Virus record (IMG/VR): IMGVR_UViG_3300022555_000045
Coordinates: 1-64,000 of that record
Source of the DNA: a virus
Lineage: Duplodnaviria > Caudoviricetes
Direction: 5' to 3' (one strand)
Length of the DNA stretch: 64,000 nt
Part shown: positions 1 to 64,000 of the stretch, one piece after another
Numbering within the stretch: position 1 is the first letter of the stretch
Layout: each line of letters begins with the position of its first letter
Program-made: the position numbers and the translations under genes
The notes under the pieces: generated by a model
Databases searched by the model: none
What the model saw: only the letters and a program-made list of their open reading frames with translations
What the model was told of the DNA's origin: nothing

Positions 1-124
1 CTGGTAATTCACGACTCTGGAGAGGGTGTAAGACTACCCGATAGGGTCAGCAGTCCTCGTCGAAAGAGTAACTTCCCATCCGTGAGGAGGGAAGCCCCAG
101 GGCTTTAAGCCCGGAGTTGTTCAC
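1..124 (+). mobile_element. Right end / omegaRNA (reRNA) scaffold of a probable IS200/IS605-family TnpB element; the rest lies upstream of the window
   Basis: GGGAAGCCCCAGGGCTTTAAGCCCGGAGTTGTTCAC is a subterminal hairpin ending in TCAC, matching the right-end pattern I recall for tnpB elements. It truncates the opposite-strand ORF 105..479 exactly at a CxxC motif. Confidence 0.65.
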
Positions 125-479
125 AAACAAGACATTTGTGTAAAGTCTTGGTTTTAGTATTTATAAATTCCCCTACAAGTATGATGGTACCGTTATGTGT
201 TTCCTTTAATTCCTCGCAGTATTTATCTCCACCCTTTGAAAACGCTATGTTCCTGCACCTAGGACAACCGTAACCTTCAGATAGATTCTGTGGTCTAGTT
301 AACCATTCTCCCTTACTACCATGACCGCAAACTTCACACTCGTGTTCAATTTTAGTGTAAGAGTTTATGTACTTTCCTAACCTTTTTACTCTTCGATTAT
401 TTATTTTAAGACGATTATCATATATGTCTTGTTGTAGTAGCCTATACTCTTCTGAACTAGTATCTAATTTTTTAGACAT
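105..479 (-). pseudogene. Zinc-ribbon-repeat protein (homing-endonuclease-like), 3'-truncated by the IS right end
   Basis: Repeats such as YINSYTKIEHECEVCG...GYGCPRC and EFINTKTKTLHKCLVC. After CLVC the frame enters IS sequence (EQLRA*) and stops. Confidence 0.6.
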
Positions 480-513
480 AGCAAATCTCCTTACTTTTAT
501 TGCCTCTTACAAT

Positions 514-524
514 AAAATTAGATT
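514..524 (-). promoter_or_regulatory. AATCTAATTTT motif (candidate late promoter) upstream of 105..479
   Basis: Reverse complement of aaaattagatt; one of 11 intergenic gene-oriented copies. Confidence 0.45.
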
Positions 525-665
525 TTATAAAAAGTTTGTAGCAGGGAACAGAGAATCTGTTAATCCTGGAGTTGAGCACCACACAAAAAGACTAGTTAAA
601 AAGCTTATCAAGTTGTGCAATGTGCCTACCGACTAACGCTTAATGCTTAATGACGGAGACTAAAC

Positions 666-1040
666 ATGGTAACTCGACCTCCTGTTCCTCGTTCAGTACT
701 TGCAGCAAACAACCAATGGCAGGATGAGAACACAGGGGTAATATATGATATTGAACCTAAAGAAAAGCCTAGATACCGTTGTGGTACTATTAACTTTACA
801 GTACATCATATAGTACAAGATTCCTTTCAAGCAGATGAAGAGGTAGAACTGTTTTGCTTGATACATTACATACGACAGTCAGGTAAGCTGACCGTGACCA
901 AACGGTATGTTAAAGACACCTTGTACGGCAGATGGCAACCTGTAAACATTGAGGATAGAGACCTGATTCACACGATGAACCAGGAGATTAAAAATTCTTA
1001 TACGCGGATTTTAAAAAATGGCTCAGATAGACCCGACTAA
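666..1040 (+). CDS. hypothetical protein
   Basis: 124-aa ORF, GGAG RBS, overlaps next gene start. Confidence 0.7.
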   Translation: MVTRPPVPRSVLAANNQWQDENTGVIYDIEPKEKPRYRCGTINFTVHHIVQDSFQADEEVELFCLIHYIRQSGKLTVTKRYVKDTLYGRWQPVNIEDRDLIHTMNQEIKNSYTRILKNGSDRPD

Positions 1041-1230
1041 CCTTTTAGCAAACAGCGCGATGTTAGTTAGTCTGCTGAACACTTCTACAGTAAACGGACT
1101 GACTAAGGCACAAATAGCGAAAACTTTAGGAGTGAGTCAGGACACAGTTGTTGACTTAGTAAACGGACAAGTTTCAGAGTTGACGCATACAGACCAATTT
1201 CGTCTAATACGACTATTGATGGGTAATTAA
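1018..1230 (+). CDS. small XRE-like helix-turn-helix protein
   Basis: LTKAQIAKTLGVSQDTVVDLVNG fits an HTH pattern. Confidence 0.6.
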   Translation: MAQIDPTNLLANSAMLVSLLNTSTVNGLTKAQIAKTLGVSQDTVVDLVNGQVSELTHTDQFRLIRLLMGN

Positions 1231-1280
1231 CTTTACAGTAACTTTTTTAACTAAAGCAATTTTTCCATTAGGAGTTTGAC

Positions 1281-1661
1281 ATGAGCGATATTCTCAATAT
1301 TTTCAGCGATCTAGCGTCTATTCTAGTTATTTTAGACAGATTGGCGTGGGTGGTAGCATTCTTATGGTTAGCGCAGACTGCTTGTAAGGTTGTTCTTGCC
1401 TACGGCCCTGCTGCTAGTTTGAACCCTACTCTAGCCGAAGTTTACGGTTATATGGCTAAATTCTGTTTGATCACCAATAGTGTCTTGACTAATGTTCAGG
1501 CAGTGACAAATACTATTCCTACTCCGATAGTAGCTCCTACCTCTGCTTCAGATACATCAGTAGATACCTCAGTAGGCACATCAGTAGTAACACAGTCACC
1601 AATTTCAGGTGTTGTGGAGGCTATAGTTACTGTTATTGAGAACGATATTAAAAAGCTTTAG
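1281..1661 (+). CDS. hypothetical membrane protein with S/T/P-rich tail
   Basis: Hydrophobic N-terminal half; AGGAG RBS. Confidence 0.65.
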   Translation: MSDILNIFSDLASILVILDRLAWVVAFLWLAQTACKVVLAYGPAASLNPTLAEVYGYMAKFCLITNSVLTNVQAVTNTIPTPIVAPTSASDTSVDTSVGTSVVTQSPISGVVEAIVTVIENDIKKL

Positions 1662-1673
1662 TTTAAAAAGTGA

Positions 1674-1708
1674 GAGGCAGGCGGGACAATTTATGTCCCG
1701 CCTGCCTC
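1674..1708 (+). terminator. 15-bp perfect-stem hairpin
   Basis: GAGGCAGGCGGGACA / TGTCCCGCCTGCCTC directly after a stop codon; no U-tract. Confidence 0.6.
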
Positions 1709-1743
1709 GAATCATGTCTATTTTCAGGGTAGAGATTTAAAAA

Positions 1744-2925
1744 ATGAAAAAAGTTACAGGTAAGAATTATACGTTGTACAACGCAGACTGTCGTGACGTT
1801 TTGAAAAAGATGATTGAGCGGGAAGAAACTGTTCATAATCTAGTGACTGACGCACCGTACAGTCTTGAGAGCATTCAAAAACGTTTCGGTTCTATAGATA
1901 TGAGCAAGGACACTTTCACTAATAAGAGAATAACTCAACGTGGAGACGGTTTCGCTAGATTAGTTAATACTAGAGGTTCTAGTGGTGGGTGGTTGAATCA
2001 GACTTGGGATACTACAAAGATAGAACGTGATCCTGAGTTTTGGAAACTGTGCCATGAGGTTATTTTACCAGGAGGCTTCCTTTTAGTGTTTGCTCATACC
2101 ACAACTTACCATGAAACAGCTATGGCTATTAAAGAAGCCGGTTTTAAGATGCGCGGTATGTTTACCTGGGTACACGGTCAAAATTTTAATAAAGGTAAGT
2201 CACTGAGTAAGGCTATTGATCGCCAACTCCTTGGTACTGAGAAGTTTTCTAAGTTGAAGAAGAAACACACAGACTCTTACGGTAATTATACACCGATTAC
2301 TGAAGAAGCTAAACGTTATACAGGTTGGTGCGATCAGTTAAAGAACTCGTTTGAGCCAATAGTGTTTGCTCAGAAACCGCTTTCTGAAAAGAACATTGCC
2401 TCTAATGTGATAAAGCATAAGACTGGTGCTTTAAACATAGGAGACACCTCTCTTACCAGCGGTGGTAAAACACGACAGTTCAGTAATTTTATCACTGACG
2501 GTTCTCCCGAAGTTCTTAAGAGGTTTGAAGAGCTTGGTAGGTTAGACGCCAGTGAGTTTTTCTTTATAGCTAAGCCCTCAAAGTCCGAGCGAACAGAAGG
2601 GCTTACAGTAGGTGAAAGAAATCCTCACCCTACCACTAAACCAATTTCTTTACTTTCTAAGTTGATAACCTTAGTAGCTGTGCCTGGAACAACAGTACTA
2701 GATACTTTTATGGGCTCTGGTACAACAGGTTGTTCTGCTTTAAGTCTAGGTTACAAGTTTATCGGTGTTGAACGTGAAGAGCAGTATTTTAACGTAGCTA
2801 GACAACGGCTTAAGCACTATGCTTCCAAGGTTAAGCCTGATACTAGGGTCTTACAATCCGTACCTAAAGAAGGCTTAAAGTTAAAGCCTATTGATTCTAC
2901 TACTAAGTTCCGTTCGTTATTTTAG
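1744..2925 (+). CDS. N4-C/N6-A DNA methyltransferase (beta class)
   Basis: Motif IV LVTDAPY precedes HPTTKP and motif I VLDTFMGSGTTG. Confidence 0.9.
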   Translation: MKKVTGKNYTLYNADCRDVLKKMIEREETVHNLVTDAPYSLESIQKRFGSIDMSKDTFTNKRITQRGDGFARLVNTRGSSGGWLNQTWDTTKIERDPEFWKLCHEVILPGGFLLVFAHTTTYHETAMAIKEAGFKMRGMFTWVHGQNFNKGKSLSKAIDRQLLGTEKFSKLKKKHTDSYGNYTPITEEAKRYTGWCDQLKNSFEPIVFAQKPLSEKNIASNVIKHKTGALNIGDTSLTSGGKTRQFSNFITDGSPEVLKRFEELGRLDASEFFFIAKPSKSERTEGLTVGERNPHPTTKPISLLSKLITLVAVPGTTVLDTFMGSGTTGCSALSLGYKFIGVEREEQYFNVARQRLKHYASKVKPDTRVLQSVPKEGLKLKPIDSTTKFRSLF

Positions 2926-2934
2926 GTACGAGAA

Positions 2935-2965
2935 AAGGGAGAGGGTTTAAATAACCCTCTCCCTT
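2935..2965. terminator. bidirectional hairpin between convergent genes
   Basis: AAGGGAGAGGGTT / AACCCTCTCCCTT, 13 bp. Confidence 0.7.
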
Positions 2966-2970
2966 AACTA

Positions 2971-3468
2971 TTAGTGCAAAGAGTTTGCTTCCCGTTCGCG
3001 GAACTTCCAGTAGGAAGTGTTAGAGTCGTCTTTAAGCTCCGGCTCTTCTTCCTTAACAGGCTCAGCTTTCTTAACCGCACGGTTCTGTGCAGCATGATCC
3101 TTAGTTAAACGAATCATCTTCTCAGTCTCGTGACCTAGATGACGTTCCATTAACCCTTTATTCTGTTGCTCTAGTTGAGCACGCTTTACTTCTCGCGCTT
3201 TATCAGAGACTTCGCGCTCTTCATCGGCACGTTGTTTGTCAGTCTTAAACTTGGGGTCCATAATATTAGGACCCCCGAACATAGGGCCTAGCACCGGAAG
3301 GTTTTCTTCTTCCTCTTCGTGCTTAGGCTTTTTAGAGAATAGGTGGGCTAACGGATGCTTTTTGGGCTTAGCGTGTCCGTGAGCATGGTGGTGACCAAGA
3401 CCGAACAAAGCGTTAACTTCGTTACGGTGTTCTAAGTAGTAGTTTATCCGCATAGCAGCATTAGACAT
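2971..3468 (-). CDS. hypothetical His/Lys/Glu-rich protein, probable internal virion protein
   Basis: N-terminus MSNAAMRINYYL resembles MATNSALRINTYF of 40086..40949; LFGL plus His-rich segment resembles 24044..25159; preceded by the late-type motif. Confidence 0.65.
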   Translation of the reverse strand: MSNAAMRINYYLEHRNEVNALFGLGHHHAHGHAKPKKHPLAHLFSKKPKHEEEEENLPVLGPMFGGPNIMDPKFKTDKQRADEEREVSDKAREVKRAQLEQQNKGLMERHLGHETEKMIRLTKDHAAQNRAVKKAEPVKEEEPELKDDSNTSYWKFREREANSLH

Positions 3469-3501
3469 TTTAAGTTTTTCCTTTTAGCTAGAAAATTTCT
3501 C

Positions 3502-3530
3502 TTGACTTCGGCAAAAGGTTCTGCTATCAT
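3502..3530 (+). promoter_or_regulatory. sigma70-type promoter
   Basis: TTGACT-N17-TATCAT with extended -10 TG, upstream of 3564. Confidence 0.7.
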
Positions 3531-3534
3531 AAAC

Positions 3535-3546
3535 AAAATTAAGATT
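3535..3546 (-). promoter_or_regulatory. AATCTTAATTTT motif upstream of 2971..3468
   Basis: Reverse complement reads AATCTTAATTTTGTTT. Confidence 0.55.
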
Positions 3547-3563
3547 GACTAAGGACTTTTTAA

Positions 3564-4154
3564 ATGAAGAGGCAATCTAAAATTCGTAGAAAGGCTCCTA
3601 AAATTAACATAACTAAGCAAAAAGAGGAGCTATCAGAAGACCAGATTAAACGTAAACAGTGGATGCAGTTAAACTCGGAAACTTTTGACAGCGATTCTAT
3701 TTTTAACACTTGGCAGTCTTGTTCCAAACAGATCAAGAAGCCGATTCTAGATTTGGCTATTCAGACTTATGCTTTCTCTGACGCAGTTAACTCCGCCAAT
3801 TCAGACTTGACTATTGGTCTGAACATGAAAGAAGGTGGTATAGACACTGACACCGTAGTTAAGCTTCTTGAAGCTCTATTCCGGGTAGAACTAGCTTCTG
3901 TTTACTTACAGAACAATCGTACGTTAACTTTAGACCAACGTAATTCTATAATTGACCGTATTATAGCTCAACAGTTTCCTACTCGTGATAACATTGCAGT
4001 TCCTGCCAGGATGGCGTTACCGTTAAATCAACCTGACAGTGACTTAGCCGAACGAAACGCTTTTATGCAACGTAAAGGCGAACGTGACCGTCAACGCCAA
4101 GCGAGTCGTGAAAACTCACCCTTCATTCCCAGGTCCCGTACCCGGAACGTTTAG
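3564..4154 (+). CDS. hypothetical protein
   Basis: 196-aa ORF, AAGGA RBS, behind sigma70 promoter. Confidence 0.75.
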   Translation: MKRQSKIRRKAPKINITKQKEELSEDQIKRKQWMQLNSETFDSDSIFNTWQSCSKQIKKPILDLAIQTYAFSDAVNSANSDLTIGLNMKEGGIDTDTVVKLLEALFRVELASVYLQNNRTLTLDQRNSIIDRIIAQQFPTRDNIAVPARMALPLNQPDSDLAERNAFMQRKGERDRQRQASRENSPFIPRSRTRNV

Positions 4155-4170
4155 TTAACGGAGGTTAGTT

Positions 4171-4566
4171 ATGGGTTGTGGTCCTTTTAATAAGATATCA
4201 GGAAGTCGCAGGAAGTTTAGTGGTCCTATAGGGGTGCATCTCTCCTCTGGAGAATCTAAGTCTGTGAAGAAAGAACCTCTTCACCCCTTAGACCCGGACC
4301 CTTTCGTGTTTAAGATTCTAGAACAGTTTTGGTTGGATGACTACACGGTAGTTAAGGTCAACTATCCGAATTGTAACCAATACGAGGGTAACAAGATTCT
4401 AGTGTTTAAAGGTTTGACTAAGCTTCAATTGAAACAAACCAAACATTTGGATCCTCATTTTTTGGAAGACAGTAAACTAGTAGCTAGGTTTGTCCCAACT
4501 GATTCTGGTTGGAAGAACGCTATGGCTTATGTTAGGTTTCTAGTTAACGAAGGTTTTTATAAATGA
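4171..4566 (+). CDS. hypothetical phage protein
   Basis: 131-aa ORF, GGAGG RBS. Confidence 0.75.
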   Translation: MGCGPFNKISGSRRKFSGPIGVHLSSGESKSVKKEPLHPLDPDPFVFKILEQFWLDDYTVVKVNYPNCNQYEGNKILVFKGLTKLQLKQTKHLDPHFLEDSKLVARFVPTDSGWKNAMAYVRFLVNEGFYK

Positions 4567-4781
4567 AAACTTTTCTATTAGGCTCACTCTCTGTGCTAGG
4601 ATTGTTAGTAATATCCTATATCAGGTTAACCAATCCTGACTTAACAGAGACTCAGTTATTCTTAGTTCATTGGCCTCTTTGGCTACTTATGGCTACTGGA
4701 GTGTTAGGTTTCCTCTACGGCCCTGACGCTATTCTATCTATTCACAAACAATTTTCCAAGTCTTGGTCTACCAAAGAGTGA
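4563..4781 (+). CDS. small two-TM membrane protein
   Basis: Two hydrophobic segments; start overlaps the upstream stop. Confidence 0.65.
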   Translation: MKTFLLGSLSVLGLLVISYIRLTNPDLTETQLFLVHWPLWLLMATGVLGFLYGPDAILSIHKQFSKSWSTKE

Positions 4782-4932
4782 CTCATCATGGACAGTAATT
4801 CTCTTAGAGAGGTTAAAACTCTCCTATTCAAGTTTCGTAAAAATTCTAATTCCTATTTGTCAGATAAGGACCTAGCAAACTATCTGATCTCGTGCCTTTC
4901 CTCCCTATCAACTACAACTAAGGAAACTAAAA

Positions 4933-5262
4933 ATGTCTGAGCAGCTTATTACTGACGGTGTAGCTACTGTCGAACAACCGGTCACTGAACAACCTGTCGT
5001 ACAGCAGAAGGCAGGGTTTCCTATCACACTCCATGTAGGTGGTGTAGACGTTGTTCTTAACACAGACGGCATCCTCGTCGGTGATATGGACAAGTTCCGG
5101 GAAGCTCTTGAGAATTTCTCAATTACTGCTGAACATCGTATCTTTGATGTGATTGTTTTGGCGCTTGCTGGACGGATTGCCTCACACGAGCAAACCATTA
5201 ACACTCTTGCAGCTGCTGTTGCCGCGTTAAGTCAAAATAAAGATGACGGAGCAAACATTTAA
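4933..5262 (+). CDS. hypothetical protein, paralog of 7210..7506
   Basis: Shared FPI...DG...GD...R....Q..IN.L pattern and C-terminal coiled coil. Confidence 0.75.
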   Translation: MSEQLITDGVATVEQPVTEQPVVQQKAGFPITLHVGGVDVVLNTDGILVGDMDKFREALENFSITAEHRIFDVIVLALAGRIASHEQTINTLAAAVAALSQNKDDGANI

Positions 5263-5332
5263 TTAAGTTAATAGGGAAGGTGAACTAACAACTCACCTTC
5301 CTGTTCTACTCCCCTAAAAGGATTGAATAGTA

Positions 5333-5572
5333 ATGTCCAAGACAACACTTACTGCTAAGGTTTCCCTTGATAGCGAGACTGCGTTCATCAATGGGTATAA
5401 AGATAACGCTGACTACCGTGTCCGGCAAAGCAAGGATAAGAAGCCGTACATCATGTTGCTCGGAGAACAGGTAATTCTCACTTCTCCTCGGCAACAGGCT
5501 GAAGTTGACGGTAACTCGTTTACTATCAAGGTAAGCAGTACCGAAGAGTTTGTTGCTTTGCAAGCGGCTTAG
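5333..5572 (+). CDS. hypothetical protein
   Basis: 79-aa ORF flanked by hairpins at 5275-5301 and 5582-5613. Confidence 0.65.
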   Translation: MSKTTLTAKVSLDSETAFINGYKDNADYRVRQSKDKKPYIMLLGEQVILTSPRQQAEVDGNSFTIKVSSTEEFVALQAA

Positions 5573-5624
5573 TTCTAAGTAGAGGGAGGGGTAATTTATT
5601 TACACCCTCCCTCGGAGAACGTCT

Positions 5625-6062
5625 ATGATGTTTGATCAAGAGTTCATAGAAGATAATTTACCCGATGATATAATTACTCGCAGGTGGGCTGAGGGAATTA
5701 GTAGCACTTCTAATATAGAACGAGGTCTATGTTGGTTAAGAGAAGTCTCTCATCCTAGAGATGATGAACGCTTTATCCTATTCCTTGGAGTAGAAACCAA
5801 TCTTAAAAATTGGAGCAATCCTAAATTCTGGCAGTTTAAGTTTCAAACTAGCTGCCGCAACTGGTTTATTCCTGCCGAGACTTTAGAACTAGGTGTGTGG
5901 CGCAGTATTATTTTTATGGATTGCTATCATAACTCTAAAACTGACTATGTTAGTGATGTAATTCATCGCAATAGACTAGACCAAGAAAAAGTCAATAGAA
6001 TCGGAGTACTAACTAGTGTTCAAAAAATCCCCAACTATCTATCAACTAAGGCATCTAGTTGA
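5625..6062 (+). CDS. hypothetical protein
   Basis: 145-aa ORF with GGAG RBS. Confidence 0.65.
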   Translation: MMFDQEFIEDNLPDDIITRRWAEGISSTSNIERGLCWLREVSHPRDDERFILFLGVETNLKNWSNPKFWQFKFQTSCRNWFIPAETLELGVWRSIIFMDCYHNSKTDYVSDVIHRNRLDQEKVNRIGVLTSVQKIPNYLSTKASS

Positions 6063-6228
6063 TTATTTGCAAAATAACCCTGTTGAAACTGGGATTAAAG
6101 TTGATGATAAGGAGTTGTGGGTTCCTGCTAGACCCGTAGGTTATCCGTCTCTTTGTCAAAACATTAAAGCAGCATGGTTAGTTCTCACAGGCAAAGCGGA
6201 TGTAGTAATTTGGCCTGGAACAAAGTAA
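6016..6228 (+). CDS. small hypothetical phage protein
   Basis: 70-aa ORF ending WVPARP...AAWLVLTGKADVVIWP. Confidence 0.65.
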   Translation: MFKKSPTIYQLRHLVDYLQNNPVETGIKVDDKELWVPARPVGYPSLCQNIKAAWLVLTGKADVVIWPGTK

Positions 6229-6248
6229 TCTTACAAGGATCGTTAGAA

Positions 6249-7184
6249 ATGACTACTAAACCATTGATAATTTATCACGACTTGTGTGCCGATGGCTTTG
6301 GTGCCGCTTGGGCCATTTGGAAAGTTTTGGGCTATGAAGGTGCTGATTATTTAGGTACTACGCATGGCAACCCTCCACCTGATGTTACAGGTCGCGATGT
6401 AGTTATAGTTGATTTTAGTTTCAAACGGGACACTATAATATCTATAGCTACTAACGCCAAATCTGTGTTGATTTTAGACCACCACAAGACTGCTAAAGAA
6501 GATTTGCAGTTGTTCGCTAAAGAGCCTAACCCAGTAGATAACTGGGACTATTGGTTTTTTCATAATAAAGTTAATAGCTACGATACCGCCTCGGCGTCAG
6601 ATTTTAACAACACTTTAGCTATCTTCAACATGGACAAATCAGGTGCTGTCTTAGCTTGGGAGTTCTTTCATCCTAACAAACCAGTTCCTAAGCTGCTACG
6701 TCACGTGCAAGATCGCGATCTATGGCTCTTTAAGTTAAACGGAACAAAAGAGCTTCAATTTGTGGTCTTCTCTCACCCGTATGATTTTGAAATCTGGGAC
6801 CAACTAGCTAAGGATGTTGAAGACGAGTTTAAGTTTGCAGATATTCTAGAACAAGGTGTGGCTATTGAACGTAAGCACCTTAAAGACATTAAGGAATTGT
6901 TGTCAGTAGCAGCTCATCCACAGACTATTGGAGGCTGCCTTGTCTTAACAGCTAACCTTCCGTACACAATGGCTTCAGATGCTTGTAATATCTTGTGCAA
7001 AGACTACGACTCCAAACCTTTTTCTGCTACTTATTTTGATCGTGCTGACGGTCAACGAGTTTTTAGTTTGAGGAGCGTCGGAGATTTTGATGTTTCGGCT
7101 GTGGCTAAACTGTACGGTGGTGGTGGGCATAAGAACGCGGCCGGGTTTTCCGTACCTATTGTCGGTGAAAGTGATCACCTGTAA
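6249..7184 (+). CDS. DHH/DHHA1-family phosphoesterase (oligoribonuclease-like)
   Basis: YHDLCADGFGAA, DFSF, LDHHKTA, GGGGHKNAAGF motifs. Start moved to the ATG at 6249. Confidence 0.9.
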   Translation: MTTKPLIIYHDLCADGFGAAWAIWKVLGYEGADYLGTTHGNPPPDVTGRDVVIVDFSFKRDTIISIATNAKSVLILDHHKTAKEDLQLFAKEPNPVDNWDYWFFHNKVNSYDTASASDFNNTLAIFNMDKSGAVLAWEFFHPNKPVPKLLRHVQDRDLWLFKLNGTKELQFVVFSHPYDFEIWDQLAKDVEDEFKFADILEQGVAIERKHLKDIKELLSVAAHPQTIGGCLVLTANLPYTMASDACNILCKDYDSKPFSATYFDRADGQRVFSLRSVGDFDVSAVAKLYGGGGHKNAAGFSVPIVGESDHL

Positions 7185-7209
7185 ATTGTTTAACTAAGGA
7201 GTAGTCTAC

Positions 7210-7506
7210 GTGGCTATTGAAGAAGAAACTGCCTACACCGCTATGGTACACAAAACGTTTCCCATTAAGATTTTCTTGGGAGACGATTGTGTAATAAAGA
7301 TTGATTCTGACGGGCTAGCATCAGGTGACTTGGAAGAAGCTCAGGATTTTCTTGTAAATACAGGATACGATACTTCGCGCTCTAGGTTCCTAGAAGCCGC
7401 TTTGAGTTTGCGTCTAACCCATCAACAGACTGAGATTAACGAACTTAAAGCTTCAGTAGAGAACCTTAAAGCTCAAGTTGACGGTTTGTTAGAACAACTA
7501 TCTTAG
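7210..7506 (+). CDS. hypothetical protein, paralog of 4933..5262
   Basis: AGGAG RBS; shared motifs with 4933..5262. Confidence 0.7.
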   Translation: MAIEEETAYTAMVHKTFPIKIFLGDDCVIKIDSDGLASGDLEEAQDFLVNTGYDTSRSRFLEAALSLRLTHQQTEINELKASVENLKAQVDGLLEQLS

Positions 7507-7507
7507 A

Positions 7508-7819
7508 TTGGATAAAGCCATGATCGATGCTATTAGGTCAAGAGTAAATAAGGGTACGTTAACTGACCTAACCCTTAAGCACGACTTAGTAGGGCCTACA
7601 GTAACTACTACAAACGGAGTTACAGAACGCTTTGTAGTACGGGCTGCTGCCTTGTGTGACGCTAACTTGTTTGTCCACGCTAGAACAGATATTCAACATC
7701 TTCTAGCTTTAGTAGAACAACTACAGTCAGAGTTGGCTCAAAAGGAAAATACTATTAAAGCTCTTAGGTCGGAACTTAAGTGGTTCACTGACAATATTCC
7801 AATGATGGAGCACTCGTGA
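7508..7819 (+). CDS. hypothetical phage protein with coiled-coil C-terminus
   Basis: DANLFVHARTDIQHLLALVEQL segment; operon packing. Confidence 0.6.
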   Translation: MDKAMIDAIRSRVNKGTLTDLTLKHDLVGPTVTTTNGVTERFVVRAAALCDANLFVHARTDIQHLLALVEQLQSELAQKENTIKALRSELKWFTDNIPMMEHS

Positions 7820-8022
7820 CAGACTTTGTTTTAGATGAACGCGACGTTAGGATTGACTCTTTCACCAATGCTTCGCCCAGACCTTATCGTTTAATACACC
7901 TACCTACTGGCATCATTGTCTCTGGTGAGATTGGTGCTGAAGGTCAACCTAAGTCTGAGTATAAGATGAAGAAACGGTTGTGGGCTGAGTTAACAGAGAA
8001 AGTTAAGGAAAAAGTAAAATGA
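7816..8022 (+). CDS. release-factor domain-3-like peptide lacking GGQ
   Basis: DVRIDSF...RLIHLPTGIIVS resembles RF1/RF2 DLRIDTY...RITHLPTGIVV, but the GGQ loop is missing. Confidence 0.55.
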   Translation: MTDFVLDERDVRIDSFTNASPRPYRLIHLPTGIIVSGEIGAEGQPKSEYKMKKRLWAELTEKVKEKVK

Positions 8023-8345
8023 GCGAGCTACAACAAACTCTTAGAGAGTACCTAATTAAAATCGCTAAAACAGGAAAACCTGTTAACTACGGTAAGTTTG
8101 CTGCTGATAACGGATTCAACTGGTTTGATGATCAATTTATCCTTAAGGAAGCTTTAGCTACTATCATTGACTATGACCATGCTAACAACCTCCCTCTACT
8201 GTCATCATTAGTAATCCGTCTTGATGACGAAATTGGTAACGGTTTCTGGCGTAAACTTAATCAACTAAAGATACCAGTAACTGGCAAGCTAGAGTTTTTA
8301 GCGGCTGAGTGGAACAAAGTTTTTGACCACTACAAAAAGACTTGA
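8019..8345 (+). CDS. hypothetical protein
   Basis: 108-aa ORF, PLLSSLVI...GNGF segment. Confidence 0.7.
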   Translation: MSELQQTLREYLIKIAKTGKPVNYGKFAADNGFNWFDDQFILKEALATIIDYDHANNLPLLSSLVIRLDDEIGNGFWRKLNQLKIPVTGKLEFLAAEWNKVFDHYKKT

Positions 8346-8370
8346 CAAGTTGGCAAGAGTGTGTTAGAGT
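8342..8370 (+). promoter_or_regulatory. sigma70-type promoter
   Basis: TTGACA-N17-TAGAGT with TG extension, upstream of 8421. Confidence 0.7.
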
Positions 8371-8420
8371 CTGCTTTAAGCTATATCTACGCCTAACCTC
8401 CGTGAAAGGAGAACTAAACT

Positions 8421-9017
8421 ATGGCCGGTAAAGACGAAATCTTTCCGTTGCGAATTACCGTTAGCAATGATGATCGGGTTAACCTTAGGGTTGATGAACG
8501 AGATTTTTGTTTCTTGTACGGTAAGGCGAGAGACGAAGCCTTTAACATTCAAAACTCTATCTACAGGGTTAAGCCTCTTCCATCTACGCCTAAGAAGAGG
8601 CATTCTTCTCACAGAATATTGTTCACTGTTTGCAGGGAAGATGAAAAAGGTCGAGACTACATAGTAATGAAGGGGTTGGACAAGTCTTCGTGGACTAACT
8701 ATACAACTAATGCCCGAGTCTACGCGTTGCAACTACAGAATAATAACACTATAGACATTAGGCGCGAAGACTGTATGGATATTTTTAACACAGAGTTTGT
8801 AGATCACGACATTGCAAACCACCAAGGAATAACTGTAAACTACATTCATAAGCAGCGAGAAGCTAGGATATACCTAGGTCAGTTTGGCTTGCATAAACAG
8901 GCAGTGGGAATTCTTCGTACAGGTTTAGTTCTTAAGGCTAATAAGTTAGCTAGAGACTTAGTGTTTGGCAGTTTAGAGCTGAACAATGAATTGAAACTCT
9001 TACTGAACTGTCCGTAA
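8421..9017 (+). CDS. hypothetical protein
   Basis: 198-aa ORF, AAAGGAG RBS. Confidence 0.8.
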   Translation: MAGKDEIFPLRITVSNDDRVNLRVDERDFCFLYGKARDEAFNIQNSIYRVKPLPSTPKKRHSSHRILFTVCREDEKGRDYIVMKGLDKSSWTNYTTNARVYALQLQNNNTIDIRREDCMDIFNTEFVDHDIANHQGITVNYIHKQREARIYLGQFGLHKQAVGILRTGLVLKANKLARDLVFGSLELNNELKLLLNCP

Positions 9018-9029
9018 AGCTCCAGCCCT

Positions 9030-9092
9030 TCTTCGACGTTGTGCTACGCACAACCAGGGCGGAGATATCTTCAACGTTGTGCTTCGCACAAC
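9030..9092. repeat. two 25-nt hairpin-forming direct repeats, 13 nt apart
   Basis: TCTTCGACGTTGTGCTACGCACAAC (9030-9054) and TCTTCAACGTTGTGCTTCGCACAAC (9068-9092). Confidence 0.9.
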
Positions 9093-9262
9093 AAGGACCT
9101 AAACTAGACTCCTCTGGGTATTGAATATGATGTCATCCAAGAAGCTACGTCGTCAAGTAGTAGCTGACATGCAACACGAGTTCTATATGGAGTTGGACGG
9201 TAAGTCAAACATGTTCATTAAAACTGACATTGAAAAAGTAGCACTCATAAGGTAAATACATC

Positions 9263-10248
9263 ATGACATTGAGAGCACCTTATCCATTTTTCGGTAAGAA
9301 GTCAGACATAGCGGAGAAGGTGTGGTACCACTTGGGGCAACCTAGTAACTACATCGAGCCTTTTTTAGGGTCAGGTGCAATGTTACTAGGGCGTCCTAAC
9401 TGGAAGCCTTCTAAGTTCATTGAAACAGTAAACGATATTGATGGGTACATTTGTAACTTCTGGCGGGCTATTCAAAAAGACCCAGAAAAAGTAGCTTATT
9501 ACGCTGACTATCCTACTAATGAGATAGACCTATCCGCTAGGCATTATTGGTTAATAACTAAAGGTGCTAAAAACTTGAAACTTTACTTGGTGATCCACAC
9601 AAATACAGTGCTAAAGTTGCAGGTTGGTGGGTGTGGGGCTTGTGTAATTGGATTGGTGGAGGTTGGTGCAGCGGAGAAGATTCGTGGTTATGGTCCAAAA
9701 ATACTTGGATACAACTTCCTAAAGATAGAGACTCCAAAGAAATAGGTATATCTAAACGACTACCGCATATTAACGGCAGTCAAGGGGTTAATTGTAAGGA
9801 CAGAAGTAAAATAATACTACCATGGTTCAACAAACTCTCTAGACGTTTAAGCGAAGTTAATGTAGTCAACGGTGACTGGAGTAGAATTATGGGATATACT
9901 CCTACTACTAGGCAGGGTACAACGGGGGTCTTTTTAGACCCACCGTACGCTGAAGGGCGTGTTAAAGTTTATACTAACGACGACGTTAACATTACTGCTA
10001 GCGTACTAGAGTGGTGCAGAGAGAACGGAAATAATAAAGAATTTCGCATAGCCTTGTGTGGCTATGATTCGCCTGAGTTTATGTTAAAAGGTTGGAAGGC
10101 TTGGAAGTGGAAAGCTAGGGGTGGTTATGGTAATAAGAGTGACGGTCGTGGTAGAGAGAACGCTAGTAGGGAGGTTGTTTGGTTTTCTCCACACTGTCTT
10201 AATCTAAACTTCATTGACGGTAATAAGGCTAAATCATTGTTCTCTTAA
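9263..10248 (+). pseudogene. Dam-like (D12-class) DNA adenine methyltransferase split by a 1-nt frameshift
   Basis: YPFFGKK/YIEPFLGSG in ORF 9263..9745 and FLDPPY in ORF 9631..10248. One extra A in the A5 run at 9569-9573 gives a continuous 328-aa protein (...GAKKLETLLGDPHKYSAKVAGWW...). Confidence 0.8.
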
Positions 10249-10262
10249 AGGAACTTGTAACC

Positions 10263-10712
10263 ATGTTTGATTATCAGTTTACCCTGGTGGAAACTCCACA
10301 TAAAGGGTTATTTACCGTTCTACTACCTGATTTTCCGGGAATTTGTTGTATTCGTAAGTCTAAAGAGGATGCCTTTAATAGTGCTGTAAAACAACTATCT
10401 ATTAAACTACAAACACTTATGGCTAACAACAACTATTTACCTAAACCTTCACCAAACTCTTTTTCTAGCGAGCTAAAGCTTCCTTTTGTCTTTAAGCTTA
10501 AACTAACGTTGTACGCTAGACTTAGAGCAGAGGGTTACTCTAAGAGGAAGCTTGAAGGTAAGCTTATTGACTACTTTGGGTTTTCTAAACACGATGCGGA
10601 ACAAGTACTTGATTTGTCGGCACCAGTTAATTTAGATTTTCTAAACTACGCTTTTGAAGTTTTAGGTACTACTATTGTACCGTTCTTGTCCGAAGCAAAG
10701 CCTACCACGTAA
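10263..10712 (+). CDS. hicB: HicB-family antitoxin (HicB fold plus HTH), no cognate hicA nearby
   Basis: FTVLLPDFPGICC..KSKEDAF..A...LPKPS followed by an HTH ending AFEVLG, as in E. coli HicB. Confidence 0.75.
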   Translation: MFDYQFTLVETPHKGLFTVLLPDFPGICCIRKSKEDAFNSAVKQLSIKLQTLMANNNYLPKPSPNSFSSELKLPFVFKLKLTLYARLRAEGYSKRKLEGKLIDYFGFSKHDAEQVLDLSAPVNLDFLNYAFEVLGTTIVPFLSEAKPTT

Positions 10713-10727
10713 ATAGGAATTAAGAAA

Positions 10728-12974
10728 ATGGCGAAACCTAACGTTGTTCCAAACAAGTCGTTAAAAAAGGCTGACCTTGCTAACGTCATCAATACTTTAG
10801 GTTTCCCGCCGTCTTCTTATCAACAATCTGTTTTTGACTATTACCTCAACTCAGATTCTCCTAAAGTTAGTCCTTTTCTACTAATTAACGCGGTTGCTGG
10901 GTCGGCTAAGACCACCTCTATCCTACAAGCGGTTCAGTTTATCCCGAATCGGAAAGCTAGAACAAGTTTTCTAGCTTTCAATAATCACATTTCAAAGGAA
11001 ATCAAGAGCAAGCTTGATGAGTTTGGTATTTCTACTGTTTTCCCTGGACAATCAGGCTTGTCAGTTCAGACCTTTAACGCTATGGGGTTTAGATCAGTAT
11101 TATTAGTTCGGCCGGATACTACTTTGATACCTGAAAACAACACTAAAATTAGGGCTATTTTTCAACAGTTTAAGTCTCAACCGTTAGAAGAATCTAAAAA
11201 GGAAAAGTACAAGGAGTTGCAAGACTTCGTTATTGACTTAGTTAATCTAGCTCGTAACTTTGGCTTGGCTCCTAAAGATATTGACGGTTATACTTTACGC
11301 CCGGTAGAACTTGACACGATCAAGAACTTGAAGGCTATAGTAGAAGAGTATGACCTTCGTCCAGAGAACGACATTGATGTTGCTATAGCTGTTGCTAAAC
11401 GTAAAATTGTGGATGCCGCAATAGCTAAAGGTAAAGACCCTACCAAGGTTAAATTTGATCCTAAGACTTTGCCTACTCAGGCTGATCTTGACGCCATTAT
11501 GATCAAAGAACTTAAACTAGCACGTAGGGTACTCCGTTCTAGTTTAAGACAGTCTATCTTTGGTTATGTCAATCCACCTAAGCCAGATTGTCCTTATGAG
11601 GACGCTGGTAAAAAGTTGATTGACTTTACTGATCAAGTTTATCTTGTTGCCGTTGATCCTGCTACTAGGCTTCCACAGATTGATTACCTACTAGTTGATG
11701 AAGCACAAGATACTAACGCTATTCGGTTACGAATTATTGAGCGGTTGATTGAGAACAACCCCAATATTAGGATTACTTGTGTTGGGGACAAAAAACAGGC
11801 AATTTACGCGTGGTCAGGAGCAGATGATAACTCAATCGACACAATAAAGAGGACTTTGCAAAAATACGCACCTGTAACAGAGTTGACTTTGCCAATATCT
11901 TATAGGTGTCCTCAAGAGATAGTCAACCTAGCTAAACACTATGTACCGTACATTGAAGCGTCACCTGTTGCTGATATTGGTAAGGTAGATACTGTAACCA
12001 CGTACAACAAGTTTACGTTTATGCAGCCCGACACTGCTGTGTTGTGTAGGTTCAACGCACCACTTATAACTTTAGCTATGGAGCTATTAGCAAGACAAGT
12101 ACCTATACTTATAGTAGGCAGAGAAATCCATAAAGGGTTACTAAAGCTTGTTAGTAAGTCTAAGGCTAAGACAGTTAAAGAGTTGCGGGACACTTTACAG
12201 ATTATGTTGAGAGAGCCTAATCTCAAAGAAGGTTATGAAGATAAAATTCAATGTGTCATGGCAATCGTCTCCAATCTTAAACCTACCGATCCCACTGACC
12301 GGGTCGTTAACTTGATTGAGAGCGTGTTCTCAGACCGTAACAGTAAAAACGCAGTAAAGTTGTCGTCTATTCATCGGGTTAAGGGAATGGAGTTTAACAA
12401 CGTATTCATCTTAGACACTCCGTTTAATCCCATCCTGTTGAAGTCTAAACAAGAAGACAACCTTAAGTACGTCGCTCTGACTCGGACTAAGAAGTGGCTA
12501 CGCTTTATTAAACCTGATAGCTGGAAAGATTACGGCGTATTAGAGTCACCGGAACCTCGGTACCATTACGACATGGCTATTAGCGAACTTATCGCTAAGG
12601 ACCGTAAGCGCGAACTCAGTAAGAAGATTGCTAGTGGTACGAAAGCGGTCAAATCTGGAGTTGTATCTAAAGGTTTAACTAAGGGTATAGGTAAATTACC
12701 TACTAAAATTGACCCGGAGACTGGAGAGGTTTTAGAAGGTAATAACTACAGTAACTTATCAGGACAAGCTTTAGTTGACTTTGTAGACTCTTATAGGACT
12801 AAAGCCCGTATGGAGCCAGTACCTTCTATAGCGTCGAGGCTAGTTAAAACTCCGAAACCCGTAGAACCTGTGTCAGTCGGTTCGTTGCTCATATATCCGT
12901 CCACTACTTTTGCTGACGCTAACGATGATAATGCTAATAATGCTGACGAAGACGACGATGAAGACGGCAATTAA
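10728..12974 (+). CDS. UvrD/Rep-like SF1 helicase with acidic C-terminal tail
   Basis: AVAGSAKTT, LLVDEAQD, VGDKKQAIY, SYRCP, SIHRVKGMEF, YVALTR. Confidence 0.92.
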   Translation: MAKPNVVPNKSLKKADLANVINTLGFPPSSYQQSVFDYYLNSDSPKVSPFLLINAVAGSAKTTSILQAVQFIPNRKARTSFLAFNNHISKEIKSKLDEFGISTVFPGQSGLSVQTFNAMGFRSVLLVRPDTTLIPENNTKIRAIFQQFKSQPLEESKKEKYKELQDFVIDLVNLARNFGLAPKDIDGYTLRPVELDTIKNLKAIVEEYDLRPENDIDVAIAVAKRKIVDAAIAKGKDPTKVKFDPKTLPTQADLDAIMIKELKLARRVLRSSLRQSIFGYVNPPKPDCPYEDAGKKLIDFTDQVYLVAVDPATRLPQIDYLLVDEAQDTNAIRLRIIERLIENNPNIRITCVGDKKQAIYAWSGADDNSIDTIKRTLQKYAPVTELTLPISYRCPQEIVNLAKHYVPYIEASPVADIGKVDTVTTYNKFTFMQPDTAVLCRFNAPLITLAMELLARQVPILIVGREIHKGLLKLVSKSKAKTVKELRDTLQIMLREPNLKEGYEDKIQCVMAIVSNLKPTDPTDRVVNLIESVFSDRNSKNAVKLSSIHRVKGMEFNNVFILDTPFNPILLKSKQEDNLKYVALTRTKKWLRFIKPDSWKDYGVLESPEPRYHYDMAISELIAKDRKRELSKKIASGTKAVKSGVVSKGLTKGIGKLPTKIDPETGEVLEGNNYSNLSGQALVDFVDSYRTKARMEPVPSIASRLVKTPKPVEPVSVGSLLIYPSTTFADANDDNANNADEDDDEDGN

Positions 12975-13010
12975 GTAGAGTGGACGGACGCAATATTTGT
13001 ACGAACTGAC

Positions 13011-13045
13011 AAACCCTGTTGACCAGTTTAAGGTCAACAGGGTTT
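13011..13045 (+). terminator. 14-bp hairpin after the helicase
   Basis: AAACCCTGTTGACC / GGTCAACAGGGTTT. Confidence 0.7.
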
Positions 13046-13071
13046 TAGGATGTTTATAATTTTGCAAGACG

Positions 13072-13083
13072 AATCTTAATTTT
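13072..13083 (+). promoter_or_regulatory. AATCTTAATTTT motif upstream of terminase
   Basis: About 30 nt before the ATG at 13115. Confidence 0.55.
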
Positions 13084-13114
13084 TGACACCTGAGCTAATA
13101 AGGACTTTTAAACT

Positions 13115-16100
13115 ATGTCACGAATTTTTTTACCCAACAAAAAGCTAATTATTCCAGACGGTGTTAAGGTAACAAACTCCACAAGTAGTAATAACGTTGC
13201 TAAAGTTGTGAGTAAAGCCGATAAAGAAGCTGACGCCAAACGTAGGAAAGATGACTCGGAATCCCGTAAGACCGAAGCTAGGAAAAGTGAGCCTTTAGGT
13301 GAGGTAAAAATCAACAACAAGTACAAGCCCGCCAAGCCAGTTGTAGGAGTAGAGGGTAAATCTGAGAAGGTTAAGTCCGGTAAGTCGTCAGAGGGTAAGA
13401 AGATAGTGGCGGAAATTCTACCTCCGCTTCTTAAGCCTTCATCTATTGGACCCTCTAGTCCGGTTAGTTTAGGTGGGGTGGGGACGACAGGCTCGACCGG
13501 AAAGAAGGATAAGAAGTCGTGTTTGGGTTGCTCCAAGTTCATGACCTGTGTTGATATTAAAAAGGCGTTCAACTACTATTGCAACAAGTTTGAAGTTCGT
13601 GGATCATCTATTGATTTGGACTCTTTTGCTAAGCAGAACACTGTAGCAGAAGAAGCTACCGTTTCGTCTAAGGTTAACAAGCACGTTAAGCGTGACACTA
13701 CAGTTAAGAAGTACGAAGTTGATAACGTTGATTCTGATGTGGACCCTGGTGACTTTAACGTTCAGAAACTGATTAGGGAAGCCTCTTCGGATAGTCACAA
13801 TGTTGCTAAAGCTGGTGGCATAAAAATTGACGATAGAGATTTATCGTACGCTCCAAACTTTGTTTCTTTTCTAATTGATTCTTTCGGTGAAGTAGGTTAT
13901 GAGCCATGGGCTAAGCAAATCATGTTTGGTTCGATGCTTTTTGGAGATTACTGCTGGAGCCCTACCTGTTCAGACGCTAGATATGCCAAAAACATACCAG
14001 TAGGTGACACTGTAGACCAAGTTCTTGAAAGGATTACATTCCTAGAATGGGGAAAATGTCCAACCTGTGGAAAAACTAGACATGACTTCTGGAATGAGGG
14101 TAAACAGCACGATTACTATGAGTTTGTGGCACTCTTAGGACAGAGGTGCGGAAAAAGTAGTATAACTGCATTGATGTTCGCGTATCAGTTGCAACGTTTA
14201 ATAAAATTGGGAGTTCCTGCAAAAGTGTACCCTGGTGTGTTACCTAGTACACCATTGGTAGCTACTTTTGTTGCAGTGTCCTTCAAACAAGCTAAAGACG
14301 CTTTATACGAACCCTTCTTGGGTATGGTGGAGAGTAGTAGTTTTTACAAGGAATACCATAAGATTCTTGACTACTACGGAAATAAGCACGGGGAGCAACT
14401 ATATAAAGTTAGAGACACCTTTGTATGGTATTCCCCATCGAATTTAAGCCTTTTTCCCTCGACCACAAGCGGTAAGACTCTTCGTGGTTATACACGATGG
14501 GGAGCAGCCTGCTTGTCTGGAGATTCGTTAGTTTTGACAGATAAGGGTTTTATAGAAATTAAGAATAATCTTGTCGGGTTTACTACAAACACTACTACTA
14601 ACGAAATGAAAACAATAAGCAATTGGGCTTATACTGGTAAGAAAGAAGTAAAGCGTGTGACATTAGCTAATGGCTTATGGTTAAAAGTTACCGATGATCA
14701 TAAGATTCCTGTGTTGACTAAAACCTTGGACATTGAGACTAAACGTGTTGAAGATTTACAAGTAGGTGACTACGTTGGTGTAGCTTACAATACTCAAGTT
14801 TTTCCTAAAGTTAATCCTGAGTTTACGTTTAGTCATGCTTATCCAGTAAGGAAGTACGTTGAAATAATTAAGAAGGTTGGAGAACTAGGTACTTTTAGGC
14901 TTAGTGATTTAGGCATTTTAGGTAACACCTCTTCCGCTAGGAATACAGTGATTAAATTAGCTAAAGCTGGCATGGTGTATGTGGATCATAGAGTGGGTAG
15001 GTTTAGAGTCTATAAAATTACTTCAGAATTTACTATTGACAAAGCTATAGCCAGTCAAACGTCTGGTAAATTTAAACGTTATGCCATAACATTTCCTGCT
15101 ACTATGACTCCGGACCTAGCGGCGCTATTAGGGTGGTTTGTATCTGAAGGTACTTATAGTGAAATAGCTAGAGAGTTTATGATATGTAATACTGATAAAG
15201 TGGCAGCTGATCATATTGTAAACTCTGCTGAAAAAGTTTTTGGTGTTGCTCCTCGTATAAATTTAGATACGCGTGGAGGAAATTCTCCGTATAAAAGTAT
15301 ATGGAGGATATTTTTTGCCTACGAGAATACTAAAAATTTTCTACGCTACGTAGGACTAACTCCATCTCTATCAAAGACGAAGACTATTCCTTGGAGTGTG
15401 CTTACCTCTACTAAAGACTGCCAAAAAGCCTTCCTTCAAACCTTATTTGAAGGAGATGGTTGCTGTTGCACTGTTGACTGTAAAGTGTCTTATGCTACTA
15501 CTAGTAAAAAGTTAGCTTTACAGCTACAAATGATGTTGCTAAACTTTGGTATATATTCTAATCTTATAGTTTACGATGGAAGTAAACGCAGTGATAAGTA
15601 TAATATTTCATACCATATTGAGTTACCAGTTATTGAAGGTATGAAGTTTATAAAGCGTATAGGATTTCTAACAAAAAATAAAGCGTATCTTAAGGAAAGT
15701 ACCAGTAATAGGTATACTCACTTTAGGCTACCCTACATATCTTTTACGGGTAAGTATCCTGATAAGAGTGGTGCTTTTCAAAAGGTAAAGACTCACGTGT
15801 ACTCTATTGATTACGCTAACAGGAAGACTAAGAATAGAGGCTTAAACAAAGCAATGTTCGTACCTGGAATTCAGGACAAAATGGAGGCTTTGATTGATAA
15901 CCATACTATATGGCAACCTATTAAGTCTATCAAGAAGTTAAAACCTGCTGTTAAGACTTATGACATAACCGTTGATGATGCTACCCATAGTCTTGTTGCT
16001 CACGGTATGAGAATCAACAACTGCGACGAATTAGGACATCTTGCTGCTAAAGATAAAGGTGCAGTAAAGATGAACCCTGATTTAGTAGTAGACGCTTTAC

Positions 16101-17365
16101 GGCGCTCTTTGCTTACTGTAAGAGCAGGTGCTGATACGCTACATCGTAAAGGTAATTATGATGTACCTCATGTGTTGTTTGCAAACGTATCTTCTCCTAT
16201 GCATTTAACGGACAAAATCGTACGTTTGTACGAAGAATCTAAGAACTCTGAGTCGATGTTGGGATACCACTATTCCGTTTTTGAAGTAAACCCTCTTATC
16301 ACTGAGAAGGTGTTAGAAGCAGAACGTAGGTCTGACCCCGAAGGTTACAAGCGTGACTATTTAGCTATTCCTCCTCGTGCTACCCATGTATTCTTACCTT
16401 CTAAATCAGTATTGACTTCAGCTGTGGGTAAGCATAAGAATATTATAGCTTTAACACAGGAAACAGGTAAGTCTGCCGCAGGTTTACCGATTATACGAGC
16501 TAAGGCGAAAGTGTTAAAAAAGGACGCGGTTACTCCTCGTGTGCTTGCTATAGACGCGGGCCGGACAGATAACGCATTTGGAGGGTGTATCATGCACCTT
16601 AGGCAAACTACTGTAGGTAAAGATAAGGAAGGTAACGAGTTGATTGAGGAAATGCCTACAGTTGATGCCTTCTTTGAGATTGTACCTGAACCTAAGAAAC
16701 CTGTTAACTTCAATAATGTCTATGAAAAAGTCCTACGACCTATAATGATAGGACTTAACATAAAATATATTGTTGCTGATCGTTGGAACTCTGCAAAAAT
16801 TCTTGACGATTTAGAGGCCGAATTCGGGTGTGGGTGGTCGTTTTGGACGCTTCGATGGGAAAATTTTTTATTAGTAAAAAACTCCTTTATCAATAGTGAA
16901 GTTCTATTGCCTAAACCTGAAATTTCACTATCTGACGCTATGACTCTGAGTTCTAAAAATTACCCGTTTTCGATGATTGGAAAACCAGTTTCACACTTCA
17001 TGGTTGAGGCTATGACTGTGGAGGAGAGCATGGGTAAAACTGTCGAAAAAGGGGACAAACGGACAGACGACTTATTCCGTGCGTTCTGCCTAGCGTACTG
17101 TGCTCTGCACGATGAGGAAATACGTGACGAGTACCTATTCGGAGAAGAGGAGCCACCAGCCAAAGCTATAGACACAGGTAGTCTATGTTTCTATGGTTCC
17201 TACGGTGGCGGGGGCTCAGCACCTACTAGCAGAGGTGGTGGAATAGGGTCAGGTGCTACAGGTAACTTTTTCTCTGGTTCACTGTCTGGTGGGTCAGGTC
17301 ACAGTTCGGGTGGTGGTGCTTCTGGTGTAACAGGCAAAGTTTTCACTGGTGGTGACAAGAAGTAA
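13115..17365 (+). CDS. terL: terminase large subunit, intein-containing
   Basis: Walker A GQRCGKS; Walker B GAA|CDE split by the intein; nuclease motifs LAIDAG, ADRWNS, TDDLFRA. Confidence 0.9.
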   Translation: MSRIFLPNKKLIIPDGVKVTNSTSSNNVAKVVSKADKEADAKRRKDDSESRKTEARKSEPLGEVKINNKYKPAKPVVGVEGKSEKVKSGKSSEGKKIVAEILPPLLKPSSIGPSSPVSLGGVGTTGSTGKKDKKSCLGCSKFMTCVDIKKAFNYYCNKFEVRGSSIDLDSFAKQNTVAEEATVSSKVNKHVKRDTTVKKYEVDNVDSDVDPGDFNVQKLIREASSDSHNVAKAGGIKIDDRDLSYAPNFVSFLIDSFGEVGYEPWAKQIMFGSMLFGDYCWSPTCSDARYAKNIPVGDTVDQVLERITFLEWGKCPTCGKTRHDFWNEGKQHDYYEFVALLGQRCGKSSITALMFAYQLQRLIKLGVPAKVYPGVLPSTPLVATFVAVSFKQAKDALYEPFLGMVESSSFYKEYHKILDYYGNKHGEQLYKVRDTFVWYSPSNLSLFPSTTSGKTLRGYTRWGAACLSGDSLVLTDKGFIEIKNNLVGFTTNTTTNEMKTISNWAYTGKKEVKRVTLANGLWLKVTDDHKIPVLTKTLDIETKRVEDLQVGDYVGVAYNTQVFPKVNPEFTFSHAYPVRKYVEIIKKVGELGTFRLSDLGILGNTSSARNTVIKLAKAGMVYVDHRVGRFRVYKITSEFTIDKAIASQTSGKFKRYAITFPATMTPDLAALLGWFVSEGTYSEIAREFMICNTDKVAADHIVNSAEKVFGVAPRINLDTRGGNSPYKSIWRIFFAYENTKNFLRYVGLTPSLSKTKTIPWSVLTSTKDCQKAFLQTLFEGDGCCCTVDCKVSYATTSKKLALQLQMMLLNFGIYSNLIVYDGSKRSDKYNISYHIELPVIEGMKFIKRIGFLTKNKAYLKESTSNRYTHFRLPYISFTGKYPDKSGAFQKVKTHVYSIDYANRKTKNRGLNKAMFVPGIQDKMEALIDNHTIWQPIKSIKKLKPAVKTYDITVDDATHSLVAHGMRINNCDELGHLAAKDKGAVKMNPDLVVDALRRSLLTVRAGADTLHRKGNYDVPHVLFANVSSPMHLTDKIVRLYEESKNSESMLGYHYSVFEVNPLITEKVLEAERRSDPEGYKRDYLAIPPRATHVFLPSKSVLTSAVGKHKNIIALTQETGKSAAGLPIIRAKAKVLKKDAVTPRVLAIDAGRTDNAFGGCIMHLRQTTVGKDKEGNELIEEMPTVDAFFEIVPEPKKPVNFNNVYEKVLRPIMIGLNIKYIVADRWNSAKILDDLEAEFGCGWSFWTLRWENFLLVKNSFINSEVLLPKPEISLSDAMTLSSKNYPFSMIGKPVSHFMVEAMTVEESMGKTVEKGDKRTDDLFRAFCLAYCALHDEEIRDEYLFGEEEPPAKAIDTGSLCFYGSYGGGGSAPTSRGGGIGSGATGNFFSGSLSGGSGHSSGGGASGVTGKVFTGGDKK
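14510..16021 (+). mobile_element. 504-aa intein with LAGLIDADG endonuclease in TerL
   Basis: Starts CLSGDSLVLT, ends HGMRINN followed by +1 Cys; LLGWFVSEG and FLQTLFEGDG blocks. Confidence 0.92.
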
Positions 17366-17378
17366 CGGCACAATACAA

Positions 17379-17415
17379 GGGAGATTAGCTAGAAAAGAAC
17401 TCTAGCTAATCTCCC
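17379..17415 (+). terminator. 15-bp hairpin after terL
   Basis: GGGAGATTAGCTAGA / TCTAGCTAATCTCCC. Confidence 0.65.
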
Positions 17416-17416
17416 G

Positions 17417-17428
17417 ATTCTTAATTTT
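17417..17428 (+). promoter_or_regulatory. ATTCTTAATTTT motif variant upstream of 17454
   Basis: Immediately follows the hairpin. Confidence 0.45.
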
Positions 17429-17453
17429 AGAGATACAAGAATGGAAATCAAAA

Positions 17454-18200
17454 ATGAACTATACACAGGACTCCTCACAACTAGCTATTAGAGACCATCA
17501 AGCCTTAGACTACTTGTACGGTACAACGACTAGTTGCCTAATAGATTCAGCTAAGCTGCTGTTTAACAGGTTTAAGCAAGAATCCCACTTAATCAAAACT
17601 AATAGTTTAGTAGTGTCTGAGCATACACCTTTTGGCATTACGCTACATCTTAAGATTATATACCATGAGCCAATTACAAACTCAATAGCAGGCGTATATA
17701 ATCACGATACGCACACAATTACTATCTACTTCTCATGCTTTGATGTTCATGGGCATCTTGAGACGATTGAACACATTATATACGAACGCTTCAGTGATTT
17801 TCTACTTCTCGCCTTCCAAGACTTGGACTTAACAGAGAGCTTAGGTCCGTTATTAAAGTCGTTTGTAAAATTGGAAAGTAAACACCGTATAGACTACTTG
17901 GACTTCATTAGTCACCTTGCCGGTTACTGTAACACGTTACCCAAGTTGTTATTCGTAGAGATGCTAGGTGAGTCTTACCTTAAACCTACAGGTAACCACT
18001 CAGTTGCTAGTAAACTTCAAAAATTAGCCTATATAGAATCTGATGACTACATGAATGACTTTAGAAAAGAAGACTTAAGACAAGCTCACACTTGGCAAAT
18101 AGTCAAGGCTCAACTACCAGAACGGTTAGTAACCTTTATGTTCCGTCTACTTTTTGAGTTTTTAGAACGGCAGGCCACAGAATTGGACAATTACCTTTAA
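17454..18200 (+). CDS. hypothetical protein, possible degenerate zincin-like paralog of 40086..40949
   Basis: AGVYNHDTHTITI vs LGEYNYKTKTIEL; no HExxH. Confidence 0.7.
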   Translation: MNYTQDSSQLAIRDHQALDYLYGTTTSCLIDSAKLLFNRFKQESHLIKTNSLVVSEHTPFGITLHLKIIYHEPITNSIAGVYNHDTHTITIYFSCFDVHGHLETIEHIIYERFSDFLLLAFQDLDLTESLGPLLKSFVKLESKHRIDYLDFISHLAGYCNTLPKLLFVEMLGESYLKPTGNHSVASKLQKLAYIESDDYMNDFRKEDLRQAHTWQIVKAQLPERLVTFMFRLLFEFLERQATELDNYL

Positions 18201-18267
18201 CATTTGTGTTGACTACCGTAGTAAAAATAGTTTAAAAATAGCAAAAAAGAATAAACAGCTTCTGGGA

Positions 18268-18287
18268 GAATCTTAATTTTGTTTGTA
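18268..18287 (+). promoter_or_regulatory. GAATCTTAATTTTGTTTGTA motif, identical to 54313-54332
   Basis: Exact 20-nt match between two distant intergenic regions. Confidence 0.65.
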
Positions 18288-18309
18288 AGTCCCATAGGGA
18301 GATTTAAAA

Positions 18310-18531
18310 ATGACCGAAGTAACTTCAGCGTTTCCTCAGCGTAGGAATCCTTTATTCAACAGTTCGGCTGCTGCCGCTGCCCAGAACATCATAGATTCAA
18401 CTAAACCTTTCCTTACTGCACCAAAGAGTCCTGTCACTGGTAAACTGATGGTTCGGTCTAGCATTGGTGACATTCCTGTTTGGTGGTGCCCTACTAGCCG
18501 TATTGTTCTACCTGTAGCCAAAGAAGAATAA
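18310..18531 (+). CDS. small hypothetical (probable virion) protein
   Basis: 73-aa ORF with AGGGAG RBS. Confidence 0.7.
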   Translation: MTEVTSAFPQRRNPLFNSSAAAAAQNIIDSTKPFLTAPKSPVTGKLMVRSSIGDIPVWWCPTSRIVLPVAKEE

Positions 18532-18561
18532 CCCGTTAACCAAGTAAGAGAGCAACGAACC

Positions 18562-18753
18562 ATGCCAAGAATAATCAATTCTGACGATTGCACTAGCTGT
18601 GGTGCCTGTGAAGCAGAATGTCCTACAGCGGCTATTTCTGCTGGGGACACCTCAAGTGTAATTGACACTGGTAAGTGTAATGACTGCCCTGACCGGGATG
18701 ACCTATCCCGTTGTGAGGAAGCTTGTCCAGCCGACTGTATCCACCGGGTTTAA
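18562..18753 (+). CDS. 2[4Fe-4S] ferredoxin
   Basis: CTSCGACEAECP and CNDC-x8-CEEACP; the second cluster has the YfhL/Alvin-type insertion. Confidence 0.92.
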   Translation: MPRIINSDDCTSCGACEAECPTAAISAGDTSSVIDTGKCNDCPDRDDLSRCEEACPADCIHRV

Positions 18754-18786
18754 CTCAATAACTAATCTAACAAGAAAGTAATAATA

Positions 18787-19005
18787 ATGCCTACTATTCT
18801 TCATATTGAAGCCGGAACTGAAGACTGGGATCCTACTCCAGAAGACCTAGAAGGTCTGACCAAGCTGTTCTTGGAAGCCTCTAAAGAGCCTGACATTGCT
18901 GTAGTAGCCACTAGGGAGGGAGTTAAGGTTTCTGTTCTAACCGTACCTACAGTTGACTCAGTTAATGTTTCTGAAATCAAGTTGTATCACAACACAAAGG
19001 GCTAA
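18787..19005 (+). CDS. stand-alone copy of a portal sub-domain
   Basis: 22 of 44 aligned residues identical to the portal segment encoded at 20218-20349 (hand alignment). Confidence 0.75.
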   Translation: MPTILHIEAGTEDWDPTPEDLEGLTKLFLEASKEPDIAVVATREGVKVSVLTVPTVDSVNVSEIKLYHNTKG

Positions 19006-19012
19006 TCCTCTC

Positions 19013-19234
19013 ATGACTCAGAAGATTCTCCACATTAAAGTCGGTTCAGCGTTTAAGGCTTTGGACCAAGCTACCATCCTAGACCTGTTCAACAAGTTTG
19101 TTGCTGACATGACCAATTCTGAAGTCGCTGTTCAGAGTGGATTAACCTCTGAGATTGTTGACCTTAACGAACTTATGTACCTCTCCCCAACCTCCGTCAT
19201 GGCTATTTTAACCATTGACACCGAGTCCGAGTAA
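19013..19234 (+). CDS. second, more diverged portal sub-domain-like small protein
   Basis: KILHIKVGSAF...VAVQSGL vs portal GILHIEVGDSF...IATRSGV. Start moved to the ATG at 19013. Confidence 0.6.
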   Translation: MTQKILHIKVGSAFKALDQATILDLFNKFVADMTNSEVAVQSGLTSEIVDLNELMYLSPTSVMAILTIDTESE

Positions 19235-19242
19235 CCTAACTA

Positions 19243-19274
19243 GGTAGGTCTAGAGTCGAAACTCTAGACCTACC
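19243..19274 (+). terminator. 14-bp hairpin with CGAA loop
   Basis: GGTAGGTCTAGAGT / ACTCTAGACCTACC. Confidence 0.65.
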
Positions 19275-19335
19275 GTCGTGTTCTGAATTAAAAATAACAA
19301 TCTAATCTTTTGTTCTTTTTGTATAAGAGGGTATT

Positions 19336-22300
19336 ATGATGCTTAAGGGTCTTGGACAGTATCAAGTTACTTCAACCAATAATGGAGTTAAGATGACCCC
19401 ACGTGGAGGCTTAACTACCTCTGAACGTGGACTAGGTTCATCTATGTCCATGACCCGTAGGGAAGTTACTGCTGCAGCAACTGGGACAAGTAACTGTGGG
19501 CCAGGAGCTTCTGGTGGGGGTGGGGGGTTTGGAATTTCTGGTGGGGGTGTTAACGCCAATTATATTCGTTCCGTAGTTGAGGATTTTATTCCTCTTGGAA
19601 ATGCTGACGCTTACCGCCGAATCTACCGCGATATTTATTACCATCAACCGACTGCTGGGTCTGCTGTTGATCTGCTATCAACACTACCTTGGTCAGATTT
19701 CGTTTTAACAGGACTTCCGTCCGCTGATCTTCTTAAGCAATATGCAAAGTCCATTGAAAACCTTAAGATCAAAACTCTTCTCCCTGAGATGAGCATTGAT
19801 TATCTGGTAATGGGCACTTTTATTGGTGTACTCAATTTTGATGCTGCTAGTAAAGTTTTCGTCTCTATTGCACCACAAGATGTTGAATATTGTACTATTA
19901 ACCCGGTAGGTGTGTACGGTGAGGACCCTATCATTGACCTTCGTCTACCTCCTGAGCTAATGGAAATGCTTGACAAGTCTAAAAAGGACCCTCGTTACGA
20001 TTCTGTTAAAGCTAAGCTTCCAGGGTTCCTAATTAACAATGTTAAGAAAAACGGAGTTATTAAGCTAAACCCGTCTAACGTTCTTTATTTACCTCGTAGG
20101 ACTTTTTCCACGAGCACAGTAGGTGTGTCTTGTTATCGGCGTTTGGTCGGTCTTTATCTGTTGGAAAAGGCGCTTATGCGCGGATCGATAGAAGCAAGCT
20201 ATCGTCGGCAACGAGGTATCCTGCACATTGAAGTCGGTGATAGTTTTGATTGGCAGCCTACTCGTGAAGAGCTAAGCACTGTTACTCAGATGGTAATTAA
20301 CGCAGATCTAGATCCAACAGGTGCGGTTATTGCAACTCGCTCTGGGGTCCAGTTCAATGAAGTACGTTGTTTAGGCGGTAACACTTATGTGCATACCGAA
20401 AACGGGTTGATAAAGATTAAAGACTTAGTACCACACAACCCCAAGAAGATGATCGAAGGCACTATGTTACCTTTAGACCTTCAAGTTAAAGGTATGACTG
20501 GTAACTTCGTTTTAGCGACTCATTGGCACTACCAAGGCGTCAAACCTGTTAATAACTACTATACTGATTCCAATATAAAATTGACTTGTACCGAGGAGCA
20601 TAAGTTTTTAACTGTAGGAGAGTACGGTCAACTTGAATCTGCCAAGATAAAGGATATTGTTAAAGATAATCGTTGGCTATGTATTGATAAGGCGGGGTTA
20701 GACTACAATGAGGTTGGAAAAGACTTGGAACTGAACTTACGTTTTCCAGATATTAAAGCTAGGTTTTTGACTAGAACTAACACTGATATAACTTTACCAA
20801 AGCGTATGACTCCGCAACTGGCCTATATAATTGGAATTCTCATCAGTGAAGGTTACATTAACAAGCGCGGAGCGTATGTCAATAATACAGACTTAGAGCT
20901 AATTGCTGCTTACAGTGAAGCTATTTTAGATACTTTTGGTATGGAAACTAAAATAGGCGAGGGTTCTCCTATAGGAGAAGAAGTTGTAATATTAGGTAGA
21001 CAGCAGACGCGTAAAAAGAAAATCTATCAATGTCGCTTGCATGGTGTTATAGTAGTAGATATTCTAAAACAGTTAGGATTGGTTAACACCGCTGAAGTTA
21101 ACAATCGTGAGAAGTCTCCTTCTTACTATAAGAAGGTTCCTTGGAGTATAATGCAAGCAGACCGTGAATGCAAGATAGCCTTTTTAGCAGCTTACATAGA
21201 AGGTGACGGTTGTATTGGAAAGTCTCCAAACAAGACAAGTGGGACTAAAACGGTCGATATTCGCATAGCTAGTAGGTCGGTGTATACGCTAAATTCAATA
21301 AAAATATTGTTACAAAGTCTTGGGTTTTTATCTAATACCTGTTACGAACCTAGGTATGAGCTAAAATTAACAAGAGCTGAAGGTTCTAGGTTGTATAACT
21401 TAATGTATAAGTATTTGGTACTTCCTTATAAGAAACACCATGTTAAATGTGATGATGTTTCTATGGTAAGGTACGGAATACCAGCTAGCGTATTCGTTTC
21501 GGTGTTAAAAGAGCGTAAAATAAAGAGTGCTATAGGTGGGGTGTGGTTTAAAAACGACGAAGGCTCCTCTGTCTTTGTAGAAGGCCCTGTTGGTAATATT
21601 TTTAAACACTACACTGCTGTAAAAGAAGCTATATGCTTACGCTATGAGCGGTTAGACACGGGTGACTATACTAAAGAATTATCTATTATTAGGCAGGTTA
21701 GTCCAAAACTCTACTTCAATATACTAAAGCTTGCCTCTCTCAAATACAAGTTTGAGAAGGTTGTTAAAGTAACTAAAGCCAAAGATCAACCAACTTATGA
21801 TCTTACAATAAATTCTGACTCTGCTCCACTATTTCTTATTGCTGGTGGCGTAGTAACTCATAACTCCGGCTCGGATTTCTGGAAAATCAGCGATATGAAC
21901 GAGTTTTTAAATAGTTCATATTTGCGAGCATTAGGGTTAAGCGAGTCTTTACTCTCTGCGGAATCCTCCATTTCGACCTCTGAAGCTTCCATAAGTTCGT
22001 TCCTTGAGAGCCAAAGGGCGTACCGCGATTTGGTAGTACGTAAAGTCTTCACTAACCGGATATTCCCAGCTATTGCCGTATCGAACTCATTCCTACGTAC
22101 TAAAGCGGAAGAACGTAAGGAAGTAGCAGGATCATTAAATCATAATCCAGTAATGATTGACGGTAGGTACCGTGAAGTACTGGCCTCAAACGGTGAGAAG
22201 TCCTACGAGGTAACGTGCGACGGTGAGATTAAATCTTATCAAAATGAAGACTTGACTCAGTATTATATGCCGCGTATACAATGGCATAAACACCTTAAGC

Positions 22301-22797
22301 CTGAAGGTGACCGTGATTATCTGGACATGTTGAACGGCTTAGAGGATAAAGGTCTACCTATCCCACTTCGTATGTTAGCCGCTGCTGGTGGTGTGTCGTT
22401 AACAGAAGTAATGACTTCACTAGACGAAGATGTGAGGATACGCCAGCAAGTTGACAAGTATTTCAAAGCTCGGCCTAAAACCCCCAAAGAACAAGCCGAC
22501 GCGGCACAAGCAGGTGGTTCCGGTGGTGGTATGGGTGGTGGGTTAGGTGCTCTAGCCTCACTAGTTGAGCCCCCAGGGAACTTCAAGAAGAACCGTAACT
22601 TCGAATCAATTGAGATGCGTGACCCTGACACTGGTAAAGTCCTCAGTAAAAAAGGCCGCAAAGTTCAAGAAGAGAAGTTAATCAAAAAGGCAGCTCTAGT
22701 CCTATCTAACGTAGCTCGTAAAGAGAACCACAAGATTAAAACTGACGAAACTATCAAACCTGTCGGTGAAGGTGTCTACGGCGTTAGCGAGTCTTAG
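19336..22797 (+). CDS. portal protein, intein-containing
   Basis: About 650-aa extein with helical portal-like segments (YRRIYRDIY...SAVDLLSTLP; LRALGLSESLL), located between terL and the head genes. Confidence 0.75.
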   Translation: MMLKGLGQYQVTSTNNGVKMTPRGGLTTSERGLGSSMSMTRREVTAAATGTSNCGPGASGGGGGFGISGGGVNANYIRSVVEDFIPLGNADAYRRIYRDIYYHQPTAGSAVDLLSTLPWSDFVLTGLPSADLLKQYAKSIENLKIKTLLPEMSIDYLVMGTFIGVLNFDAASKVFVSIAPQDVEYCTINPVGVYGEDPIIDLRLPPELMEMLDKSKKDPRYDSVKAKLPGFLINNVKKNGVIKLNPSNVLYLPRRTFSTSTVGVSCYRRLVGLYLLEKALMRGSIEASYRRQRGILHIEVGDSFDWQPTREELSTVTQMVINADLDPTGAVIATRSGVQFNEVRCLGGNTYVHTENGLIKIKDLVPHNPKKMIEGTMLPLDLQVKGMTGNFVLATHWHYQGVKPVNNYYTDSNIKLTCTEEHKFLTVGEYGQLESAKIKDIVKDNRWLCIDKAGLDYNEVGKDLELNLRFPDIKARFLTRTNTDITLPKRMTPQLAYIIGILISEGYINKRGAYVNNTDLELIAAYSEAILDTFGMETKIGEGSPIGEEVVILGRQQTRKKKIYQCRLHGVIVVDILKQLGLVNTAEVNNREKSPSYYKKVPWSIMQADRECKIAFLAAYIEGDGCIGKSPNKTSGTKTVDIRIASRSVYTLNSIKILLQSLGFLSNTCYEPRYELKLTRAEGSRLYNLMYKYLVLPYKKHHVKCDDVSMVRYGIPASVFVSVLKERKIKSAIGGVWFKNDEGSSVFVEGPVGNIFKHYTAVKEAICLRYERLDTGDYTKELSIIRQVSPKLYFNILKLASLKYKFEKVVKVTKAKDQPTYDLTINSDSAPLFLIAGGVVTHNSGSDFWKISDMNEFLNSSYLRALGLSESLLSAESSISTSEASISSFLESQRAYRDLVVRKVFTNRIFPAIAVSNSFLRTKAEERKEVAGSLNHNPVMIDGRYREVLASNGEKSYEVTCDGEIKSYQNEDLTQYYMPRIQWHKHLKPEGDRDYLDMLNGLEDKGLPIPLRMLAAAGGVSLTEVMTSLDEDVRIRQQVDKYFKARPKTPKEQADAAQAGGSGGGMGGGLGALASLVEPPGNFKKNRNFESIEMRDPDTGKVLSKKGRKVQEEKLIKKAALVLSNVARKENHKIKTDETIKPVGEGVYGVSES
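20368..21864 (+). mobile_element. 499-aa intein with LAGLIDADG endonuclease in the portal
   Basis: Starts CLGGNTYVHT, ends GVVTHN followed by +1 Ser; IIGILISEG and FLAAYIEGDG blocks. Confidence 0.93.
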
Positions 22798-22808
22798 ACC
22801 GTAGTAAA

Positions 22809-22842
22809 AGGTGGTGGGGTTGCTAGTTAAACCCTACCACCT
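22809..22842 (+). terminator. hairpin after portal
   Basis: AGGTGGTGGGGTT / AACCCTACCACCT. Confidence 0.6.
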
Positions 22843-22874
22843 GAATACAGTTCACACCTAAAAGGTTTATTATT

Positions 22875-23687
22875 ATGTCCATTTTAGATGAGCTTGACCG
22901 CTATCTCGCTACTGCTAACGCAACCACGTTCCGTTGGAATTTTTCAGCCATAAATGCTATTAAGGTAAATAAGGCACCTCCTCCTAATCAATACTATGTA
23001 ATAATTGCTACATATGCTAGTGATAACTTTTATTATCTTGTAATAAAGTTAGAATTACTACCGATAAAGGATAAACCTTACAAAAATTTTGGTTACTTGT
23101 TGTCAGTAAAACCTGAAGGCTGTCCTATGATTGATATTAACGATGCTTTTACTCCTGAAGGTTTAGCTTTAAAGAATAAATACATGCCTCATTCAGGAGA
23201 TAGAGAGCAGGTTAAAGACACTTTAGTAAGTGTAGTAAAGCCTACTTTGGAGTTGGGTGGTAATCCGCCTCACGTAGTTCGTGAACCAATGACCGAAGCA
23301 AAACTTAATAGTGAGCGGTATCAAAAAATTACTGATGAGTTTTTGAAATTAGGGTATTCTTTTGAAAAAGTTATAGGCGATGACGGAAAACTCTACTTTC
23401 ATCATAAGTTAAAAGGATTCTCCGAGGCATCTCTTTCTTCAGAAGTTGAGGCTACTTATATTGAAGGAAGCACCAGTTTTGCTGAGCTTACTATTATGCG
23501 GAATCTCAATAACTACCTGTCTGAACACGGCGAGACTCTACGTAAACTTAATAATGATCTGTTTAACCACTATATGGATCATGCTGAAATTGTAAGGCTA
23601 CCTGACGGGAACATAGGACTATTAAGCTCTATATCCGGTGAGATTTTAGAAGTCCTTACAAACGCGCCAATAGTCCCTCCTACTTAA
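22875..23687 (+). CDS. hypothetical protein, possible internal head protein
   Basis: 270 aa; short N-terminal propeptide-like segment LDRYLATANA. Confidence 0.7.
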   Translation: MSILDELDRYLATANATTFRWNFSAINAIKVNKAPPPNQYYVIIATYASDNFYYLVIKLELLPIKDKPYKNFGYLLSVKPEGCPMIDINDAFTPEGLALKNKYMPHSGDREQVKDTLVSVVKPTLELGGNPPHVVREPMTEAKLNSERYQKITDEFLKLGYSFEKVIGDDGKLYFHHKLKGFSEASLSSEVEATYIEGSTSFAELTIMRNLNNYLSEHGETLRKLNNDLFNHYMDHAEIVRLPDGNIGLLSSISGEILEVLTNAPIVPPT

Positions 23688-23703
23688 TAAGGAACAATAA
23701 CCG

Positions 23704-24018
23704 ATGTCTTCTAACATTATCATTGCTACAGACGAAACTTTTGAATCAATCGTTACCTCTGGCAACTACTTAGTTGACTTCTACTCACAACAGTGCCAAC
23801 CTTGTAAGCAAATGGATCGTATATTACAGTCTTTGACAATTTCAAACCTAACAGTTGTCAAGGTTGACGTAAGTGCTAATCCAATCATAACGTCTAAACA
23901 TCACGTGCGTGGTGTACCTACCTTTATTCTATATAAAGACGGTATTATTCAAGACACTAAAAGTGGTTCTATCCCTCAGAGCCAGTTTATAAAGTGGTTA
24001 GAGGAATCTTTAGTTTAG
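23704..24018 (+). CDS. thioredoxin
   Basis: YLVDFYSQQCQPCK...VRGVPTF; 104 aa. Confidence 0.92.
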   Translation: MSSNIIIATDETFESIVTSGNYLVDFYSQQCQPCKQMDRILQSLTISNLTVVKVDVSANPIITSKHHVRGVPTFILYKDGIIQDTKSGSIPQSQFIKWLEESLV

Positions 24019-24043
24019 GAATTTTAAACCAGGACACCAAGCA

Positions 24044-25159
24044 ATGACGTTCACATTAGAGGACTTCACCAATATCAATGCTAAACTAAAACAGATTCGT
24101 GCCTGCAATCAGCAGTTACTAGATGATGCTACCGTTACAGAGTCTGCCAACGAGGACCAAGGCGTAAAGGGTCTGTTTGGTTTAACTAAGAAAGCTAAAC
24201 CTCCGGCTCACCATACCGAACATCACGTTTCACACTCTAAGCCTAAACTAGTTAACGCCCCTACACCACACTTTGATAAAGATGCTAGGTACGTTCAGCA
24301 CCCTGAAGGTAAACTTCAACGGTACGGTTATCATGTTTACATTCATCCGGAAACTGATGGTACTCACAAAGTAACGGCGGGACGTAATAATACCTTAATG
24401 GCTAACGGTTTGTCGTTAGAGGACGCCAAGAAAGCTGCTGAACACGTTGTACGTCACATTGACCGCACGTCTGGTGTAGAGGTCAAGAAAGTAGCGGCGG
24501 CAACAATCAACGAGTACATTGACTCACCTGTCCTTACTACTATCATTGAGTCTAACACTGTACCTCAAGAAGTTAAAGCCTCTGGTGAAATTTACCTAGA
24601 AAAAGAACAAGTACCACCCCAACTTCGTGGGTCGTACACAGGTTCTAAGTTCAAGGTTAAAGTTACTGACTCAATGAGTATTCCTATTGACGCGGGTCTG
24701 TGGTCCTCCGGTAGCAAAGATACTTACTTGATTATTAGGTTAGCTGACGGTAAAGCAATTTCTCCTCCCGGACAGTCGTCATCTCCGTTTTCCGGTACTC
24801 GCCAAGAGGTCCCTGTCAAATTGGAACCTGGAATTGCTGTAGTTGAGCATACTATCTTCCGTGGCAAAGACTTAGGTTTAACTTTCTACGTTCATCCCAG
24901 CGATGTTGCCAAGTTACTTCCCGACAACTCAACTAACGATCTATCAGATGATGAAAAGTTAGTGCTACACTGTATTAAGTCATTTACCTCTAGTTACCGT
25001 AAACAAGAGTTTTCTAGACTTTCCAACAAGAGTGAGAAGGTCTGGAACAACCTACTTGACGACTTGAAAGCCAAAGGTCTAGTTGCTAAAAACGGTTCCA
25101 TCACTATGTCTGGTAAAAACGCTATTATTAACTACCATCCACCGCTACAATACACCTGA
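24044..25159 (+). CDS. multi-segment probable internal head protein
   Basis: N-terminus TLEDFTNINAKLKQIRA shared with 25984..27039; segments separated by V-x-A motifs. Confidence 0.75.
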   Translation: MTFTLEDFTNINAKLKQIRACNQQLLDDATVTESANEDQGVKGLFGLTKKAKPPAHHTEHHVSHSKPKLVNAPTPHFDKDARYVQHPEGKLQRYGYHVYIHPETDGTHKVTAGRNNTLMANGLSLEDAKKAAEHVVRHIDRTSGVEVKKVAAATINEYIDSPVLTTIIESNTVPQEVKASGEIYLEKEQVPPQLRGSYTGSKFKVKVTDSMSIPIDAGLWSSGSKDTYLIIRLADGKAISPPGQSSSPFSGTRQEVPVKLEPGIAVVEHTIFRGKDLGLTFYVHPSDVAKLLPDNSTNDLSDDEKLVLHCIKSFTSSYRKQEFSRLSNKSEKVWNNLLDDLKAKGLVAKNGSITMSGKNAIINYHPPLQYT

Positions 25160-25194
25160 GCTTTAAGTCTTCTTCAAACAGAGGTACGTTAAAA

Positions 25195-25575
25195 ATGGTC
25201 CATTTTGTCAAACAGACTAAACTGTACAATCCACCGGATGCTCCAGGAGGGTTGAAACACGGTAATTGTCAACGGGCAGCTATAGCTTGTTTGTTAGACT
25301 TGGCTATTGATGACATACCGCCGTTTGAAGAAGCAAAAACTACAGCTGAGTTCTGGGAACAAGTTGAAGAGTGGTTGTTTGATCGACGGCTACAAATAAA
25401 ATACTACTTGCCACATAAACCGCCTGATGGTTATTCTATTGCTTGTGGGAAAAGTTCCCGTGGAGTTAACCACGCTGTTATAGCCTTGGATGGTAATGTA
25501 ATTTGGGATACTCATCCCAGTGATGAAGGTTTGTTGAGCATTATTCGCTACGAGGCGATTGTTCCTATTGAGTAG
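25195..25575 (+). CDS. hypothetical protein with papain-like Cys-His-Asp pattern
   Basis: NCQRAAIACLL...NHAVIA...IWDTHP. Confidence 0.55.
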   Translation: MVHFVKQTKLYNPPDAPGGLKHGNCQRAAIACLLDLAIDDIPPFEEAKTTAEFWEQVEEWLFDRRLQIKYYLPHKPPDGYSIACGKSSRGVNHAVIALDGNVIWDTHPSDEGLLSIIRYEAIVPIE

Positions 25576-25585
25576 GTCCTAAACT

Positions 25586-25891
25586 GTGAGTAACGCTTTT
25601 TATCACAAAGGTTTAACCGTGGAATGTTACCTTAATTTAGTTAAACCTTTAAGAAAATCTTGGCCTAATGTGTTTTACTCTCCTATAGAGTTTATTGATT
25701 CGATAACTGGACTGCGGTTAAGACTTATCAACATACCTGAAGCCGTTTTAGACTATAGTCATTATGAGCCAACGGTTAATCTATTAACCCTCTATCATAA
25801 CTATGAACCTATGATAGAAAAGCGTAGACTAACTCGAGGTAAAATTCTTATGATAGAACGACTCATTAGAGAACACTTGCAAATCAGTTAG
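25586..25891 (+). CDS. hypothetical protein
   Basis: 101-aa ORF packed in the operon. Confidence 0.55.
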   Translation: MSNAFYHKGLTVECYLNLVKPLRKSWPNVFYSPIEFIDSITGLRLRLINIPEAVLDYSHYEPTVNLLTLYHNYEPMIEKRRLTRGKILMIERLIREHLQIS

Positions 25892-25983
25892 GTCCTAGAT
25901 TATGATCAAAGACATGACAATAATCATATTGTTATCAGGATTGTTCCGCCTATCATATTGTCTGTTTGGTTAGGAGATATATT

Positions 25984-27039
25984 GTGACTACTACGTTAGA
26001 AGATTTTCACCGAATTAACTCTGCTTTGAAAGAAATACGTGCTAGCAATATACAACAGCGACTAGTTAACTTACACCAACGTCGGACTGGTTGCGAGATT
26101 GATACTTGTGATGGTCAACTTTGTGGTGTAGTTGAATCGTACCAACTTCGTTCATCTACTCAGGACTCTATTAACAAATACGATCTAAAACGGCTAACCA
26201 AAGCGTTCTTAAACCATTCAGAGCTTAGTCAGTTTAAAGATCATCCAGACTGCCTTAAGATTGAAGAAGTTGAACCTGGCTATATTGATCTAAAGCTAAC
26301 TAACTTTCCAGGATTAAAAACCAACGTTTTGCACCAGAGGCTCTTTCGTACTCTAGAGCTACCTAATATCAAACTAACTCACGGGCATATTTCATCAGGC
26401 GGTCCAGAGGGTATAGTTGTCCGTTACGGCTACACCTTCTTGAATGATATGTTAGACGAACCGGTTACGGCCAACACCAAGGATGGTCCCGGAGAACACT
26501 TTACCAAAACTGAAGCCTACAAAGAAGCCTATAAATCTCAAATAGGCCGTTCCTGGAACTCAACCGAAGGTAAGAAGACTATTACTGATGTTACGGTAAT
26601 TGAAGGTAAGCCTAGGTTAGTAGTTTCTGTGGAAGGCTCTAGGATTAAGACATTCTATCCACCAGAAGAAATTGAACGTACTATTCTAGTGGACGAAAAC
26701 TGGTACTCTCACGATATTAAATCTAAGCAAGCTAAACTTGAACAAGACTCATTGACTAAACAAGCTAAGGCTAAGAAACAAAACCTCAACGGTTTCATCA
26801 CTAATATGCCTGCTATTAAGCAGCGTAAGGTGGAAGAGGTTTTAGACACATTGGTTCGGTATAAGGGTGTACCGATTACCCGCCGTGAGTTGATTGAGCG
26901 TAAAGTTAAGGAAGGTTGGACTATAGAACAGCACAAAACTGGACGCCGTTTCAATAGCCCTGACGGCTATTTCCAGGACGAGAAAATGCTCACAAAGACT
27001 GGCATGGATTATGCCGAGTTTCTGTTGAATCACAGGTAA
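25984..27039 (+). CDS. probable internal head protein; C-terminal half paralogous to 27045..27602
   Basis: GTG start at 25984 behind AGGAG; TLEDFHRINSALKEIRA N-terminus. Confidence 0.75.
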   Translation: MTTTLEDFHRINSALKEIRASNIQQRLVNLHQRRTGCEIDTCDGQLCGVVESYQLRSSTQDSINKYDLKRLTKAFLNHSELSQFKDHPDCLKIEEVEPGYIDLKLTNFPGLKTNVLHQRLFRTLELPNIKLTHGHISSGGPEGIVVRYGYTFLNDMLDEPVTANTKDGPGEHFTKTEAYKEAYKSQIGRSWNSTEGKKTITDVTVIEGKPRLVVSVEGSRIKTFYPPEEIERTILVDENWYSHDIKSKQAKLEQDSLTKQAKAKKQNLNGFITNMPAIKQRKVEEVLDTLVRYKGVPITRRELIERKVKEGWTIEQHKTGRRFNSPDGYFQDEKMLTKTGMDYAEFLLNHR

Positions 27040-27044
27040 CGAAA

Positions 27045-27602
27045 ATGGACAACTCAACCAGTAAAGACGTGCTTGCCACCAAAAACGTACTTAGCAGTAT
27101 CGATTCTTATCTAAAACAGTACAATGTTTCGGCTAATACACCATTTGACCGGTATCTTGGCAAGACTTGGTCATCAAATAGAGGCAGTAGGACAGTAGTA
27201 GGGGTTAAGTCTCACAAAGGTGAGCTTTGTTTACAAGTCGCTACAAATAACTCTATTGAGTTTATACGTCCTGTTGACCTTGATATGGTAATTAAGCTGG
27301 ATTCTGAGAACTTAGTAGAGAAACCTCATGAACCAGCATTTAAAGGAATATCTAATTTTCTTAGTAAGCTGACTCCTGATAAGCGAGCCATAGTAAAAAA
27401 GATGCTTAATGAAGTAATTAAGTTTAAAGAGCATACAATTACTAGGCAAGATTTGATCGAACAGCTAGTTTTGAGTCACGGTTACTCGGTTAAAAAGTTT
27501 GGACAAGACTCTTTAGTCCTAGTAAACCCTGAATTACAGTCATTGGAAGAGTCCCTGACTCCTGTCGGACTGTATTATGCGTACTATTTGCACTCCACCT
27601 AA
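27045..27602 (+). CDS. probable internal head protein, tandem paralog
   Basis: VSANT...GKTWSS...ITRQDLIEQ...TPVGLYYA aligns to VTANT...GRSWNS...ITRRELIER...TKTGMDYA. Confidence 0.75.
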   Translation: MDNSTSKDVLATKNVLSSIDSYLKQYNVSANTPFDRYLGKTWSSNRGSRTVVGVKSHKGELCLQVATNNSIEFIRPVDLDMVIKLDSENLVEKPHEPAFKGISNFLSKLTPDKRAIVKKMLNEVIKFKEHTITRQDLIEQLVLSHGYSVKKFGQDSLVLVNPELQSLEESLTPVGLYYAYYLHST

Positions 27603-27637
27603 CCACTCCTAACCTACCCAAGAAGGAAAAAGTTAAA

Positions 27638-27895
27638 ATGGCTTCTGTTCCCGTTCTCGACCTTACCGCTGATAAGGTTTCCTATGGCAATGACGACAGC
27701 ACTCCTGGTGCAACTGCTACTATGTCTGGTGACAAGCCTAAGCAGGAAGCGTCAGGTGTTATCCCAGGCTCTGATATTAAAGTGATGGTTGACCCGTCCG
27801 GTCGTGTCCACATGTTCAACGCCTTTACTGGCAAGCCGATTGAAGTAAACAACGGTGGTGGTCAGATGCCGCCTGGATTCAAGATGCCTAAGTAA
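27638..27895 (+). CDS. small hypothetical protein
   Basis: 85-aa ORF with AGGA RBS. Confidence 0.7.
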   Translation: MASVPVLDLTADKVSYGNDDSTPGATATMSGDKPKQEASGVIPGSDIKVMVDPSGRVHMFNAFTGKPIEVNNGGGQMPPGFKMPK

Positions 27896-27902
27896 CAATT
27901 TG

Positions 27903-27947
27903 TACAGGGTGGGTTATATACGCTAATAGTATATAACCCACCCTGTA
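27903..27947 (+). terminator. 19-bp hairpin
   Basis: TACAGGGTGGGTTATATAC / GTATATAACCCACCCTGTA followed by TTT. Confidence 0.7.
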
Positions 27948-27984
27948 TTTGATAGATAATTGTATCAAAGAGGAGTGACTTGTA

Positions 27985-28749
27985 ATGTTTGAAGTTCTTG
28001 GCGATTGTATGTCAGTGTCTAATAATCATGTTATTGAAGGATATTCGTTAGAAGAACAAAAACACCGTGTAGTAGCAGCTTACGATTCGCCCAAGGCGAT
28101 TAGTGATATGCGTAACGTGCTTGACATGTCAACTTCTTGGTTAGAGCCAGTTTCTGAGAAGTATAAGATCAGTTCTAACATTAAGGATTACATTTTCGTA
28201 CCAGTGGTGATATTCTCAACTAATTTACCTAACCGTAACGGTGTAGGTTTTCCAGTTGAACCTTTATTAGAGTTTAATCCTGAGACTGGTTGTTTAGGTT
28301 ACGAATCATGGAAGCGTAAGTGTCTCCACGTGGAACATGATAATAAAGATATCACTAAGTCTAAAGGTACAATTTTTGATTCTCGTATTTTCCCTATGCG
28401 TAACGCTAAAGGAAATCTGTTCAAAGTTGTACTTCTCACGGGCTGGGACCGTAGTAAAGACCCAGTTTTGGCAAACCAGATACTATCTGGAGAGCGAACA
28501 AATTACTCAATGGGTTCTTGGTCTAGTGATTTTACCTGTTCAGTTTGTGGTAGTGCTTTTTCCAAGAACCAAAACGGGTGTGGTCACCTTTTCGTGTTAG
28601 GAAAAGAACCTCCCAAAATGCAAGAAGTTAACGGGCAGTTGGCTTTTTGGAAAGTTACATCAGTTCTCGGCTTCGAATGCTCTAGCGTCCGCGTTGGTGC
28701 CTATAGCTTGTTCAGTGAGACCCCAACTGACCGAATCTTCCAATATTGA
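27985..28749 (+). CDS. prohead (capsid maturation) protease
   Basis: PNRNG, LHVEH, YSMG and CSVCG motifs; sits upstream of scaffold and capsid genes. Confidence 0.7.
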   Translation: MFEVLGDCMSVSNNHVIEGYSLEEQKHRVVAAYDSPKAISDMRNVLDMSTSWLEPVSEKYKISSNIKDYIFVPVVIFSTNLPNRNGVGFPVEPLLEFNPETGCLGYESWKRKCLHVEHDNKDITKSKGTIFDSRIFPMRNAKGNLFKVVLLTGWDRSKDPVLANQILSGERTNYSMGSWSSDFTCSVCGSAFSKNQNGCGHLFVLGKEPPKMQEVNGQLAFWKVTSVLGFECSSVRVGAYSLFSETPTDRIFQY

Positions 28750-28798
28750 GATTTGTGAGAGTTGGTAACGTTTAATAAAAAAGTAAGGAAACTGAATC

Positions 28799-30163
28799 AT
28801 GCCAGTCTACGCTAATCATGCCAAGGAACTACTTTTTCTTAAAGCTAGGAAAGAAGGTAGGATAATTGTTAACAGGGACGGTACCGTCGATACGCCAGAT
28901 AAAAAGAATATAGGGCGTAAAGACAAAGACGGTTACGTTGTAATAACTTTAACAATTAACGGAGCTACTAAGAACATACGGCGCGGTCGTCTAGTTTATT
29001 TAGTCTATATTGACAAAAACCTTGATCCTGTTTTGCAAATTAACCATAAGAACGGGATCAAGGATGATGATTGTGTAGAAAACATTGAGTCTATGACTGC
29101 TAGAGATAATATCTTACACGCTCATAGGACAGGTTTAGCCGACAATCGTCGTGCTCATGATGTAACCGACGATGCTACAGCTGCTAAGATTAGGAAAGTT
29201 TACTCTTACGGTTTTGACACATACGAGTCGGTTGGTAAGAAGTTTGGTGTGTCCGCAGGAGTAGTTGGACCTATAATTAAAAATGAACACTATATTGATC
29301 CTAACTACGATCCCTCTATTACCGCTGATATACGTAGTGGACGCTCCTTTGTTGACGAACAAGAGATGTACGATATGTACATTTCTGGTAATTTCACCCA
29401 CGCCGAGATAGGCAAGAAGTTTGGTGTTAGCACCAGAATAACACAGCGTGTAATTAACGCTTTTAACGCTGCTAAAGAGTCTTTTAACACTTCATTTAAA
29501 CCTAACGACTTAGCTACGTGTAAGCATAATCGTAAGTTCACTGATGATGAGGTTCGTTACATTTTTAAACTTATAAATACTAATAGGTATACCGATAAAG
29601 AAATTGGTGCTATGGTAGGCGTGTCTCGTCAAACCATTGGTGACTTACGTCTACGCAATACGTATAAATACGTTGATCTGTCTATTGAACCTCCTCGTAC
29701 TATCGACTTGGTTAACCTAAAAAAGAAAATGTCAGCTACTAATATTGACAGGGATAAAGACGATCCCTTACCTGCGTGCCGAAAGTTCACTGACGACGAG
29801 ATATACGATATTCTTGATCTGTACGCTACTGGTAAGTATGCCCATAGGAAAATTGGTGCTCTATACGGAGTGTCGTGCCCTACTATCGGTGCTATACTTC
29901 GTGGACAGTCTTACGCGCACCTCGTTTCTAACTATGTGCCAGGTTCTAGAAAGACTACTAATTCAAAACTACCGGAAGTTTTAGCACTGTTTTCTATGCC
30001 TATTAAGCAAACTACCCCTGTTAAATCTGTAACGAAAACTGCAAACGTCACTAAAATCGAGTCCAAGAGTAATAGGCAAGTTAAGCCTATTAAGACGGCT
30101 AAATCTGCCAAGTCAAGTAAAAATCCAGGAAAGGTTCTTAAACTCAAGAATCTTTTCGGTTAG
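28799..30163 (+). CDS. HNH homing endonuclease with four C-terminal HTH repeats
   Basis: INHKNGIKDDDCVENIESMTARDNILHA plus repeated RKFTDDE...IG..YGVS..TI units. Confidence 0.8.
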   Translation: MPVYANHAKELLFLKARKEGRIIVNRDGTVDTPDKKNIGRKDKDGYVVITLTINGATKNIRRGRLVYLVYIDKNLDPVLQINHKNGIKDDDCVENIESMTARDNILHAHRTGLADNRRAHDVTDDATAAKIRKVYSYGFDTYESVGKKFGVSAGVVGPIIKNEHYIDPNYDPSITADIRSGRSFVDEQEMYDMYISGNFTHAEIGKKFGVSTRITQRVINAFNAAKESFNTSFKPNDLATCKHNRKFTDDEVRYIFKLINTNRYTDKEIGAMVGVSRQTIGDLRLRNTYKYVDLSIEPPRTIDLVNLKKKMSATNIDRDKDDPLPACRKFTDDEIYDILDLYATGKYAHRKIGALYGVSCPTIGAILRGQSYAHLVSNYVPGSRKTTNSKLPEVLALFSMPIKQTTPVKSVTKTANVTKIESKSNRQVKPIKTAKSAKSSKNPGKVLKLKNLFG

Positions 30164-30201
30164 AAAATTTTAGCACTAATAACAGGAAAATTTTTTGGGT
30201 T

Positions 30202-30213
30202 AATCTTAATTTT
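30202..30213 (+). promoter_or_regulatory. AATCTTAATTTT motif
   Basis: Intergenic, upstream of the omegaRNA/IscB locus. Confidence 0.5.
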
Positions 30214-30363
30214 GAGTAATCCAGTTTTCTAAAAGTTATTTCGTGTTTTAAGATTTTCTAAAACCCTACGTAAATTCTACCACTAAGTTGTCCTAGTTAC
30301 CCTACTAAACACAGCACAATAACCCACTCTCATCAAGATGATTTATAATCAAAAATTGGAATC

Positions 30364-30374
30364 ATCTTAATTTT
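30364..30374 (+). promoter_or_regulatory. ATCTTAATTTT motif just upstream of the omegaRNA
   Basis: 27 nt before the predicted scaffold start. Confidence 0.5.
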
Positions 30375-30401
30375 GATAATAGAGTTCCTAAGGAGTCTTT
30401 A

Positions 30402-30660
30402 GGATCCTCCGACTCCACCCGATAGGTTAGTAAGTCCTTTCCTTGAGGTATGAGGGGATCAGACCACGTGAATGAAAGATTCCGTAGACGATACTGAAGA
30501 ATATATAGGCACCGTAGGTTGTCGCCTCAGACCTACGCTCTGCGGTTGGGGACTAAACAGTCGTATAAGGTGTTAAGGACAGTGAACCCAGCTCAAAACC
30601 TTCGGATATCAGGTCGAGAGGAAGACCAAAACCAAGGACAACTTGGCGGAGGCACAACAG
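30402..30660 (+). ncRNA. IscB-associated omegaRNA scaffold (boundaries approximate)
   Basis: 5' stem GATCC...GGATCAGACC, then TATAGGCACCGTAGG...CCTACGCTCTGCGG...TAAACAG...CAGTG...AAACCTT..., the block order I recall for IscB omegaRNAs; directly upstream of iscB. Confidence 0.75.
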
Positions 30661-30726
30661 TTGACACACTGCTAGGCTTCGTTTCTTGTAGCCTATACAA
30701 AGTGTCGCCCTAAGAAAGTTATTACC

Positions 30727-32025
30727 ATGGCTGAAGTCAAAGAATCTAAACCAAAGAAACCACCTGTTATCGTTTTCGTGTTAAATGTGAACGGTAAACC
30801 TCTGATGCCTTGCAAATCCCAAACTGCTAGACATCTCCTGAAAGACGGTAAAGCTAAAGTTGTTTCCAAGTTACCTTTCACTATCAAACTGCTACAACCT
30901 ACCACTAACTATACCCAGCCTATCTCTGCTGCTTTGATAGTAAATTCTACTGCGGTTAAGACCGCAGCAGTTAGAATCGATTCTGAAGAGTCTACTCCGA
31001 TTCCTCTCTATGTTTCTGTAACTGTTCTCCGTAATGACATTTCTGGTAAACTAGAGCAACGAGGTAACTATCGTAGAACGCGGCGCTCTAGGAAGACACG
31101 TTATCGCGAACAACGGTCTAACAACCGAGCTAATTCCTGTAAGAATGGTAAGATACCGCCTTCCATTAGGTCTAAACTAGAATCTATTGAGCGTATAAAG
31201 AAGAAGATTAACCGTCTACTTCCTAACGTTCAGTGGAAAGAGCAGCTTTCCTCCTTCTCCAAGAAACGGTTAGAGAACCCTAAGTCTAAAAACTGGAAGA
31301 CCGCTAACGATAATAATTCTGACTGGCTTAACATTAAAGGTGCAGTGTTAGCTAGAGACAGTTACCGTTGTCAGATGGTAAAAGGCGGCAAGCATTCTCA
31401 CGAGCTTCACGTTCACCACAAGATTCCTAGGTCAGACGGCGGTACTAATGAGTTAGATAACCTTATTACTGCTTGTAAGGATCACCACGTAGCCTATCAT
31501 AAAGGTAAGTTGAAGTACAACGGTACTAGAGTTTCTACTAAACGTACGACCCATATGGATATAATACGGTCTCAGAGAATTAAGAAAGGTTGTAAACAAA
31601 CCTTCGGTTACCTTACCAAAAAGAAGAGGATTAAGTGGGAAGTAGAAGGTGCTGATCACGACGCCATCCTAGCTGCTTGTGGCTTGAAGAATCATAAGCC
31701 TGAACTGAACTATGTTACCTATCAGGAACGTCATGTTGCTCACGGGGATTATCAACAGACGTGGGGTAAACACTCAGAGAAGGTGTATCAAACAGGAAAA
31801 TTGTTTGACTTACGGAAGTTTGATCTAGTTAGAATAATGTATAAAGGCAATCTCTTAACTGGCTTTGTTAAAGGCAAGCGCGCTACAGGTTATTTTGATA
31901 TAATGGGAATAGACAATAAGACTATTCTTACTAAAGAGGGTAGAAAACTTAGCGGAGTTAATGTTAAAAAATACAGCGTTAGGTTACAAGCTAGGTCAAC
32001 TACTTTGATTCAACCATTAGCATAA
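30727..32025 (+). CDS. iscB: IscB (RRXRR/PLMP) RNA-guided nuclease; RuvC appears inactivated, HNH retained
   Basis: KPLMP, PFTIKL, Arg-rich bridge helix, HVHHKIPRSDGGTNELDNLITACKDHH. The RuvC-I position reads AALIVNS instead of LGIDxG. Confidence 0.9.
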   Translation: MAEVKESKPKKPPVIVFVLNVNGKPLMPCKSQTARHLLKDGKAKVVSKLPFTIKLLQPTTNYTQPISAALIVNSTAVKTAAVRIDSEESTPIPLYVSVTVLRNDISGKLEQRGNYRRTRRSRKTRYREQRSNNRANSCKNGKIPPSIRSKLESIERIKKKINRLLPNVQWKEQLSSFSKKRLENPKSKNWKTANDNNSDWLNIKGAVLARDSYRCQMVKGGKHSHELHVHHKIPRSDGGTNELDNLITACKDHHVAYHKGKLKYNGTRVSTKRTTHMDIIRSQRIKKGCKQTFGYLTKKKRIKWEVEGADHDAILAACGLKNHKPELNYVTYQERHVAHGDYQQTWGKHSEKVYQTGKLFDLRKFDLVRIMYKGNLLTGFVKGKRATGYFDIMGIDNKTILTKEGRKLSGVNVKKYSVRLQARSTTLIQPLA

Positions 32026-32081
32026 GAAAGGGTCGCTTTATTCTTCACTAAAAGTGTTGAAGTATATAGCGATAAACATTA

Positions 32082-34040
32082 ATGAAGTTTGAAACCACTG
32101 CTGCCATTCTGGCATCTGCTGACAGGCCGGTGCTAGCAGGGCATGACAAGGGGCAACTCCGTAGCGTTACGCTTGCCCTTTTACATTGCTCTGATTGTGA
32201 TACTAACATCCTTACAAACTACTCTCTACATGCAGGTTGTGTAGCTTGTGGAAGTACTTTAATTCCGTCAGAATCGATTGTCCAGAAAGATACCGCTGGC
32301 AATCCACTTACTGATAAAGACGGTGATACAGTAATTGCTACCATCGACGTTGATAAGTCGGCTTTAGCTAACTTAGAAATCGTCGCTACTTGCACAGAGT
32401 GTGATACTACTTTCCGTAGCGATGCAGTATTTGCGTCGTCCCTTTCTAACGAGCAGATTTATTGCCCAGTATGCTCTTCAGTTTTGGAGATCGCTGCTGA
32501 AGCTACTCCTGATGCCACCCCAGAAGCAGCACCTGCTGAAGAAGAGGCTCCCGCAGAACCTTTGAACGACAACGCAGGTGATGAACCTTCTACTGCTATG
32601 ACTGATGATGACGTTAAGGCTGACGGTCAGTTGATTACTTCTAACGCTAAGCACACTAAAGAGCATCACGATAAGCACAAGCCTGAACACAAGGCTGAAG
32701 AGCCAAGTGAAAAGAAGCCTGATCATAAAGCCGAGCACGAGGAAAAGAAGCCGGAACACAAGCCAGAAGATAAGAAGGTTGAAAAGACTGAAGAAGTTAA
32801 AGCAACCTCTGAAACCCCAGTTGTTGAAGACGAAGGTCTGAAAGACACTGGCGCTACTGGACCCAAGGTTGTTAAGATTACAGCCAACGAACTTCTTGAA
32901 GCCCCGAAGGCTGCCGAGCACAAGCACGATGAAAAGTGTGAAGGTAAAGGATGCAAAGACGTGACCGCTGCTGAAGATGCACCCAAAGCTGACGAGACTA
33001 AAGCAGAAGACACCAAGACTGACGCTAAAGGTGATGAAGGTTCTGAAGAGCATCACAAGAAGCACCACGACAAGCACAAAGAGCATGCTAAACACGAACA
33101 TAAAGAGCATGCTAAACACGAACATAAAGAGCATGCTAAACACGAGCACAAGAAGCACGCTGAAAAGACTGACGACGAGTCTGCGGAAGCCACTAAGAAG
33201 ACAGACGAAGCTCCCAAGGCTGAAGAGACCAAGGAAGTTAAGGCTATTCTTGAGGTTGACGCTTCGGTAATGTTGCTTGGTGGTAATGCTACTAGCTACA
33301 ACTTTGTTATGTCAAGTGCTGATAAACCCACTTGGTTCTTGTTTGCTGACAATCGTCCAGTTGCTTGGTCAGATAAGACTGCCGTATCTGCTAACTTAGC
33401 TAAGCATTATGACAGTCAAGCTTTTGGTAAAGCGTTTGCTGCCGCTGCTGCAGACGGTATTACTCCCGAGCTTATTAAGGAATTTGGTCTAGCTGCTTCA
33501 ACAATTCGGTTTGAAACCGACGAAGTTACCGCTTGTGCTATTAAGACTGCGGTAGAAGCTAAGACTAAAGAACTTAATGATCGGTTAGTACAGGTTAAGT
33601 CATCTTTTGAACAGGCTGTTGGTATTGCTGCCGTTGGTGTTAACAAGAACTTCTTTGCAGACGCTCCAAATACTCTGCGTAAGGCTCTTGTTAGTGTTCT
33701 TAGTAGCATTAACGTCAATCATCCTGAACACCTAGTTGATTCAGTACTTGCTCAGCACGGTCAGGATTATCTGAAGGCTATTATTGCTAAGGCAATGGAC
33801 CTACAGACTAAATCACCTGATATGCTTAATGAATACGCTAATTTAGTTGAGTCAGCACCGTACACTTCTGGCGTTGTTTCTACTCCGTCCAGTGCTGGTG
33901 AACGTCATGCTAACGAATTAGCCGCTGGTAGCATGCCTCTTTCAGTCTCTGCCTCTCTGATGGAAGACAAGCCCGTTGCTCCACAGGACAATATTCGTCG
34001 GTTGTTCAAGGACATTGGCCGTACCCCTCGTCGTATTTAA
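32082..34040 (+). CDS. probable capsid scaffold / major internal head protein
   Basis: Between protease and capsid genes; four N-terminal CxxC motifs, long E/K/H-rich low-complexity middle, helical C-terminus. Confidence 0.65.
   Translation: MKFETTAAILASADRPVLAGHDKGQLRSVTLALLHCSDCDTNILTNYSLHAGCVACGSTLIPSESIVQKDTAGNPLTDKDGDTVIATIDVDKSALANLEIVATCTECDTTFRSDAVFASSLSNEQIYCPVCSSVLEIAAEATPDATPEAAPAEEEAPAEPLNDNAGDEPSTAMTDDDVKADGQLITSNAKHTKEHHDKHKPEHKAEEPSEKKPDHKAEHEEKKPEHKPEDKKVEKTEEVKATSETPVVEDEGLKDTGATGPKVVKITANELLEAPKAAEHKHDEKCEGKGCKDVTAAEDAPKADETKAEDTKTDAKGDEGSEEHHKKHHDKHKEHAKHEHKEHAKHEHKEHAKHEHKKHAEKTDDESAEATKKTDEAPKAEETKEVKAILEVDASVMLLGGNATSYNFVMSSADKPTWFLFADNRPVAWSDKTAVSANLAKHYDSQAFGKAFAAAAADGITPELIKEFGLAASTIRFETDEVTACAIKTAVEAKTKELNDRLVQVKSSFEQAVGIAAVGVNKNFFADAPNTLRKALVSVLSSINVNHPEHLVDSVLAQHGQDYLKAIIAKAMDLQTKSPDMLNEYANLVESAPYTSGVVSTPSSAGERHANELAAGSMPLSVSASLMEDKPVAPQDNIRRLFKDIGRTPRRI
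33078..33149 (+). repeat. 3 x 24-nt in-frame tandem repeat (KEHAKHEH)
   Basis: AAAGAGCATGCTAAACACGAACAT twice plus one variant. Confidence 0.95.
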
Positions 34041-34125
34041 TACCCGGTTGGCTTCCAACCACTGATTAGTAATCAACGCCTCTGGGGTTTTTAAAGAAAA
34101 CAACCCCGAATTAGGAGACCTTTAG

Positions 34126-34830
34126 ATGTTTGATTTTGCACGTACTCGTATCGAAGCCAGCCGTGAGATCCCTACTTCTCCTCTTTATCAGATCACTTCT
34201 GAAGGCTTGGCCCTGGTTTCTGACCTGTACAATGGTCGTGGTGTAGTTCGTCCGTCATCTGGAACTAACGCCAACGAAATCTTTGCCGGTTTCTCACTGG
34301 CTCAGAACATTGCCGGTACCGCCGCCATTCAGGTTGAAGACCTGCTTGTTCCTGCTAACGCTCCTTACACTGTTGCTCTGCAGCAGTCGCCGGACGCCGC
34401 TGCTAACACTCTCGTCAAGACTTCAGGTACTGGGGTTCTTACCTACAACGTAGCCGTTGGCGCTGGTCAGTTCAATCTGGTCAACAACGTTGTTACTTTC
34501 AACGCCGCTCAGGCTGGTCAGTCAGTTAAGGTTGTTTATCGTTATAACCTTTCAGCCCTCGCTGCTGAAATGCTGTATGGCGATCAGCCGATTGGTAAGA
34601 CTGCCGCTTCTATTCTCAATTCAGTTTCTGTTATTACTAAGGGTGTTGTTTTCACTGACAATTACAACACTTCTGACGATTATTCTACTGCAGTTGATGG
34701 TTCAGTTCCGGTCATCGCTGGAGCCAACGGACAGATTCAGCTTGGTGGGACAGGCGCTCGGGTCACCGGTCGTATCGTTCACGTTCCTACTGCTGACGTT
34801 CCTTTCCTTGGCGTTTACATTAACGTCTAA
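34126..34830 (+). CDS. probable capsid decoration/stabilising protein
   Basis: Beta-rich 234 aa directly upstream of the MCP, strong AGGAG RBS. Confidence 0.6.
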   Translation: MFDFARTRIEASREIPTSPLYQITSEGLALVSDLYNGRGVVRPSSGTNANEIFAGFSLAQNIAGTAAIQVEDLLVPANAPYTVALQQSPDAAANTLVKTSGTGVLTYNVAVGAGQFNLVNNVVTFNAAQAGQSVKVVYRYNLSALAAEMLYGDQPIGKTAASILNSVSVITKGVVFTDNYNTSDDYSTAVDGSVPVIAGANGQIQLGGTGARVTGRIVHVPTADVPFLGVYINV

Positions 34831-34928
34831 CAGGCGTTCGCTGTGCTATAACAGCAATGTCTAACCGTTGTTTTTACAACAGTACACCATCTCAATCTAT
34901 AGACAACAGGTTTTAAGAGGATTATACA

Positions 34929-36026
34929 ATGACCGGATTTAATCTATCTCTGCGTAGTCAGAAGGGGCGTAACGCTGCTGCCGTTCCTGGTGTTCATTTT
35001 AAGCGCCCTGGTTCTAAAGAACGTCTCGTCGGTGCTAACGGTGAAATCAACGCCTCCAGCCGTACAGACCTTATTGTTCAGCTTGCTGCTCTTATTGATT
35101 CTAATAACCAAGGCATGATTGATGAAGGTGCTGGTGAAGTAACAGCTTCTGCTAAAGAGCGGAACGAAGTTCTTTCAGCAGCTTTCGCTGATAAGTCTGG
35201 TAGCCGTTGGTCCGAGATCGGTGCTGGTATGGCCGGTACCCTTTCTGAAGCCGCCGACCGTGACGGTTTCATGCGTAAGATCCTTATTAAGGAAGAAGTC
35301 GCACAGGGTAACGTTCCCCGTATCCGCGTTCGTCGTAAGCGGGTCACTGCTATTATATCAGCCGGTAACGGTAGTATTTACCCGACCATCGCTCGTGACG
35401 ATTACTACTATCCGCCAGAATTCACCATTTCTGCTAACGTTCGCGTTGAAAAGCGTGAACTGAATCAGGGGTCAGGTGACATTCTTGCTGACAAGTACCA
35501 GGAAGCCGCTGAGCAGGTACTCAAGACTGAGGATTTACGCTTAAAAGAATTGCTTGATGCCACCGTTGGTATTGCTAACCCGCTCGTCGCACTTGTTGGT
35601 GGTTTGACTGTTAGTACTTTTACCCACATGCGCCAGCAGATTTCCGCTTATAATTTGCCAGTAAGCAAGTGCCTTTTTAGTAGCTCATATTGGAACGATT
35701 TGATCTCTTCTTCATCATTCGGTTCTTACTATGATCCAGTTACTAAGTATGAACTTCTTCAGACAGGTTACCTCGGTAACATTCTTGGCGTAGACTTGAT
35801 CAGCGATGCTTATAGGCACCCAAATCTTCGCGTTTTAGGCCAATCGGACTTCTACATGTTGGGCGACGGCGCGAATCTCGGGGCATATTGTGATCGAGGA
35901 CCGATTGAGTCAGTGGAGGTATCTGAGGCTACTTTGGGTTCCAATTCACGTGGTTTCTTCTTAAGTGAGGATCTGGCTATGTTACTATTTAATGCCAGGG
36001 CCGTTGTTCGTGCCGTTCGAGCCTAA
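34929..36026 (+). CDS. major capsid protein
   Basis: 365 aa with HK97-like features (GFMRKIL, YPPEF.I.AN..V, YELLQTGYLGNILGV) at the end of the protease-scaffold-decoration run. Confidence 0.8.
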   Translation: MTGFNLSLRSQKGRNAAAVPGVHFKRPGSKERLVGANGEINASSRTDLIVQLAALIDSNNQGMIDEGAGEVTASAKERNEVLSAAFADKSGSRWSEIGAGMAGTLSEAADRDGFMRKILIKEEVAQGNVPRIRVRRKRVTAIISAGNGSIYPTIARDDYYYPPEFTISANVRVEKRELNQGSGDILADKYQEAAEQVLKTEDLRLKELLDATVGIANPLVALVGGLTVSTFTHMRQQISAYNLPVSKCLFSSSYWNDLISSSSFGSYYDPVTKYELLQTGYLGNILGVDLISDAYRHPNLRVLGQSDFYMLGDGANLGAYCDRGPIESVEVSEATLGSNSRGFFLSEDLAMLLFNARAVVRAVRA

Positions 36027-36141
36027 TTCGCTAGTGATTGAGCCTGTTTGCTAGATTCTGTAGTAATCTGTTTCCTCTCAAGGTTGTATAACTGCTTAAC
36101 CTTTGGTTGCAAACTTTCTTCACCAAGGTCTAAGATTTTTG

Positions 36142-36170
36142 TTGACTTCAGAATTACCTTGTGGTATACT
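36142..36170 (+). promoter_or_regulatory. sigma70-type promoter
   Basis: TTGACT-N17-TATACT with TG extension, upstream of 36218. Confidence 0.75.
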
Positions 36171-36217
36171 CTAGTTAACGCTTAAATTAGACCTTGGTTT
36201 AGAGAAAGGTTAAGAAA

Positions 36218-37615
36218 GTGGCACGCGATTCCTCGGTTAAGAATTCTAAGTTCCCGTATAGCGACTCCTACTTAGCTAAGAATAATCTTACTAGAAACTC
36301 TTCTGGTTACTTAATAGACGCTTCTACTGGAAGAATAGCTAAGAAAACCACTAAACTATTTAAGTACGAACTGCATCAAAATTTTGGTAATGACTACCTC
36401 CTAAAGGGAGAATATTTAGGATCGAAAGTAGTTCATACGTTCACGCATTCTTGTGGCCTAGACTTTCAAGCTAAAGCTAACCTATTGTTATTAGGCCGTG
36501 CTAAGTGCCCGTGTAGCACACAATTACATGTACACACTTTCGAAACTCACTCTAAACAAATTTTAGAGCTTTGGGGTGGAAAATACCTTTTAAACATTTT
36601 TAATGGTGGAGATAAGTACACTAATAACTATAAGCATAACCCAGAAGTTGGTGGGTGTGGCGGTGACTTTGATGCTTATTTTGGTACAATGGCTTATAGA
36701 AAGGTGTGTCCTAAGTGTCCTTGTTGCGATACTATGATTGGGCGTACTGTAACTTGTGAAATAGCTAACGATCGCCTTAGCCAACAGACTAATGACTTCT
36801 ACTTTGTAGAAGAGTCTTACGTTAACATCCATACACCTTGTAAAATAATACATAAAGGGTGTAATAAACCTTTCGTTAGAAATCCTAGCGAGTTTTTAAG
36901 GTACAAACACAAGTTTTGTCCAGGTTGTCATGGAGAACACGGCACGGATAGGATGTTTCTTGAGGAAGACCTAGTCAGGCAACGAGTAAAAGACAAAGAC
37001 TCTGACTGGGATTTAGTATCTGGAACGTTTAATGGTATAAACAGGAACGCTACTTTTGTTCATAAGTGTGGCAATACTATAACTCGTCGTCCAGCAGGAT
37101 TTTTTAAGAATCCTGTATACTGTATAACTTGTGACGGGGGTAAAGGTCCAGGTGCTAAACACATCATGACCTATGAAGGTGTTGACTATTTATACCAAGG
37201 GTTTGAAGATCAAACCCGCTTGGAACTTTTCAAGAAATACAAACCGTCATCTATTATTTCTGGACATGAACTTGGAAAACGGTTAACTGTAAACTATATG
37301 TTTAAAGGTGAGACGTTAACTTACTTTCCTGACTTTCATGTTTGGCGTGCTAACCTTGTAGTAGAAAGTAAGTGCTTAGCTACATTAGGTATTGTAGATA
37401 AAAACCATTTGTTTGGTGGTCATGACTTGTATAGTAAAAATCAAGCTAAGGCTGCCGAAACATTAAGGTTAGGTTACAAGTACGAATTTCACCTCTATGA
37501 TGAAGTTAGTAGGTTACGTCTTTGGTCTCTACCTAACAATTGGTATAAATTACCAATTCTAGAGTTGGCAAAAATACTGGTACTAGATATCAACATGTCT
37601 ACTTACTTTAAGTGA
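36218..37615 (+). CDS. putative homing endonuclease: Zn-ribbon repeats plus C-terminal PD-(D/E)xK domain
   Basis: Repeated H.CG...CP.C units; YFPDF...LVVESK. Confidence 0.75.
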   Translation: MARDSSVKNSKFPYSDSYLAKNNLTRNSSGYLIDASTGRIAKKTTKLFKYELHQNFGNDYLLKGEYLGSKVVHTFTHSCGLDFQAKANLLLLGRAKCPCSTQLHVHTFETHSKQILELWGGKYLLNIFNGGDKYTNNYKHNPEVGGCGGDFDAYFGTMAYRKVCPKCPCCDTMIGRTVTCEIANDRLSQQTNDFYFVEESYVNIHTPCKIIHKGCNKPFVRNPSEFLRYKHKFCPGCHGEHGTDRMFLEEDLVRQRVKDKDSDWDLVSGTFNGINRNATFVHKCGNTITRRPAGFFKNPVYCITCDGGKGPGAKHIMTYEGVDYLYQGFEDQTRLELFKKYKPSSIISGHELGKRLTVNYMFKGETLTYFPDFHVWRANLVVESKCLATLGIVDKNHLFGGHDLYSKNQAKAAETLRLGYKYEFHLYDEVSRLRLWSLPNNWYKLPILELAKILVLDINMSTYFK

Positions 37616-37639
37616 AAACTTAACAAACTGATTGATACT

Positions 37640-37867
37640 TTGGACCCTGTTAAGTTACCTCCTTTGACTGAGACGCAAAAGTTATTTCAGTCTATCAGGA
37701 AGGAAGTTTTACGTGGTACAAACATACGAGTCAAAAATCTCTATAACTTAATCAGTGAATCTGTAGGCTGGAATTTTGACCCGATTACTAACCTAATGAT
37801 AATAACTACTTTAGACCCTAGAACAAAACACCCTATAGAGCACTTAGTAGAGTTTGTTAAAGACTAG
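37640..37867 (+). CDS. hypothetical protein
   Basis: 75-aa ORF, TTG start. Confidence 0.5.
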   Translation: MDPVKLPPLTETQKLFQSIRKEVLRGTNIRVKNLYNLISESVGWNFDPITNLMIITTLDPRTKHPIEHLVEFVKD

Positions 37868-37982
37868 AGTTCTTAACCGAGGAATCGTGTGTCATCTCAA
37901 CTTGCAACCTTGAGAGACCCAGGCTTAAAACCCATCCTAACCACACCATAAGATACCCGCCGAGAGTAAGGAGTTTTAATAA

Positions 37983-38945
37983 ATGGCTAGAAATAATCTC
38001 TCTCGAGGCACGGACGGTTTTTCACTAGCGAGAATGCGAGACGTAGTAACTGATTCTGTAGACAAGTTAACTACAGCTATGTCTAAACAAGGTGCTGTTT
38101 TTGACACAGACGCTTTTGAAAACGATCTACGTGCTCTCGTCCTTAAGTATTTTGGAAAACCAACAGCCTCATCCAGTTCAATCCCAGATCCCTACTTTTC
38201 TTCAGCCTCTGCTGTTGAATCAGCAACAGTACCGCCGCGCCCTAACTACAATTTAGCCGCTGATATCTTAATCTCTGCTCACCAGCTTTACGTTGACAAC
38301 AACGTTAAAGAAGCTATTCAGATGATGGCTAATGTTCTTGAAGCAGACGGTATTCAAGAACTGATATCTGCTCTTGAAGAGACCAATCTTAACACAGACG
38401 TATCGGTACTAGCGGCTCTTGCTGCTGACGAACAGCCTATTGCGGAAGTGTCGGACAGTCACTCAACTGAAGCTTCTTCTGACGATGCAGACGATTCAAC
38501 AACTGACGGCTCGGAAGACGACGAACCTCCAGTTGAAGAGCATGAACCTTCTGATGAAGATGATATTGACACTGGTTCTCTTAACGAAGAGGAAGGTGAA
38601 CCAGAAGTTTCTGATTTTGAAGACGAAGACGGAATTTCAGAAGCTGATATTCATACAGCCCCGGAGGTTTCTTCCGCTTCGTTAACCGATCCAGTTTCTG
38701 ACGAAGAAATGGACGATATCGTTTCTGAAGTTGCCGCTAAAGCAACCCAGTTCCGTACGAATAAAACTACTGCTAATACTACTCCTGCCGCTCAGCAGGC
38801 CAAACCAGCAGCTAAGCCGGTAACTGCCGCCGCTGCCCCTAAGCCTCTGTCTCGTGAAGAGCGTGCGTTCCTCAACAAGATTTCTTTGTCAGGGGACAAG
38901 CAGTATCGTACTATCGCTAAGTCAATGGAAACTGAGGCTGCTTAA
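37983..38945 (+). CDS. acidic probable head protein
   Basis: AAGGAG RBS; D/E-rich middle; several V-x-A motifs. Confidence 0.75.
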   Translation: MARNNLSRGTDGFSLARMRDVVTDSVDKLTTAMSKQGAVFDTDAFENDLRALVLKYFGKPTASSSSIPDPYFSSASAVESATVPPRPNYNLAADILISAHQLYVDNNVKEAIQMMANVLEADGIQELISALEETNLNTDVSVLAALAADEQPIAEVSDSHSTEASSDDADDSTTDGSEDDEPPVEEHEPSDEDDIDTGSLNEEEGEPEVSDFEDEDGISEADIHTAPEVSSASLTDPVSDEEMDDIVSEVAAKATQFRTNKTTANTTPAAQQAKPAAKPVTAAAAPKPLSREERAFLNKISLSGDKQYRTIAKSMETEAA

Positions 38946-38952
38946 CACTACT

Positions 38953-39036
38953 GGACAGGATGGTAAGTGGGTGAAATCACGGGACTGTAAATCCCTCGCT
39001 TCGGCTATGAATGTTCAAATCATTCCCTGTCCACCA
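38953..39036 (+). tRNA. tRNA-Tyr (GTA)
   Basis: Acceptor GGACAGG/CCTGTCC, A73, encoded CCA, anticodon loop CTGTAAA, long variable arm, T-arm GAATG-TTCAAAT-CATTC. Confidence 0.93.
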
Positions 39037-39065
39037 CGCCTAACAGTTAACAACAAAACACAATG

Positions 39066-39112
39066 AGAATAGGGGCGCTCAGAGGTTGATAGCCTCCAAG
39101 CGCCCCTATTCT
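39066..39112 (+). terminator. intrinsic terminator after the tRNA
   Basis: AGAATAGGGGCGCT / AGCGCCCCTATTCT followed by a T-rich tract. Confidence 0.8.
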
Positions 39113-39133
39113 TGTTTTCATTTTTGATTCAAT

Positions 39134-39144
39134 AACTTAATTTT
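39134..39144 (+). promoter_or_regulatory. AACTTAATTTT motif variant upstream of 39206
   Basis: Follows the terminator, oriented toward the next gene. Confidence 0.4.
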
Positions 39145-39205
39145 CCTTATAGCTAAGTAGTAAGAAATTTTTAGAAGTAACTTTCAAAAATGAGGAGCAT
39201 AAATT

Positions 39206-39580
39206 ATGTCAAGATCATGGCCTATCGTACCGTCACCTAATGATCCATATTTAGACGAGTATATCAAACGTTACAATCAACCCAAGTCCTATGATGTTAT
39301 GCCTAAAGTAGCGTTTGCCGATTACGACAAGATTCCACTAACTAACCCGATGCCGGGGAACGTCCGTAAAGTATTCACTACTAAGCTGTCTAGGATTGAA
39401 CAACAGGTTAACAAAGACGTTAATAACCTTAAAGCCTTCTGCCGTATTTGTAACTGTGAATTACCTAGCCACGAGTTTTATACTGACCATTACCGTTGGC
39501 CTGACCTGATGAAACATGCTATCCTAGAACACGGTTGTACACCAGATCAAGACTTCTTACGGTATATTATTCGACTTTAG
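39206..39580 (+). CDS. hypothetical protein
   Basis: 124 aa, GAGGAG RBS, CxxC plus His residues. Confidence 0.7.
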   Translation: MSRSWPIVPSPNDPYLDEYIKRYNQPKSYDVMPKVAFADYDKIPLTNPMPGNVRKVFTTKLSRIEQQVNKDVNNLKAFCRICNCELPSHEFYTDHYRWPDLMKHAILEHGCTPDQDFLRYIIRL

Positions 39581-39612
39581 GCATTTTGGGCGTAAAACTA
39601 AGGAGTAACTCA

Positions 39613-40107
39613 ATGTCAAAACTTGCTAGAGTTAATGACTATAATGACTATAATGACGTTGACATTACTTCAAAGCTAGTGGCTAATGAGAACACAGACT
39701 TTTCATATGTCCCTCCAGAGCTTTTAGACCAAGTAGTAGAGTGCGTTAGGGCTCTTCTCCTCTTAGAGAAAGAACGGAATATTACTGTTGAAGACATTAA
39801 CAGAATTTTTGAACCTATTACCTATCATATCTCTGGGGAAGTATTTGTTAAGATAGTAGCAGTACCTTACTCTCAGTATACTGGTAAGTTTAACAAGATT
39901 TTCTTTCACACTTTTATCTTAACTAGGCGAATGGTAACTAGATCAGTAGATTGGAGTAAAATTTGTAATCATATAATGGGTTTTAACCAATATATTATGC
40001 AGGCATTAGAACTTACTGATGCGGTTAGCACTATAGCTACTAAAGTAGAACAATTTTTGTTTGATAGTCAAGTTGGAGACAGACCGTGGCAACTAATTCA
40101 GCGTTAA
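39613..40107 (+). CDS. hypothetical protein
   Basis: Start moved to the ATG at 39613 behind AAGGAG. Confidence 0.7.
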   Translation: MSKLARVNDYNDYNDVDITSKLVANENTDFSYVPPELLDQVVECVRALLLLEKERNITVEDINRIFEPITYHISGEVFVKIVAVPYSQYTGKFNKIFFHTFILTRRMVTRSVDWSKICNHIMGFNQYIMQALELTDAVSTIATKVEQFLFDSQVGDRPWQLIQR

Positions 40108-40949
40108 GAATAAACACTTACTTTAAAGTGTCAGGGCACGTCGTTTTAGCTATGAACGTTAAGTTGAATGATATCTCTGTGTTAAATAAGATAATGACTG
40201 AGATTACAGCTAATGGCCCTTTAAGAAATTCTAATGATAGTTTTAAAGAGTTTAAGCATCCTTCCAGTTCCGTGATTATTATACTTTATGCCTACTTTGA
40301 TCCTAACGCCTCTCCCACTCTTGGAGAGTATAACTATAAGACTAAAACTATCGAATTAGGATATAATAACGTATTTCCTTGGATTGAAGCCCAAAAGCAT
40401 ATTTATAGCCGGTTATGTCACGAGTACCTTCATTACTTGCAACACGTCTCTGATGACTCTTCGTCTAAAGCTAATATAAAATTAAGTGAGGTTAATAAGG
40501 TTTTAGATGATTATGCTAAGATATTAGAAGCACGTAATAATATGCTAAAAATGAAAGAGGCTGGTGTACCTCCTATGACTGAAGCTATGAATAAGAGGTT
40601 AGAGTTATTAGAGAAAGTTATAAAGAATAAGACTCCTCAATATATAGCAAAATACGCTAGGTATTTCTATCATACATTAGAGACCTGTTCCCACGCGGGA
40701 CAAGCAATTGCTGAACTGCTATATCCGCAGACTAAAGATAATCTGTTGGATATGACTATGATACACCAAGCTTGTCAAGACCTATTGAATGATAGGCAAC
40801 TAAATTCTAAACTTAAAGGTACGCATACCTGGGATTTCATAAAAACTCATACGCCAGACACTGTTCATGATGAATATTTTAAATGGTTAGCTAAAGAAGC
40901 TCGTCGTTTATTAGCTACTATTGTTAAAAGCTTTGTTAAGACGAATTAG
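40086..40949 (+). CDS. putative zincin metallopeptidase, probable virion protein
   Basis: LCHEYLHYLQH (HExxH) plus downstream ETCSHAGQ. Confidence 0.65.
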   Translation: MATNSALRINTYFKVSGHVVLAMNVKLNDISVLNKIMTEITANGPLRNSNDSFKEFKHPSSSVIIILYAYFDPNASPTLGEYNYKTKTIELGYNNVFPWIEAQKHIYSRLCHEYLHYLQHVSDDSSSKANIKLSEVNKVLDDYAKILEARNNMLKMKEAGVPPMTEAMNKRLELLEKVIKNKTPQYIAKYARYFYHTLETCSHAGQAIAELLYPQTKDNLLDMTMIHQACQDLLNDRQLNSKLKGTHTWDFIKTHTPDTVHDEYFKWLAKEARRLLATIVKSFVKTN

Positions 40950-40991
40950 ATACGGTATTCTTTTTAACTAGGTGTTTTATGGGACGTTACC

Positions 40992-41219
40992 ATGAAACTA
41001 AGCGAAATTCAAGCTGATCCAGAAGAGTTTTTACGACGCTTGCGTGAATCCTACGAGTCTCATAGTACTACTCTGACTAAAGCTGATATTGAAGACTTTG
41101 TGTGTCTGAAGAAGTTGCTTTGTGGGTTGAACAGACCAAAACTGGAACCCGTCCTAAATTGGAAATTGATTGGTTGGACTTGTACAACGCAGCTGCTGAC
41201 TTTGACTAACCTTCCCTAA
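40992..41219 (+). CDS. hypothetical protein
   Basis: 75-aa ORF. Confidence 0.5.
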   Translation: MKLSEIQADPEEFLRRLRESYESHSTTLTKADIEDFVCLKKLLCGLNRPKLEPVLNWKLIGWTCTTQLLTLTNLP

Positions 41220-41261
41220 AGGTACGTAAGTCTATTTTCTTCGAAAGAGGGTGCCTAACCC

Positions 41262-41957
41262 ATGCACAACAAGATACCAGATTTTACAGATATATACCAA
41301 GCGTCGTTGTTCGGTGCGGCTAAGCAATTTGAGTATTTCTTTGATACTGAACCTACTCGGGTTGTGTCGGTAGCTAATAACTGGCACATGCGGGAAATGG
41401 TTAAGAAGTATAAAGAAATGGAGTATCCGTATTTTGCGGTGCAACGGACGGCTGTAGCTGTTCAAGACGGTGGATTGGCTGCTAAGAATACTAGACGAAC
41501 CGGAATTCGTGGTGGACGTACTTCAGGTTTCTATGATTCTTACGTTTATAATATTTTCCCGGTGCAGGTTACGTTACGTGTATTGTTTGTTTGTCAGACT
41601 GAAGCCGACCGTATGGCTTTTGAGCAACAATGGATGTATATAGCAGTAGGAGGAGATTTGAAATTCTATCTTGATACTACTGACAGTTCCTTTAAAGCAC
41701 CGATTAACATGGTTATGGATAAAAATCTAACATTACCAGACTTTGAAAATGATGATATAGGTGAACAATTCACAATTGAAACCTCTGTACAATTAAACAC
41801 GTACCTAGGGAAAATCAAAGTTATCAAAGCAGTTGTTACTCCAGCAGGTACTTTTGAAACTCAGAATGCTAACGGCGATTTCGTTACCGACACTCCACTA
41901 AACTTGAAAAAGGGTACTACGACTAATAAAGCTAAACCTGATGTTGAATATCTGTAA
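41262..41957 (+). CDS. probable neck / tail-completion protein
   Basis: YPYFAV.R...PVQVTLRVLF pattern; lies between head and sheath genes. Confidence 0.55.
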   Translation: MHNKIPDFTDIYQASLFGAAKQFEYFFDTEPTRVVSVANNWHMREMVKKYKEMEYPYFAVQRTAVAVQDGGLAAKNTRRTGIRGGRTSGFYDSYVYNIFPVQVTLRVLFVCQTEADRMAFEQQWMYIAVGGDLKFYLDTTDSSFKAPINMVMDKNLTLPDFENDDIGEQFTIETSVQLNTYLGKIKVIKAVVTPAGTFETQNANGDFVTDTPLNLKKGTTTNKAKPDVEYL

Positions 41958-41983
41958 CACCGTAACCACGTGAGGGTGAAATT

Positions 41984-42364
41984 GTGACTAATCTAGCAGA
42001 CACTCCGTCTACAATTATTACGTTAGTAGCAGACGGTAACTTGTATCAGGTTACCCCTAATTCTACGATAAACATCCATAAATATAGAGCATCTATTATG
42101 CTAGATCAGAACGGGATTTCCTCTATTGTGAAAATAATGAATCCTTCTAGTGTAATTACAATCAATGAAGTTTCTAATTTGGTTCATGTTTATACAACTG
42201 GTACACTATCAGCCGTGTTCTCAAGTCTCAACCCTATAACTTCAATGGCTGAAGAGCATACGGTTAACATTAGTAGTTTGTTCATGGCTACAGCCGCCTA
42301 TACGTCTATAGTGCTAACCAACACTAACACTGTCCAGGTAGCCGTCAGGATTTACTACTCTTAG
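41984..42364 (+). CDS. hypothetical beta-rich structural protein
   Basis: GAGGG RBS, GTG start. Confidence 0.65.
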   Translation: MTNLADTPSTIITLVADGNLYQVTPNSTINIHKYRASIMLDQNGISSIVKIMNPSSVITINEVSNLVHVYTTGTLSAVFSSLNPITSMAEEHTVNISSLFMATAAYTSIVLTNTNTVQVAVRIYYS

Positions 42365-42562
42365 TAGCGTTACCTAAGTAATCCTACTCGTAAAGACCTA
42401 TCTGGCGTAGTCTTGAACTCCGTTACTAAAGTTCTACAAGTTAGTTGTAAAAAGTTTAATCAAACTTGGGTTGTTACATACATTATATTGGTTAGTTTTT
42501 ACCTAAAAGCTCTGGTTATACCTATGTTAACAGGGTATCCTTGCCGAGTAGTTTCTGGTAAA

Positions 42563-42573
42563 AACTTAATTTT
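42563..42573 (+). promoter_or_regulatory. AACTTAATTTT motif variant upstream of 42616
   Basis: About 42 nt before the ATG. Confidence 0.4.
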
Positions 42574-42615
42574 AATCAAGACATTCAGAATGCTAAATAT
42601 AAAGGACCTTAGCAA

Positions 42616-42921
42616 ATGCTCGTATTAAAAAATATCTCTAAATTTTCGGTTGTAGTTCATTCAGCAGACGGAGATGCAATAATCATTCCACCGAAAGCAG
42701 CAGTTGCTACGGATGATAAATTTCTTTGGCAGCTTGATGACACCCAAGTTCGTATTGTAAAGCGTACAGACGACGGTACCCATCACCGAGTAGCTGTACC
42801 TAATCCTGTGTCTATTCCGTTACCCACTCCTGCACCAGTACTAGACAAGCTGAAAAACTCTCACGCTTCTCACACAGCTAATTCAGAGTTTAATTCTGCT
42901 AATCCTAAAGGTGTGCAGTAA
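42616..42921 (+). CDS. hypothetical protein
   Basis: 101 aa, AAGGA RBS. Confidence 0.7.
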   Translation: MLVLKNISKFSVVVHSADGDAIIIPPKAAVATDDKFLWQLDDTQVRIVKRTDDGTHHRVAVPNPVSIPLPTPAPVLDKLKNSHASHTANSEFNSANPKGVQ

Positions 42922-45050
42922 CTGTTTACAGGTGCTTCTCGGCGTAGGCTCTCAACATAGTCCATAGCTTTGTCAATTAGATCATTGTTATCTTTAAAGT
43001 GACCAATACTGTGGTTGCAGGATTGACATAGTAAACCACGAATCAAACCAGTCTCGTGACAGTGATCTACCACTAACCTTTCACTGTCACCACAGATTGC
43101 ACAGCACAGGTTGTCCTCAGTGAACGCTTCAATTAACCACTTTACTAGCATACGAGAGTGGTACACTGTAGTGTTAAACGGATAGCCTTGAATTGTATGT
43201 AATACTTCCCGGATTCCCAAACGTAGTAAATTCTTCTCTTTTAGGAAATTATTCGTTTGGTTGGCGAATAAAGAACGCGTAGCACCTTTCACCGGACGAT
43301 CTACTGTTAACCTATAAGCCACGTGGAATGGAGTAATCTCCAGCTTCTCGGCAATTTTGAAAATTAACTGGTCAGGACTTACATTTAATTTGTACTTGTC
43401 CCACAACCTGAGAATTGCAACTTTAGAACCACGCCAGTCTTCTGAGTCTACACGGTACTCTGTTAACTTAGGGGCAGGCGCTATATCAGCTAAGGCGTCA
43501 CGAGTAAAAGTCAAGTAATCAATTGCTCGTTGGAATTGTTCCCTATCTTCACCTAGTTTACCTAGACCAACATTGCAGTTGTTACAAATTAAACCTCTAA
43601 TTAGCCCGGTTTTGTGACAGTGGTCAATAGTTAAGTTAACCTCTGACCCAGACACCCCACACAGTTCACAACAATTACTAGCCGGGTCGTGAAGCTTACG
43701 GAACTTGTGTAAAGTGTAGATGAATTGAGAGTTTTTACTCTTGTCGTAAACCTGACCTTCCACTTTGGTTAAAAGCAACTTAACCATTTTTAGAATCTTA
43801 GGTGAGAAGTCTCGGTGTTTAACTATTAACGCTCCGACACGGTTACGATTGATTCCTAGCTTACGGGCAATGTACCTAGTGGACTTACCAGCGTCCCAGA
43901 AGTCTAAGATTTTCTTGTAGTCAGCCGGATTGGTACCGAACTGTTTTAACCTAGCTTCAATGTACGACTTACATTTACGAGGGTTGTACTGGACACCGTA
44001 CCGTTTCAGGGTAAAAATAATGGTCGATCCGTGAGTGTTGTACTTTTTAGCAATAGAGGGTATTGTGTAGTTTCCGGTTTTTAAGTCTTCAATCATTTGC
44101 CAAGCAGTTTCGTCATTGAAAGTGTAGTCAGTAGTTTGGCGTAAGGTAACCTTATGTTCTAGCAGCACACGACGTATATCCATGTAGAAGGTGTTAAACT
44201 TCCTAGCAACTTTGTCTATGTGTTCACCACTACGGTACAGTTTACAAATTTCTCTTTCTTGCTTGTTAGAGAAGTTCTTGGGTTCTAAGATTCTCATTGG
44301 GTTGGCAGTAGTCAGTCCTAATTTTGTACTGGATTTCCTATCCTCACCACGACGAACTTCTGTTAGGCAAGTAGGACAGATTAGTCCACGGATCAAACCT
44401 GTCGTGTGGGCATGATCAATGACTAAGTCATCAGTCTTTTTGTGGCAGAGGTAACAGGCACACTTGTTAGGAGCGTGAACTTCCTGATACTTGTGTAGGT
44501 CAGTAATGTACTCTCGGTTCTCTACATAGTCTAGCTCGGCTATTTTTAGTAGAGCATCGTTAACCATTACAGTTATACGGGGACACGGTTCACGTTTATC
44601 TACTATTAGTGCAGCCGTTCTCATTAACGGAGCTTTTACACTTTTCGCTATAGTGGTTACATTCTGACCTTTATCCCACATTTCTAAAGTAGGGTGTAGC
44701 GTAGTGTTACCTAAAGCTCTCACCTCACCTCTTGTACCGGCGTGACGGTGTTTGAACTCGTCTCTAGGAACATTGTGACGTTTCATAATTGAAATAAAAG
44801 TAGCGTACTCTATTCCGTACTTATTACATAAATCTGTTATATAGGCATTAGGCCCTAGGTTGTGATACTCTTCAATTAACTTCAACTCCTCGCCGTGTGA
44901 TAGTTTAAACGGTGACCTTTCTACAACGTCTATACCTTCATTGTGAAGAACTTCCCTAATGTAGTGTTGAGTAGTTCCGAAGTTCCTAGCAATGACTTGT
45001 AGGTACAGCTTCTCAACAGTGTAAGCATGAATTACTTCTAAAATGTCCAT
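42870..45050 (-). CDS. protein with three recombination-endonuclease-VII-like (HNH/Zn) domains and interspersed HTH repeats
   Basis: Three copies of C..C...L.(I/V)DH.H.TGLIRGL.C..C. Confidence 0.85.
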   Translation of the reverse strand: MDILEVIHAYTVEKLYLQVIARNFGTTQHYIREVLHNEGIDVVERSPFKLSHGEELKLIEEYHNLGPNAYITDLCNKYGIEYATFISIMKRHNVPRDEFKHRHAGTRGEVRALGNTTLHPTLEMWDKGQNVTTIAKSVKAPLMRTAALIVDKREPCPRITVMVNDALLKIAELDYVENREYITDLHKYQEVHAPNKCACYLCHKKTDDLVIDHAHTTGLIRGLICPTCLTEVRRGEDRKSSTKLGLTTANPMRILEPKNFSNKQEREICKLYRSGEHIDKVARKFNTFYMDIRRVLLEHKVTLRQTTDYTFNDETAWQMIEDLKTGNYTIPSIAKKYNTHGSTIIFTLKRYGVQYNPRKCKSYIEARLKQFGTNPADYKKILDFWDAGKSTRYIARKLGINRNRVGALIVKHRDFSPKILKMVKLLLTKVEGQVYDKSKNSQFIYTLHKFRKLHDPASNCCELCGVSGSEVNLTIDHCHKTGLIRGLICNNCNVGLGKLGEDREQFQRAIDYLTFTRDALADIAPAPKLTEYRVDSEDWRGSKVAILRLWDKYKLNVSPDQLIFKIAEKLEITPFHVAYRLTVDRPVKGATRSLFANQTNNFLKEKNLLRLGIREVLHTIQGYPFNTTVYHSRMLVKWLIEAFTEDNLCCAICGDSERLVVDHCHETGLIRGLLCQSCNHSIGHFKDNNDLIDKAMDYVESLRREAPVNSYCTPLGLAELNSELAV

Positions 45051-45362
45051 AGTAAAGACTCCTAAGTTTTAGTAGAACTACTAAATTCTAATCATAAGTA
45101 ATAGTAACACACTAAAGATTGAGAGTCAAGAAAAATCTTAAGAAAGTTTAAAATTCTTCAGATTCTATACCGTGCCGCTTGAGGGCAGTAAGTTCACATC
45201 ATAATACAATAAACATATTATTGATATTCTTAGTGATTTTGATCCGTTGATAACGATTTATGCTAAGAATACAGTGATTTGAGGATTTTAATATGAAAAT
45301 ACTATGTCGGTTTTATACGTAAAACAGCGTTTGACGCTCATTACATAGGAGTTGACCCCGCC

Positions 45363-47663
45363 ATGCCCACGTTTGCACTATCTCCTGGATCTTATCTTCG
45401 AGAAAATGATATATCTATACGTGTATCACCTATAGCTACTTCAATTTCTGCGCTAGTTTTAGCATCGGACAAGGGATCGTTAGATCTCTTTTTCAGCTCC
45501 AGTAATACTAATTTCCTAGCACAATACGGGAATCCAGATACTAAGCTAGGATTTGGTCATCATTCAGCACTAGCGTTCCTCACAGTAGGCACTAATCTGT
45601 GGTCTACTCGGGTGGTAAACGGTGCTCAGTGGGCTAATTTGACCTATGTCACAGATCGTGAAGGTCCGCTTAGCAAACATAATACCCCTATTCCGGGTAC
45701 CGTCGGGTTAACTAATGACTTCAATAACGGTGCTCCTGACGTTCAGGGTATCATTTTTGATGGTCCGTTTATCACCAATAACACAGTCAATGTTGAGGTT
45801 GTGGTAACTGGTGAAATTCACGGTCTTCCAGTAAACGCTGATCTTATTGCTTCAGTACCGTTTAACACTACTAGCGATCAGACTTTACTTGACTTAGCAA
45901 ATGCTATTCATAGCACTCTTAACTCTGTGGCAACAGGGGCTATTGTTAATGTTATGCCTGCTACAGTAGTTAATGGTTCTAACAATCGTATTGTTCGGTT
46001 ATTCTCTCCGTTAAATGTTCAAGTAGCCATCATTAACGTTGATGTTACCGGCGGTACCACTCAAGCTAACGGCTCTGTAGAAGACCTTAAGCTGTTTGAC
46101 GTTCTTGGTGTTGACCCTGGTTCGTGGGCTAATAATATCGGTGTGCAGATTGCGGCTATTGACAAAGGCATACCTCAGATATTACAGATTTCGTTTAGTA
46201 ATATGTTAATGGCGAATAACGTTGTTAACATGTCTATTAACGGTAACGCTCTGCCTACTGTTCCTTATAACTCCAATAACGATCAAACTCTAGATGATAT
46301 TGCTACAGCAATTGTTACTTACTTAGGTACAGGTAGCACTGCTGCTCCAGTGGTTATTGGTGGTGGTAACAATAATGATCGTCAGATTATTGTTACTGCT
46401 CCTGACGCAACCGCTGATATTATCATCAATAATGTTATCGTTAGCGGTGGTACTAACCAAGTATCTGCTACTATTACTCAAATTGTTGATAGAATTCCTC
46501 CTGATAATACCTTCCTGTTTAACGTTTATGATATTACTAAAAGTGTGGTCGCTCCTGTTGAACAGTTCACCGTTAGTTTGGCTATGCAGAATGACGGTTA
46601 CGGTGCTCAGCAGAATATTATGTACGCCGTTAACCAAGGACCTAATTCGTCTAAGTACATTAGGATTTATCAGCCTGAGTGGAGTCAAGACGTAATTCTT
46701 AAAAACACTCAGATTCAGATTACCCTTCTTACTTACGGTTATAATGGCCTAGCCCCAACGGCTAACAATTATATGGCTGGGTCTTCCATCAACGGCGCTA
46801 TTGTTAACGGTGGTTGGGCTCTGTTCTCTGACCGTGAAGCAGTTGACATTCGTATCCTTATTAACGGTGGTGTTACTATTCCAGCCGTTCAAAAGTATAT
46901 GACACAGTTGGCTCTCACTCGGCAAGACTGTATTGCTATTCTTGATATGCCTAGTAATTTCCAGTCGCCGCAGAAAGCTTTAAACTATCGTCGTAACACG
47001 CTTAACATCAACAGTTCCTACGCGGCTATCTATACTCCTGATCTTTATATTCAGGACACTTTCACCAATAGTCAATTCTACGTGCCACCTAGCGGGTACA
47101 TGGCTGCTATTTATGCTTATACTGATAAAAACGCAGCAACGTGGTTTGCTCCAGCCGGTCTGAATCGGGCTAATCTGAGCACACAAATCCTTGGGTTGCG
47201 GTTTACCTATAATCAAGGCGACCGTGATCTTATGTATCCTGCTCAAATTAACTTCATTCGCAACATGCCAGGTATCGGTTACCCTGTTTGGGCGGCAGTT
47301 ACTTTGCAGAGTGCAGCGTCAGCTTTGAGTAATATCAACGTACGTCGTTTGATGATCTATATGGAGATATCCATCCTCAATTACCTGATTTATGAAGTCT
47401 TCGAGCCGAACGACGATTTTACAAGACAGGCGATTGTGGACACGGTGACCCAGTTTGCTAACCCCATCATGCACAAGAGGGGATTGTTGGATTTCATGGT
47501 GGTTTCGGATAAAAGGAACAACAGCGCAAGTGACGAAGATCAGGGGATTCTGAACGTAGAATTCCTTGTAAAACCCACCATTCCGGCAGTCTTTTTACTC
47601 TTAACTTCGACAATTACCTCGACTAGTGCTTCTTTCTCAGAATTAGTGGTTTCAGGCGCTTAG
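45363..47663 (+). CDS. contractile tail sheath protein
   Basis: LSPGSYLREND start; WFAPAG.NR, INVRRLM, LDFMVVSD..NN C-terminal motifs. Confidence 0.92.
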   Translation: MPTFALSPGSYLRENDISIRVSPIATSISALVLASDKGSLDLFFSSSNTNFLAQYGNPDTKLGFGHHSALAFLTVGTNLWSTRVVNGAQWANLTYVTDREGPLSKHNTPIPGTVGLTNDFNNGAPDVQGIIFDGPFITNNTVNVEVVVTGEIHGLPVNADLIASVPFNTTSDQTLLDLANAIHSTLNSVATGAIVNVMPATVVNGSNNRIVRLFSPLNVQVAIINVDVTGGTTQANGSVEDLKLFDVLGVDPGSWANNIGVQIAAIDKGIPQILQISFSNMLMANNVVNMSINGNALPTVPYNSNNDQTLDDIATAIVTYLGTGSTAAPVVIGGGNNNDRQIIVTAPDATADIIINNVIVSGGTNQVSATITQIVDRIPPDNTFLFNVYDITKSVVAPVEQFTVSLAMQNDGYGAQQNIMYAVNQGPNSSKYIRIYQPEWSQDVILKNTQIQITLLTYGYNGLAPTANNYMAGSSINGAIVNGGWALFSDREAVDIRILINGGVTIPAVQKYMTQLALTRQDCIAILDMPSNFQSPQKALNYRRNTLNINSSYAAIYTPDLYIQDTFTNSQFYVPPSGYMAAIYAYTDKNAATWFAPAGLNRANLSTQILGLRFTYNQGDRDLMYPAQINFIRNMPGIGYPVWAAVTLQSAASALSNINVRRLMIYMEISILNYLIYEVFEPNDDFTRQAIVDTVTQFANPIMHKRGLLDFMVVSDKRNNSASDEDQGILNVEFLVKPTIPAVFLLLTSTITSTSASFSELVVSGA

Positions 47664-47743
47664 AGGGCGGTTTGAGGCTAAAACGAAGAAAACTGACTAC
47701 CTATACTGAACCAACGAGGTCTGAAAAGAAAAAATTAACCTAT

Positions 47744-47790
47744 AAATAAGGGTTGTTTACTACTTAAATCTTATAAAACAACCCTTATTT
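47744..47790 (+). terminator. 15-bp hairpin after sheath
   Basis: AAATAAGGGTTGTTT / AAACAACCCTTATTT. Confidence 0.6.
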
Positions 47791-47799
47791 CTCTACTAA

Positions 47800-47835
47800 A
47801 AATCGTATAAAAATTTGCAAATTTTTATACGATTT
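47800..47835. repeat. 36-bp perfect loop-less palindrome
   Basis: AAATCGTATAAAAATTTG|CAAATTTTTATACGATTT. Confidence 0.95.
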
Positions 47836-47838
47836 CTC

Positions 47839-47867
47839 TTGACAACAAATCTTAGTTGTGATAGACT
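47839..47867 (+). promoter_or_regulatory. sigma70-type promoter
   Basis: TTGACA-N17-TAGACT upstream of 47905. Confidence 0.75.
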
Positions 47868-47904
47868 ACAAAAATAATAACATTTCACTAAGAAAGTCAA
47901 GACC

Positions 47905-48093
47905 ATGGGTTCCTATAAAATACCTCCTCGTACCAGTATTGGTATTGAGCTTCCTGATGACTTTCAACGTCTTTTTAAATTAAAAGACTTAAAGGGTACT
48001 ACTGCGTTAACTCAAGACGGGTTACCTATAGCCATCTCATCCAAGCTCATTAAGGAAGCTATTACCGATCATCATAGGTTTGATGATCGGTAA
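47905..48093 (+). CDS. probable N-terminal fragment of the 48279..49916 protein (frameshift)
   Basis: The -1 frame stays open from 48087 into 48279 with protein-like sequence. Confidence 0.5.
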   Translation: MGSYKIPPRTSIGIELPDDFQRLFKLKDLKGTTALTQDGLPIAISSKLIKEAITDHHRFDDR

Positions 48094-48278
48094 TAGCTCA
48101 AACTTACATCAAACTTGCTAAAGAAGGTTGGCCTCTATCTAAAATTCAAAGGTTATCTGGGTGCAACAACGAGCGTACCAAGAAATACGTTGAGGATATT
48201 CTCAGGGCTGAAGGTTTAGTAATTGAGGACAAGGTCGAGCGTGATTACTACTACGTAGAAGATGATCTAGTAGACTCT

Positions 48279-49916
48279 ATGTCTGTAGAAGAGAAAATAG
48301 ACATACTCTACTACGAGTTTGGATTCGGTGTTAAAGAAATAGCACCCTATACAGGTTTTAGCGTTCAGAAGATTTACCCCAGGATGCCGGAGGCGTATAG
48401 CAAATCTTTAGCTTCAGGGTTTAAGTGGGATACTGACTGGACCTACGAGTTAGAATGTCAAGCTGTAGAACTTTCGGAAAAATACTCGTACAAGTACGCG
48501 GCCAAAAAGATTGGCTGCTCTGTGTTTGAAGTAGTAAGTTTATTAGTTCGTTTAGGTAAGACTAAACATCGTACACATGAGTATGAGCGTCGGAAGTTGC
48601 CTTACACGTGTCACCAAAAGAAAATTGTCATCGACCTTTTTAATGATGGTGTACATGAATACTACAAACTAGGAGAAAAGTCTGGAATTACTAGACACTC
48701 TACTTTAGTAGAAGTTTTGAAGGGGGTGGGTGTATATAAGACTCGCGAGGAAAAGTTTCAAGACTATAACGATCCTTTACGTCACATGGAAGTTGTACGC
48801 TTGCATAATTCAGGAATTACTTACAGGGAAATTTCTGAAATTATTGGAGTGTATAGCCCAGTTAAATGTCATCGTATAGTTGAAGAGTCGGGAGAGAAAC
48901 TAGACACTTCTACGTTTAGGAGTTCAGTCCGTAAACGGTTACTAAAAGGTGATCTCACAGTAGAACACCGCGACGCTTACTATGAAATGGTTAAGGCTAT
49001 AACGAACTCGGTGTATCGTCGTTATAAAGACATTATTGATCCTTGTGGTCTGCGTAGTAAAGAGTACCATATAGATCATACACTGTCTATTTTCGATGGA
49101 ATCACTAGGTACGGTGCGCCTATAGGATTCAAAAAAGTTTGTCACCCCGCTAATTTACGCCCGTTCTACTATAAGGACAACTTGTACAAGAGTGTCGAGT
49201 CCAACTACACCTACGATCAGCTTAACGAAGCTATTAAAGCTTGGGAATCTAAGCACTGCGTTGTGGACTGGAACAACATTATTCGTCCAGGTACTTTGGC
49301 TAGGAAAGCTTTGGACGATTACCATGAACTAGCAGCTTCTAGAGGTTTGGACACCTTTCGTCAAGCCTTGTTAAAGGTGGAAGGGACTCATGAGGAAGAG
49401 TTTATAACGGAAGTGGCAAACTCTGATAAAACTACCAGAGAGAAAGTTAAACTTTTATATCTGGAGTTTGGTCTATCTGCTAGAGAGTTGTGCTCTTATC
49501 TTAATATAAGTGCCTACTTATTAGTTAGGTACATTAAGGAGATATATCCTTTGTACGTTAATGTAAGCAGGACTAGGACTTGGGAATTTAAGTGGACTTA
49601 TCTAAAAGAGTCTGTAGCTTGTCTCCTAGTTAAGACTAAATCGTACCGATGGATAGCAAAGCTTCTAGGATGCTCTGTGTTTGAGTTGGTATACTTGCTA
49701 CTTATGTTGAAAGCTACTAAACATGTGGCAGGTGTATACGAAAAACGTATAAGAATGTTTACTCAACATGACAAAGCTAAAGTTCTCAAACTCTATAACA
49801 GTGGAGTCACCGAATACTATGCTCTAGCTAGAGCTACACGCACTAATTACACATTTGTAGCTTCTGTGCTTAAACAAGCTGGTTTGTTTGAACCTCGTCG
49901 GCCACCACGCCTGTAA
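48279..49916 (+). CDS. HNH endonuclease-like protein flanked by a duplicated ~150-aa HTH module
   Basis: YHIDHTLS...CHPANL...DNLYKS in the centre; EEKIDILYYEFG...GCSVFEV vs REKVKLLYLEFG...GCSVFEL. Confidence 0.75.
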   Translation: MSVEEKIDILYYEFGFGVKEIAPYTGFSVQKIYPRMPEAYSKSLASGFKWDTDWTYELECQAVELSEKYSYKYAAKKIGCSVFEVVSLLVRLGKTKHRTHEYERRKLPYTCHQKKIVIDLFNDGVHEYYKLGEKSGITRHSTLVEVLKGVGVYKTREEKFQDYNDPLRHMEVVRLHNSGITYREISEIIGVYSPVKCHRIVEESGEKLDTSTFRSSVRKRLLKGDLTVEHRDAYYEMVKAITNSVYRRYKDIIDPCGLRSKEYHIDHTLSIFDGITRYGAPIGFKKVCHPANLRPFYYKDNLYKSVESNYTYDQLNEAIKAWESKHCVVDWNNIIRPGTLARKALDDYHELAASRGLDTFRQALLKVEGTHEEEFITEVANSDKTTREKVKLLYLEFGLSARELCSYLNISAYLLVRYIKEIYPLYVNVSRTRTWEFKWTYLKESVACLLVKTKSYRWIAKLLGCSVFELVYLLLMLKATKHVAGVYEKRIRMFTQHDKAKVLKLYNSGVTEYYALARATRTNYTFVASVLKQAGLFEPRRPPRL

Positions 49917-49941
49917 TAACAAAAAACTAATGGAGACCTCT

Positions 49942-50202
49942 ATGTCTACGCCTACGCTTAAACCTTCTGTTAAACACGGCAGTGCCTTACCTACAGACTT
50001 GCAGTTTAATGGTAAAACTTACCGTAACCGTTTTGAACGGCTGCCTAGAGTTTTTGAACTATCTCACATTCTCTACACTGTAGAGAAGTGGCCTTTAGAC
50101 AAGATATACAAATTTTTCTCGTCTACTGATGAGTTGCGCCAAGCTCTTATCAAAGAGAGTCTAGTAAAAGTGGAGCTATTAAGTCAAAAGACGCTAAGAT
50201 AA
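49942..50202 (+). CDS. small hypothetical HTH-like protein
   Basis: Start at ATG 49942 behind GGAG; WPLDKI motif also occurs in the 48087-48278 frame (WPLSKI). Confidence 0.55.
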   Translation: MSTPTLKPSVKHGSALPTDLQFNGKTYRNRFERLPRVFELSHILYTVEKWPLDKIYKFFSSTDELRQALIKESLVKVELLSQKTLR

Positions 50203-50433
50203 CTTTTTAAAAAGAACGTCTGACTTAATAGCACCAACTCTACAACACCTAGAGTAAACAACTCAGCCTTGTTACCCTAGGTGTTGTGTTAGAATAAAAA
50301 ATACTAATTTAATAAAATACCAAACGGGCTAAAAATAAACGGTTTTAACAAGCCCTGTCGGATATAATACTTTAATATGGAATATACTAATAGCATCTTT
50401 CAACGAATATCATATTCTTGAGGAGTACGGATT

Positions 50434-50955
50434 ATGAGAGTCAGCCTAACTGACGTGCTTTCGGTGCCAGACATTCTCAGTTTAGATTCATTCTACATGG
50501 TCATTTCTAGCTGCCCCGGAACAGGCAGTTTGCAGAATTTGGCCCTAAAATGTTTGAACGTCTCTTTGGCCGGTTTCAGCACGGAAAAGTATACCGTAGC
50601 CGTCCATTCGCATCAGGTGAATTTTCGCGGCAGAGGTATTCAGCCACAAACTTTAAGTGTCACGTATTATGAAGATCAGACTATGGATACGTGGCGCATA
50701 TTCAAAACCTGGAAGGAGTATATTGTTGGTACTGTTTCTGGTAATTCGCAAAGCTTTAAGGCTGGTTATTCTACAATCGGTACACTGCAAATGTTTAACC
50801 ACCCAGGCGATGTTATTCACACTATGACTTTCTACAATATCTTCCCTACTGACGTGGGTGATGTATCCTTAGACGGTGGCTCTTCTAACGCTGGTCAGAT
50901 TCCCGTAACATTCAGTTATGACTACACCTATTCTGATATTGCGCCTAACACCTAA
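50434..50955 (+). CDS. tail tube protein (T4 gp19-like)
   Basis: 173 aa; LSVTYYEDQ...F..W, FYNIFPTDVG.V.LD...VTFSYDY. Confidence 0.85.
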   Translation: MRVSLTDVLSVPDILSLDSFYMVISSCPGTGSLQNLALKCLNVSLAGFSTEKYTVAVHSHQVNFRGRGIQPQTLSVTYYEDQTMDTWRIFKTWKEYIVGTVSGNSQSFKAGYSTIGTLQMFNHPGDVIHTMTFYNIFPTDVGDVSLDGGSSNAGQIPVTFSYDYTYSDIAPNT

Positions 50956-50999
50956 CCCACTAGAAGTCTTTAATACGCGTAATACACTAACGCTAGTAA

Positions 51000-51046
51000 A
51001 GACCAAGTGGTTATGTAATACTAATTAACCCATAACCACTTGGTCT
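51000..51046 (+). terminator. 16-bp hairpin after the tube gene
   Basis: AGACCAAGTGGTTATG / CATAACCACTTGGTCT. Confidence 0.65.
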
Positions 51047-51136
51047 ACTCTACGCCGTCTAAAGCCTAAAGCCTGTATACTCATCTAACTATACAAATAA
51101 CCCAAGTTAATCTTTAAAAACAGTCAGGCTAGTAAA

Positions 51137-52300
51137 ATGTCTAATATAACATTAAACACTGTTCTAGCTATGGCTGATCCAGCCCCAAGTTGGGATTGGG
51201 TTGTATATTTTCCCTCTATTATGGGTGTGTCGCTACCAATAACTTATGTGGAAGAGATAGAATTTACTTTAATGGATATTCCCGCTAACGGTAAGCCGAT
51301 GGCAGGTACTCAAATATATTTTCCAGGAGCTAATAGCGTAGGCGGTGTGTCTGTAACCTTTTATGAAGATGTAAATTATCTAACAACTAACTACTTAGCT
51401 TCTTGGCGCGCTTTAATAGTTGATCCTGCTACTGGTTATTATGGTCTTCCTAGAGGTGGCGTAGGTGGTGGCTACAAGAAAGAAGTGTCCTTTCAAGCGT
51501 TCAACGGTTTAGGTGGCGTTGCTTTTAAGGGCGTATTCACTGGTATGTGGCCTACTCAACCTTCAGGATTAAGTTTTCAATCTCAATCTTCTGACCGTGT
51601 TAGGATAACCTGTAACTTCTCTGTGGACGATACAGATATTCAAACAGGCGGTGCAGATTCTTTTTCATTAGGTGCTTTAAACACTAATAGTATAGGTTCT
51701 AGTCTTGGATCGTTAGGTTCCGGCTTAGGTTCCCTAATGCCAGATATTACTAATACTGTTAATTCAGGTTTTGACTCAATTGCTTCTGCTGCAAATACGT
51801 TATCAGGACTAGCAGGTACGGTAACTAATGTAGTACAAACAGTTCAGCAATTTGCATCTAATCCTATTGCAGCAGCTACTGGGTTAGCATTAAGCAGTCT
51901 AAGTGGTTCTGTCAGTGGAGCTACAACTATATTAGGAGCAGCAGCACAAACGGTAAATACAGCTAGAACGTTAATTAGTGCAGTTTCTCCAAGATCCTCT
52001 AACTTCCAGACTGGTGGGCTATTACAAGGAGTAGCTTCTGGTATAAATACTGTTACATCAGCTACTAATAGTTTAGCCATGTTAGCTAATGGTCAGGCGG
52101 CGGTGTTACGAGGTATGAACAATCTTATTAACAATAATGCTAATAATCAGATTACCTGGAATAACGCTATGACTAATACTACAAATTCAGCTACTAGTAT
52201 GCAATACAATCTAAATACCTCCGCAAACACTGTACTTTCAGCTAACAATCTGTTATTAGACCATATGCAGTCAGCACGCACTAATATTTTTGGTGACTAG
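51137..52300 (+). CDS. tube-like (gp48/gp54-type) baseplate-tube protein with long S/T/N/A/G-rich tail
   Basis: VSVTFYED...W...GMWP...VRITCNFSVD parallels 50434..50955. Confidence 0.7.
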   Translation: MSNITLNTVLAMADPAPSWDWVVYFPSIMGVSLPITYVEEIEFTLMDIPANGKPMAGTQIYFPGANSVGGVSVTFYEDVNYLTTNYLASWRALIVDPATGYYGLPRGGVGGGYKKEVSFQAFNGLGGVAFKGVFTGMWPTQPSGLSFQSQSSDRVRITCNFSVDDTDIQTGGADSFSLGALNTNSIGSSLGSLGSGLGSLMPDITNTVNSGFDSIASAANTLSGLAGTVTNVVQTVQQFASNPIAAATGLALSSLSGSVSGATTILGAAAQTVNTARTLISAVSPRSSNFQTGGLLQGVASGINTVTSATNSLAMLANGQAAVLRGMNNLINNNANNQITWNNAMTNTTNSATSMQYNLNTSANTVLSANNLLLDHMQSARTNIFGD

Positions 52301-52311
52301 AATCTAATTTT
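52301..52311 (+). promoter_or_regulatory. AATCTAATTTT motif upstream of 52355
   Basis: Begins immediately after the upstream stop codon. Confidence 0.45.
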
Positions 52312-52354
52312 AGTTAAGAGAGTTTTTAAATTAAAAGAAACTGGAGTCTTAAAA

Positions 52355-53902
52355 ATGGCTATACCTTCTAGAGCAGCAGAAATTCTTAAAAACGCCAAGT
52401 TTGAAGACGTTAACGGTAAGGTGTACACACAAGAAGAAATAATGCAACGTGGCAATAAACCACCTCCCGGTATGAGAACACACAATCCCCACAATACTCA
52501 AAATACTCAATCGGTTCCTGCACCTGTTCCCCCTCGGTCTACTAACGGTCTAACACAAAATCCACCGTCTGTACAGCCTAACCGTACTGGTAAAATTGAC
52601 CCTAAAAACCTTCCTGTTCACGAAATGGGTGGGAAAACTGCTAAAGAAATTTATGATGAGCAGGCTTCTAAAAAGGCCAAAGACCAAACAATAACCAAGC
52701 AATTTGAAGCGTTAGCTGGTGGCCCTCCTCCAGGACCCGTTAGCAATTACGCTGAAGTACGGGCCGCTCAAGAGAAAATGCGTAAGCAGGCTCTGCAAAT
52801 GAGTGGTACCGGTGACGAATTTGACGATATTTCTAGCCTTACTGACAGCCTTACCCAGAATTTAAATTCCTCTGCGGATACGTCAGATCAGGCTGAATAT
52901 CAGGATATTGTACCTTTACGTCAAGTACAGCAGCCTCCTGTGCAACCGCAGAAAGCTAAGCCTAAATTAGATTCTCAGGAAGATATTCTAAAAGAGCAAC
53001 GTAAAAATCAACCGCTTAACGTGTCTCCCATTTTGTTAAAAGCACGTAGTACAATAGACCCTAAAATGCAGCGCATTTCATTACCTAGTAAGTGCAATTT
53101 TTATAATTTCGATGAAGTGTTTGTCCGTCCGTTTGGTATACCTGATATGTTTAAGGTGGCTCAGGTTCAAAATAGTAAGAACTTGACCTTGTTGATCGAC
53201 CTTATTGATAACACATTATCTGTAGACGCTCGTGACCTATCTCGGCAAGACTTTTACTACATGCTGTATACCCAACGGTATTTGAGCTATCCTCGTACAC
53301 CGTTCAATATTACTTGGACATCTAAGTACGGTAATAGGGGAAATACTGAAGTTCGTCGGTCAGAGCTAGACATTATCGAAGCTACTCTCTCTAAAGAAGA
53401 CTTCAATACACAGTTTCGTAGTAAGGGGTTTACAATTCCTACAGTTAGGGATTGGGAGCTTCTTGAGACTGAGAACTTAGACGAGGAAGTACGTTGGACT
53501 TACGAACGTGCTCAATATGTTATTGGAGATACTCTAGAAGAGAAAATAGAGAATCTCTACAAAATGGACGTTGGTGATCTAGCCCTAATACCTGAGCTAA
53601 TAGATAAATGTGATCACGGTGTTAGTGAAATGGTCAAGGTTACTGACCCAAGTTTCAACGCGGTCTTCTGGTTAGAGAACCTTAAACACCAATATATTAC
53701 TACAGCTAAGGCTTTTGAATCGGCCACAACCAGTAGTGATATTGACTCTGACCTAATTGAAACCTTGACCGAGAGTCTTACTTCTTTGGATAAAGAAATC
53801 CAGCAGATTGAACGTGACCTTAGCCTCGGTAATCCGGTAGCCGCTGACCCGGAGACTGTGAGGCTGAAGATCAACATCTTCTCATTCTTTCCAACAATAT
53901 GA
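52355..53902 (+). CDS. probable tail assembly chaperone / baseplate hub assembly protein with P/Q-rich N-terminus
   Basis: ISLPSKC.FY...VRPF motif; ends FSFFP; upstream of the tape-measure gene. Confidence 0.6.
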   Translation: MAIPSRAAEILKNAKFEDVNGKVYTQEEIMQRGNKPPPGMRTHNPHNTQNTQSVPAPVPPRSTNGLTQNPPSVQPNRTGKIDPKNLPVHEMGGKTAKEIYDEQASKKAKDQTITKQFEALAGGPPPGPVSNYAEVRAAQEKMRKQALQMSGTGDEFDDISSLTDSLTQNLNSSADTSDQAEYQDIVPLRQVQQPPVQPQKAKPKLDSQEDILKEQRKNQPLNVSPILLKARSTIDPKMQRISLPSKCNFYNFDEVFVRPFGIPDMFKVAQVQNSKNLTLLIDLIDNTLSVDARDLSRQDFYYMLYTQRYLSYPRTPFNITWTSKYGNRGNTEVRRSELDIIEATLSKEDFNTQFRSKGFTIPTVRDWELLETENLDEEVRWTYERAQYVIGDTLEEKIENLYKMDVGDLALIPELIDKCDHGVSEMVKVTDPSFNAVFWLENLKHQYITTAKAFESATTSSDIDSDLIETLTESLTSLDKEIQQIERDLSLGNPVAADPETVRLKINIFSFFPTI

Positions 53903-53924
53903 AGCTCAAGTAATCTATGACCGC

Positions 53925-54116
53925 ATGTACAGTTTAAGTATGCACCTTAGCAACTTGAACTACGACACCATGACGTGTATGGATTTTATCTACTTGAGCA
54001 ATATGCTGTACAAAGACATCCGAGACCGTCGTGCTTCAGACCAACTTGGTCAACAGCAAGCTAAAGGTGTTAACCAAGTCAAACAAAGTTTGATGAAACG
54101 GTTCAATCGTCGTTAA
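53925..54116 (+). CDS. small tail chaperone segment (possible frameshift extension of 52355..53902)
   Basis: Frame is open from 53868 (QQYEAQVIYDRMYSL...). Confidence 0.55.
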   Translation: MYSLSMHLSNLNYDTMTCMDFIYLSNMLYKDIRDRRASDQLGQQQAKGVNQVKQSLMKRFNRR

Positions 54117-54245
54117 CCTTTGTTAGCAGTAAGACTGAGTTCTTATATAAGCCTTTTGGAACTACCTTAGGAAACCTCTAGCTCTTCAAACTTTGGGTTC
54201 TCAGTCCCCTTAGTTGATTGCTATGTTTGCCTATCTAACTATTAA

Positions 54246-54279
54246 AGTGCCGGGCTTTTCGTAATGGAAGCCCGGCACT
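54246..54279 (+). terminator. intrinsic terminator
   Basis: AGTGCCGGGCTT / AAGCCCGGCACT followed by ATTTTTTATTTTT. Confidence 0.8.
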
Positions 54280-54312
54280 ATTTTTTATTTTTAGGCTTTC
54301 AGTTTGTAATCT

Positions 54313-54332
54313 GAATCTTAATTTTGTTTGTA
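54313..54332 (+). promoter_or_regulatory. GAATCTTAATTTTGTTTGTA motif upstream of 54390
   Basis: Identical to 18268-18287. Confidence 0.65.
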
Positions 54333-54389
54333 GCGTAAGTTCTGTTGTAAAAATTCTTTTCTAATAGCTAAGAAGAAAAGGTTAAGGCA

Positions 54390-55202
54390 ATGTCTATCCT
54401 TTATCCCAGTTGTTACCGGCTATATGATTTCAAAGCTGCAACAATAAAGCCGTTCAAAATTGTTCATCTGACTCAGATTGTTGCAGTGCTGAGCAACAAT
54501 GACTTGAAATTGATGTTCAATTTGTTTGACGACGTTCATTCGGTTAAAACAGGCAATTTGACACTAGCTGACTTTGAGTTTTTGCTTTATTACCAGTGGT
54601 TCAATACGTTCAAGAAGCCTTTAGAGATTACCTGGACCTCTAAGTACGGTAACGATAACATTGCCAAAGTTGAAATGAGCGACTTCAAAATCAAACGTTT
54701 GGAGACTCTGGACCTTACTGATTATACAAACTTTGTTGTCCCTCGTGCCGAAGAAATGTTACTACTGAACGGTGAATTGAAGCCAGAAGTCAAGTGGGTC
54801 TACGACCGAATTCAATATTTGCCTGGCAACAGTATTGCCGATAAAGTAGCAACCTTTGCTGACGGCGACCCTAGCGTGCTGGACACAATCCGTAAGTTTA
54901 TCAAAGCTACCAACCACGGCTTGGATAAAACTATCTCCCGCACCGATGAGAAATTTGACAGTGCGAAATACCTGTTCAGTCTGTACGAAGACCGTAACCG
55001 TTTAAAGTTTCATTTACAACACACCAATGATTTAGTGGTGTACGGTAACGTCGCTGACGGCTTGTACACATTGGACCAAGAGATTTCTAACCTGGAAATC
55101 TTGACTGGCCGCAAACAAGTTGAATTCAACAAACCTGTCAAAACTTACCCCGAAGCCGAGATGTTAACCATTGACCTTGACTTGACTGACTACGTTGAGT
55201 AA
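54390..55202 (+). CDS. paralog of the conserved C-terminal domain of 52355..53902
   Basis: ITWTSKYGN is shared verbatim; KWVYDRIQY vs RWTYERAQY. Confidence 0.8.
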   Translation: MSILYPSCYRLYDFKAATIKPFKIVHLTQIVAVLSNNDLKLMFNLFDDVHSVKTGNLTLADFEFLLYYQWFNTFKKPLEITWTSKYGNDNIAKVEMSDFKIKRLETLDLTDYTNFVVPRAEEMLLLNGELKPEVKWVYDRIQYLPGNSIADKVATFADGDPSVLDTIRKFIKATNHGLDKTISRTDEKFDSAKYLFSLYEDRNRLKFHLQHTNDLVVYGNVADGLYTLDQEISNLEILTGRKQVEFNKPVKTYPEAEMLTIDLDLTDYVE

Positions 55203-55235
55203 TACCCAAGCCTAGTAGAAAAACGGTGACCTCTA

Positions 55236-58200
55236 ATGTTAAACCTGTCAGAAGCTCAGAACTACGTTAACGGCCGTGCTCAGATGTTCCGTCCTAGGGA
55301 TTCCTTAGGACGGTTTGTTGGTGGTGCCCAACCCAAACAATCAAAGTACGATGAGACTGTTGAACTTCAACAGATCAAATCAACGTTGCTCCGTCTTGAG
55401 AAACTGATGGGTAAGCAGGTTACTACTGCTACCTTGAATAAGGCAGGCTTGTCTCCTCTTGGCCCACTTAATACTCCAGCTAACGGTAACGCTCGCGCCA
55501 AACAGACGGCCAAAGAAGACAAAGACATTGCTGACAAGAAGCGTGACTTCATTGCCAACGAGCGTCGTGAACGTCGTGAAATTGACAAAGTTCGTCTTGA
55601 GAAGCGGGAAGTTATAGACCTTCGTAAAAACCGCAAAGAAGTTCACAAGGATTTCCAAGAGGTTGACAAGCGGTTAGATCAGATAATTAAACTGCTCAAT
55701 AACGCTAACGGTACGTCTATTCTCTCTACGGTTGAAAACTTACTTAAAGACGTAGTTGAAGGTTACTTGTTAAAGAAATTTTTTGATATGTTTAATAAGA
55801 ATAAGCCTACGAAGGAAGCTACTAAACCTACTAAGGCGGAACCTAAAGAAAAGCCTACTAAGACTGAACCTAATGAGAAGCCCTCTAAGAAGACAACTAC
55901 TCCAGAAGAAAGAACTAAAGGCGCTAAGCCACAAAAAGGTGGAATAGGCGAAAACTTAAAAACCTGGATGGCGTCTAAAGGATTCCTTGGTAACAAAGCT
56001 AAGGCAGAAGCTGAAGCTAAGATTGCCGGTGAAGTTGCTGAAAAGGCAGAACTAGACCGTTTAGCCAGAGAAAAAACCGCACTAGAAGCCAGGACCGAAG
56101 CTAATAATAAATTAGCAGAAGTAGCAGAACTTGATATTAAAGCCTCTAAGGAAGCTATAGAACTAGCCAAAGCTCGTGAAACCGAAATTACAAAAGAGCA
56201 AGAGGCTAACAAAGCTCGTGAGCAGGCTAAGACTTCCGGGCTTAAAGAAGACAATGCCGCTCTAGAAGCTAAAGAACGTGAACTGGACAAAGCTCGTGCT
56301 GATAGAAAAGCACTTGAGCTGAAGGCTGCTGACTCCAAAATCCAAGCCGAAAAGGCAAAAGCTGACACTGCCCGAGCTGAGTTAGCCGCTGCCGAACAAG
56401 AAGCACGCGTAGCTAAAGACAAGCAGAACAAAGTTGAAGCTGACGCAAAGGCTCAATTAGAAGCCTCTAAGAAACCTCCTACAGAGCCTGTTAAGCCTGT
56501 AGAAGAACCGCATGTTCCTACTAAAGGTCTTACTAGTGAAGAGCATGTTGGTGGTGTAGGTGGAGGTAAGGTAGCCGCTGTAGCGGCTGCAGCAACTATA
56601 GCGTTAACGGCACTTGGCCTTGCTAAGGAACAGTCCAAAGTAGATGATGAGCGTATTAACGGTGCTCTATCGGAAGAACAAGCTTTAGCTAAAAAACAAA
56701 AAAATCAGGCAGAAACTATTTCAGGGTTAATAAACGATGTTTCGGCATGGCAAGCTATAGAAATGGGATTAGCTGTTGCTATGGGGGCAGTAGGAACAGT
56801 AGCTGCTGCACCTGCTGTAGGTATAGGAGGAGTATCTGCTGCCGTCATCGGCGGCGGCGTAATTGCTGCAGGAATGGCTTATGATGTTGTGGCGCCGTCA
56901 TTAGGCTTGCCTACTATTACAGGCCCTATCACTAAAGGTTTTGAGGGTATTAAAGGTTTACTAGGGAAAGGTGATAACTCTGATAAACCTAAAGAAGGTG
57001 AAGTTACTACAGCAGTACCTGCTACTACAGGAACTCAAGCTGCACCTTCAGCTCCAGCGGCTCCTGTATCCGCTATACCAGTAGCGGAACCTACACTTGT
57101 ATCTTCTACGACTCCTGGTACAAGTAGTAAAGACAACAAGGCAACAACTCCTTCCCTCTGGGACAATATAAGTGGGTTTTTTGTATCAGAAGCTCACGCT
57201 GATACGTTACCTCCTGATTTTGATCCTAAGGCGCTTACAGCAGGTTCTACTCCTAGCAAGGAAGACATTAGTTTATTCAACTATTATTCTGATGGTATTA
57301 AGCAACTTGAAGTCTCTAAGATTATAAAGGAAAACGGTCTTATAGACAGTTGGAGCTTAGAGACTTGCTTAATTAAAGTAGAGCAAATCAAAGAGATAAT
57401 AAACCAGTTAAACGAGATTTTGACTTATTTTGACTCCCGTGTTGACGGGGACAGCCAAAGTTTAGCTAAGCGTACTGATAAACTAATTTACGCTTTTAAA
57501 GCACGCTTAGAGAGTATTAAAAAGAGGATAGAAGACTTAAAGAAATCCTCGGAAGCTACTGCAACAATTACGGCAGCGGCTGCTAAAGTTATAGACACTG
57601 TTGTAACAGTTGGTTCACAAGCTGCACCAGCAATCACCACTCCTGCCGTAATTTCTACCCCTACGGCAGAAAGCAAACCTTCTTCTATTTTAACTAGAGG
57701 CTTATCTTCAGCCGGAGCCTCTTTGGCAGCCGGAGCTACAGCAGTTGGTGATTTTATAATGCCTAGTGCTAACGCTAATGAGATAGGCGCTGTACCTCCT
57801 GTACCTATGGCAGGGAACGCTCCGTCTTCAACACCTCCTACAGCCCAACCTGCAATAGACCGAGCAATAGGAGTTAATCCGTCAGTAGCTGATCAAATAC
57901 CTTCTAGTAAACAACCTGTTGCTGCTACCCCTTCACAGCCTCCCCCGCCACCTCCTAGAGAGCAGCCTCCTACAGCCGGAGGTAATGAAGGCAGTTTATC
58001 GGCGTCTCTGTCTTCTACTTTAATTACTAATGTTAAAAAATTAGAGGGGTTTACCGCAGTAGCTGCAGCCGACTACAAACAACTATCTAATGGTTACGGT
58101 ACTAAATCTAGGTATCCTGGTGAAGAAATAGATAAAACTGAAGCAGAGAAGCGATTAAAAGAAGAGTTAGCTAAAGCCAAGTATTCAGTTTCTCATGCAG

Positions 58201-60632
58201 TAAATATAAGTGGTCTTCCTATTGGGGTAGTAGACGCATTAACTAGTATGACCTTCAATCTAGGTCCTGGTGCAATGAGTCAGTTGTACCAAACAGCAAA
58301 TGAGTGTGCTTCTACTGGAGACTATAAACCTTTAGCTGACCGTATGCAGCTTTACAATAAAGCCGGAGGCACTATAAACGGCGGGCTAGTTAAAAGGCGG
58401 AAAGAAGAAGCTTCTTGGTTTATGGGTGCTGGTTATGATCCAGGAACTTCCGAATCAGTAATGACTAGTCTAGGTAAAGGTGTACACTCTGCTGCTGCTG
58501 GTGTAGGTAGTGCTATAGGCACAGCAGTTGGTGCAGTTGGTGATTACATGTCACCTATTTTTAGCTCTATGCTGAGTGGTGCTAAAGATTTTACCTTAGC
58601 AGCTTTAGGCGATAATGCTGTTAAGGCTATGACTGATATGGGCATGAAGATTGAGACGGGGCGTAAAGATTATAACGCTCCTTTAGATAAGTGGGCTGCT
58701 AGCGGTCAGAAAAGGCAAAGTGCCGGTGGCGCAGGCGGAAGAAGTCGTATGCCTGCCTCTGTTGGTATGGATTCGTTTAATGCTCCTTCAGAAGCAAGTG
58801 CTGTAAGTGGAGGAGGTAGCGGTAGAACTATTTCTATGGGAGGTAACGGTATAGGGGATGGTACTCCGCCTGACAATATACCGTTGACAGAAATAAAAAC
58901 TAAGTCTGGCAAAACCGCTAAAGTGAACTCAGCCTATGCACCTAATTTCCAAGGTTTTATAAATGATTTAGAAGCTACAGGGTATCAAATAACCGATCTT
59001 GGTGGGTACTCTCCCAGAAAGAACGCTAATAACTCAAGTAGGTGGAGTACTCATGCTTGGGGTGCTGCTATTGATATAAATCCTGATCAAAGTCCTAATA
59101 GGTCTAAAACAACTGACTTGCCTCCGTCAACTGCCGAGTTGGCTGCTAAATGGGGGTTAGGATGGGGGATGAATTGGAAAAGTGTACAAGACCCAATGCA
59201 TTTTTCTTCAGCGTCTAGAGAAGGTGGCTCTGAGGCATCTGTAGCTAAAGGTCCAGGTACACAACCTCCTACTATGACTGCAGGTTCCAATCAACCTGCT
59301 ACTATGCCTACTCCACAAATTACTTCTCCTGGTAATATATCTTCTCCTGTAGCGGCACCTGCCTCTCCTCCTGCTACGTCGCCACCTACTTCTATTATTC
59401 CTAAAAACCCTGTTCAGCCAGTACCGCCAGTAGCTACCCCTTCACCTTCCACGCCTACCCCAGCAGCAACTACTGCTAAGCCATCAGGTCATACAGGTAC
59501 TATAACTACTGTTGCTCCTGCATCACAGTCGTCTAATACTCCTACTGCTGGTGGGCCAGCGTCAATACCTGCACCTTTAACTGACAAACAAATAGCTAAA
59601 CAAAAATTTGACGCTATAGGTAAAGATACTACCGCTAAATTAGAGGCTTTAACAGCTAAAGGTGCTGGTATACTTGAGGCAGCCAAAGAAGGTAAAATTT
59701 CTATGGCTGACGCACATAAACAAATGGATAGTATATCTGCTCAACACGCTGCTATTGAAAAAGGTGCTAAAGAACAGCAATCTGCTATTGTTAGAGATTT
59801 TACCTCTAAGCATCCTGAAGCTACACCAGCACCAAGCACACCTCCAACTTCTTCTGCTCCGGCAGTTACAACAGGCTCTAGCAGAGGTTTATCAAGCGGT
59901 GCTCCTTCTGCTCCAGCGGCAACTACGCCTACAGGATCAGTTACAGGTACTCCTATTTCACGGTCTACTGGTTTACCTATGCATGTTGATGACAAAGGTA
60001 GCTTAACCTCAGCACCTACTGCTACACCAGCACCAGCAGGCAAGAGTTTAGGAGACCTTAGTAAAACGGCTGCTCAGAATCGAGCGGACAATAACGCCGC
60101 AGCTAAAGCTAAGTCAGAGGCTACTCAAGCACCGGCTACATCTCCAGCTTCTACAGCAGCAGGTTCGCCTAGCTTACAAGCTCAAGACGCCGCGACTAAA
60201 CAGTCGTTTCAAGCAGCTTTTGATAAAGCTCCTAAAACTGAGGCTGGTAAAGCAGCAGAAGCTCAGCAGGCCGAGGGGTTAAAACAAGAGCTAGCTAAAG
60301 CTCAAGCAGCTAAGGCTCCTGAAGCTCAAGCACAAGCTCAACAAAACGCAACCGAAGCTCAAATGACTCCGGAACAACGGTCTGCTGCCGGATTACGTCC
60401 AAGTTTTGGAAAAGCAAAGCCTGCTGCAGGAACTTCTACTCCTACACCGCCAACGAGTCAACCTCGAGACACGCTACAAGAAAAAGCACCTCCACCTCCA
60501 GCACCTCCACCTCCAGCACCTAAAGTAGTACCTCCAGCACCATCACCCTCGGTTGGTCCTACAGTAGACCCTAAGGACATTAACTTTCATCCCTCTGATG
60601 CTGATCATAATACTCCTCAACAGCACTCTTAA
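55236..60632 (+). CDS. tape-measure-like tail protein with lysozyme (GH24-like) and M15-type peptidase domains
   Basis: Coiled-coil N-terminus; KKLEGF...NGYGT...FNLG...GLVKRRKEE; GGYSPR...STHAWGAAIDIN...DPMHF. Confidence 0.8.
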   Translation: MLNLSEAQNYVNGRAQMFRPRDSLGRFVGGAQPKQSKYDETVELQQIKSTLLRLEKLMGKQVTTATLNKAGLSPLGPLNTPANGNARAKQTAKEDKDIADKKRDFIANERRERREIDKVRLEKREVIDLRKNRKEVHKDFQEVDKRLDQIIKLLNNANGTSILSTVENLLKDVVEGYLLKKFFDMFNKNKPTKEATKPTKAEPKEKPTKTEPNEKPSKKTTTPEERTKGAKPQKGGIGENLKTWMASKGFLGNKAKAEAEAKIAGEVAEKAELDRLAREKTALEARTEANNKLAEVAELDIKASKEAIELAKARETEITKEQEANKAREQAKTSGLKEDNAALEAKERELDKARADRKALELKAADSKIQAEKAKADTARAELAAAEQEARVAKDKQNKVEADAKAQLEASKKPPTEPVKPVEEPHVPTKGLTSEEHVGGVGGGKVAAVAAAATIALTALGLAKEQSKVDDERINGALSEEQALAKKQKNQAETISGLINDVSAWQAIEMGLAVAMGAVGTVAAAPAVGIGGVSAAVIGGGVIAAGMAYDVVAPSLGLPTITGPITKGFEGIKGLLGKGDNSDKPKEGEVTTAVPATTGTQAAPSAPAAPVSAIPVAEPTLVSSTTPGTSSKDNKATTPSLWDNISGFFVSEAHADTLPPDFDPKALTAGSTPSKEDISLFNYYSDGIKQLEVSKIIKENGLIDSWSLETCLIKVEQIKEIINQLNEILTYFDSRVDGDSQSLAKRTDKLIYAFKARLESIKKRIEDLKKSSEATATITAAAAKVIDTVVTVGSQAAPAITTPAVISTPTAESKPSSILTRGLSSAGASLAAGATAVGDFIMPSANANEIGAVPPVPMAGNAPSSTPPTAQPAIDRAIGVNPSVADQIPSSKQPVAATPSQPPPPPPREQPPTAGGNEGSLSASLSSTLITNVKKLEGFTAVAAADYKQLSNGYGTKSRYPGEEIDKTEAEKRLKEELAKAKYSVSHAVNISGLPIGVVDALTSMTFNLGPGAMSQLYQTANECASTGDYKPLADRMQLYNKAGGTINGGLVKRRKEEASWFMGAGYDPGTSESVMTSLGKGVHSAAAGVGSAIGTAVGAVGDYMSPIFSSMLSGAKDFTLAALGDNAVKAMTDMGMKIETGRKDYNAPLDKWAASGQKRQSAGGAGGRSRMPASVGMDSFNAPSEASAVSGGGSGRTISMGGNGIGDGTPPDNIPLTEIKTKSGKTAKVNSAYAPNFQGFINDLEATGYQITDLGGYSPRKNANNSSRWSTHAWGAAIDINPDQSPNRSKTTDLPPSTAELAAKWGLGWGMNWKSVQDPMHFSSASREGGSEASVAKGPGTQPPTMTAGSNQPATMPTPQITSPGNISSPVAAPASPPATSPPTSIIPKNPVQPVPPVATPSPSTPTPAATTAKPSGHTGTITTVAPASQSSNTPTAGGPASIPAPLTDKQIAKQKFDAIGKDTTAKLEALTAKGAGILEAAKEGKISMADAHKQMDSISAQHAAIEKGAKEQQSAIVRDFTSKHPEATPAPSTPPTSSAPAVTTGSSRGLSSGAPSAPAATTPTGSVTGTPISRSTGLPMHVDDKGSLTSAPTATPAPAGKSLGDLSKTAAQNRADNNAAAKAKSEATQAPATSPASTAAGSPSLQAQDAATKQSFQAAFDKAPKTEAGKAAEAQQAEGLKQELAKAQAAKAPEAQAQAQQNATEAQMTPEQRSAAGLRPSFGKAKPAAGTSTPTPPTSQPRDTLQEKAPPPPAPPPPAPKVVPPAPSPSVGPTVDPKDINFHPSDADHNTPQQHS

Positions 60633-60654
60633 TTCTTAGTAAAGGTACCCTTCC

Positions 60655-61335
60655 ATGGTTACTACTCCTAGTATGACTTCTCCAGAGTACTCCTCTCTTG
60701 ACTCTTACATAGTAATAATTACAGCTAATGGGGATAATCCTGCCTTTGCTGGAGTAGGTGGGCATATTAAAGCATGGATGCCGGAGAGCTTACAACTTAG
60801 TCTATCTGCTCAGTATGAGACTACGTTAGGAGGAGGTATATCCGATGCCGCTGTTGGTAGTGTAGGACAAGTGGCTGGTGGTCTAGCTAGAGGAGCTAAT
60901 GGTGGTACAATAGGTGGTATGACGGGACAACCTGTAGGTATTCAGCAAATGTCCCTTCAAACCTGGAAGAGTAGCGATCCTATTAGGCTTACATTATCTC
61001 TAGTTTTTATGGCTATAGAAGACCCTATGGAAGAGGTAATGAAGCCTGCTGTTGCACTAATGAGTACTATTCTACCTAAGGGTACTAATGTAGGTGGGGC
61101 TATAATATTAGAAGCTCCTGGTCCCACCTACAACGATTCTAAACGTGGAACGTATCAAATTCAGTACGGAGATATCATGAATATCCCCAACGCTATCATA
61201 AACTCAGTTAATTTAGTAGCTGACAGTCTAATTTACGATAGTGGTAAGTTAATAGGCTGCACAGTGGATGTTAGTGTTGAAACTTCTATGATTACTACGA
61301 TTCAAGACTTTTTACAGATATTCATGATTAATTAA
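60655..61335 (+). CDS. probable baseplate/tube-initiator protein
   Basis: Position after TMP; WKSSDPIRLTLSL...CTVDVSVET tube-fold-like pattern. Confidence 0.6.
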   Translation: MVTTPSMTSPEYSSLDSYIVIITANGDNPAFAGVGGHIKAWMPESLQLSLSAQYETTLGGGISDAAVGSVGQVAGGLARGANGGTIGGMTGQPVGIQQMSLQTWKSSDPIRLTLSLVFMAIEDPMEEVMKPAVALMSTILPKGTNVGGAIILEAPGPTYNDSKRGTYQIQYGDIMNIPNAIINSVNLVADSLIYDSGKLIGCTVDVSVETSMITTIQDFLQIFMIN

Positions 61336-61349
61336 AAAGGGGCATTACT

Positions 61350-61724
61350 ATGGCTGCAATGTCAACTTTTTACAGGTCTAACTACGCTAGGTCAACTTTT
61401 GCAGCAACTATTACAATGATTAACAAGTTTCAGTCAGAGAACCAGATTGACTTGTTAAACCCTAAGATTGTTAAACTATTTGACTACATCACAAACTATA
61501 ATACTCATGTGTATCAAGCTCATGAGAAAATAGTGACGCTATCTTACAATTACTACGGTACCACTAGTCTGTGGTGGTTAATTATTCTAGCCTCTGGTCA
61601 AATCCACCCCTACGAGATACAGCCAGGGACCACCTTACTGCTGCCGTTTCTCAATCAGGTATCTGACGGTATAAACGCACTAAACGCCGCAAACAATACT
61701 GTATCAAAAGTAGTCATGATCTAA
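61350..61724 (+). CDS. LysM-like baseplate protein (T4 gp53 / P2 gpX type)
   Basis: LSYNYYGTTSLWWLIILAS...IQPGTTLLLP. Confidence 0.8.
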   Translation: MAAMSTFYRSNYARSTFAATITMINKFQSENQIDLLNPKIVKLFDYITNYNTHVYQAHEKIVTLSYNYYGTTSLWWLIILASGQIHPYEIQPGTTLLLPFLNQVSDGINALNAANNTVSKVVMI

Positions 61725-61853
61725 CAATCGTGTACCATGATCTAACAATCGTGTACCATGATCTAACAATCGTGTACCATGATCTAACAATCGTGTACCA
61801 TGATCTAACAATCGTGTACCATGATCTAACAATCGTGTACCATGATCTAACAA
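61715..61853 (+). repeat. perfect 21-nt tandem repeat, 6 full copies plus a 13-nt partial
   Basis: Unit CATGATCTAACAATCGTGTAC; the first copy contains the stop codon of 61350..61724. Confidence 0.97.
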
Positions 61854-61884
61854 CCTAACAACCTAAAAATAAAGGTTAACTACG

Positions 61885-63042
61885 ATGTTTATCGTTAAAG
61901 ATACTGCCAAAGTTGACATAACCATTGACTCTGATGATAACCAGTTACAGATGACTTTAGGCAATCTTAAACATTGTATTATTGTGGACAACATTCAGTA
62001 TCTAGTCCCTATGATTGACATGCGGTTTATTGACGCTACTGGTGTTACTATTAAAGATGTTACTATTGGTGACGGTACGGTAATGCAAGTAGGTATAGGT
62101 AAAGATACTGACTCTGGCACCTTCCTGAAAAAGCTGTACCGTATTTCCTCGGTTAAGGAACACTCTCAAGTACCTGCTGGTTTAATGTACCGGGTAATAG
62201 GTGTTCTTGATGAGTATAAGTACATGCGCGGTCAGGTACAGAAGTCTTATGGTAACATGACCTCTTCAGACGCAATACAGCAAGCAGCTACCGACGCTGG
62301 TATAACTAACATTGTGTTACCTGACACTACCCCTAACGATAAAATGAATTGGCTGCCTGCTGGTAAAAGTTACGGTAATTTTTGTCACCACGTTGCTAAC
62401 CACGGTTGGATTGATGACAAATCTTGCATGGTTTTAGGAGTAAGCTCTGATACGCAAGAGACTCAACTATCCTACTTAGATATGACTATTCAAGCCCAAA
62501 AGTCACCTACTGCAACTTTTGCTAACAATCCAAGCGACGGTGAGATACGCGTTCATCATTTTGAGATGAAGAATCTGGGCGGAATGATGAATAGCTTCGT
62601 TAACTACGGACATGTTGCTACTGAAGAGAGTATCTACGGGTCTAATACCTATACCCAAACAGCAGCCACTAAAACAAGCACATTCATTAACATTAACGAA
62701 AGTGTAAAAGGTGACGTTGGTAACACGCGCCGAACCTTTTTACCCTTGAACTGTGGCAACGTTAGTGAAAAGTACACGGTAGCTAAGTATCAGAATGATA
62801 AACTTTTAGCCTCTTACTCCTACATCCTAGTAGTTATTGTGTCTACGTTTACAAGTGTAAAACTGTTTGACGTGGTTAAAGTCCGTATCGCAGACATCAA
62901 CAATAATGACAGCCGTCAAGATGTTTCTGGTATCTACGTAGTAGCGGCTAAGATAAAAATTATAGCTAATAATACGTACTACGAAAAGTTCCGCCTTGTA
63001 TCAACTGGTCCTAACCAGAACGTATCCAACGAGTTCTTTTAG
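61885..63042 (+). CDS. baseplate hub protein (gp27/gpD-like)
   Basis: 385 aa between the LysM-like and spike genes; SGIYVVAAKIK C-terminus. Confidence 0.7.
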   Translation: MFIVKDTAKVDITIDSDDNQLQMTLGNLKHCIIVDNIQYLVPMIDMRFIDATGVTIKDVTIGDGTVMQVGIGKDTDSGTFLKKLYRISSVKEHSQVPAGLMYRVIGVLDEYKYMRGQVQKSYGNMTSSDAIQQAATDAGITNIVLPDTTPNDKMNWLPAGKSYGNFCHHVANHGWIDDKSCMVLGVSSDTQETQLSYLDMTIQAQKSPTATFANNPSDGEIRVHHFEMKNLGGMMNSFVNYGHVATEESIYGSNTYTQTAATKTSTFININESVKGDVGNTRRTFLPLNCGNVSEKYTVAKYQNDKLLASYSYILVVIVSTFTSVKLFDVVKVRIADINNNDSRQDVSGIYVVAAKIKIIANNTYYEKFRLVSTGPNQNVSNEFF

Positions 63043-63140
63043 ACTGATACTCCTACTCTCCGATAGCTCCCTGATAACCACGACTAGCCCCTAACTAACG
63101 GCCACTGCTCTGACCTTTCTGTTAAAGAGGACTATCTACC

Positions 63141-63902
63141 ATGGCCTTATTCGTTACTCAGTCCAAGATACAACCTGAGAGCTTTAAAGGTAAGATGTTT
63201 GTTGGTATCGTTGTTGATAACAATGACAATAACGATCCTAATAAACCTAAAGATAAACCACCTCTACAACGGTGTAAGGTTAGGTGTCGAGGGGTCCATG
63301 AAGGCATGGATGACGCGTCTCTACCTTGGGCTATGAAAGGTCAGCACGCCGGAGGGGATCAGAACAAGGTAGATGTTCCTCCTTTAGGTACTGAGGTTAT
63401 GATTGAGTTTCAGGATGACACAATATATCATCCTATTTGGCACGGGTCAAGACAAACTTACGATAATGCTAATCCAGAGTTAACTAGTACAAACTATCCT
63501 AACCAGATAGGAGAAATCGACCGTTCTGGTAATAAGTTTGTACGAGATACTAAGACCGATGCTTGGGAATTTACTCACGTTAGTGGAAGTCAAATAACCT
63601 TTGACGGTTTTGGTCACATTAAGTTGGTAGTAGCTGACGGCAAAGTAGGCCCTGACGCTACTACCACTGTACCTAAAGGCATAACTATTGAAATACAAGG
63701 TCCTTGTAGCATACTTGCTAAAGAAGACATAAACATAAAGACACAAGGAACTACAAACATCGAAGCTGTTGGTCAAGTTAACATTAGAGCTGCTAAAATC
63801 AACTTGAACGATCAAGGCCCTAATGTATCAGCGCCTGCTGTGCCACCAGCTAGAACTAGACCTAAAGAGACTCCGTTCTTGAATCAAATCAACTACGCGT
63901 AG
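63141..63902 (+). CDS. baseplate central spike (gp5/gpV-like OB fold plus beta-helix)
   Basis: GIVVDNND...RCKVRC...LPWA...VPPLGTEVMIEF...HPIWHG; IRAAKINLN. Confidence 0.85.
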   Translation: MALFVTQSKIQPESFKGKMFVGIVVDNNDNNDPNKPKDKPPLQRCKVRCRGVHEGMDDASLPWAMKGQHAGGDQNKVDVPPLGTEVMIEFQDDTIYHPIWHGSRQTYDNANPELTSTNYPNQIGEIDRSGNKFVRDTKTDAWEFTHVSGSQITFDGFGHIKLVVADGKVGPDATTTVPKGITIEIQGPCSILAKEDINIKTQGTTNIEAVGQVNIRAAKINLNDQGPNVSAPAVPPARTRPKETPFLNQINYA

Positions 63903-63910
63903 GGTCAGCC

Positions 63911-64000
63911 ATGGCTACTTTTCAACCTCCTCAAATAATGCCTGCTGCTAACGCTACTTTTCTTTACTACACAGATATCAATTTTCAGTATGGTGTAGGA
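63911..64000 (+). CDS. partial ORF running off the window, possibly gp25-like wedge protein
   Basis: ATG at 63911, MATFQPPQIMPAANATFLYYTDINFQYGVG; identity rests on position only. Confidence 0.45.
   Translation, partial: MATFQPPQIMPAANATFLYYTDINFQYGVG

Follow-up and report, generated by a model that had tools for sequence, protein, structure and literature searches.

Free-standing paralogues of the portal clip domain form a large protein family in jumbo phages with Lu11/PaBG-type portals

The clip of phage portal proteins is a module of roughly 50 residues in a strand-helix-strand arrangement that protrudes from the capsid, where the large terminase and later the neck dock. By structural definition, this strand-helix-strand element is inserted between two stem helices, with the tunnel loop and a long helix coming after it (PMC4493910). 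In the T4 portal the clip comprises residues 279-358 with three strands and a helix; terminase and neck attach there, and main-chain bonds between the subunits of the ring are made by its strands alone (PMC4493910). In the portal of P23-45, the clip helix spans residues 263-275 (PMC7234808). The domain limits used throughout this study were taken from these two publications. On the host side, the immune sensors SpbK and Avs4 contact the portal clip (PMC12847820).

Our literature searches revealed no account of free clip domains or of portal-fragment decoys. The first-pass annotation likewise knew of no described free clip paralogues. However, as a sequence family such proteins are already on record: phrog_11049 ('unknown function') covers part of them, and RefSeq names the member from BcepSaruman 'portal protein'. 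The phrog_11049 annotation gives neither a link to the portal clip nor a function, and its profile of about 182 positions derives from longer members such as Lu11 gp133. Three relatives come from cultured jumbo phages with a Lu11/PaBG-type portal, namely Lu11 gp133 (YP_006382663.1), Motura gp019 (YP_009903608.1), and BcepSaruman gp209 (YP_009904142.1). These stand-alone proteins measure 154-196 aa, contain one or two clip units, and are encoded far from the portal gene.

The phage studied here possesses the same portal family. Within the window, i.e., the 64,000-nucleotide stretch of phage DNA that was analyzed, all features described below lie on the plus strand. The portal gene (19336..22797) encodes a precursor of 1,153 aa of the Lu11/PaBG-type portal family (phrog_16240, E = 2.8e-116), and a tblastn search with this portal matched the portals of 95 phage records. 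Upstream of it, mini1 (18787..19005, coding 18787-19002) encodes a stand-alone clip-domain protein of 72 aa, and mini2 (19013..19234, coding 19013-19231) encodes a degenerate second unit of 73 aa. Both proteins cover the clip only, whereas the true portal protein is the product of the neighboring 1,153-aa gene. Mini1 is composed of one complete unit (strand, W-x-P-T loop, helix, strand) followed by a short beta-rich tail. It shares the strand-loop-helix-strand layout and the approximate size of the portal clips of T4 gp20 (residues 279-358) and SPbeta YonE (residues 270-325). In contrast to these, the minis are not embedded between stem helices and are devoid of wing, stem and crown; where a portal continues with channel loop and stem helix, the stand-alone proteins have a beta-rich tail or a second unit. 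Compared to the three cultured relatives, to which it is 32-37% identical over the unit, mini1 is a bare single unit, while those proteins carry additional N-terminal domains or a second unit.

Relationship to the portal is well established for mini1. In a pairwise BLASTP comparison, its residues 4-49 align to portal residues 295-341 (window 20218..20358) with 22 of 47 positions identical (47%, 45.4 bits, E = 3e-11). When the 74-kb record of the phage itself was searched in six frames, similarity to this portal segment appeared at mini1 and at the portal only. Against PHROGs, mini1 matches both phrog_11049 (E = 2.9e-5, profile positions 100-164 of 182) and the portal family phrog_16240 (E = 1.3e-7), and along the portal HMM it is confined to positions 277-322. 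An HMM of 105 stand-alone units, built without window sequences, scores mini1 at 77 bits, as opposed to 58 bits for an HMM of portal clips. Neither mini1 nor mini2 has a match in Pfam or NCBIfam. A word-index protein search returned the query alone at similar lengths and nothing among longer proteins, and searching the PDB by sequence, with the single sequence and then with a profile, matched no portal.

The predicted structure points in the same direction. The AF2 model of mini1 (pLDDT 77.5) folds as E3-9, H18-32 and E46-52. Portals occupy the first nine matches in Foldseek (probability up to 0.94, TM 0.57-0.59, rmsd 2.7 Å, E = 0.4), and the first nine of 48,161 chains in an unbiased VIA search, at low Z-scores of 3.3-5.4. 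The best local superposition is with HFTV1 residues 241-288 (rmsd 2.2 Å over 47 residues, Z 4.0). The matched portal ranges are located mid-chain and include P23-45 residues 240-313, which contain the clip helix 263-275. A search of the ESM Atlas gave weak leads only, its own model reaching a pLDDT of 0.45. Since the structural Z-scores are low (5.4 or less), the fold assignment of mini1 rests mainly on sequence homology.

For the portal side of the comparison, we considered an intein-free homologue (L021). The canonical portal fold was recovered for a homologue, which matches the portals of G20c, HFTV1, T4 and lambda. Along the AF2 model of L021, H304-324 is followed by the unit 325-376 (helix 342-355), then by H384-398 and the long helix H412-450. 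The unit equivalent to the copied segment is thus placed between the stem helices H304-324 and H384-398, with a low pLDDT in this part (42-59). By this model, and by the portal clips found first with the mini1 model, the copied segment is the portal clip domain, as had been presumed from its position. Taken together, mini1 is near certain to be a stand-alone paralogue of this domain, and the same holds with less certainty for mini2.

The clip of the window portal is followed by a LAGLIDADG intein (20368..21864; Pfam LAGLIDADG_3 and Intein_splicing) inserted at the clip/stem junction. It begins at Cys345 (window 20368), and the copied segment stops six codons earlier, in agreement with the first-pass annotation. 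The intein junctions read ...NEVR|C ... HN|SGSDFWK, and intein-free homologues run across the same site as ...R-x-GGDFWK. This proximity offers one of two arguments for regarding the minis as functionless, decaying partial duplicates of the portal of recent origin, perhaps from recombination around the intein homing site. The other comes from mini2, in which W-x-P-T, T-R and further invariant residues are no longer present and for which no clear ribosome-binding site is seen. We consider this explanation very improbable. Mini1 is an intact ORF from start to stop codon between other genes, it keeps most core residues, it fits the stand-alone family better than the portal clips (77 versus 58 bits), and it yields a model with a pLDDT of 77.5. 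Moreover, the family occurs far from the portal gene and in phages with intein-free portals. An origin as by-product of intein homing is ruled out by this co-occurrence, and the nearness of the intein is consequently a coincidence. A search for loci related to the N-extein of the portal found none.

The minis are members of a large family of one- and two-unit proteins in jumbo phages with a Lu11/PaBG-type portal. Our profile search collected 704 protein clusters at E ≤ 1e-3. Among the best 150 of these clusters, 43 are portals and 102 are stand-alone proteins, 73 with one unit and 29 with two. The stand-alone clusters match only portal-HMM positions of about 274-326 and, although they share less than 50% mutual identity, keep the same core, which argues further against decaying leftovers. 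Of 35 aligned stand-alone members, 27 match phrog_11049 (best E = 1.6e-36). The family core reads H..G...W.PT..EL......F..A.....G..V.TR..V. Its residues are kept in stand-alone units and portals alike, while portal-specific residues at both stem junctions are relaxed in the stand-alone units; the strand residues that make inter-subunit sheets in portals are conserved in them. Mini1 retains H, G, W, P, T, D-L, F, A, V, T-R and G-V of this core and is deprived of D and G of the D-P-x-G loop, with Ile at the G position. P0024 and P0076, which appeared to be multi-repeat members, were rejected as low-complexity artefacts. Pfam searches with longer family members revealed no informative fused domain; WYL_2, nSTAND3 and DUF1653 came up below threshold only. 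Membership in a large and fast-evolving family implies that the minis are real genes.

Mini2 is the more difficult case. It is identical to the portal at 14 of 44 positions (E = 0.023), and its similarity to mini1 is lower still (E = 0.27). With a family HMM built without any window sequence, it ranks third of 789 six-frame ORFs of the window (E = 0.0046, 12 bits), behind mini1 and the portal. BLASTP matches were obtained to the family members P0136 and P0123 at E of about 1e-4 (P0136: 8e-5, in a set of 150 sequences); in the PHROGs search, mini2 stayed below threshold, also with phrog_11049. The I-L-H-I-x-V-G strand and the conserved Phe are kept, and the W-x-P-T loop and the T-R pair are lost. 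Its start lies 8 nt past the mini1 stop in a different frame, with no clear Shine-Dalgarno sequence. A fusion of mini1 and mini2 by frameshifting appears unlikely, as no slippery site is evident and both are predicted as separate genes. From its sequence, mini2 is probably a degenerate second copy, with marginal support. It may be decaying, or it may have diverged as a partner of mini1, comparable to the second unit of the fused two-unit relatives. The claim of two stand-alone copies is hence secure for mini1 and marginal for mini2. Likewise the opposite case, decaying duplicates lacking conservation, does not apply to mini1 and may apply to mini2.

The genomic surroundings were inspected next to the sequences themselves. 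A perfect 14-bp stem-loop 3' of mini2 (19243..19274; -25 kcal/mol, z -6.25 versus shuffles) separates the mini genes from the portal gene. A second stem-loop of 15 bp follows terL (17379..17415; -26.1 kcal/mol, z -8.37). The two bracket a block (17454-19234) that contains a 248-aa ORF, a possible 73-aa ORF, a ferredoxin gene, mini1 and mini2. The ferredoxin gene (18562..18753) encodes a 4Fe-4S protein (Pfam Fer4, 2.3e-10) and is located immediately 5' of mini1. In a genome comparison, NCTB was found without a counterpart of the 248-aa ORF that follows terL. On further contigs of this phage, mini1 and mini2 are both predicted as genes. Three contigs are identical over the 16-kb region, and no variants occur within 90% clusters.

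The distribution of the stand-alone gene is patchy. In a set of 94 records with a portal of this family, only five cultured phages had two matched places in their record, and four of eight IMG/VR genomes have the stand-alone gene. It is absent from PaBG, the Erwinia and Dickeya phages, RSL1, and NCTB, all of the same portal family. In all seven relatives whose gene position was inspected (Lu11, Motura, BcepSaruman, and four IMG/VR phages), it is located tens of kilobases from the portal gene, so that the portal linkage put forward on the basis of the window was not borne out. Its neighbors are mostly genes of replication and nucleotide metabolism, i.e., DnaB-like helicase, HNH, dUTPase, primase, ThyA, and also GroES. 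The GroES gene adjoins it in Motura, BcepSaruman and the IMG/VR genome G002, which all belong to one portal clade.

On the evolutionary scale, terminal branches of the stand-alone units measure 0.38-1.63, compared to 0-0.43 for the portal clips of the same genomes. Besides being patchy and often tandemly duplicated, the stand-alone family has thus evolved at several times the rate of the clip within the portal. Its units resemble the portal clips of their own clade more than expected from random pairing (permutation p = 0.0175), a clade-level likeness that could be due to shared descent alone. A tree of 17 clip units did not separate a single from a repeated origin of the stand-alone units, whose monophyly was not rejected (p-AU 0.14).

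Several functions may be considered for such proteins. We infer that the minis may act as soluble mimics of the portal clip, binding a partner that normally recognizes the clip and so competing with the assembled portal. In that case they could serve as decoys for a host defence that recognizes the clip of the portal, or could disturb the packaging of a competitor. Judging from sequence data, we give tentative preference to such a soluble mimic, and with it to a conflict with the host or with other phages. A conflict role appears somewhat likelier than one in the phage's own packaging because the family is patchy, fast-evolving, often tandemly duplicated, and mostly encoded outside the head module. 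Phage proteins that counter defence by binding an immune protein competitively are likewise small, fast-evolving and patchy; the comparison concerns the way of working only.

More specifically, and by analogy, free clip proteins might be a widespread weapon of jumbo phages that occupies SpbK- or Avs4-like receptors, or else a terminase belonging to a rival phage or satellite, a possibility that we hold to be rather doubtful. As SpbK and Avs4 contact the portal clip, their sites could in principle be filled by a free clip that does not bring about the clustering by which SpbK is activated. As presumed monomeric or dimeric copies of the most exposed portal domain, free clip proteins would lack the 12-fold platform for activation or packaging. 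A decoy role would also explain why the copies track the portal clip of their own clade while evolving fast. Our literature searches yielded no anti-defence protein that mimics a portal fragment.

It is also conceivable, if on balance unlikely, that the minis modulate the assembly and packaging of their own head, by binding TerL or a neck protein to time docking, or by chaperoning or limiting ring assembly. In the latter form, the free clip would pair, through strand addition, with the clip of portal subunits not yet assembled. TerL and neck dock at the clip, and no part of the T4 ring other than the clip strands makes main-chain bonds between subunits (PMC4493910). The stand-alone family has conserved strand and T-R residues, and the conserved inter-subunit strand residues fit co-assembly with the portal equally well, contrary to a conflict role. 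Equally contrary to it, the minis of the window lie between terL and portal, the expected place for a packaging or assembly factor, and the GroES neighbor in three phages could point to morphogenesis. However, the three GroES-linked genomes share one portal clade, and this synteny therefore counts as a single observation. In the seven relatives inspected, the gene is linked neither to portal nor to terL, and it evolves much faster than the portal clip. Absence from most phages with the same portal family means that the stand-alone family cannot be a core morphogenetic factor.

Paralogues of head proteins are frequent in jumbo phages. In line with this, the minis might be a minor virion component, associated with portal or neck, that joins the portal vertex via its clip fold. 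Judging from the T4 clip, clip-like strands could extend the clip sheet (PMC4493910). The patchy distribution and the mostly non-structural gene neighbors speak against such a component, which we deem improbable.

Terminase, neck, and at least two host immune sensors all touch one single part of the portal, the clip. A large conserved family of free clips has until now gone unrecognized behind the labels 'hypothetical protein' and 'unknown function' or the wrong name 'portal protein'. Its identification corrects the RefSeq annotation error, which is spreading. Free clips constitute a direct experimental handle on which partners bind the clip, and when, and the existence of cultured members (Lu11 gp133, BcepSaruman/BcepSauron gp209, Motura gp019) makes the question accessible to bench testing. 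Should their role lie in regulating terminase docking or ring assembly, free clips would represent a new class of jumbo-phage packaging regulator. If they are decoys, they would establish a new principle of counter-defence, with a fragment of a virion protein serving as molecular decoy for the first time.

A stand-alone copy of a portal sub-domain is encoded just upstream of the portal gene (19336-22797, plus strand), as the first-pass annotation had proposed. Residues 4-49 of mini1 (72 aa; 18787-19005, plus strand) align with portal residues 295-341 at 22 of 47 identical positions (E 3e-11), and a search of its own 74-kb record with mini1 yielded only two matching places, mini1 itself and the portal. 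The proposal of a second, weaker copy holds in part for mini2 (73 aa; 19013-19234, plus strand). It matches the portal at E 0.023, takes third place among the 789 ORFs of the window when these are scored with a family HMM from which window sequences were excluded (E 0.0046) and reaches E values of about 1e-4 with two other family members, whereas the pairwise comparison with mini1 gave no significant match. In the family alignment, mini2 covers the whole copied segment (hereafter, the unit); a three-residue deletion takes out W-x-P, and T-R and other invariant positions are also missing. Judged from these alignments, mini1 is a solid copy, and mini2 appears to be a degenerate one. That mini1 is a functionless remnant is very improbable; for mini2 this reading carries more weight. 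Mini1 scores 77 bits against the HMM of stand-alone units and 58 bits against that of portal clips, while the window's own portal clip shows the reverse preference (65.6 and 76.7 bits, respectively). Therefore, mini1 is not a fresh copy of the neighbouring portal.

Canonical portals are laid out as stem helix, insert (the clip), stem helix, tunnel loop and long helix; the T4 clip comprises residues 279-358, consists of three strands and one helix, and is the place where terminase and neck attach (PMC4493910). We modelled an intein-free portal homologue (L021, 675 aa) with 15 aligned portals, reaching moderate confidence only (pLDDT 57.7). The model shows, in order, a helix (304-324), the copied unit (325-376, with helix 342-355 inside), a helix (384-398), a loop and a long helix (412-450), and as a whole it matches the G20c, HFTV1, T4 gp20 and lambda portals with E values down to 5e-8. 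Mini1, modelled with 35 family sequences (pLDDT 77.5), forms strand 3-9, helix 18-32 and strand 46-52. In a Foldseek search with this model, portals are the first nine matches at non-significant E values (0.4 at best); the HFTV1 portal rows, likewise non-significant by E, have probabilities up to 0.94, TM 0.57-0.59 and rmsd 2.7 A. In a Foldseek-independent search of 48,161 chains, the top nine stem from phage portal, neck or connector structures, all as mid-chain ranges with low Z (3.3-5.4). They include P23-45 residues 240-313, a range containing the clip helix of that portal (263-275; PMC7234808). The best local fit is to HFTV1 residues 241-288 (rmsd 2.2 A over 47 residues, low Z of 4.0). 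The structure matches are too low to stand alone; combined with sequence homology and stem-helix topology, they argue that the copied unit is the portal clip, which the first-pass annotation had guessed from position.

Mini1 matches both the portal family phrog_16240 and phrog_11049 ('unknown function') in PHROGs; the latter is also matched by the window portal and by 27 of the 35 aligned members of the stand-alone family. By tblastn, small stand-alone homologues were found in three cultured phages, namely Lu11 gp133 (196 aa), Motura gp019 (189 aa) and BcepSaruman gp209 (YP_009904142.1, L003:6001-6465), a two-unit clip protein of 154 aa; two of these three contain two tandem units. RefSeq names gp209 'portal protein'. 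This label is wrong; the true portal of 652 aa is encoded about 32 kb off. The same gene occurs in BcepSauron, and the error could spread to other records. A degenerate DNA pattern recovered more members from IMG/VR, e.g., an 80-aa single-unit protein.

With a profile of the stand-alone units as query, a set of 1.84 billion representative proteins gave 704 clusters at E<=1e-3, of which 172 reach E<=1e-10. Among the best 150 of the 704, 43 are portals and 102 are proteins shorter than 300 aa that match only portal-HMM positions ~274-326, which speaks against mini1 being a non-conserved, decaying duplicate. These 102 comprise 73 one-unit and 29 two-unit clusters, and 25 of the 73 one-unit proteins are mini-like (<=100 aa, N-terminal unit). 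Two high-ranking 'multi-stretch' matches, P0024 (2239 aa) and P0076 (1403 aa), are low-complexity or repetitive, contain no real unit and were rejected as false positives. A common two-unit architecture consists of a half unit (strand, W-x-P-T loop, helix) followed by a full unit, e.g., in P0003, P0012, P0020, P0023 and P0025. Stand-alone and portal sets have the conserved columns H, G, W-x-P-T, E-L, F, A, G, V, T-R and V in common; positions conserved in portals only are mostly stem junctions, with few inside the unit (loop D-P included), and are relaxed in the stand-alone set. Mini1 is a clip domain that folds, is conserved and has a gene of its own.

In the window, the LAGLIDADG intein of the portal (20368-21864, plus strand) is placed at the clip/stem junction (...NEVR/Cys...His-Asn/SGSDFWK). 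Large insertions occur in 13 of the 43 portal representatives, which exceed 750 aa; most map to one of two portal-HMM sites, ~326 (clip end, the window's site) or ~355-361, and P0092 has insertions at both. Inteins thus appear to recur at two hot spots, one on either side of the channel-loop/stem region.

Matches to the portal N-extein in 95 phage records, including PaBG, Lu11, NCTB, Rhizobium RHEph12, Erwinia Alexandra-like and Dickeya phages, identify the phage as a relative of the Lu11/PaBG jumbo-phage group. In NCTB, the interval from the post-terL gene to the portal contains an ORF of 70 aa (L004:4945-5157) that lacks annotation; its two C-x-x-C pairs resemble a zinc ribbon. The source record is a 74-kb IMG/VR contig with an estimated completeness of 33%. 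A protein identical to mini1 is listed for 31 contigs of up to 254 kb; 23 contigs with it were read. Window positions 10787-27005 (16.2 kb) are base-for-base identical to the loci L007, L008 and L009 from three unrelated metagenome projects, with no polymorphism. The phage is clonal and widely sampled. All genes of the region lie on the plus strand: terL with an intein (13115-17365) is followed by a strong hairpin (17379-17415; ~-25 kcal/mol, z -8.4 vs shuffles), a 248-aa ORF, a possible 73-aa ORF, a 4Fe-4S ferredoxin (18562-18753), mini1, mini2 and a perfect 14-bp hairpin (19243-19274; ~-25 kcal/mol, z -6.3 vs shuffles). The two hairpins thus enclose a block, located between terL and portal, that contains both minis and the ferredoxin. 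In the Lu11/PaBG phage group, the stretch from terL to portal serves as a site of variable cargo. The motif ATAAC(T)AATCTAA occurs at 18758-18770 and 19294-19306, 5' of the mini1 and portal start codons, and at no other window position; a promoter element is conceivable, although two instances prove nothing.

A second matched place was found in 5 of 94 phage records with this portal family (Lu11, Motura, BcepSaruman, BcepSauron and, by match only, BCSR5). Among eight large IMG/VR contigs, four (G001, G002, G003, G005) have portal and stand-alone gene, and four have the portal only, each as a 687-aa reading frame. The linkage to the portal that the first-pass annotation envisaged does not extend to relatives: at the seven positions inspected (Lu11, Motura, BcepSaruman and the four IMG/VR genomes), portal and stand-alone gene are tens of kilobases apart, so adjacency is peculiar to the window. 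Neighbours are primase and Holliday-junction resolvase in Lu11, peptidase, ThyA and GroES in Motura, GroES and thioredoxin in BcepSaruman, GroES in G002, DnaB-like helicase, HNH and DUF4406 in G001, and dUTPase on a metagenome contig. GroES/Cpn10 adjoins the stand-alone gene or stands within two genes in Motura (L002:7389-7664), BcepSaruman (L003:7158-7439) and G002 (L057:1752-2033, minus strand). The three phages come from a single portal clade, and the pairing may reflect a common inheritance of gene order instead of a functional tie.

When 17 clip units were placed in a tree, the terminal branches of stand-alone units measured 0.38-1.63, against 0-0.43 for the portal clips from these genomes. 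The tree gave no further resolution and did not reject that stand-alone units arose once (p-AU 0.14). Stand-alone units score higher with portal clips of their own clade than under random pairing (permutation p 0.0175). The BcepSaruman unit has the signature ...DPLGGW... in common with Motura-clade portals, and the highest scores of mini1 are with the window portal and the G005 portal.

The clip is known to be bound by the large terminase, by neck proteins and, via inter-subunit strands, by neighbouring portal subunits (PMC4493910); host immune proteins bind the clip as well (PMC12847820). Stand-alone clip proteins might act as soluble clip mimics that compete for a clip-binding partner. Accessory genes engaged in conflict are typically patchy in distribution, evolve fast, are duplicated in tandem and stand among non-structural genes. 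The family displays all four traits, and therefore we tentatively favour a decoy or interference role, a possible reading drawn from genomic patterns, over one in which the proteins serve packaging or ring assembly of the phage itself. The latter is somewhat less likely; the position of the minis between terL and portal, the proximity of GroES in one clade and the conservation of strand residues in the family speak for it. That the proteins are a virion component is improbable.

No account of free clip-domain proteins or portal-fragment decoys came up in literature searches, and databases hold the family only as 'unknown function', 'hypothetical protein' or under the wrong portal label. The clip domain itself is textbook knowledge; what is new is its independent, widespread stand-alone architecture.

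Follow-up and report, generated by a model that had tools for sequence, protein, structure and literature searches.

The closest described systems are the canonical IS200/IS605 IscB-omegaRNA pairs, exemplified by OgeuIscB and by GstIscB of ISGst5. In these, a PLMP domain, a split RuvC domain with a bridge helix and an HNH insert, and a TAM-interacting domain (TID) follow one another in this order, the HEARO RNA lies about 320 nt upstream, and the guide is taken from the flank. Engineered IscBs in which the RuvC-I Asp is replaced by Ala are working nickases (PMC11666462, PMC9755519), and in D61A OgeuIscB/IscB.m16 and D59A HEARO MG35-1 the loss of this Asp results in HNH-only nicking of the target strand. 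A natural IscB with an inactive RuvC and an active HNH, a predicted nickase, was noted earlier (Altae-Tran 2023, PMC10910872); it belongs to a locus with an inactivated Cas12 and an HTH. IsrB is a natural one-strand OMEGA effector guided by an omegaRNA; RuvC is its sole nuclease domain, and the strand that it nicks is the non-target one. TldR is a transposon-derived RNA-guided protein devoid of RuvC catalysis and of any other nuclease, and its guides are aimed at promoters elsewhere.

The free-standing or nicking HNH homing endonucleases of phages include I-HmuI of SPO1 and the Seg and Mob enzymes of T4, and for some of them a single-strand nick suffices. Their genes are selfish and are situated between conserved phage genes; the enzymes make protein contacts to recognise DNA and target the allele that does not carry the gene, which is then converted (see also the review PMC13565253).

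The locus described here belongs to a jumbo phage. The window, that is, the whole stretch of DNA analysed, is 64,000 nt long and is part of a 74-kb contig of a genome that is about 33% complete. Homing-type nucleases are abundant throughout this genome. Judged from its sequence, the element at 30404-32081 is a non-autonomous IscB-omegaRNA, without TnpA, inserted between the Shine-Dalgarno (SD) leader and the ATGA start of a putative scaffold gene (Table 1). The preliminary description had placed an uninterrupted 432-aa IscB ORF in the capsid operon, with no tnpA adjacent to it, and all of this holds. The gene lies between that of the head maturation protease and the putative scaffold, virion protein and major head genes, it contains no stop or frameshift, and the Y1 transposase TnpA (PF01797) has no match in the whole 74-kb contig. 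More than 20 contigs, which come from several samples, carry the identical IscB protein, and it is therefore not an assembly error. The HNH homing-endonuclease-like gene upstream is a second insertion at the protease/scaffold junction; the relative L011 has no counterpart of it, and its protease gene abuts the scaffold gene.

Table 1. Features at the junction of the protease and scaffold genes (positions in the window)
Feature	Position	Strand	Remarks
Head maturation protease	27985..28749	+	phrog_18299, E 6.4e-59; left anchor of the junction
Free-standing HNH homing-endonuclease-like gene, 454 aa	28799..30163	+	phrog_59, E 3.4e-33
Candidate promoter-like motif ATCTTAATTTTGA	30364..30376	+	upstream of guide/leader; function inferred
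Predicted omegaRNA guide CTAAGGAGTCTTTAGG, displaced SD leader of the scaffold-like gene	30388..30403	+	directly 5' of HEARO position 1
omegaRNA scaffold core, Rfam HEARO RF02033	30404..30629	+	65.5 bits, E 2.7e-12; model positions 1-211 of 211
Probable omegaRNA 3' part and iscB 5' UTR	30630..30726	+	geometry as in canonical loci
iscB, 432 aa	30727..32025	+	PLMP, RuvC-I (dead), bridge helix, RuvC-II (dead), HNH (intact), RuvC-III (His lost), TAM-interacting domain
3' tail of the element, candidate transposon end	32026..32081	+	imperfect hairpin ~32032-32073; -14.3 kcal/mol, z = -2.24
ATGAA, start codon of the scaffold-like gene and candidate empty-site TAM	32082..32086	+	inferred
Putative scaffold gene, 652 aa	32082..34040	+	synteny with L011, L012 and L098; now without SD

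In the order of its domains, the position of HEARO and the origin of the guide, the phage locus resembles the canonical ones. It differs from them in its replaced RuvC catalytic residues, its decayed RuvC segments, the lack of TnpA and its place in a head operon, and no known protein is more than 47% identical to the phage one. With the IscB of Altae-Tran 2023 it shares a natural origin, a dead RuvC, an intact HNH and a predicted nickase activity; the phage gene stands alone in a structural operon, and the two are set apart by description. The engineered nickases are single point mutants, whereas about half of the conserved RuvC positions of the phage protein are changed. Like IsrB, the phage IscB is predicted to be a natural one-strand effector guided by an omegaRNA, but of the opposite kind, in which HNH only is left and the target strand would be nicked. 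With TldR it shares transposon descent, guidance by RNA and the absence of RuvC catalysis; in contrast to TldR, its HNH is intact and its guide is the local flank. The layout is compatible with that of phage homing endonucleases, although DNA would be recognised by an RNA guide and a TAM.

The ORF matches Pfam RRXRR (PF14239; E 1.1e-38, residues 16-191) and Pfam HNH (E 6.3e-9; 36.3 bits against a cutoff of 21.4). The HNH domain, whose absence defines IsrB, is thus present, and the protein is not an IsrB. Solved IscB structures are matched both by the sequence and by the predicted fold: the best structure matches of the AF2 model (pLDDT 75.9) are 8CSZ, 9K30 and 9LIQ, and its E values against IscB structures range from 1e-20 to 1e-14. 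The split RuvC with the HNH insertion is recognisable, and residues 15-429 align collinearly with the HMM. The terminal branch leading to the phage IscB is the longest in the tree (1.46, the median being 0.10), yet after about 1.5 substitutions per site all 432 codons are unbroken.

The RuvC catalytic set of the IscB class is D...E...H..D. In RuvC-I, the motif GMDTGS, whose Asp is present in 100% of 119 homologues, reads ALIVNS, and the Asp has become Ile71; the alignment is gapless and of high confidence here, and the motif contains no acidic residue. In RuvC-II, VE of the same homologues reads EQ and the Glu has become Gln173, a lesion that the preliminary description had not listed. It had listed the loss of the RuvC-I Asp and of the RuvC-III His, and both are evident. 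The RuvC-III motif K.H..DA reads GADHDA, with an HMM posterior of only about 0.6 there. Neither alignment register retains the His, and the Asp depends on the register, being Ala313 in that of MAFFT and the HMM or a retained Asp312 in that of the preliminary description. Many further residues of the RuvC pocket are replaced, often by hydrophobic ones.

The same description held that the HNH domain, PLMP and bridge helix had been preserved and that the loss of RuvC was selective, and the conserved positions agree with it on each point. H230, H231, N245, H254 and H258 of the HNH domain are all retained, and its zinc site (C215...H224...C250..H253) is the same as in OgeuIscB and a subfamily of intact homologues. 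In the RuvC-associated segments 32 of the 75 highly conserved columns are kept, compared with 88 of 101 (87%) in the PLMP, bridge helix, HNH and TAM-interacting parts (p = 4.3e-10); the latter include 18/19 columns of PLMP, 19/21 of the bridge helix and 36/41 of the TAM-interacting domain. Control RuvC-intact IscBs of similar divergence display no such contrast (55-68% vs 69-78%). The RNA-binding parts are the best-conserved segments of the protein. The L1 linker beside HNH, which is poorly modelled, has also decayed (2/10 conserved columns), and this might impair HNH docking. Since the loss of RuvC is selective and Asp-to-Ala IscBs nick DNA, a nickase or a binder is a reasonable prediction. 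From these residues, the phage IscB most likely nicks DNA rather than cutting both strands.

The omegaRNA had been thought apparently complete, and the match does extend over the entire HEARO model, though its 65.5 bits fall short of the Rfam gathering score (83) and of the range of 83-123 bits spanned by 17 canonical omegaRNAs from phages. About 54 of the 67 HEARO consensus pairs are standard, as read by hand off the Rfam alignment. Most helices are kept, and compensatory pairs occur in P1 and in the central stem. At the 17 canonical phage loci HEARO ends about 60 nt before the IscB ORF, and the geometry of the present locus agrees with this. The fold of the single omegaRNA sequence is not significant (z = -1.05), nor is that of 30630..30726 alone, and RNAalifold on a MAFFT alignment recovered the structure only in part.

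The predicted guide CTAAGGAGTCTTTAGG resembles an SD with the 8-nt spacer found in the same phage. In the relatives the scaffold genes are preceded by an SD and 7-8 nt, and the scaffold-like gene at 32082 has no SD. Copies of the ATCTTAATTTTGA motif are found at 13073, 18270, 30203, 30364 and 54315. At 13073 and 18270 an ATG follows 40-42 nt after the start of the motif, a spacing that predicts the pre-insertion ATG at position 30404 (30364+40). The ATCTTAATTTT motif was also considered as a terminator; an upstream hairpin is present at the 30364 copy only, and the motif is hence treated as promoter-like, a designation that is unproven. On the other side of the element, the likely TAM ATGAA is the reverse complement of TTCAT, the TAM of GstIscB (PMC10055086). 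Canonical phage IscBs have the same insertion layout: at 15 other phage loci the ATG of the next gene is 44-59 nt past the iscB stop, and, judged by eye, about three quarters of the 38 starts downstream of phage iscB genes are ATGA. The guide is the displaced leader, and the layout is therefore a selfish one, targeting the empty site, and not a reprogrammed one of the TldR type. With up to 2 mismatches allowed, the guide sequence occurs only once in the 74-kb contig, and no second TAM-flanked target was found there; a 12/13 repeat of it inside the HNH gene was judged to be due to chance. The empty-site allele, sought as the predicted junction and as the scaffold-gene start, was not found in viral or metagenome contigs.

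Among 50,697 phage records, megablast gave no match to the locus; no relative found by tblastn exceeded 32% identity. A word-indexed search and an HMMER scan of 1.84 billion representatives for orthologues with the same lesions gave nothing above 47% identity outside the protein's own cluster. The phage IscB is a singleton lineage, its nearest relative being 47% identical, and the four available copies are 99.9-100% identical in DNA, as in a clonal population; consequently, no dN/dS is computable. A RuvC-dead, HNH-intact IscB with an omegaRNA is not unique to this phage. Two other RuvC-lesioned IscBs, P0150 (locus L100) and P0166 (locus L101), also keep HNH and an omegaRNA. P0150, which is 39% identical to the phage IscB, has Ile at the RuvC-I Asp position too; as a sister lineage it was set aside, as they stand apart in the free tree, while the AU test does not reject their joining (p = 0.27). 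P0166 and P0293 sit on contigs that are too short to show their genomic surroundings. The recurrence of this combination suggests that RuvC-dead, HNH-intact, omegaRNA-bearing IscBs are an overlooked functional class rather than cases of isolated decay.

The reading that we prefer, with a probability of about 0.45, is that of a target-strand nickase used for homing or for the exclusion of competitors. The ribonucleoprotein would still recognise guide-matched DNA adjoining a TAM, probably ATGA(A), where HNH alone would act and nick the target strand. Its natural target would be the allele in which SD|ATG is uninterrupted, carried by related phages in a co-infection, and the phage's own copy would be spared because the omegaRNA scaffold stands where the TAM was. 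In replicating phage DNA, one nick may suffice either for recombinational copying or for handicapping a competitor. If so, RuvC could speculatively have decayed while the rest of the element stayed under selection. If the element has become fixed in its population, however, there may be no target left for homing.

Such a fixation would also be the starting point of a rather unlikely alternative, namely that the element is a relic without targets in which RuvC eroded first and both protein and RNA are inert. The singleton lineage with its very long branch, the failure to find the empty site in viral or metagenome collections, an omegaRNA score below those of canonical loci and the absence of TnpA from the contig are all in keeping with a relic. 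Against it, decay is confined to the RuvC-associated segments, with 87% of the conserved columns kept elsewhere, the reading frame has survived heavy substitution without a stop or frameshift, the omegaRNA stems are compensated, and the same pattern of decay is present in other lineages. A still active RuvC, which would make double-strand breaks with the neighbouring acids E172, D310 and D312, is very improbable. These acids are one position away from where the canonical Glu and Asp would be, and there is uncertainty in the RuvC-III register, but the place of the RuvC-I Asp is securely aligned to Ile in an acid-free motif, the equivalent single change of Asp to Ala abolishes RuvC cutting by IscB, and much of the remaining pocket has been replaced, often by hydrophobic residues.

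Two further explanations do without DNA cleavage or place it in the background. The preliminary description had drawn a parallel with domesticated TldR and considered regulation of late genes. A ribonucleoprotein that occupies DNA but leaves it uncut, and so represses a phage, host or competitor gene, would fit the dead RuvC and a guide that resembles RBS leaders; 13 of 16 guide positions match at 45051-45066, followed by ATG, where the minus-strand endonuclease VII-repeat gene has its RBS, and IscB binding tolerates mismatches (PMC10055086). Neither the parallel nor the regulatory role is borne out, and such a binder is unlikely: all HNH catalytic residues are kept, which a pure binder would not need, the guide is the flank at the insertion junction rather than a reprogrammed sequence, two mismatches of the near-match are TAM-proximal (in the seed), and no other target with up to 2 mismatches exists in the 74 kb. 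It is quite improbable that the element acts in cis through its RNA; IscB would then be kept because stability or scaffold translation requires the omegaRNA to be bound or processed within the long transcript. The scaffold ORF would indeed be cut off from its late promoter and RBS by the element, which stands between the promoter-like motif and a gene without an SD, and the RNA-binding parts are conserved best. A role of this kind leaves the HNH catalytic residues and the well-kept TAM-interacting domain unexplained, and no IscB precedent was found in the literature searched.

If the phage IscB nicks DNA as the target-strand reading proposes, IsrB would have a natural counterpart that works by HNH alone, this protein of 432 aa would offer a compact nickase scaffold of natural origin, and OMEGA nucleases could serve as phage homing elements that need to cut one strand only. 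A wider proposal is doubtful and is offered tentatively: HNH-only IscBs might be recurrent natural RNA-guided target-strand nickases which, in phages, are homing or exclusion elements between the SD and ATGA of essential late genes, borrow the promoter and leader of the gene as promoter and guide, and spread by the nick alone. The habit of inserting at SD|ATGA, seen here and in canonical phage IscBs, would supply such an element with a promoter, a guide and the distinction of self from non-self in a single step.

The 432-aa protein encoded between the head maturation protease and HNH genes on one side and the scaffold-like, virion and major head genes on the other is an IscB. It matches Pfam RRXRR (E 1.1e-38) and HNH (E 6.3e-9) as well as the sequences of solved IscBs, and its AlphaFold model (pLDDT 75.9) matches the IscB-omegaRNA structures 8CSZ, 9K30, 9LIQ, 7UTN and 7XHT (E 1e-20 to 1e-14). 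Its placement in the capsid operon and its reading frame, free of stops and frameshifts, are as given in the preliminary description. The source contig is 74 kb long and about 33% complete by estimate; the same IscB protein is found on a 254-kb contig, and the phage is therefore a jumbo phage. Selfish nucleases crowd its structural region, where a single tRNA gene (Rfam, 47.1 bits) also lies. Two other strains (L002, L004) are 99.9-100% identical to the window over 21 kb apart from one 24-bp indel, which falls in a repetitive His/Lys/Glu-rich stretch of the scaffold-like gene (652 aa versus 644 aa).

Features of the structural region around the iscB gene
Feature	Positions	Strand	Remark
Portal-sized gene	19336-22797		LAGLIDADG intein signal; selfish nuclease
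Head maturation protease	27985-28749	+	
Free-standing HNH endonuclease	28799-30163	+	selfish nuclease
21-nt direct repeat	30195-30215, 30356-30376		86% identical; 161 nt apart
12-bp hairpin	30332-30371		
Predicted guide region	30385-30403		
HEARO omegaRNA	30404-30629	+	
Putative IscB element	30404-32081		56-nt 3' tail with imperfect hairpin
IscB, 432-aa ORF	30727-32025	+	
Scaffold-position protein	32082-34040	+	652 aa, acidic and His-rich
Virion protein	34126-34830	+	
Major head protein	34929-36026	+	
Second free-standing HNH gene	36218-37615		selfish nuclease
tRNA gene	38953-39033		
Endonuclease VII-like gene	42870-45050	-	726 aa, three repeats; selfish nuclease
Leader of endonuclease VII-like gene	45051-45066	-	

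In an alignment to 119 homologues (mean mutual identity 69%; 43-49% identical to the query), 'GMDTGS' of RuvC-I reads 'ALIVNS', the Asp being replaced by Ile71; 'VE' of RuvC-II reads 'EQ', with Gln173 in place of Glu; and 'K.H..DA' of RuvC-III reads 'GADHDA'. A profile HMM from which the query was excluded left the RuvC-I and RuvC-II alignments unchanged, at top posterior. In RuvC-III the posterior falls to about 0.6, which leaves the last Asp either replaced by Ala313 or, in the register of the preliminary description, kept as Asp312; the His is gone in any register. The losses of the RuvC-I Asp and the RuvC-III His noticed earlier thus hold, as does the intact HNH, in which H230, H231, N245, H254 and H258 are all kept. 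The lesions are not assembly errors, since over 20 contigs, drawn from several samples, carry the identical protein. Polar pocket residues have often become hydrophobic (D71I, T72V, Q96V, E98V, H154I, E157I). Loss of two zinc cysteines was rejected as a lesion: C...KH...C..H also occurs in P0014, P0024, P0108 and other intact homologues, and OgeuIscB, like the query, has C..H at the second zinc pair.

The selectivity of the RuvC loss, also claimed at the outset, is borne out by the alignment columns with 90% or more conservation among the homologues. Of these the query keeps 18/19 in PLMP, 19/21 in the bridge helix, 15/20 in the HNH core and 36/41 in the TAM-interacting domain, against 5/14 in RuvC-I, 13/26 in RuvC-II, 2/10 in the L1 linker and 12/25 in RuvC-III. 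Taken together, 32/75 are kept in the RuvC-associated segments, L1 linker included, versus 88/101 elsewhere (Fisher p = 4.3e-10). No comparable contrast appears in the RuvC-intact IscBs used as controls (P0149, P0151, P0152, P0155-P0157), whose divergence is similar or higher and which keep 55-68% versus 69-78%. In a tree of 193 sequences the query has the longest of all terminal branches, at 1.46 substitutions per site (median 0.10), and its frame is nonetheless open. RuvC would thus have been long free of constraint and the remaining protein under purifying selection. The population is clonal and protein homologue searches found no close orthologue, which leaves no basis for dN/dS.

The omegaRNA matches the Rfam HEARO model along its full length (E 2.7e-12, 65.5 bits) and starts 323 nt before the ORF. 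Among canonical phage-borne IscB loci, HEARO was found in 17/20, with higher scores (83-123 bits) and a start about 290 nt before the ORF. The query RNA is thus diverged in sequence and, to judge from its predicted pairing, structurally intact, because the cmscan alignment shows standard pairing at about 54 of 67 consensus pairs, the invariant single-stranded motifs CAGA, ACGATA, GCTCTG, TAAACAG and GTCGAGAGGAAG are present, and the P1 and central stems are preserved through two-sided changes. Two flagged helices re-pair once a bulge is allowed. It appears as complete as had been described.

The insertion site can be proposed from the flanks. The 16-19 nt directly 5' of the omegaRNA scaffold, ending in CCTAAGGAGTCTTTAGG at 30403, resemble the usual ribosome-binding leader of the phage, an SD plus 8 nt, and the scaffold-like gene at 32082, an abundant product, is among the few genes of the phage without an SD (region checked, 32052-32084). 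In the related phages L098 and L012 the homologous gene is preceded by an SD, 7-8 nt and ATG. The recurring motif ATCTTAATTTTG has an ATG 40-42 nt downstream at 13073 and 18270; the same spacing counted from its copy at 30364 would put an ATG at 30404, exactly where the omegaRNA begins. From these observations the element would comprise 30404-32081 and would have gone in between leader and ATGAAG, apparently pushing the SD of the scaffold-like gene 1.7 kb upstream. The boundaries are inferred, since no empty-site allele was found in viral or metagenome collections. In the relative L011 the protease gene abuts the scaffold gene directly, without the HNH gene and IscB. L098 (major head protein 53% identical) carries two other genes at this point (2075-3474 of that locus), of 202 aa (gp49/endonuclease VII-like) and 264 aa, which makes the junction a hot spot of insertion. 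The 21-nt repeat between the HNH gene and the omegaRNA contains the ATCTTAATTTTGA motif, its second copy forming the 3' arm of the hairpin; possible origins are a promoter duplication and a scar left when the HNH gene inserted.

The canonical phage-borne relatives have purine-rich SD-like motifs 4-8 nt before the omegaRNA, and the ATG of the next gene, usually ATGA, follows the iscB stop at up to 6 nt in 12 loci and at 44-59 nt in 15. This suggests that insertion between SD and ATGA is a habit of the phage IscB family. IscB elements take as guide the flank adjoining the omegaRNA and have their TAM at the opposite flank (PMC10055086); by this rule, applied to the proposed insertion, the predicted guide is the displaced leader and the candidate TAM is ATGA(A), the reverse complement of the GstIscB TTCAT. 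With ATCCTC after it, the self copy of the guide sequence would be spared. The predicted guide region is nearly self-complementary (CCTAAGGAG/TCTTTAGG), and the small hairpin into which it folds would mask the SD. The minus-strand leader of the endonuclease VII-like gene, CTTAGGAGTCTTTACT followed by ATG, matches the guide at 13/16 positions, the two TAM-proximal bases being mismatched.

In Cas9 and IscB the guide-complementary strand is cut by HNH and the other strand by RuvC. IscBs with the RuvC-I Asp changed to Ala are efficient nickases (PMC11666462, PMC9755519). The most likely activity is guide- and TAM-dependent nicking, in which the RNP would nick the uninterrupted leader-ATGA allele of co-infecting relatives. 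Speculatively, the nick could become a break in replicating phage DNA and be repaired from the element-bearing genome. The outcome would be homing or marker exclusion, in analogy to SPO1-type phages, which have nicking HNH homing enzymes. PMC13565253 gives general background on phage homing enzymes.

One rival to nicking is neutral decay of the element, against which the confinement of the losses to RuvC and the open frame speak. Residual RuvC activity would have a retained Asp312 in its favor, and Ile71 against it. The parallel with TldR drawn in the preliminary description, a binder that does not cut, is in keeping with the RuvC lesions but loses weight through the intact HNH and through a guide that comes from the local flank. 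A cis role of the RNA in scaffold expression is a further rival, with the apparent displacement of the SD in its favor and the intact HNH against it.

Virus-borne IscB/HEARO was already known, PMC9755519 having classed over 16% of its fragments as viral or prophage-derived, and a Cas12-linked locus had been described with a RuvC-inactive, HNH-active IscB, a predicted nickase (PMC10910872); the query is likewise RuvC-dead and HNH-intact by sequence. D..E..H..D is kept in 78/80 phage-borne IscBs, a sample biased to intact forms, as one of two scan patterns demanded an intact RuvC-I motif. Single changes occur in the otherwise canonical L016:2899-4275 (RuvC-II Glu to Gln) and L051:3001-4260 (RuvC-III His to Asn). 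Among 115 representatives of 50%-identity clusters, P0150, P0166/P0293 and P0277 are RuvC-lesioned, HNH-intact lineages, with domain-specific decay also in P0150 (p = 5e-7), P0166 (p = 1.5e-9) and P0293 (p = 1.5e-5). P0150 (L100:1-1534) has Asp to Ile, Glu to Val, His to Pro and Asp to Asn, an intact HNH and a HEARO of 78.9 bits, 5'-truncated by the contig end; a 54-aa remnant just downstream resembles the N-terminus of IS200-type TnpA. P0166 (L101:406-1850) has Asp to Lys, the His lost, an intact HNH and a HEARO of 83.8 bits. As far as the literature searched shows, the present case is the first worked-out HNH-only IscB in a phage structural operon with an inferred insertion site and guide logic.
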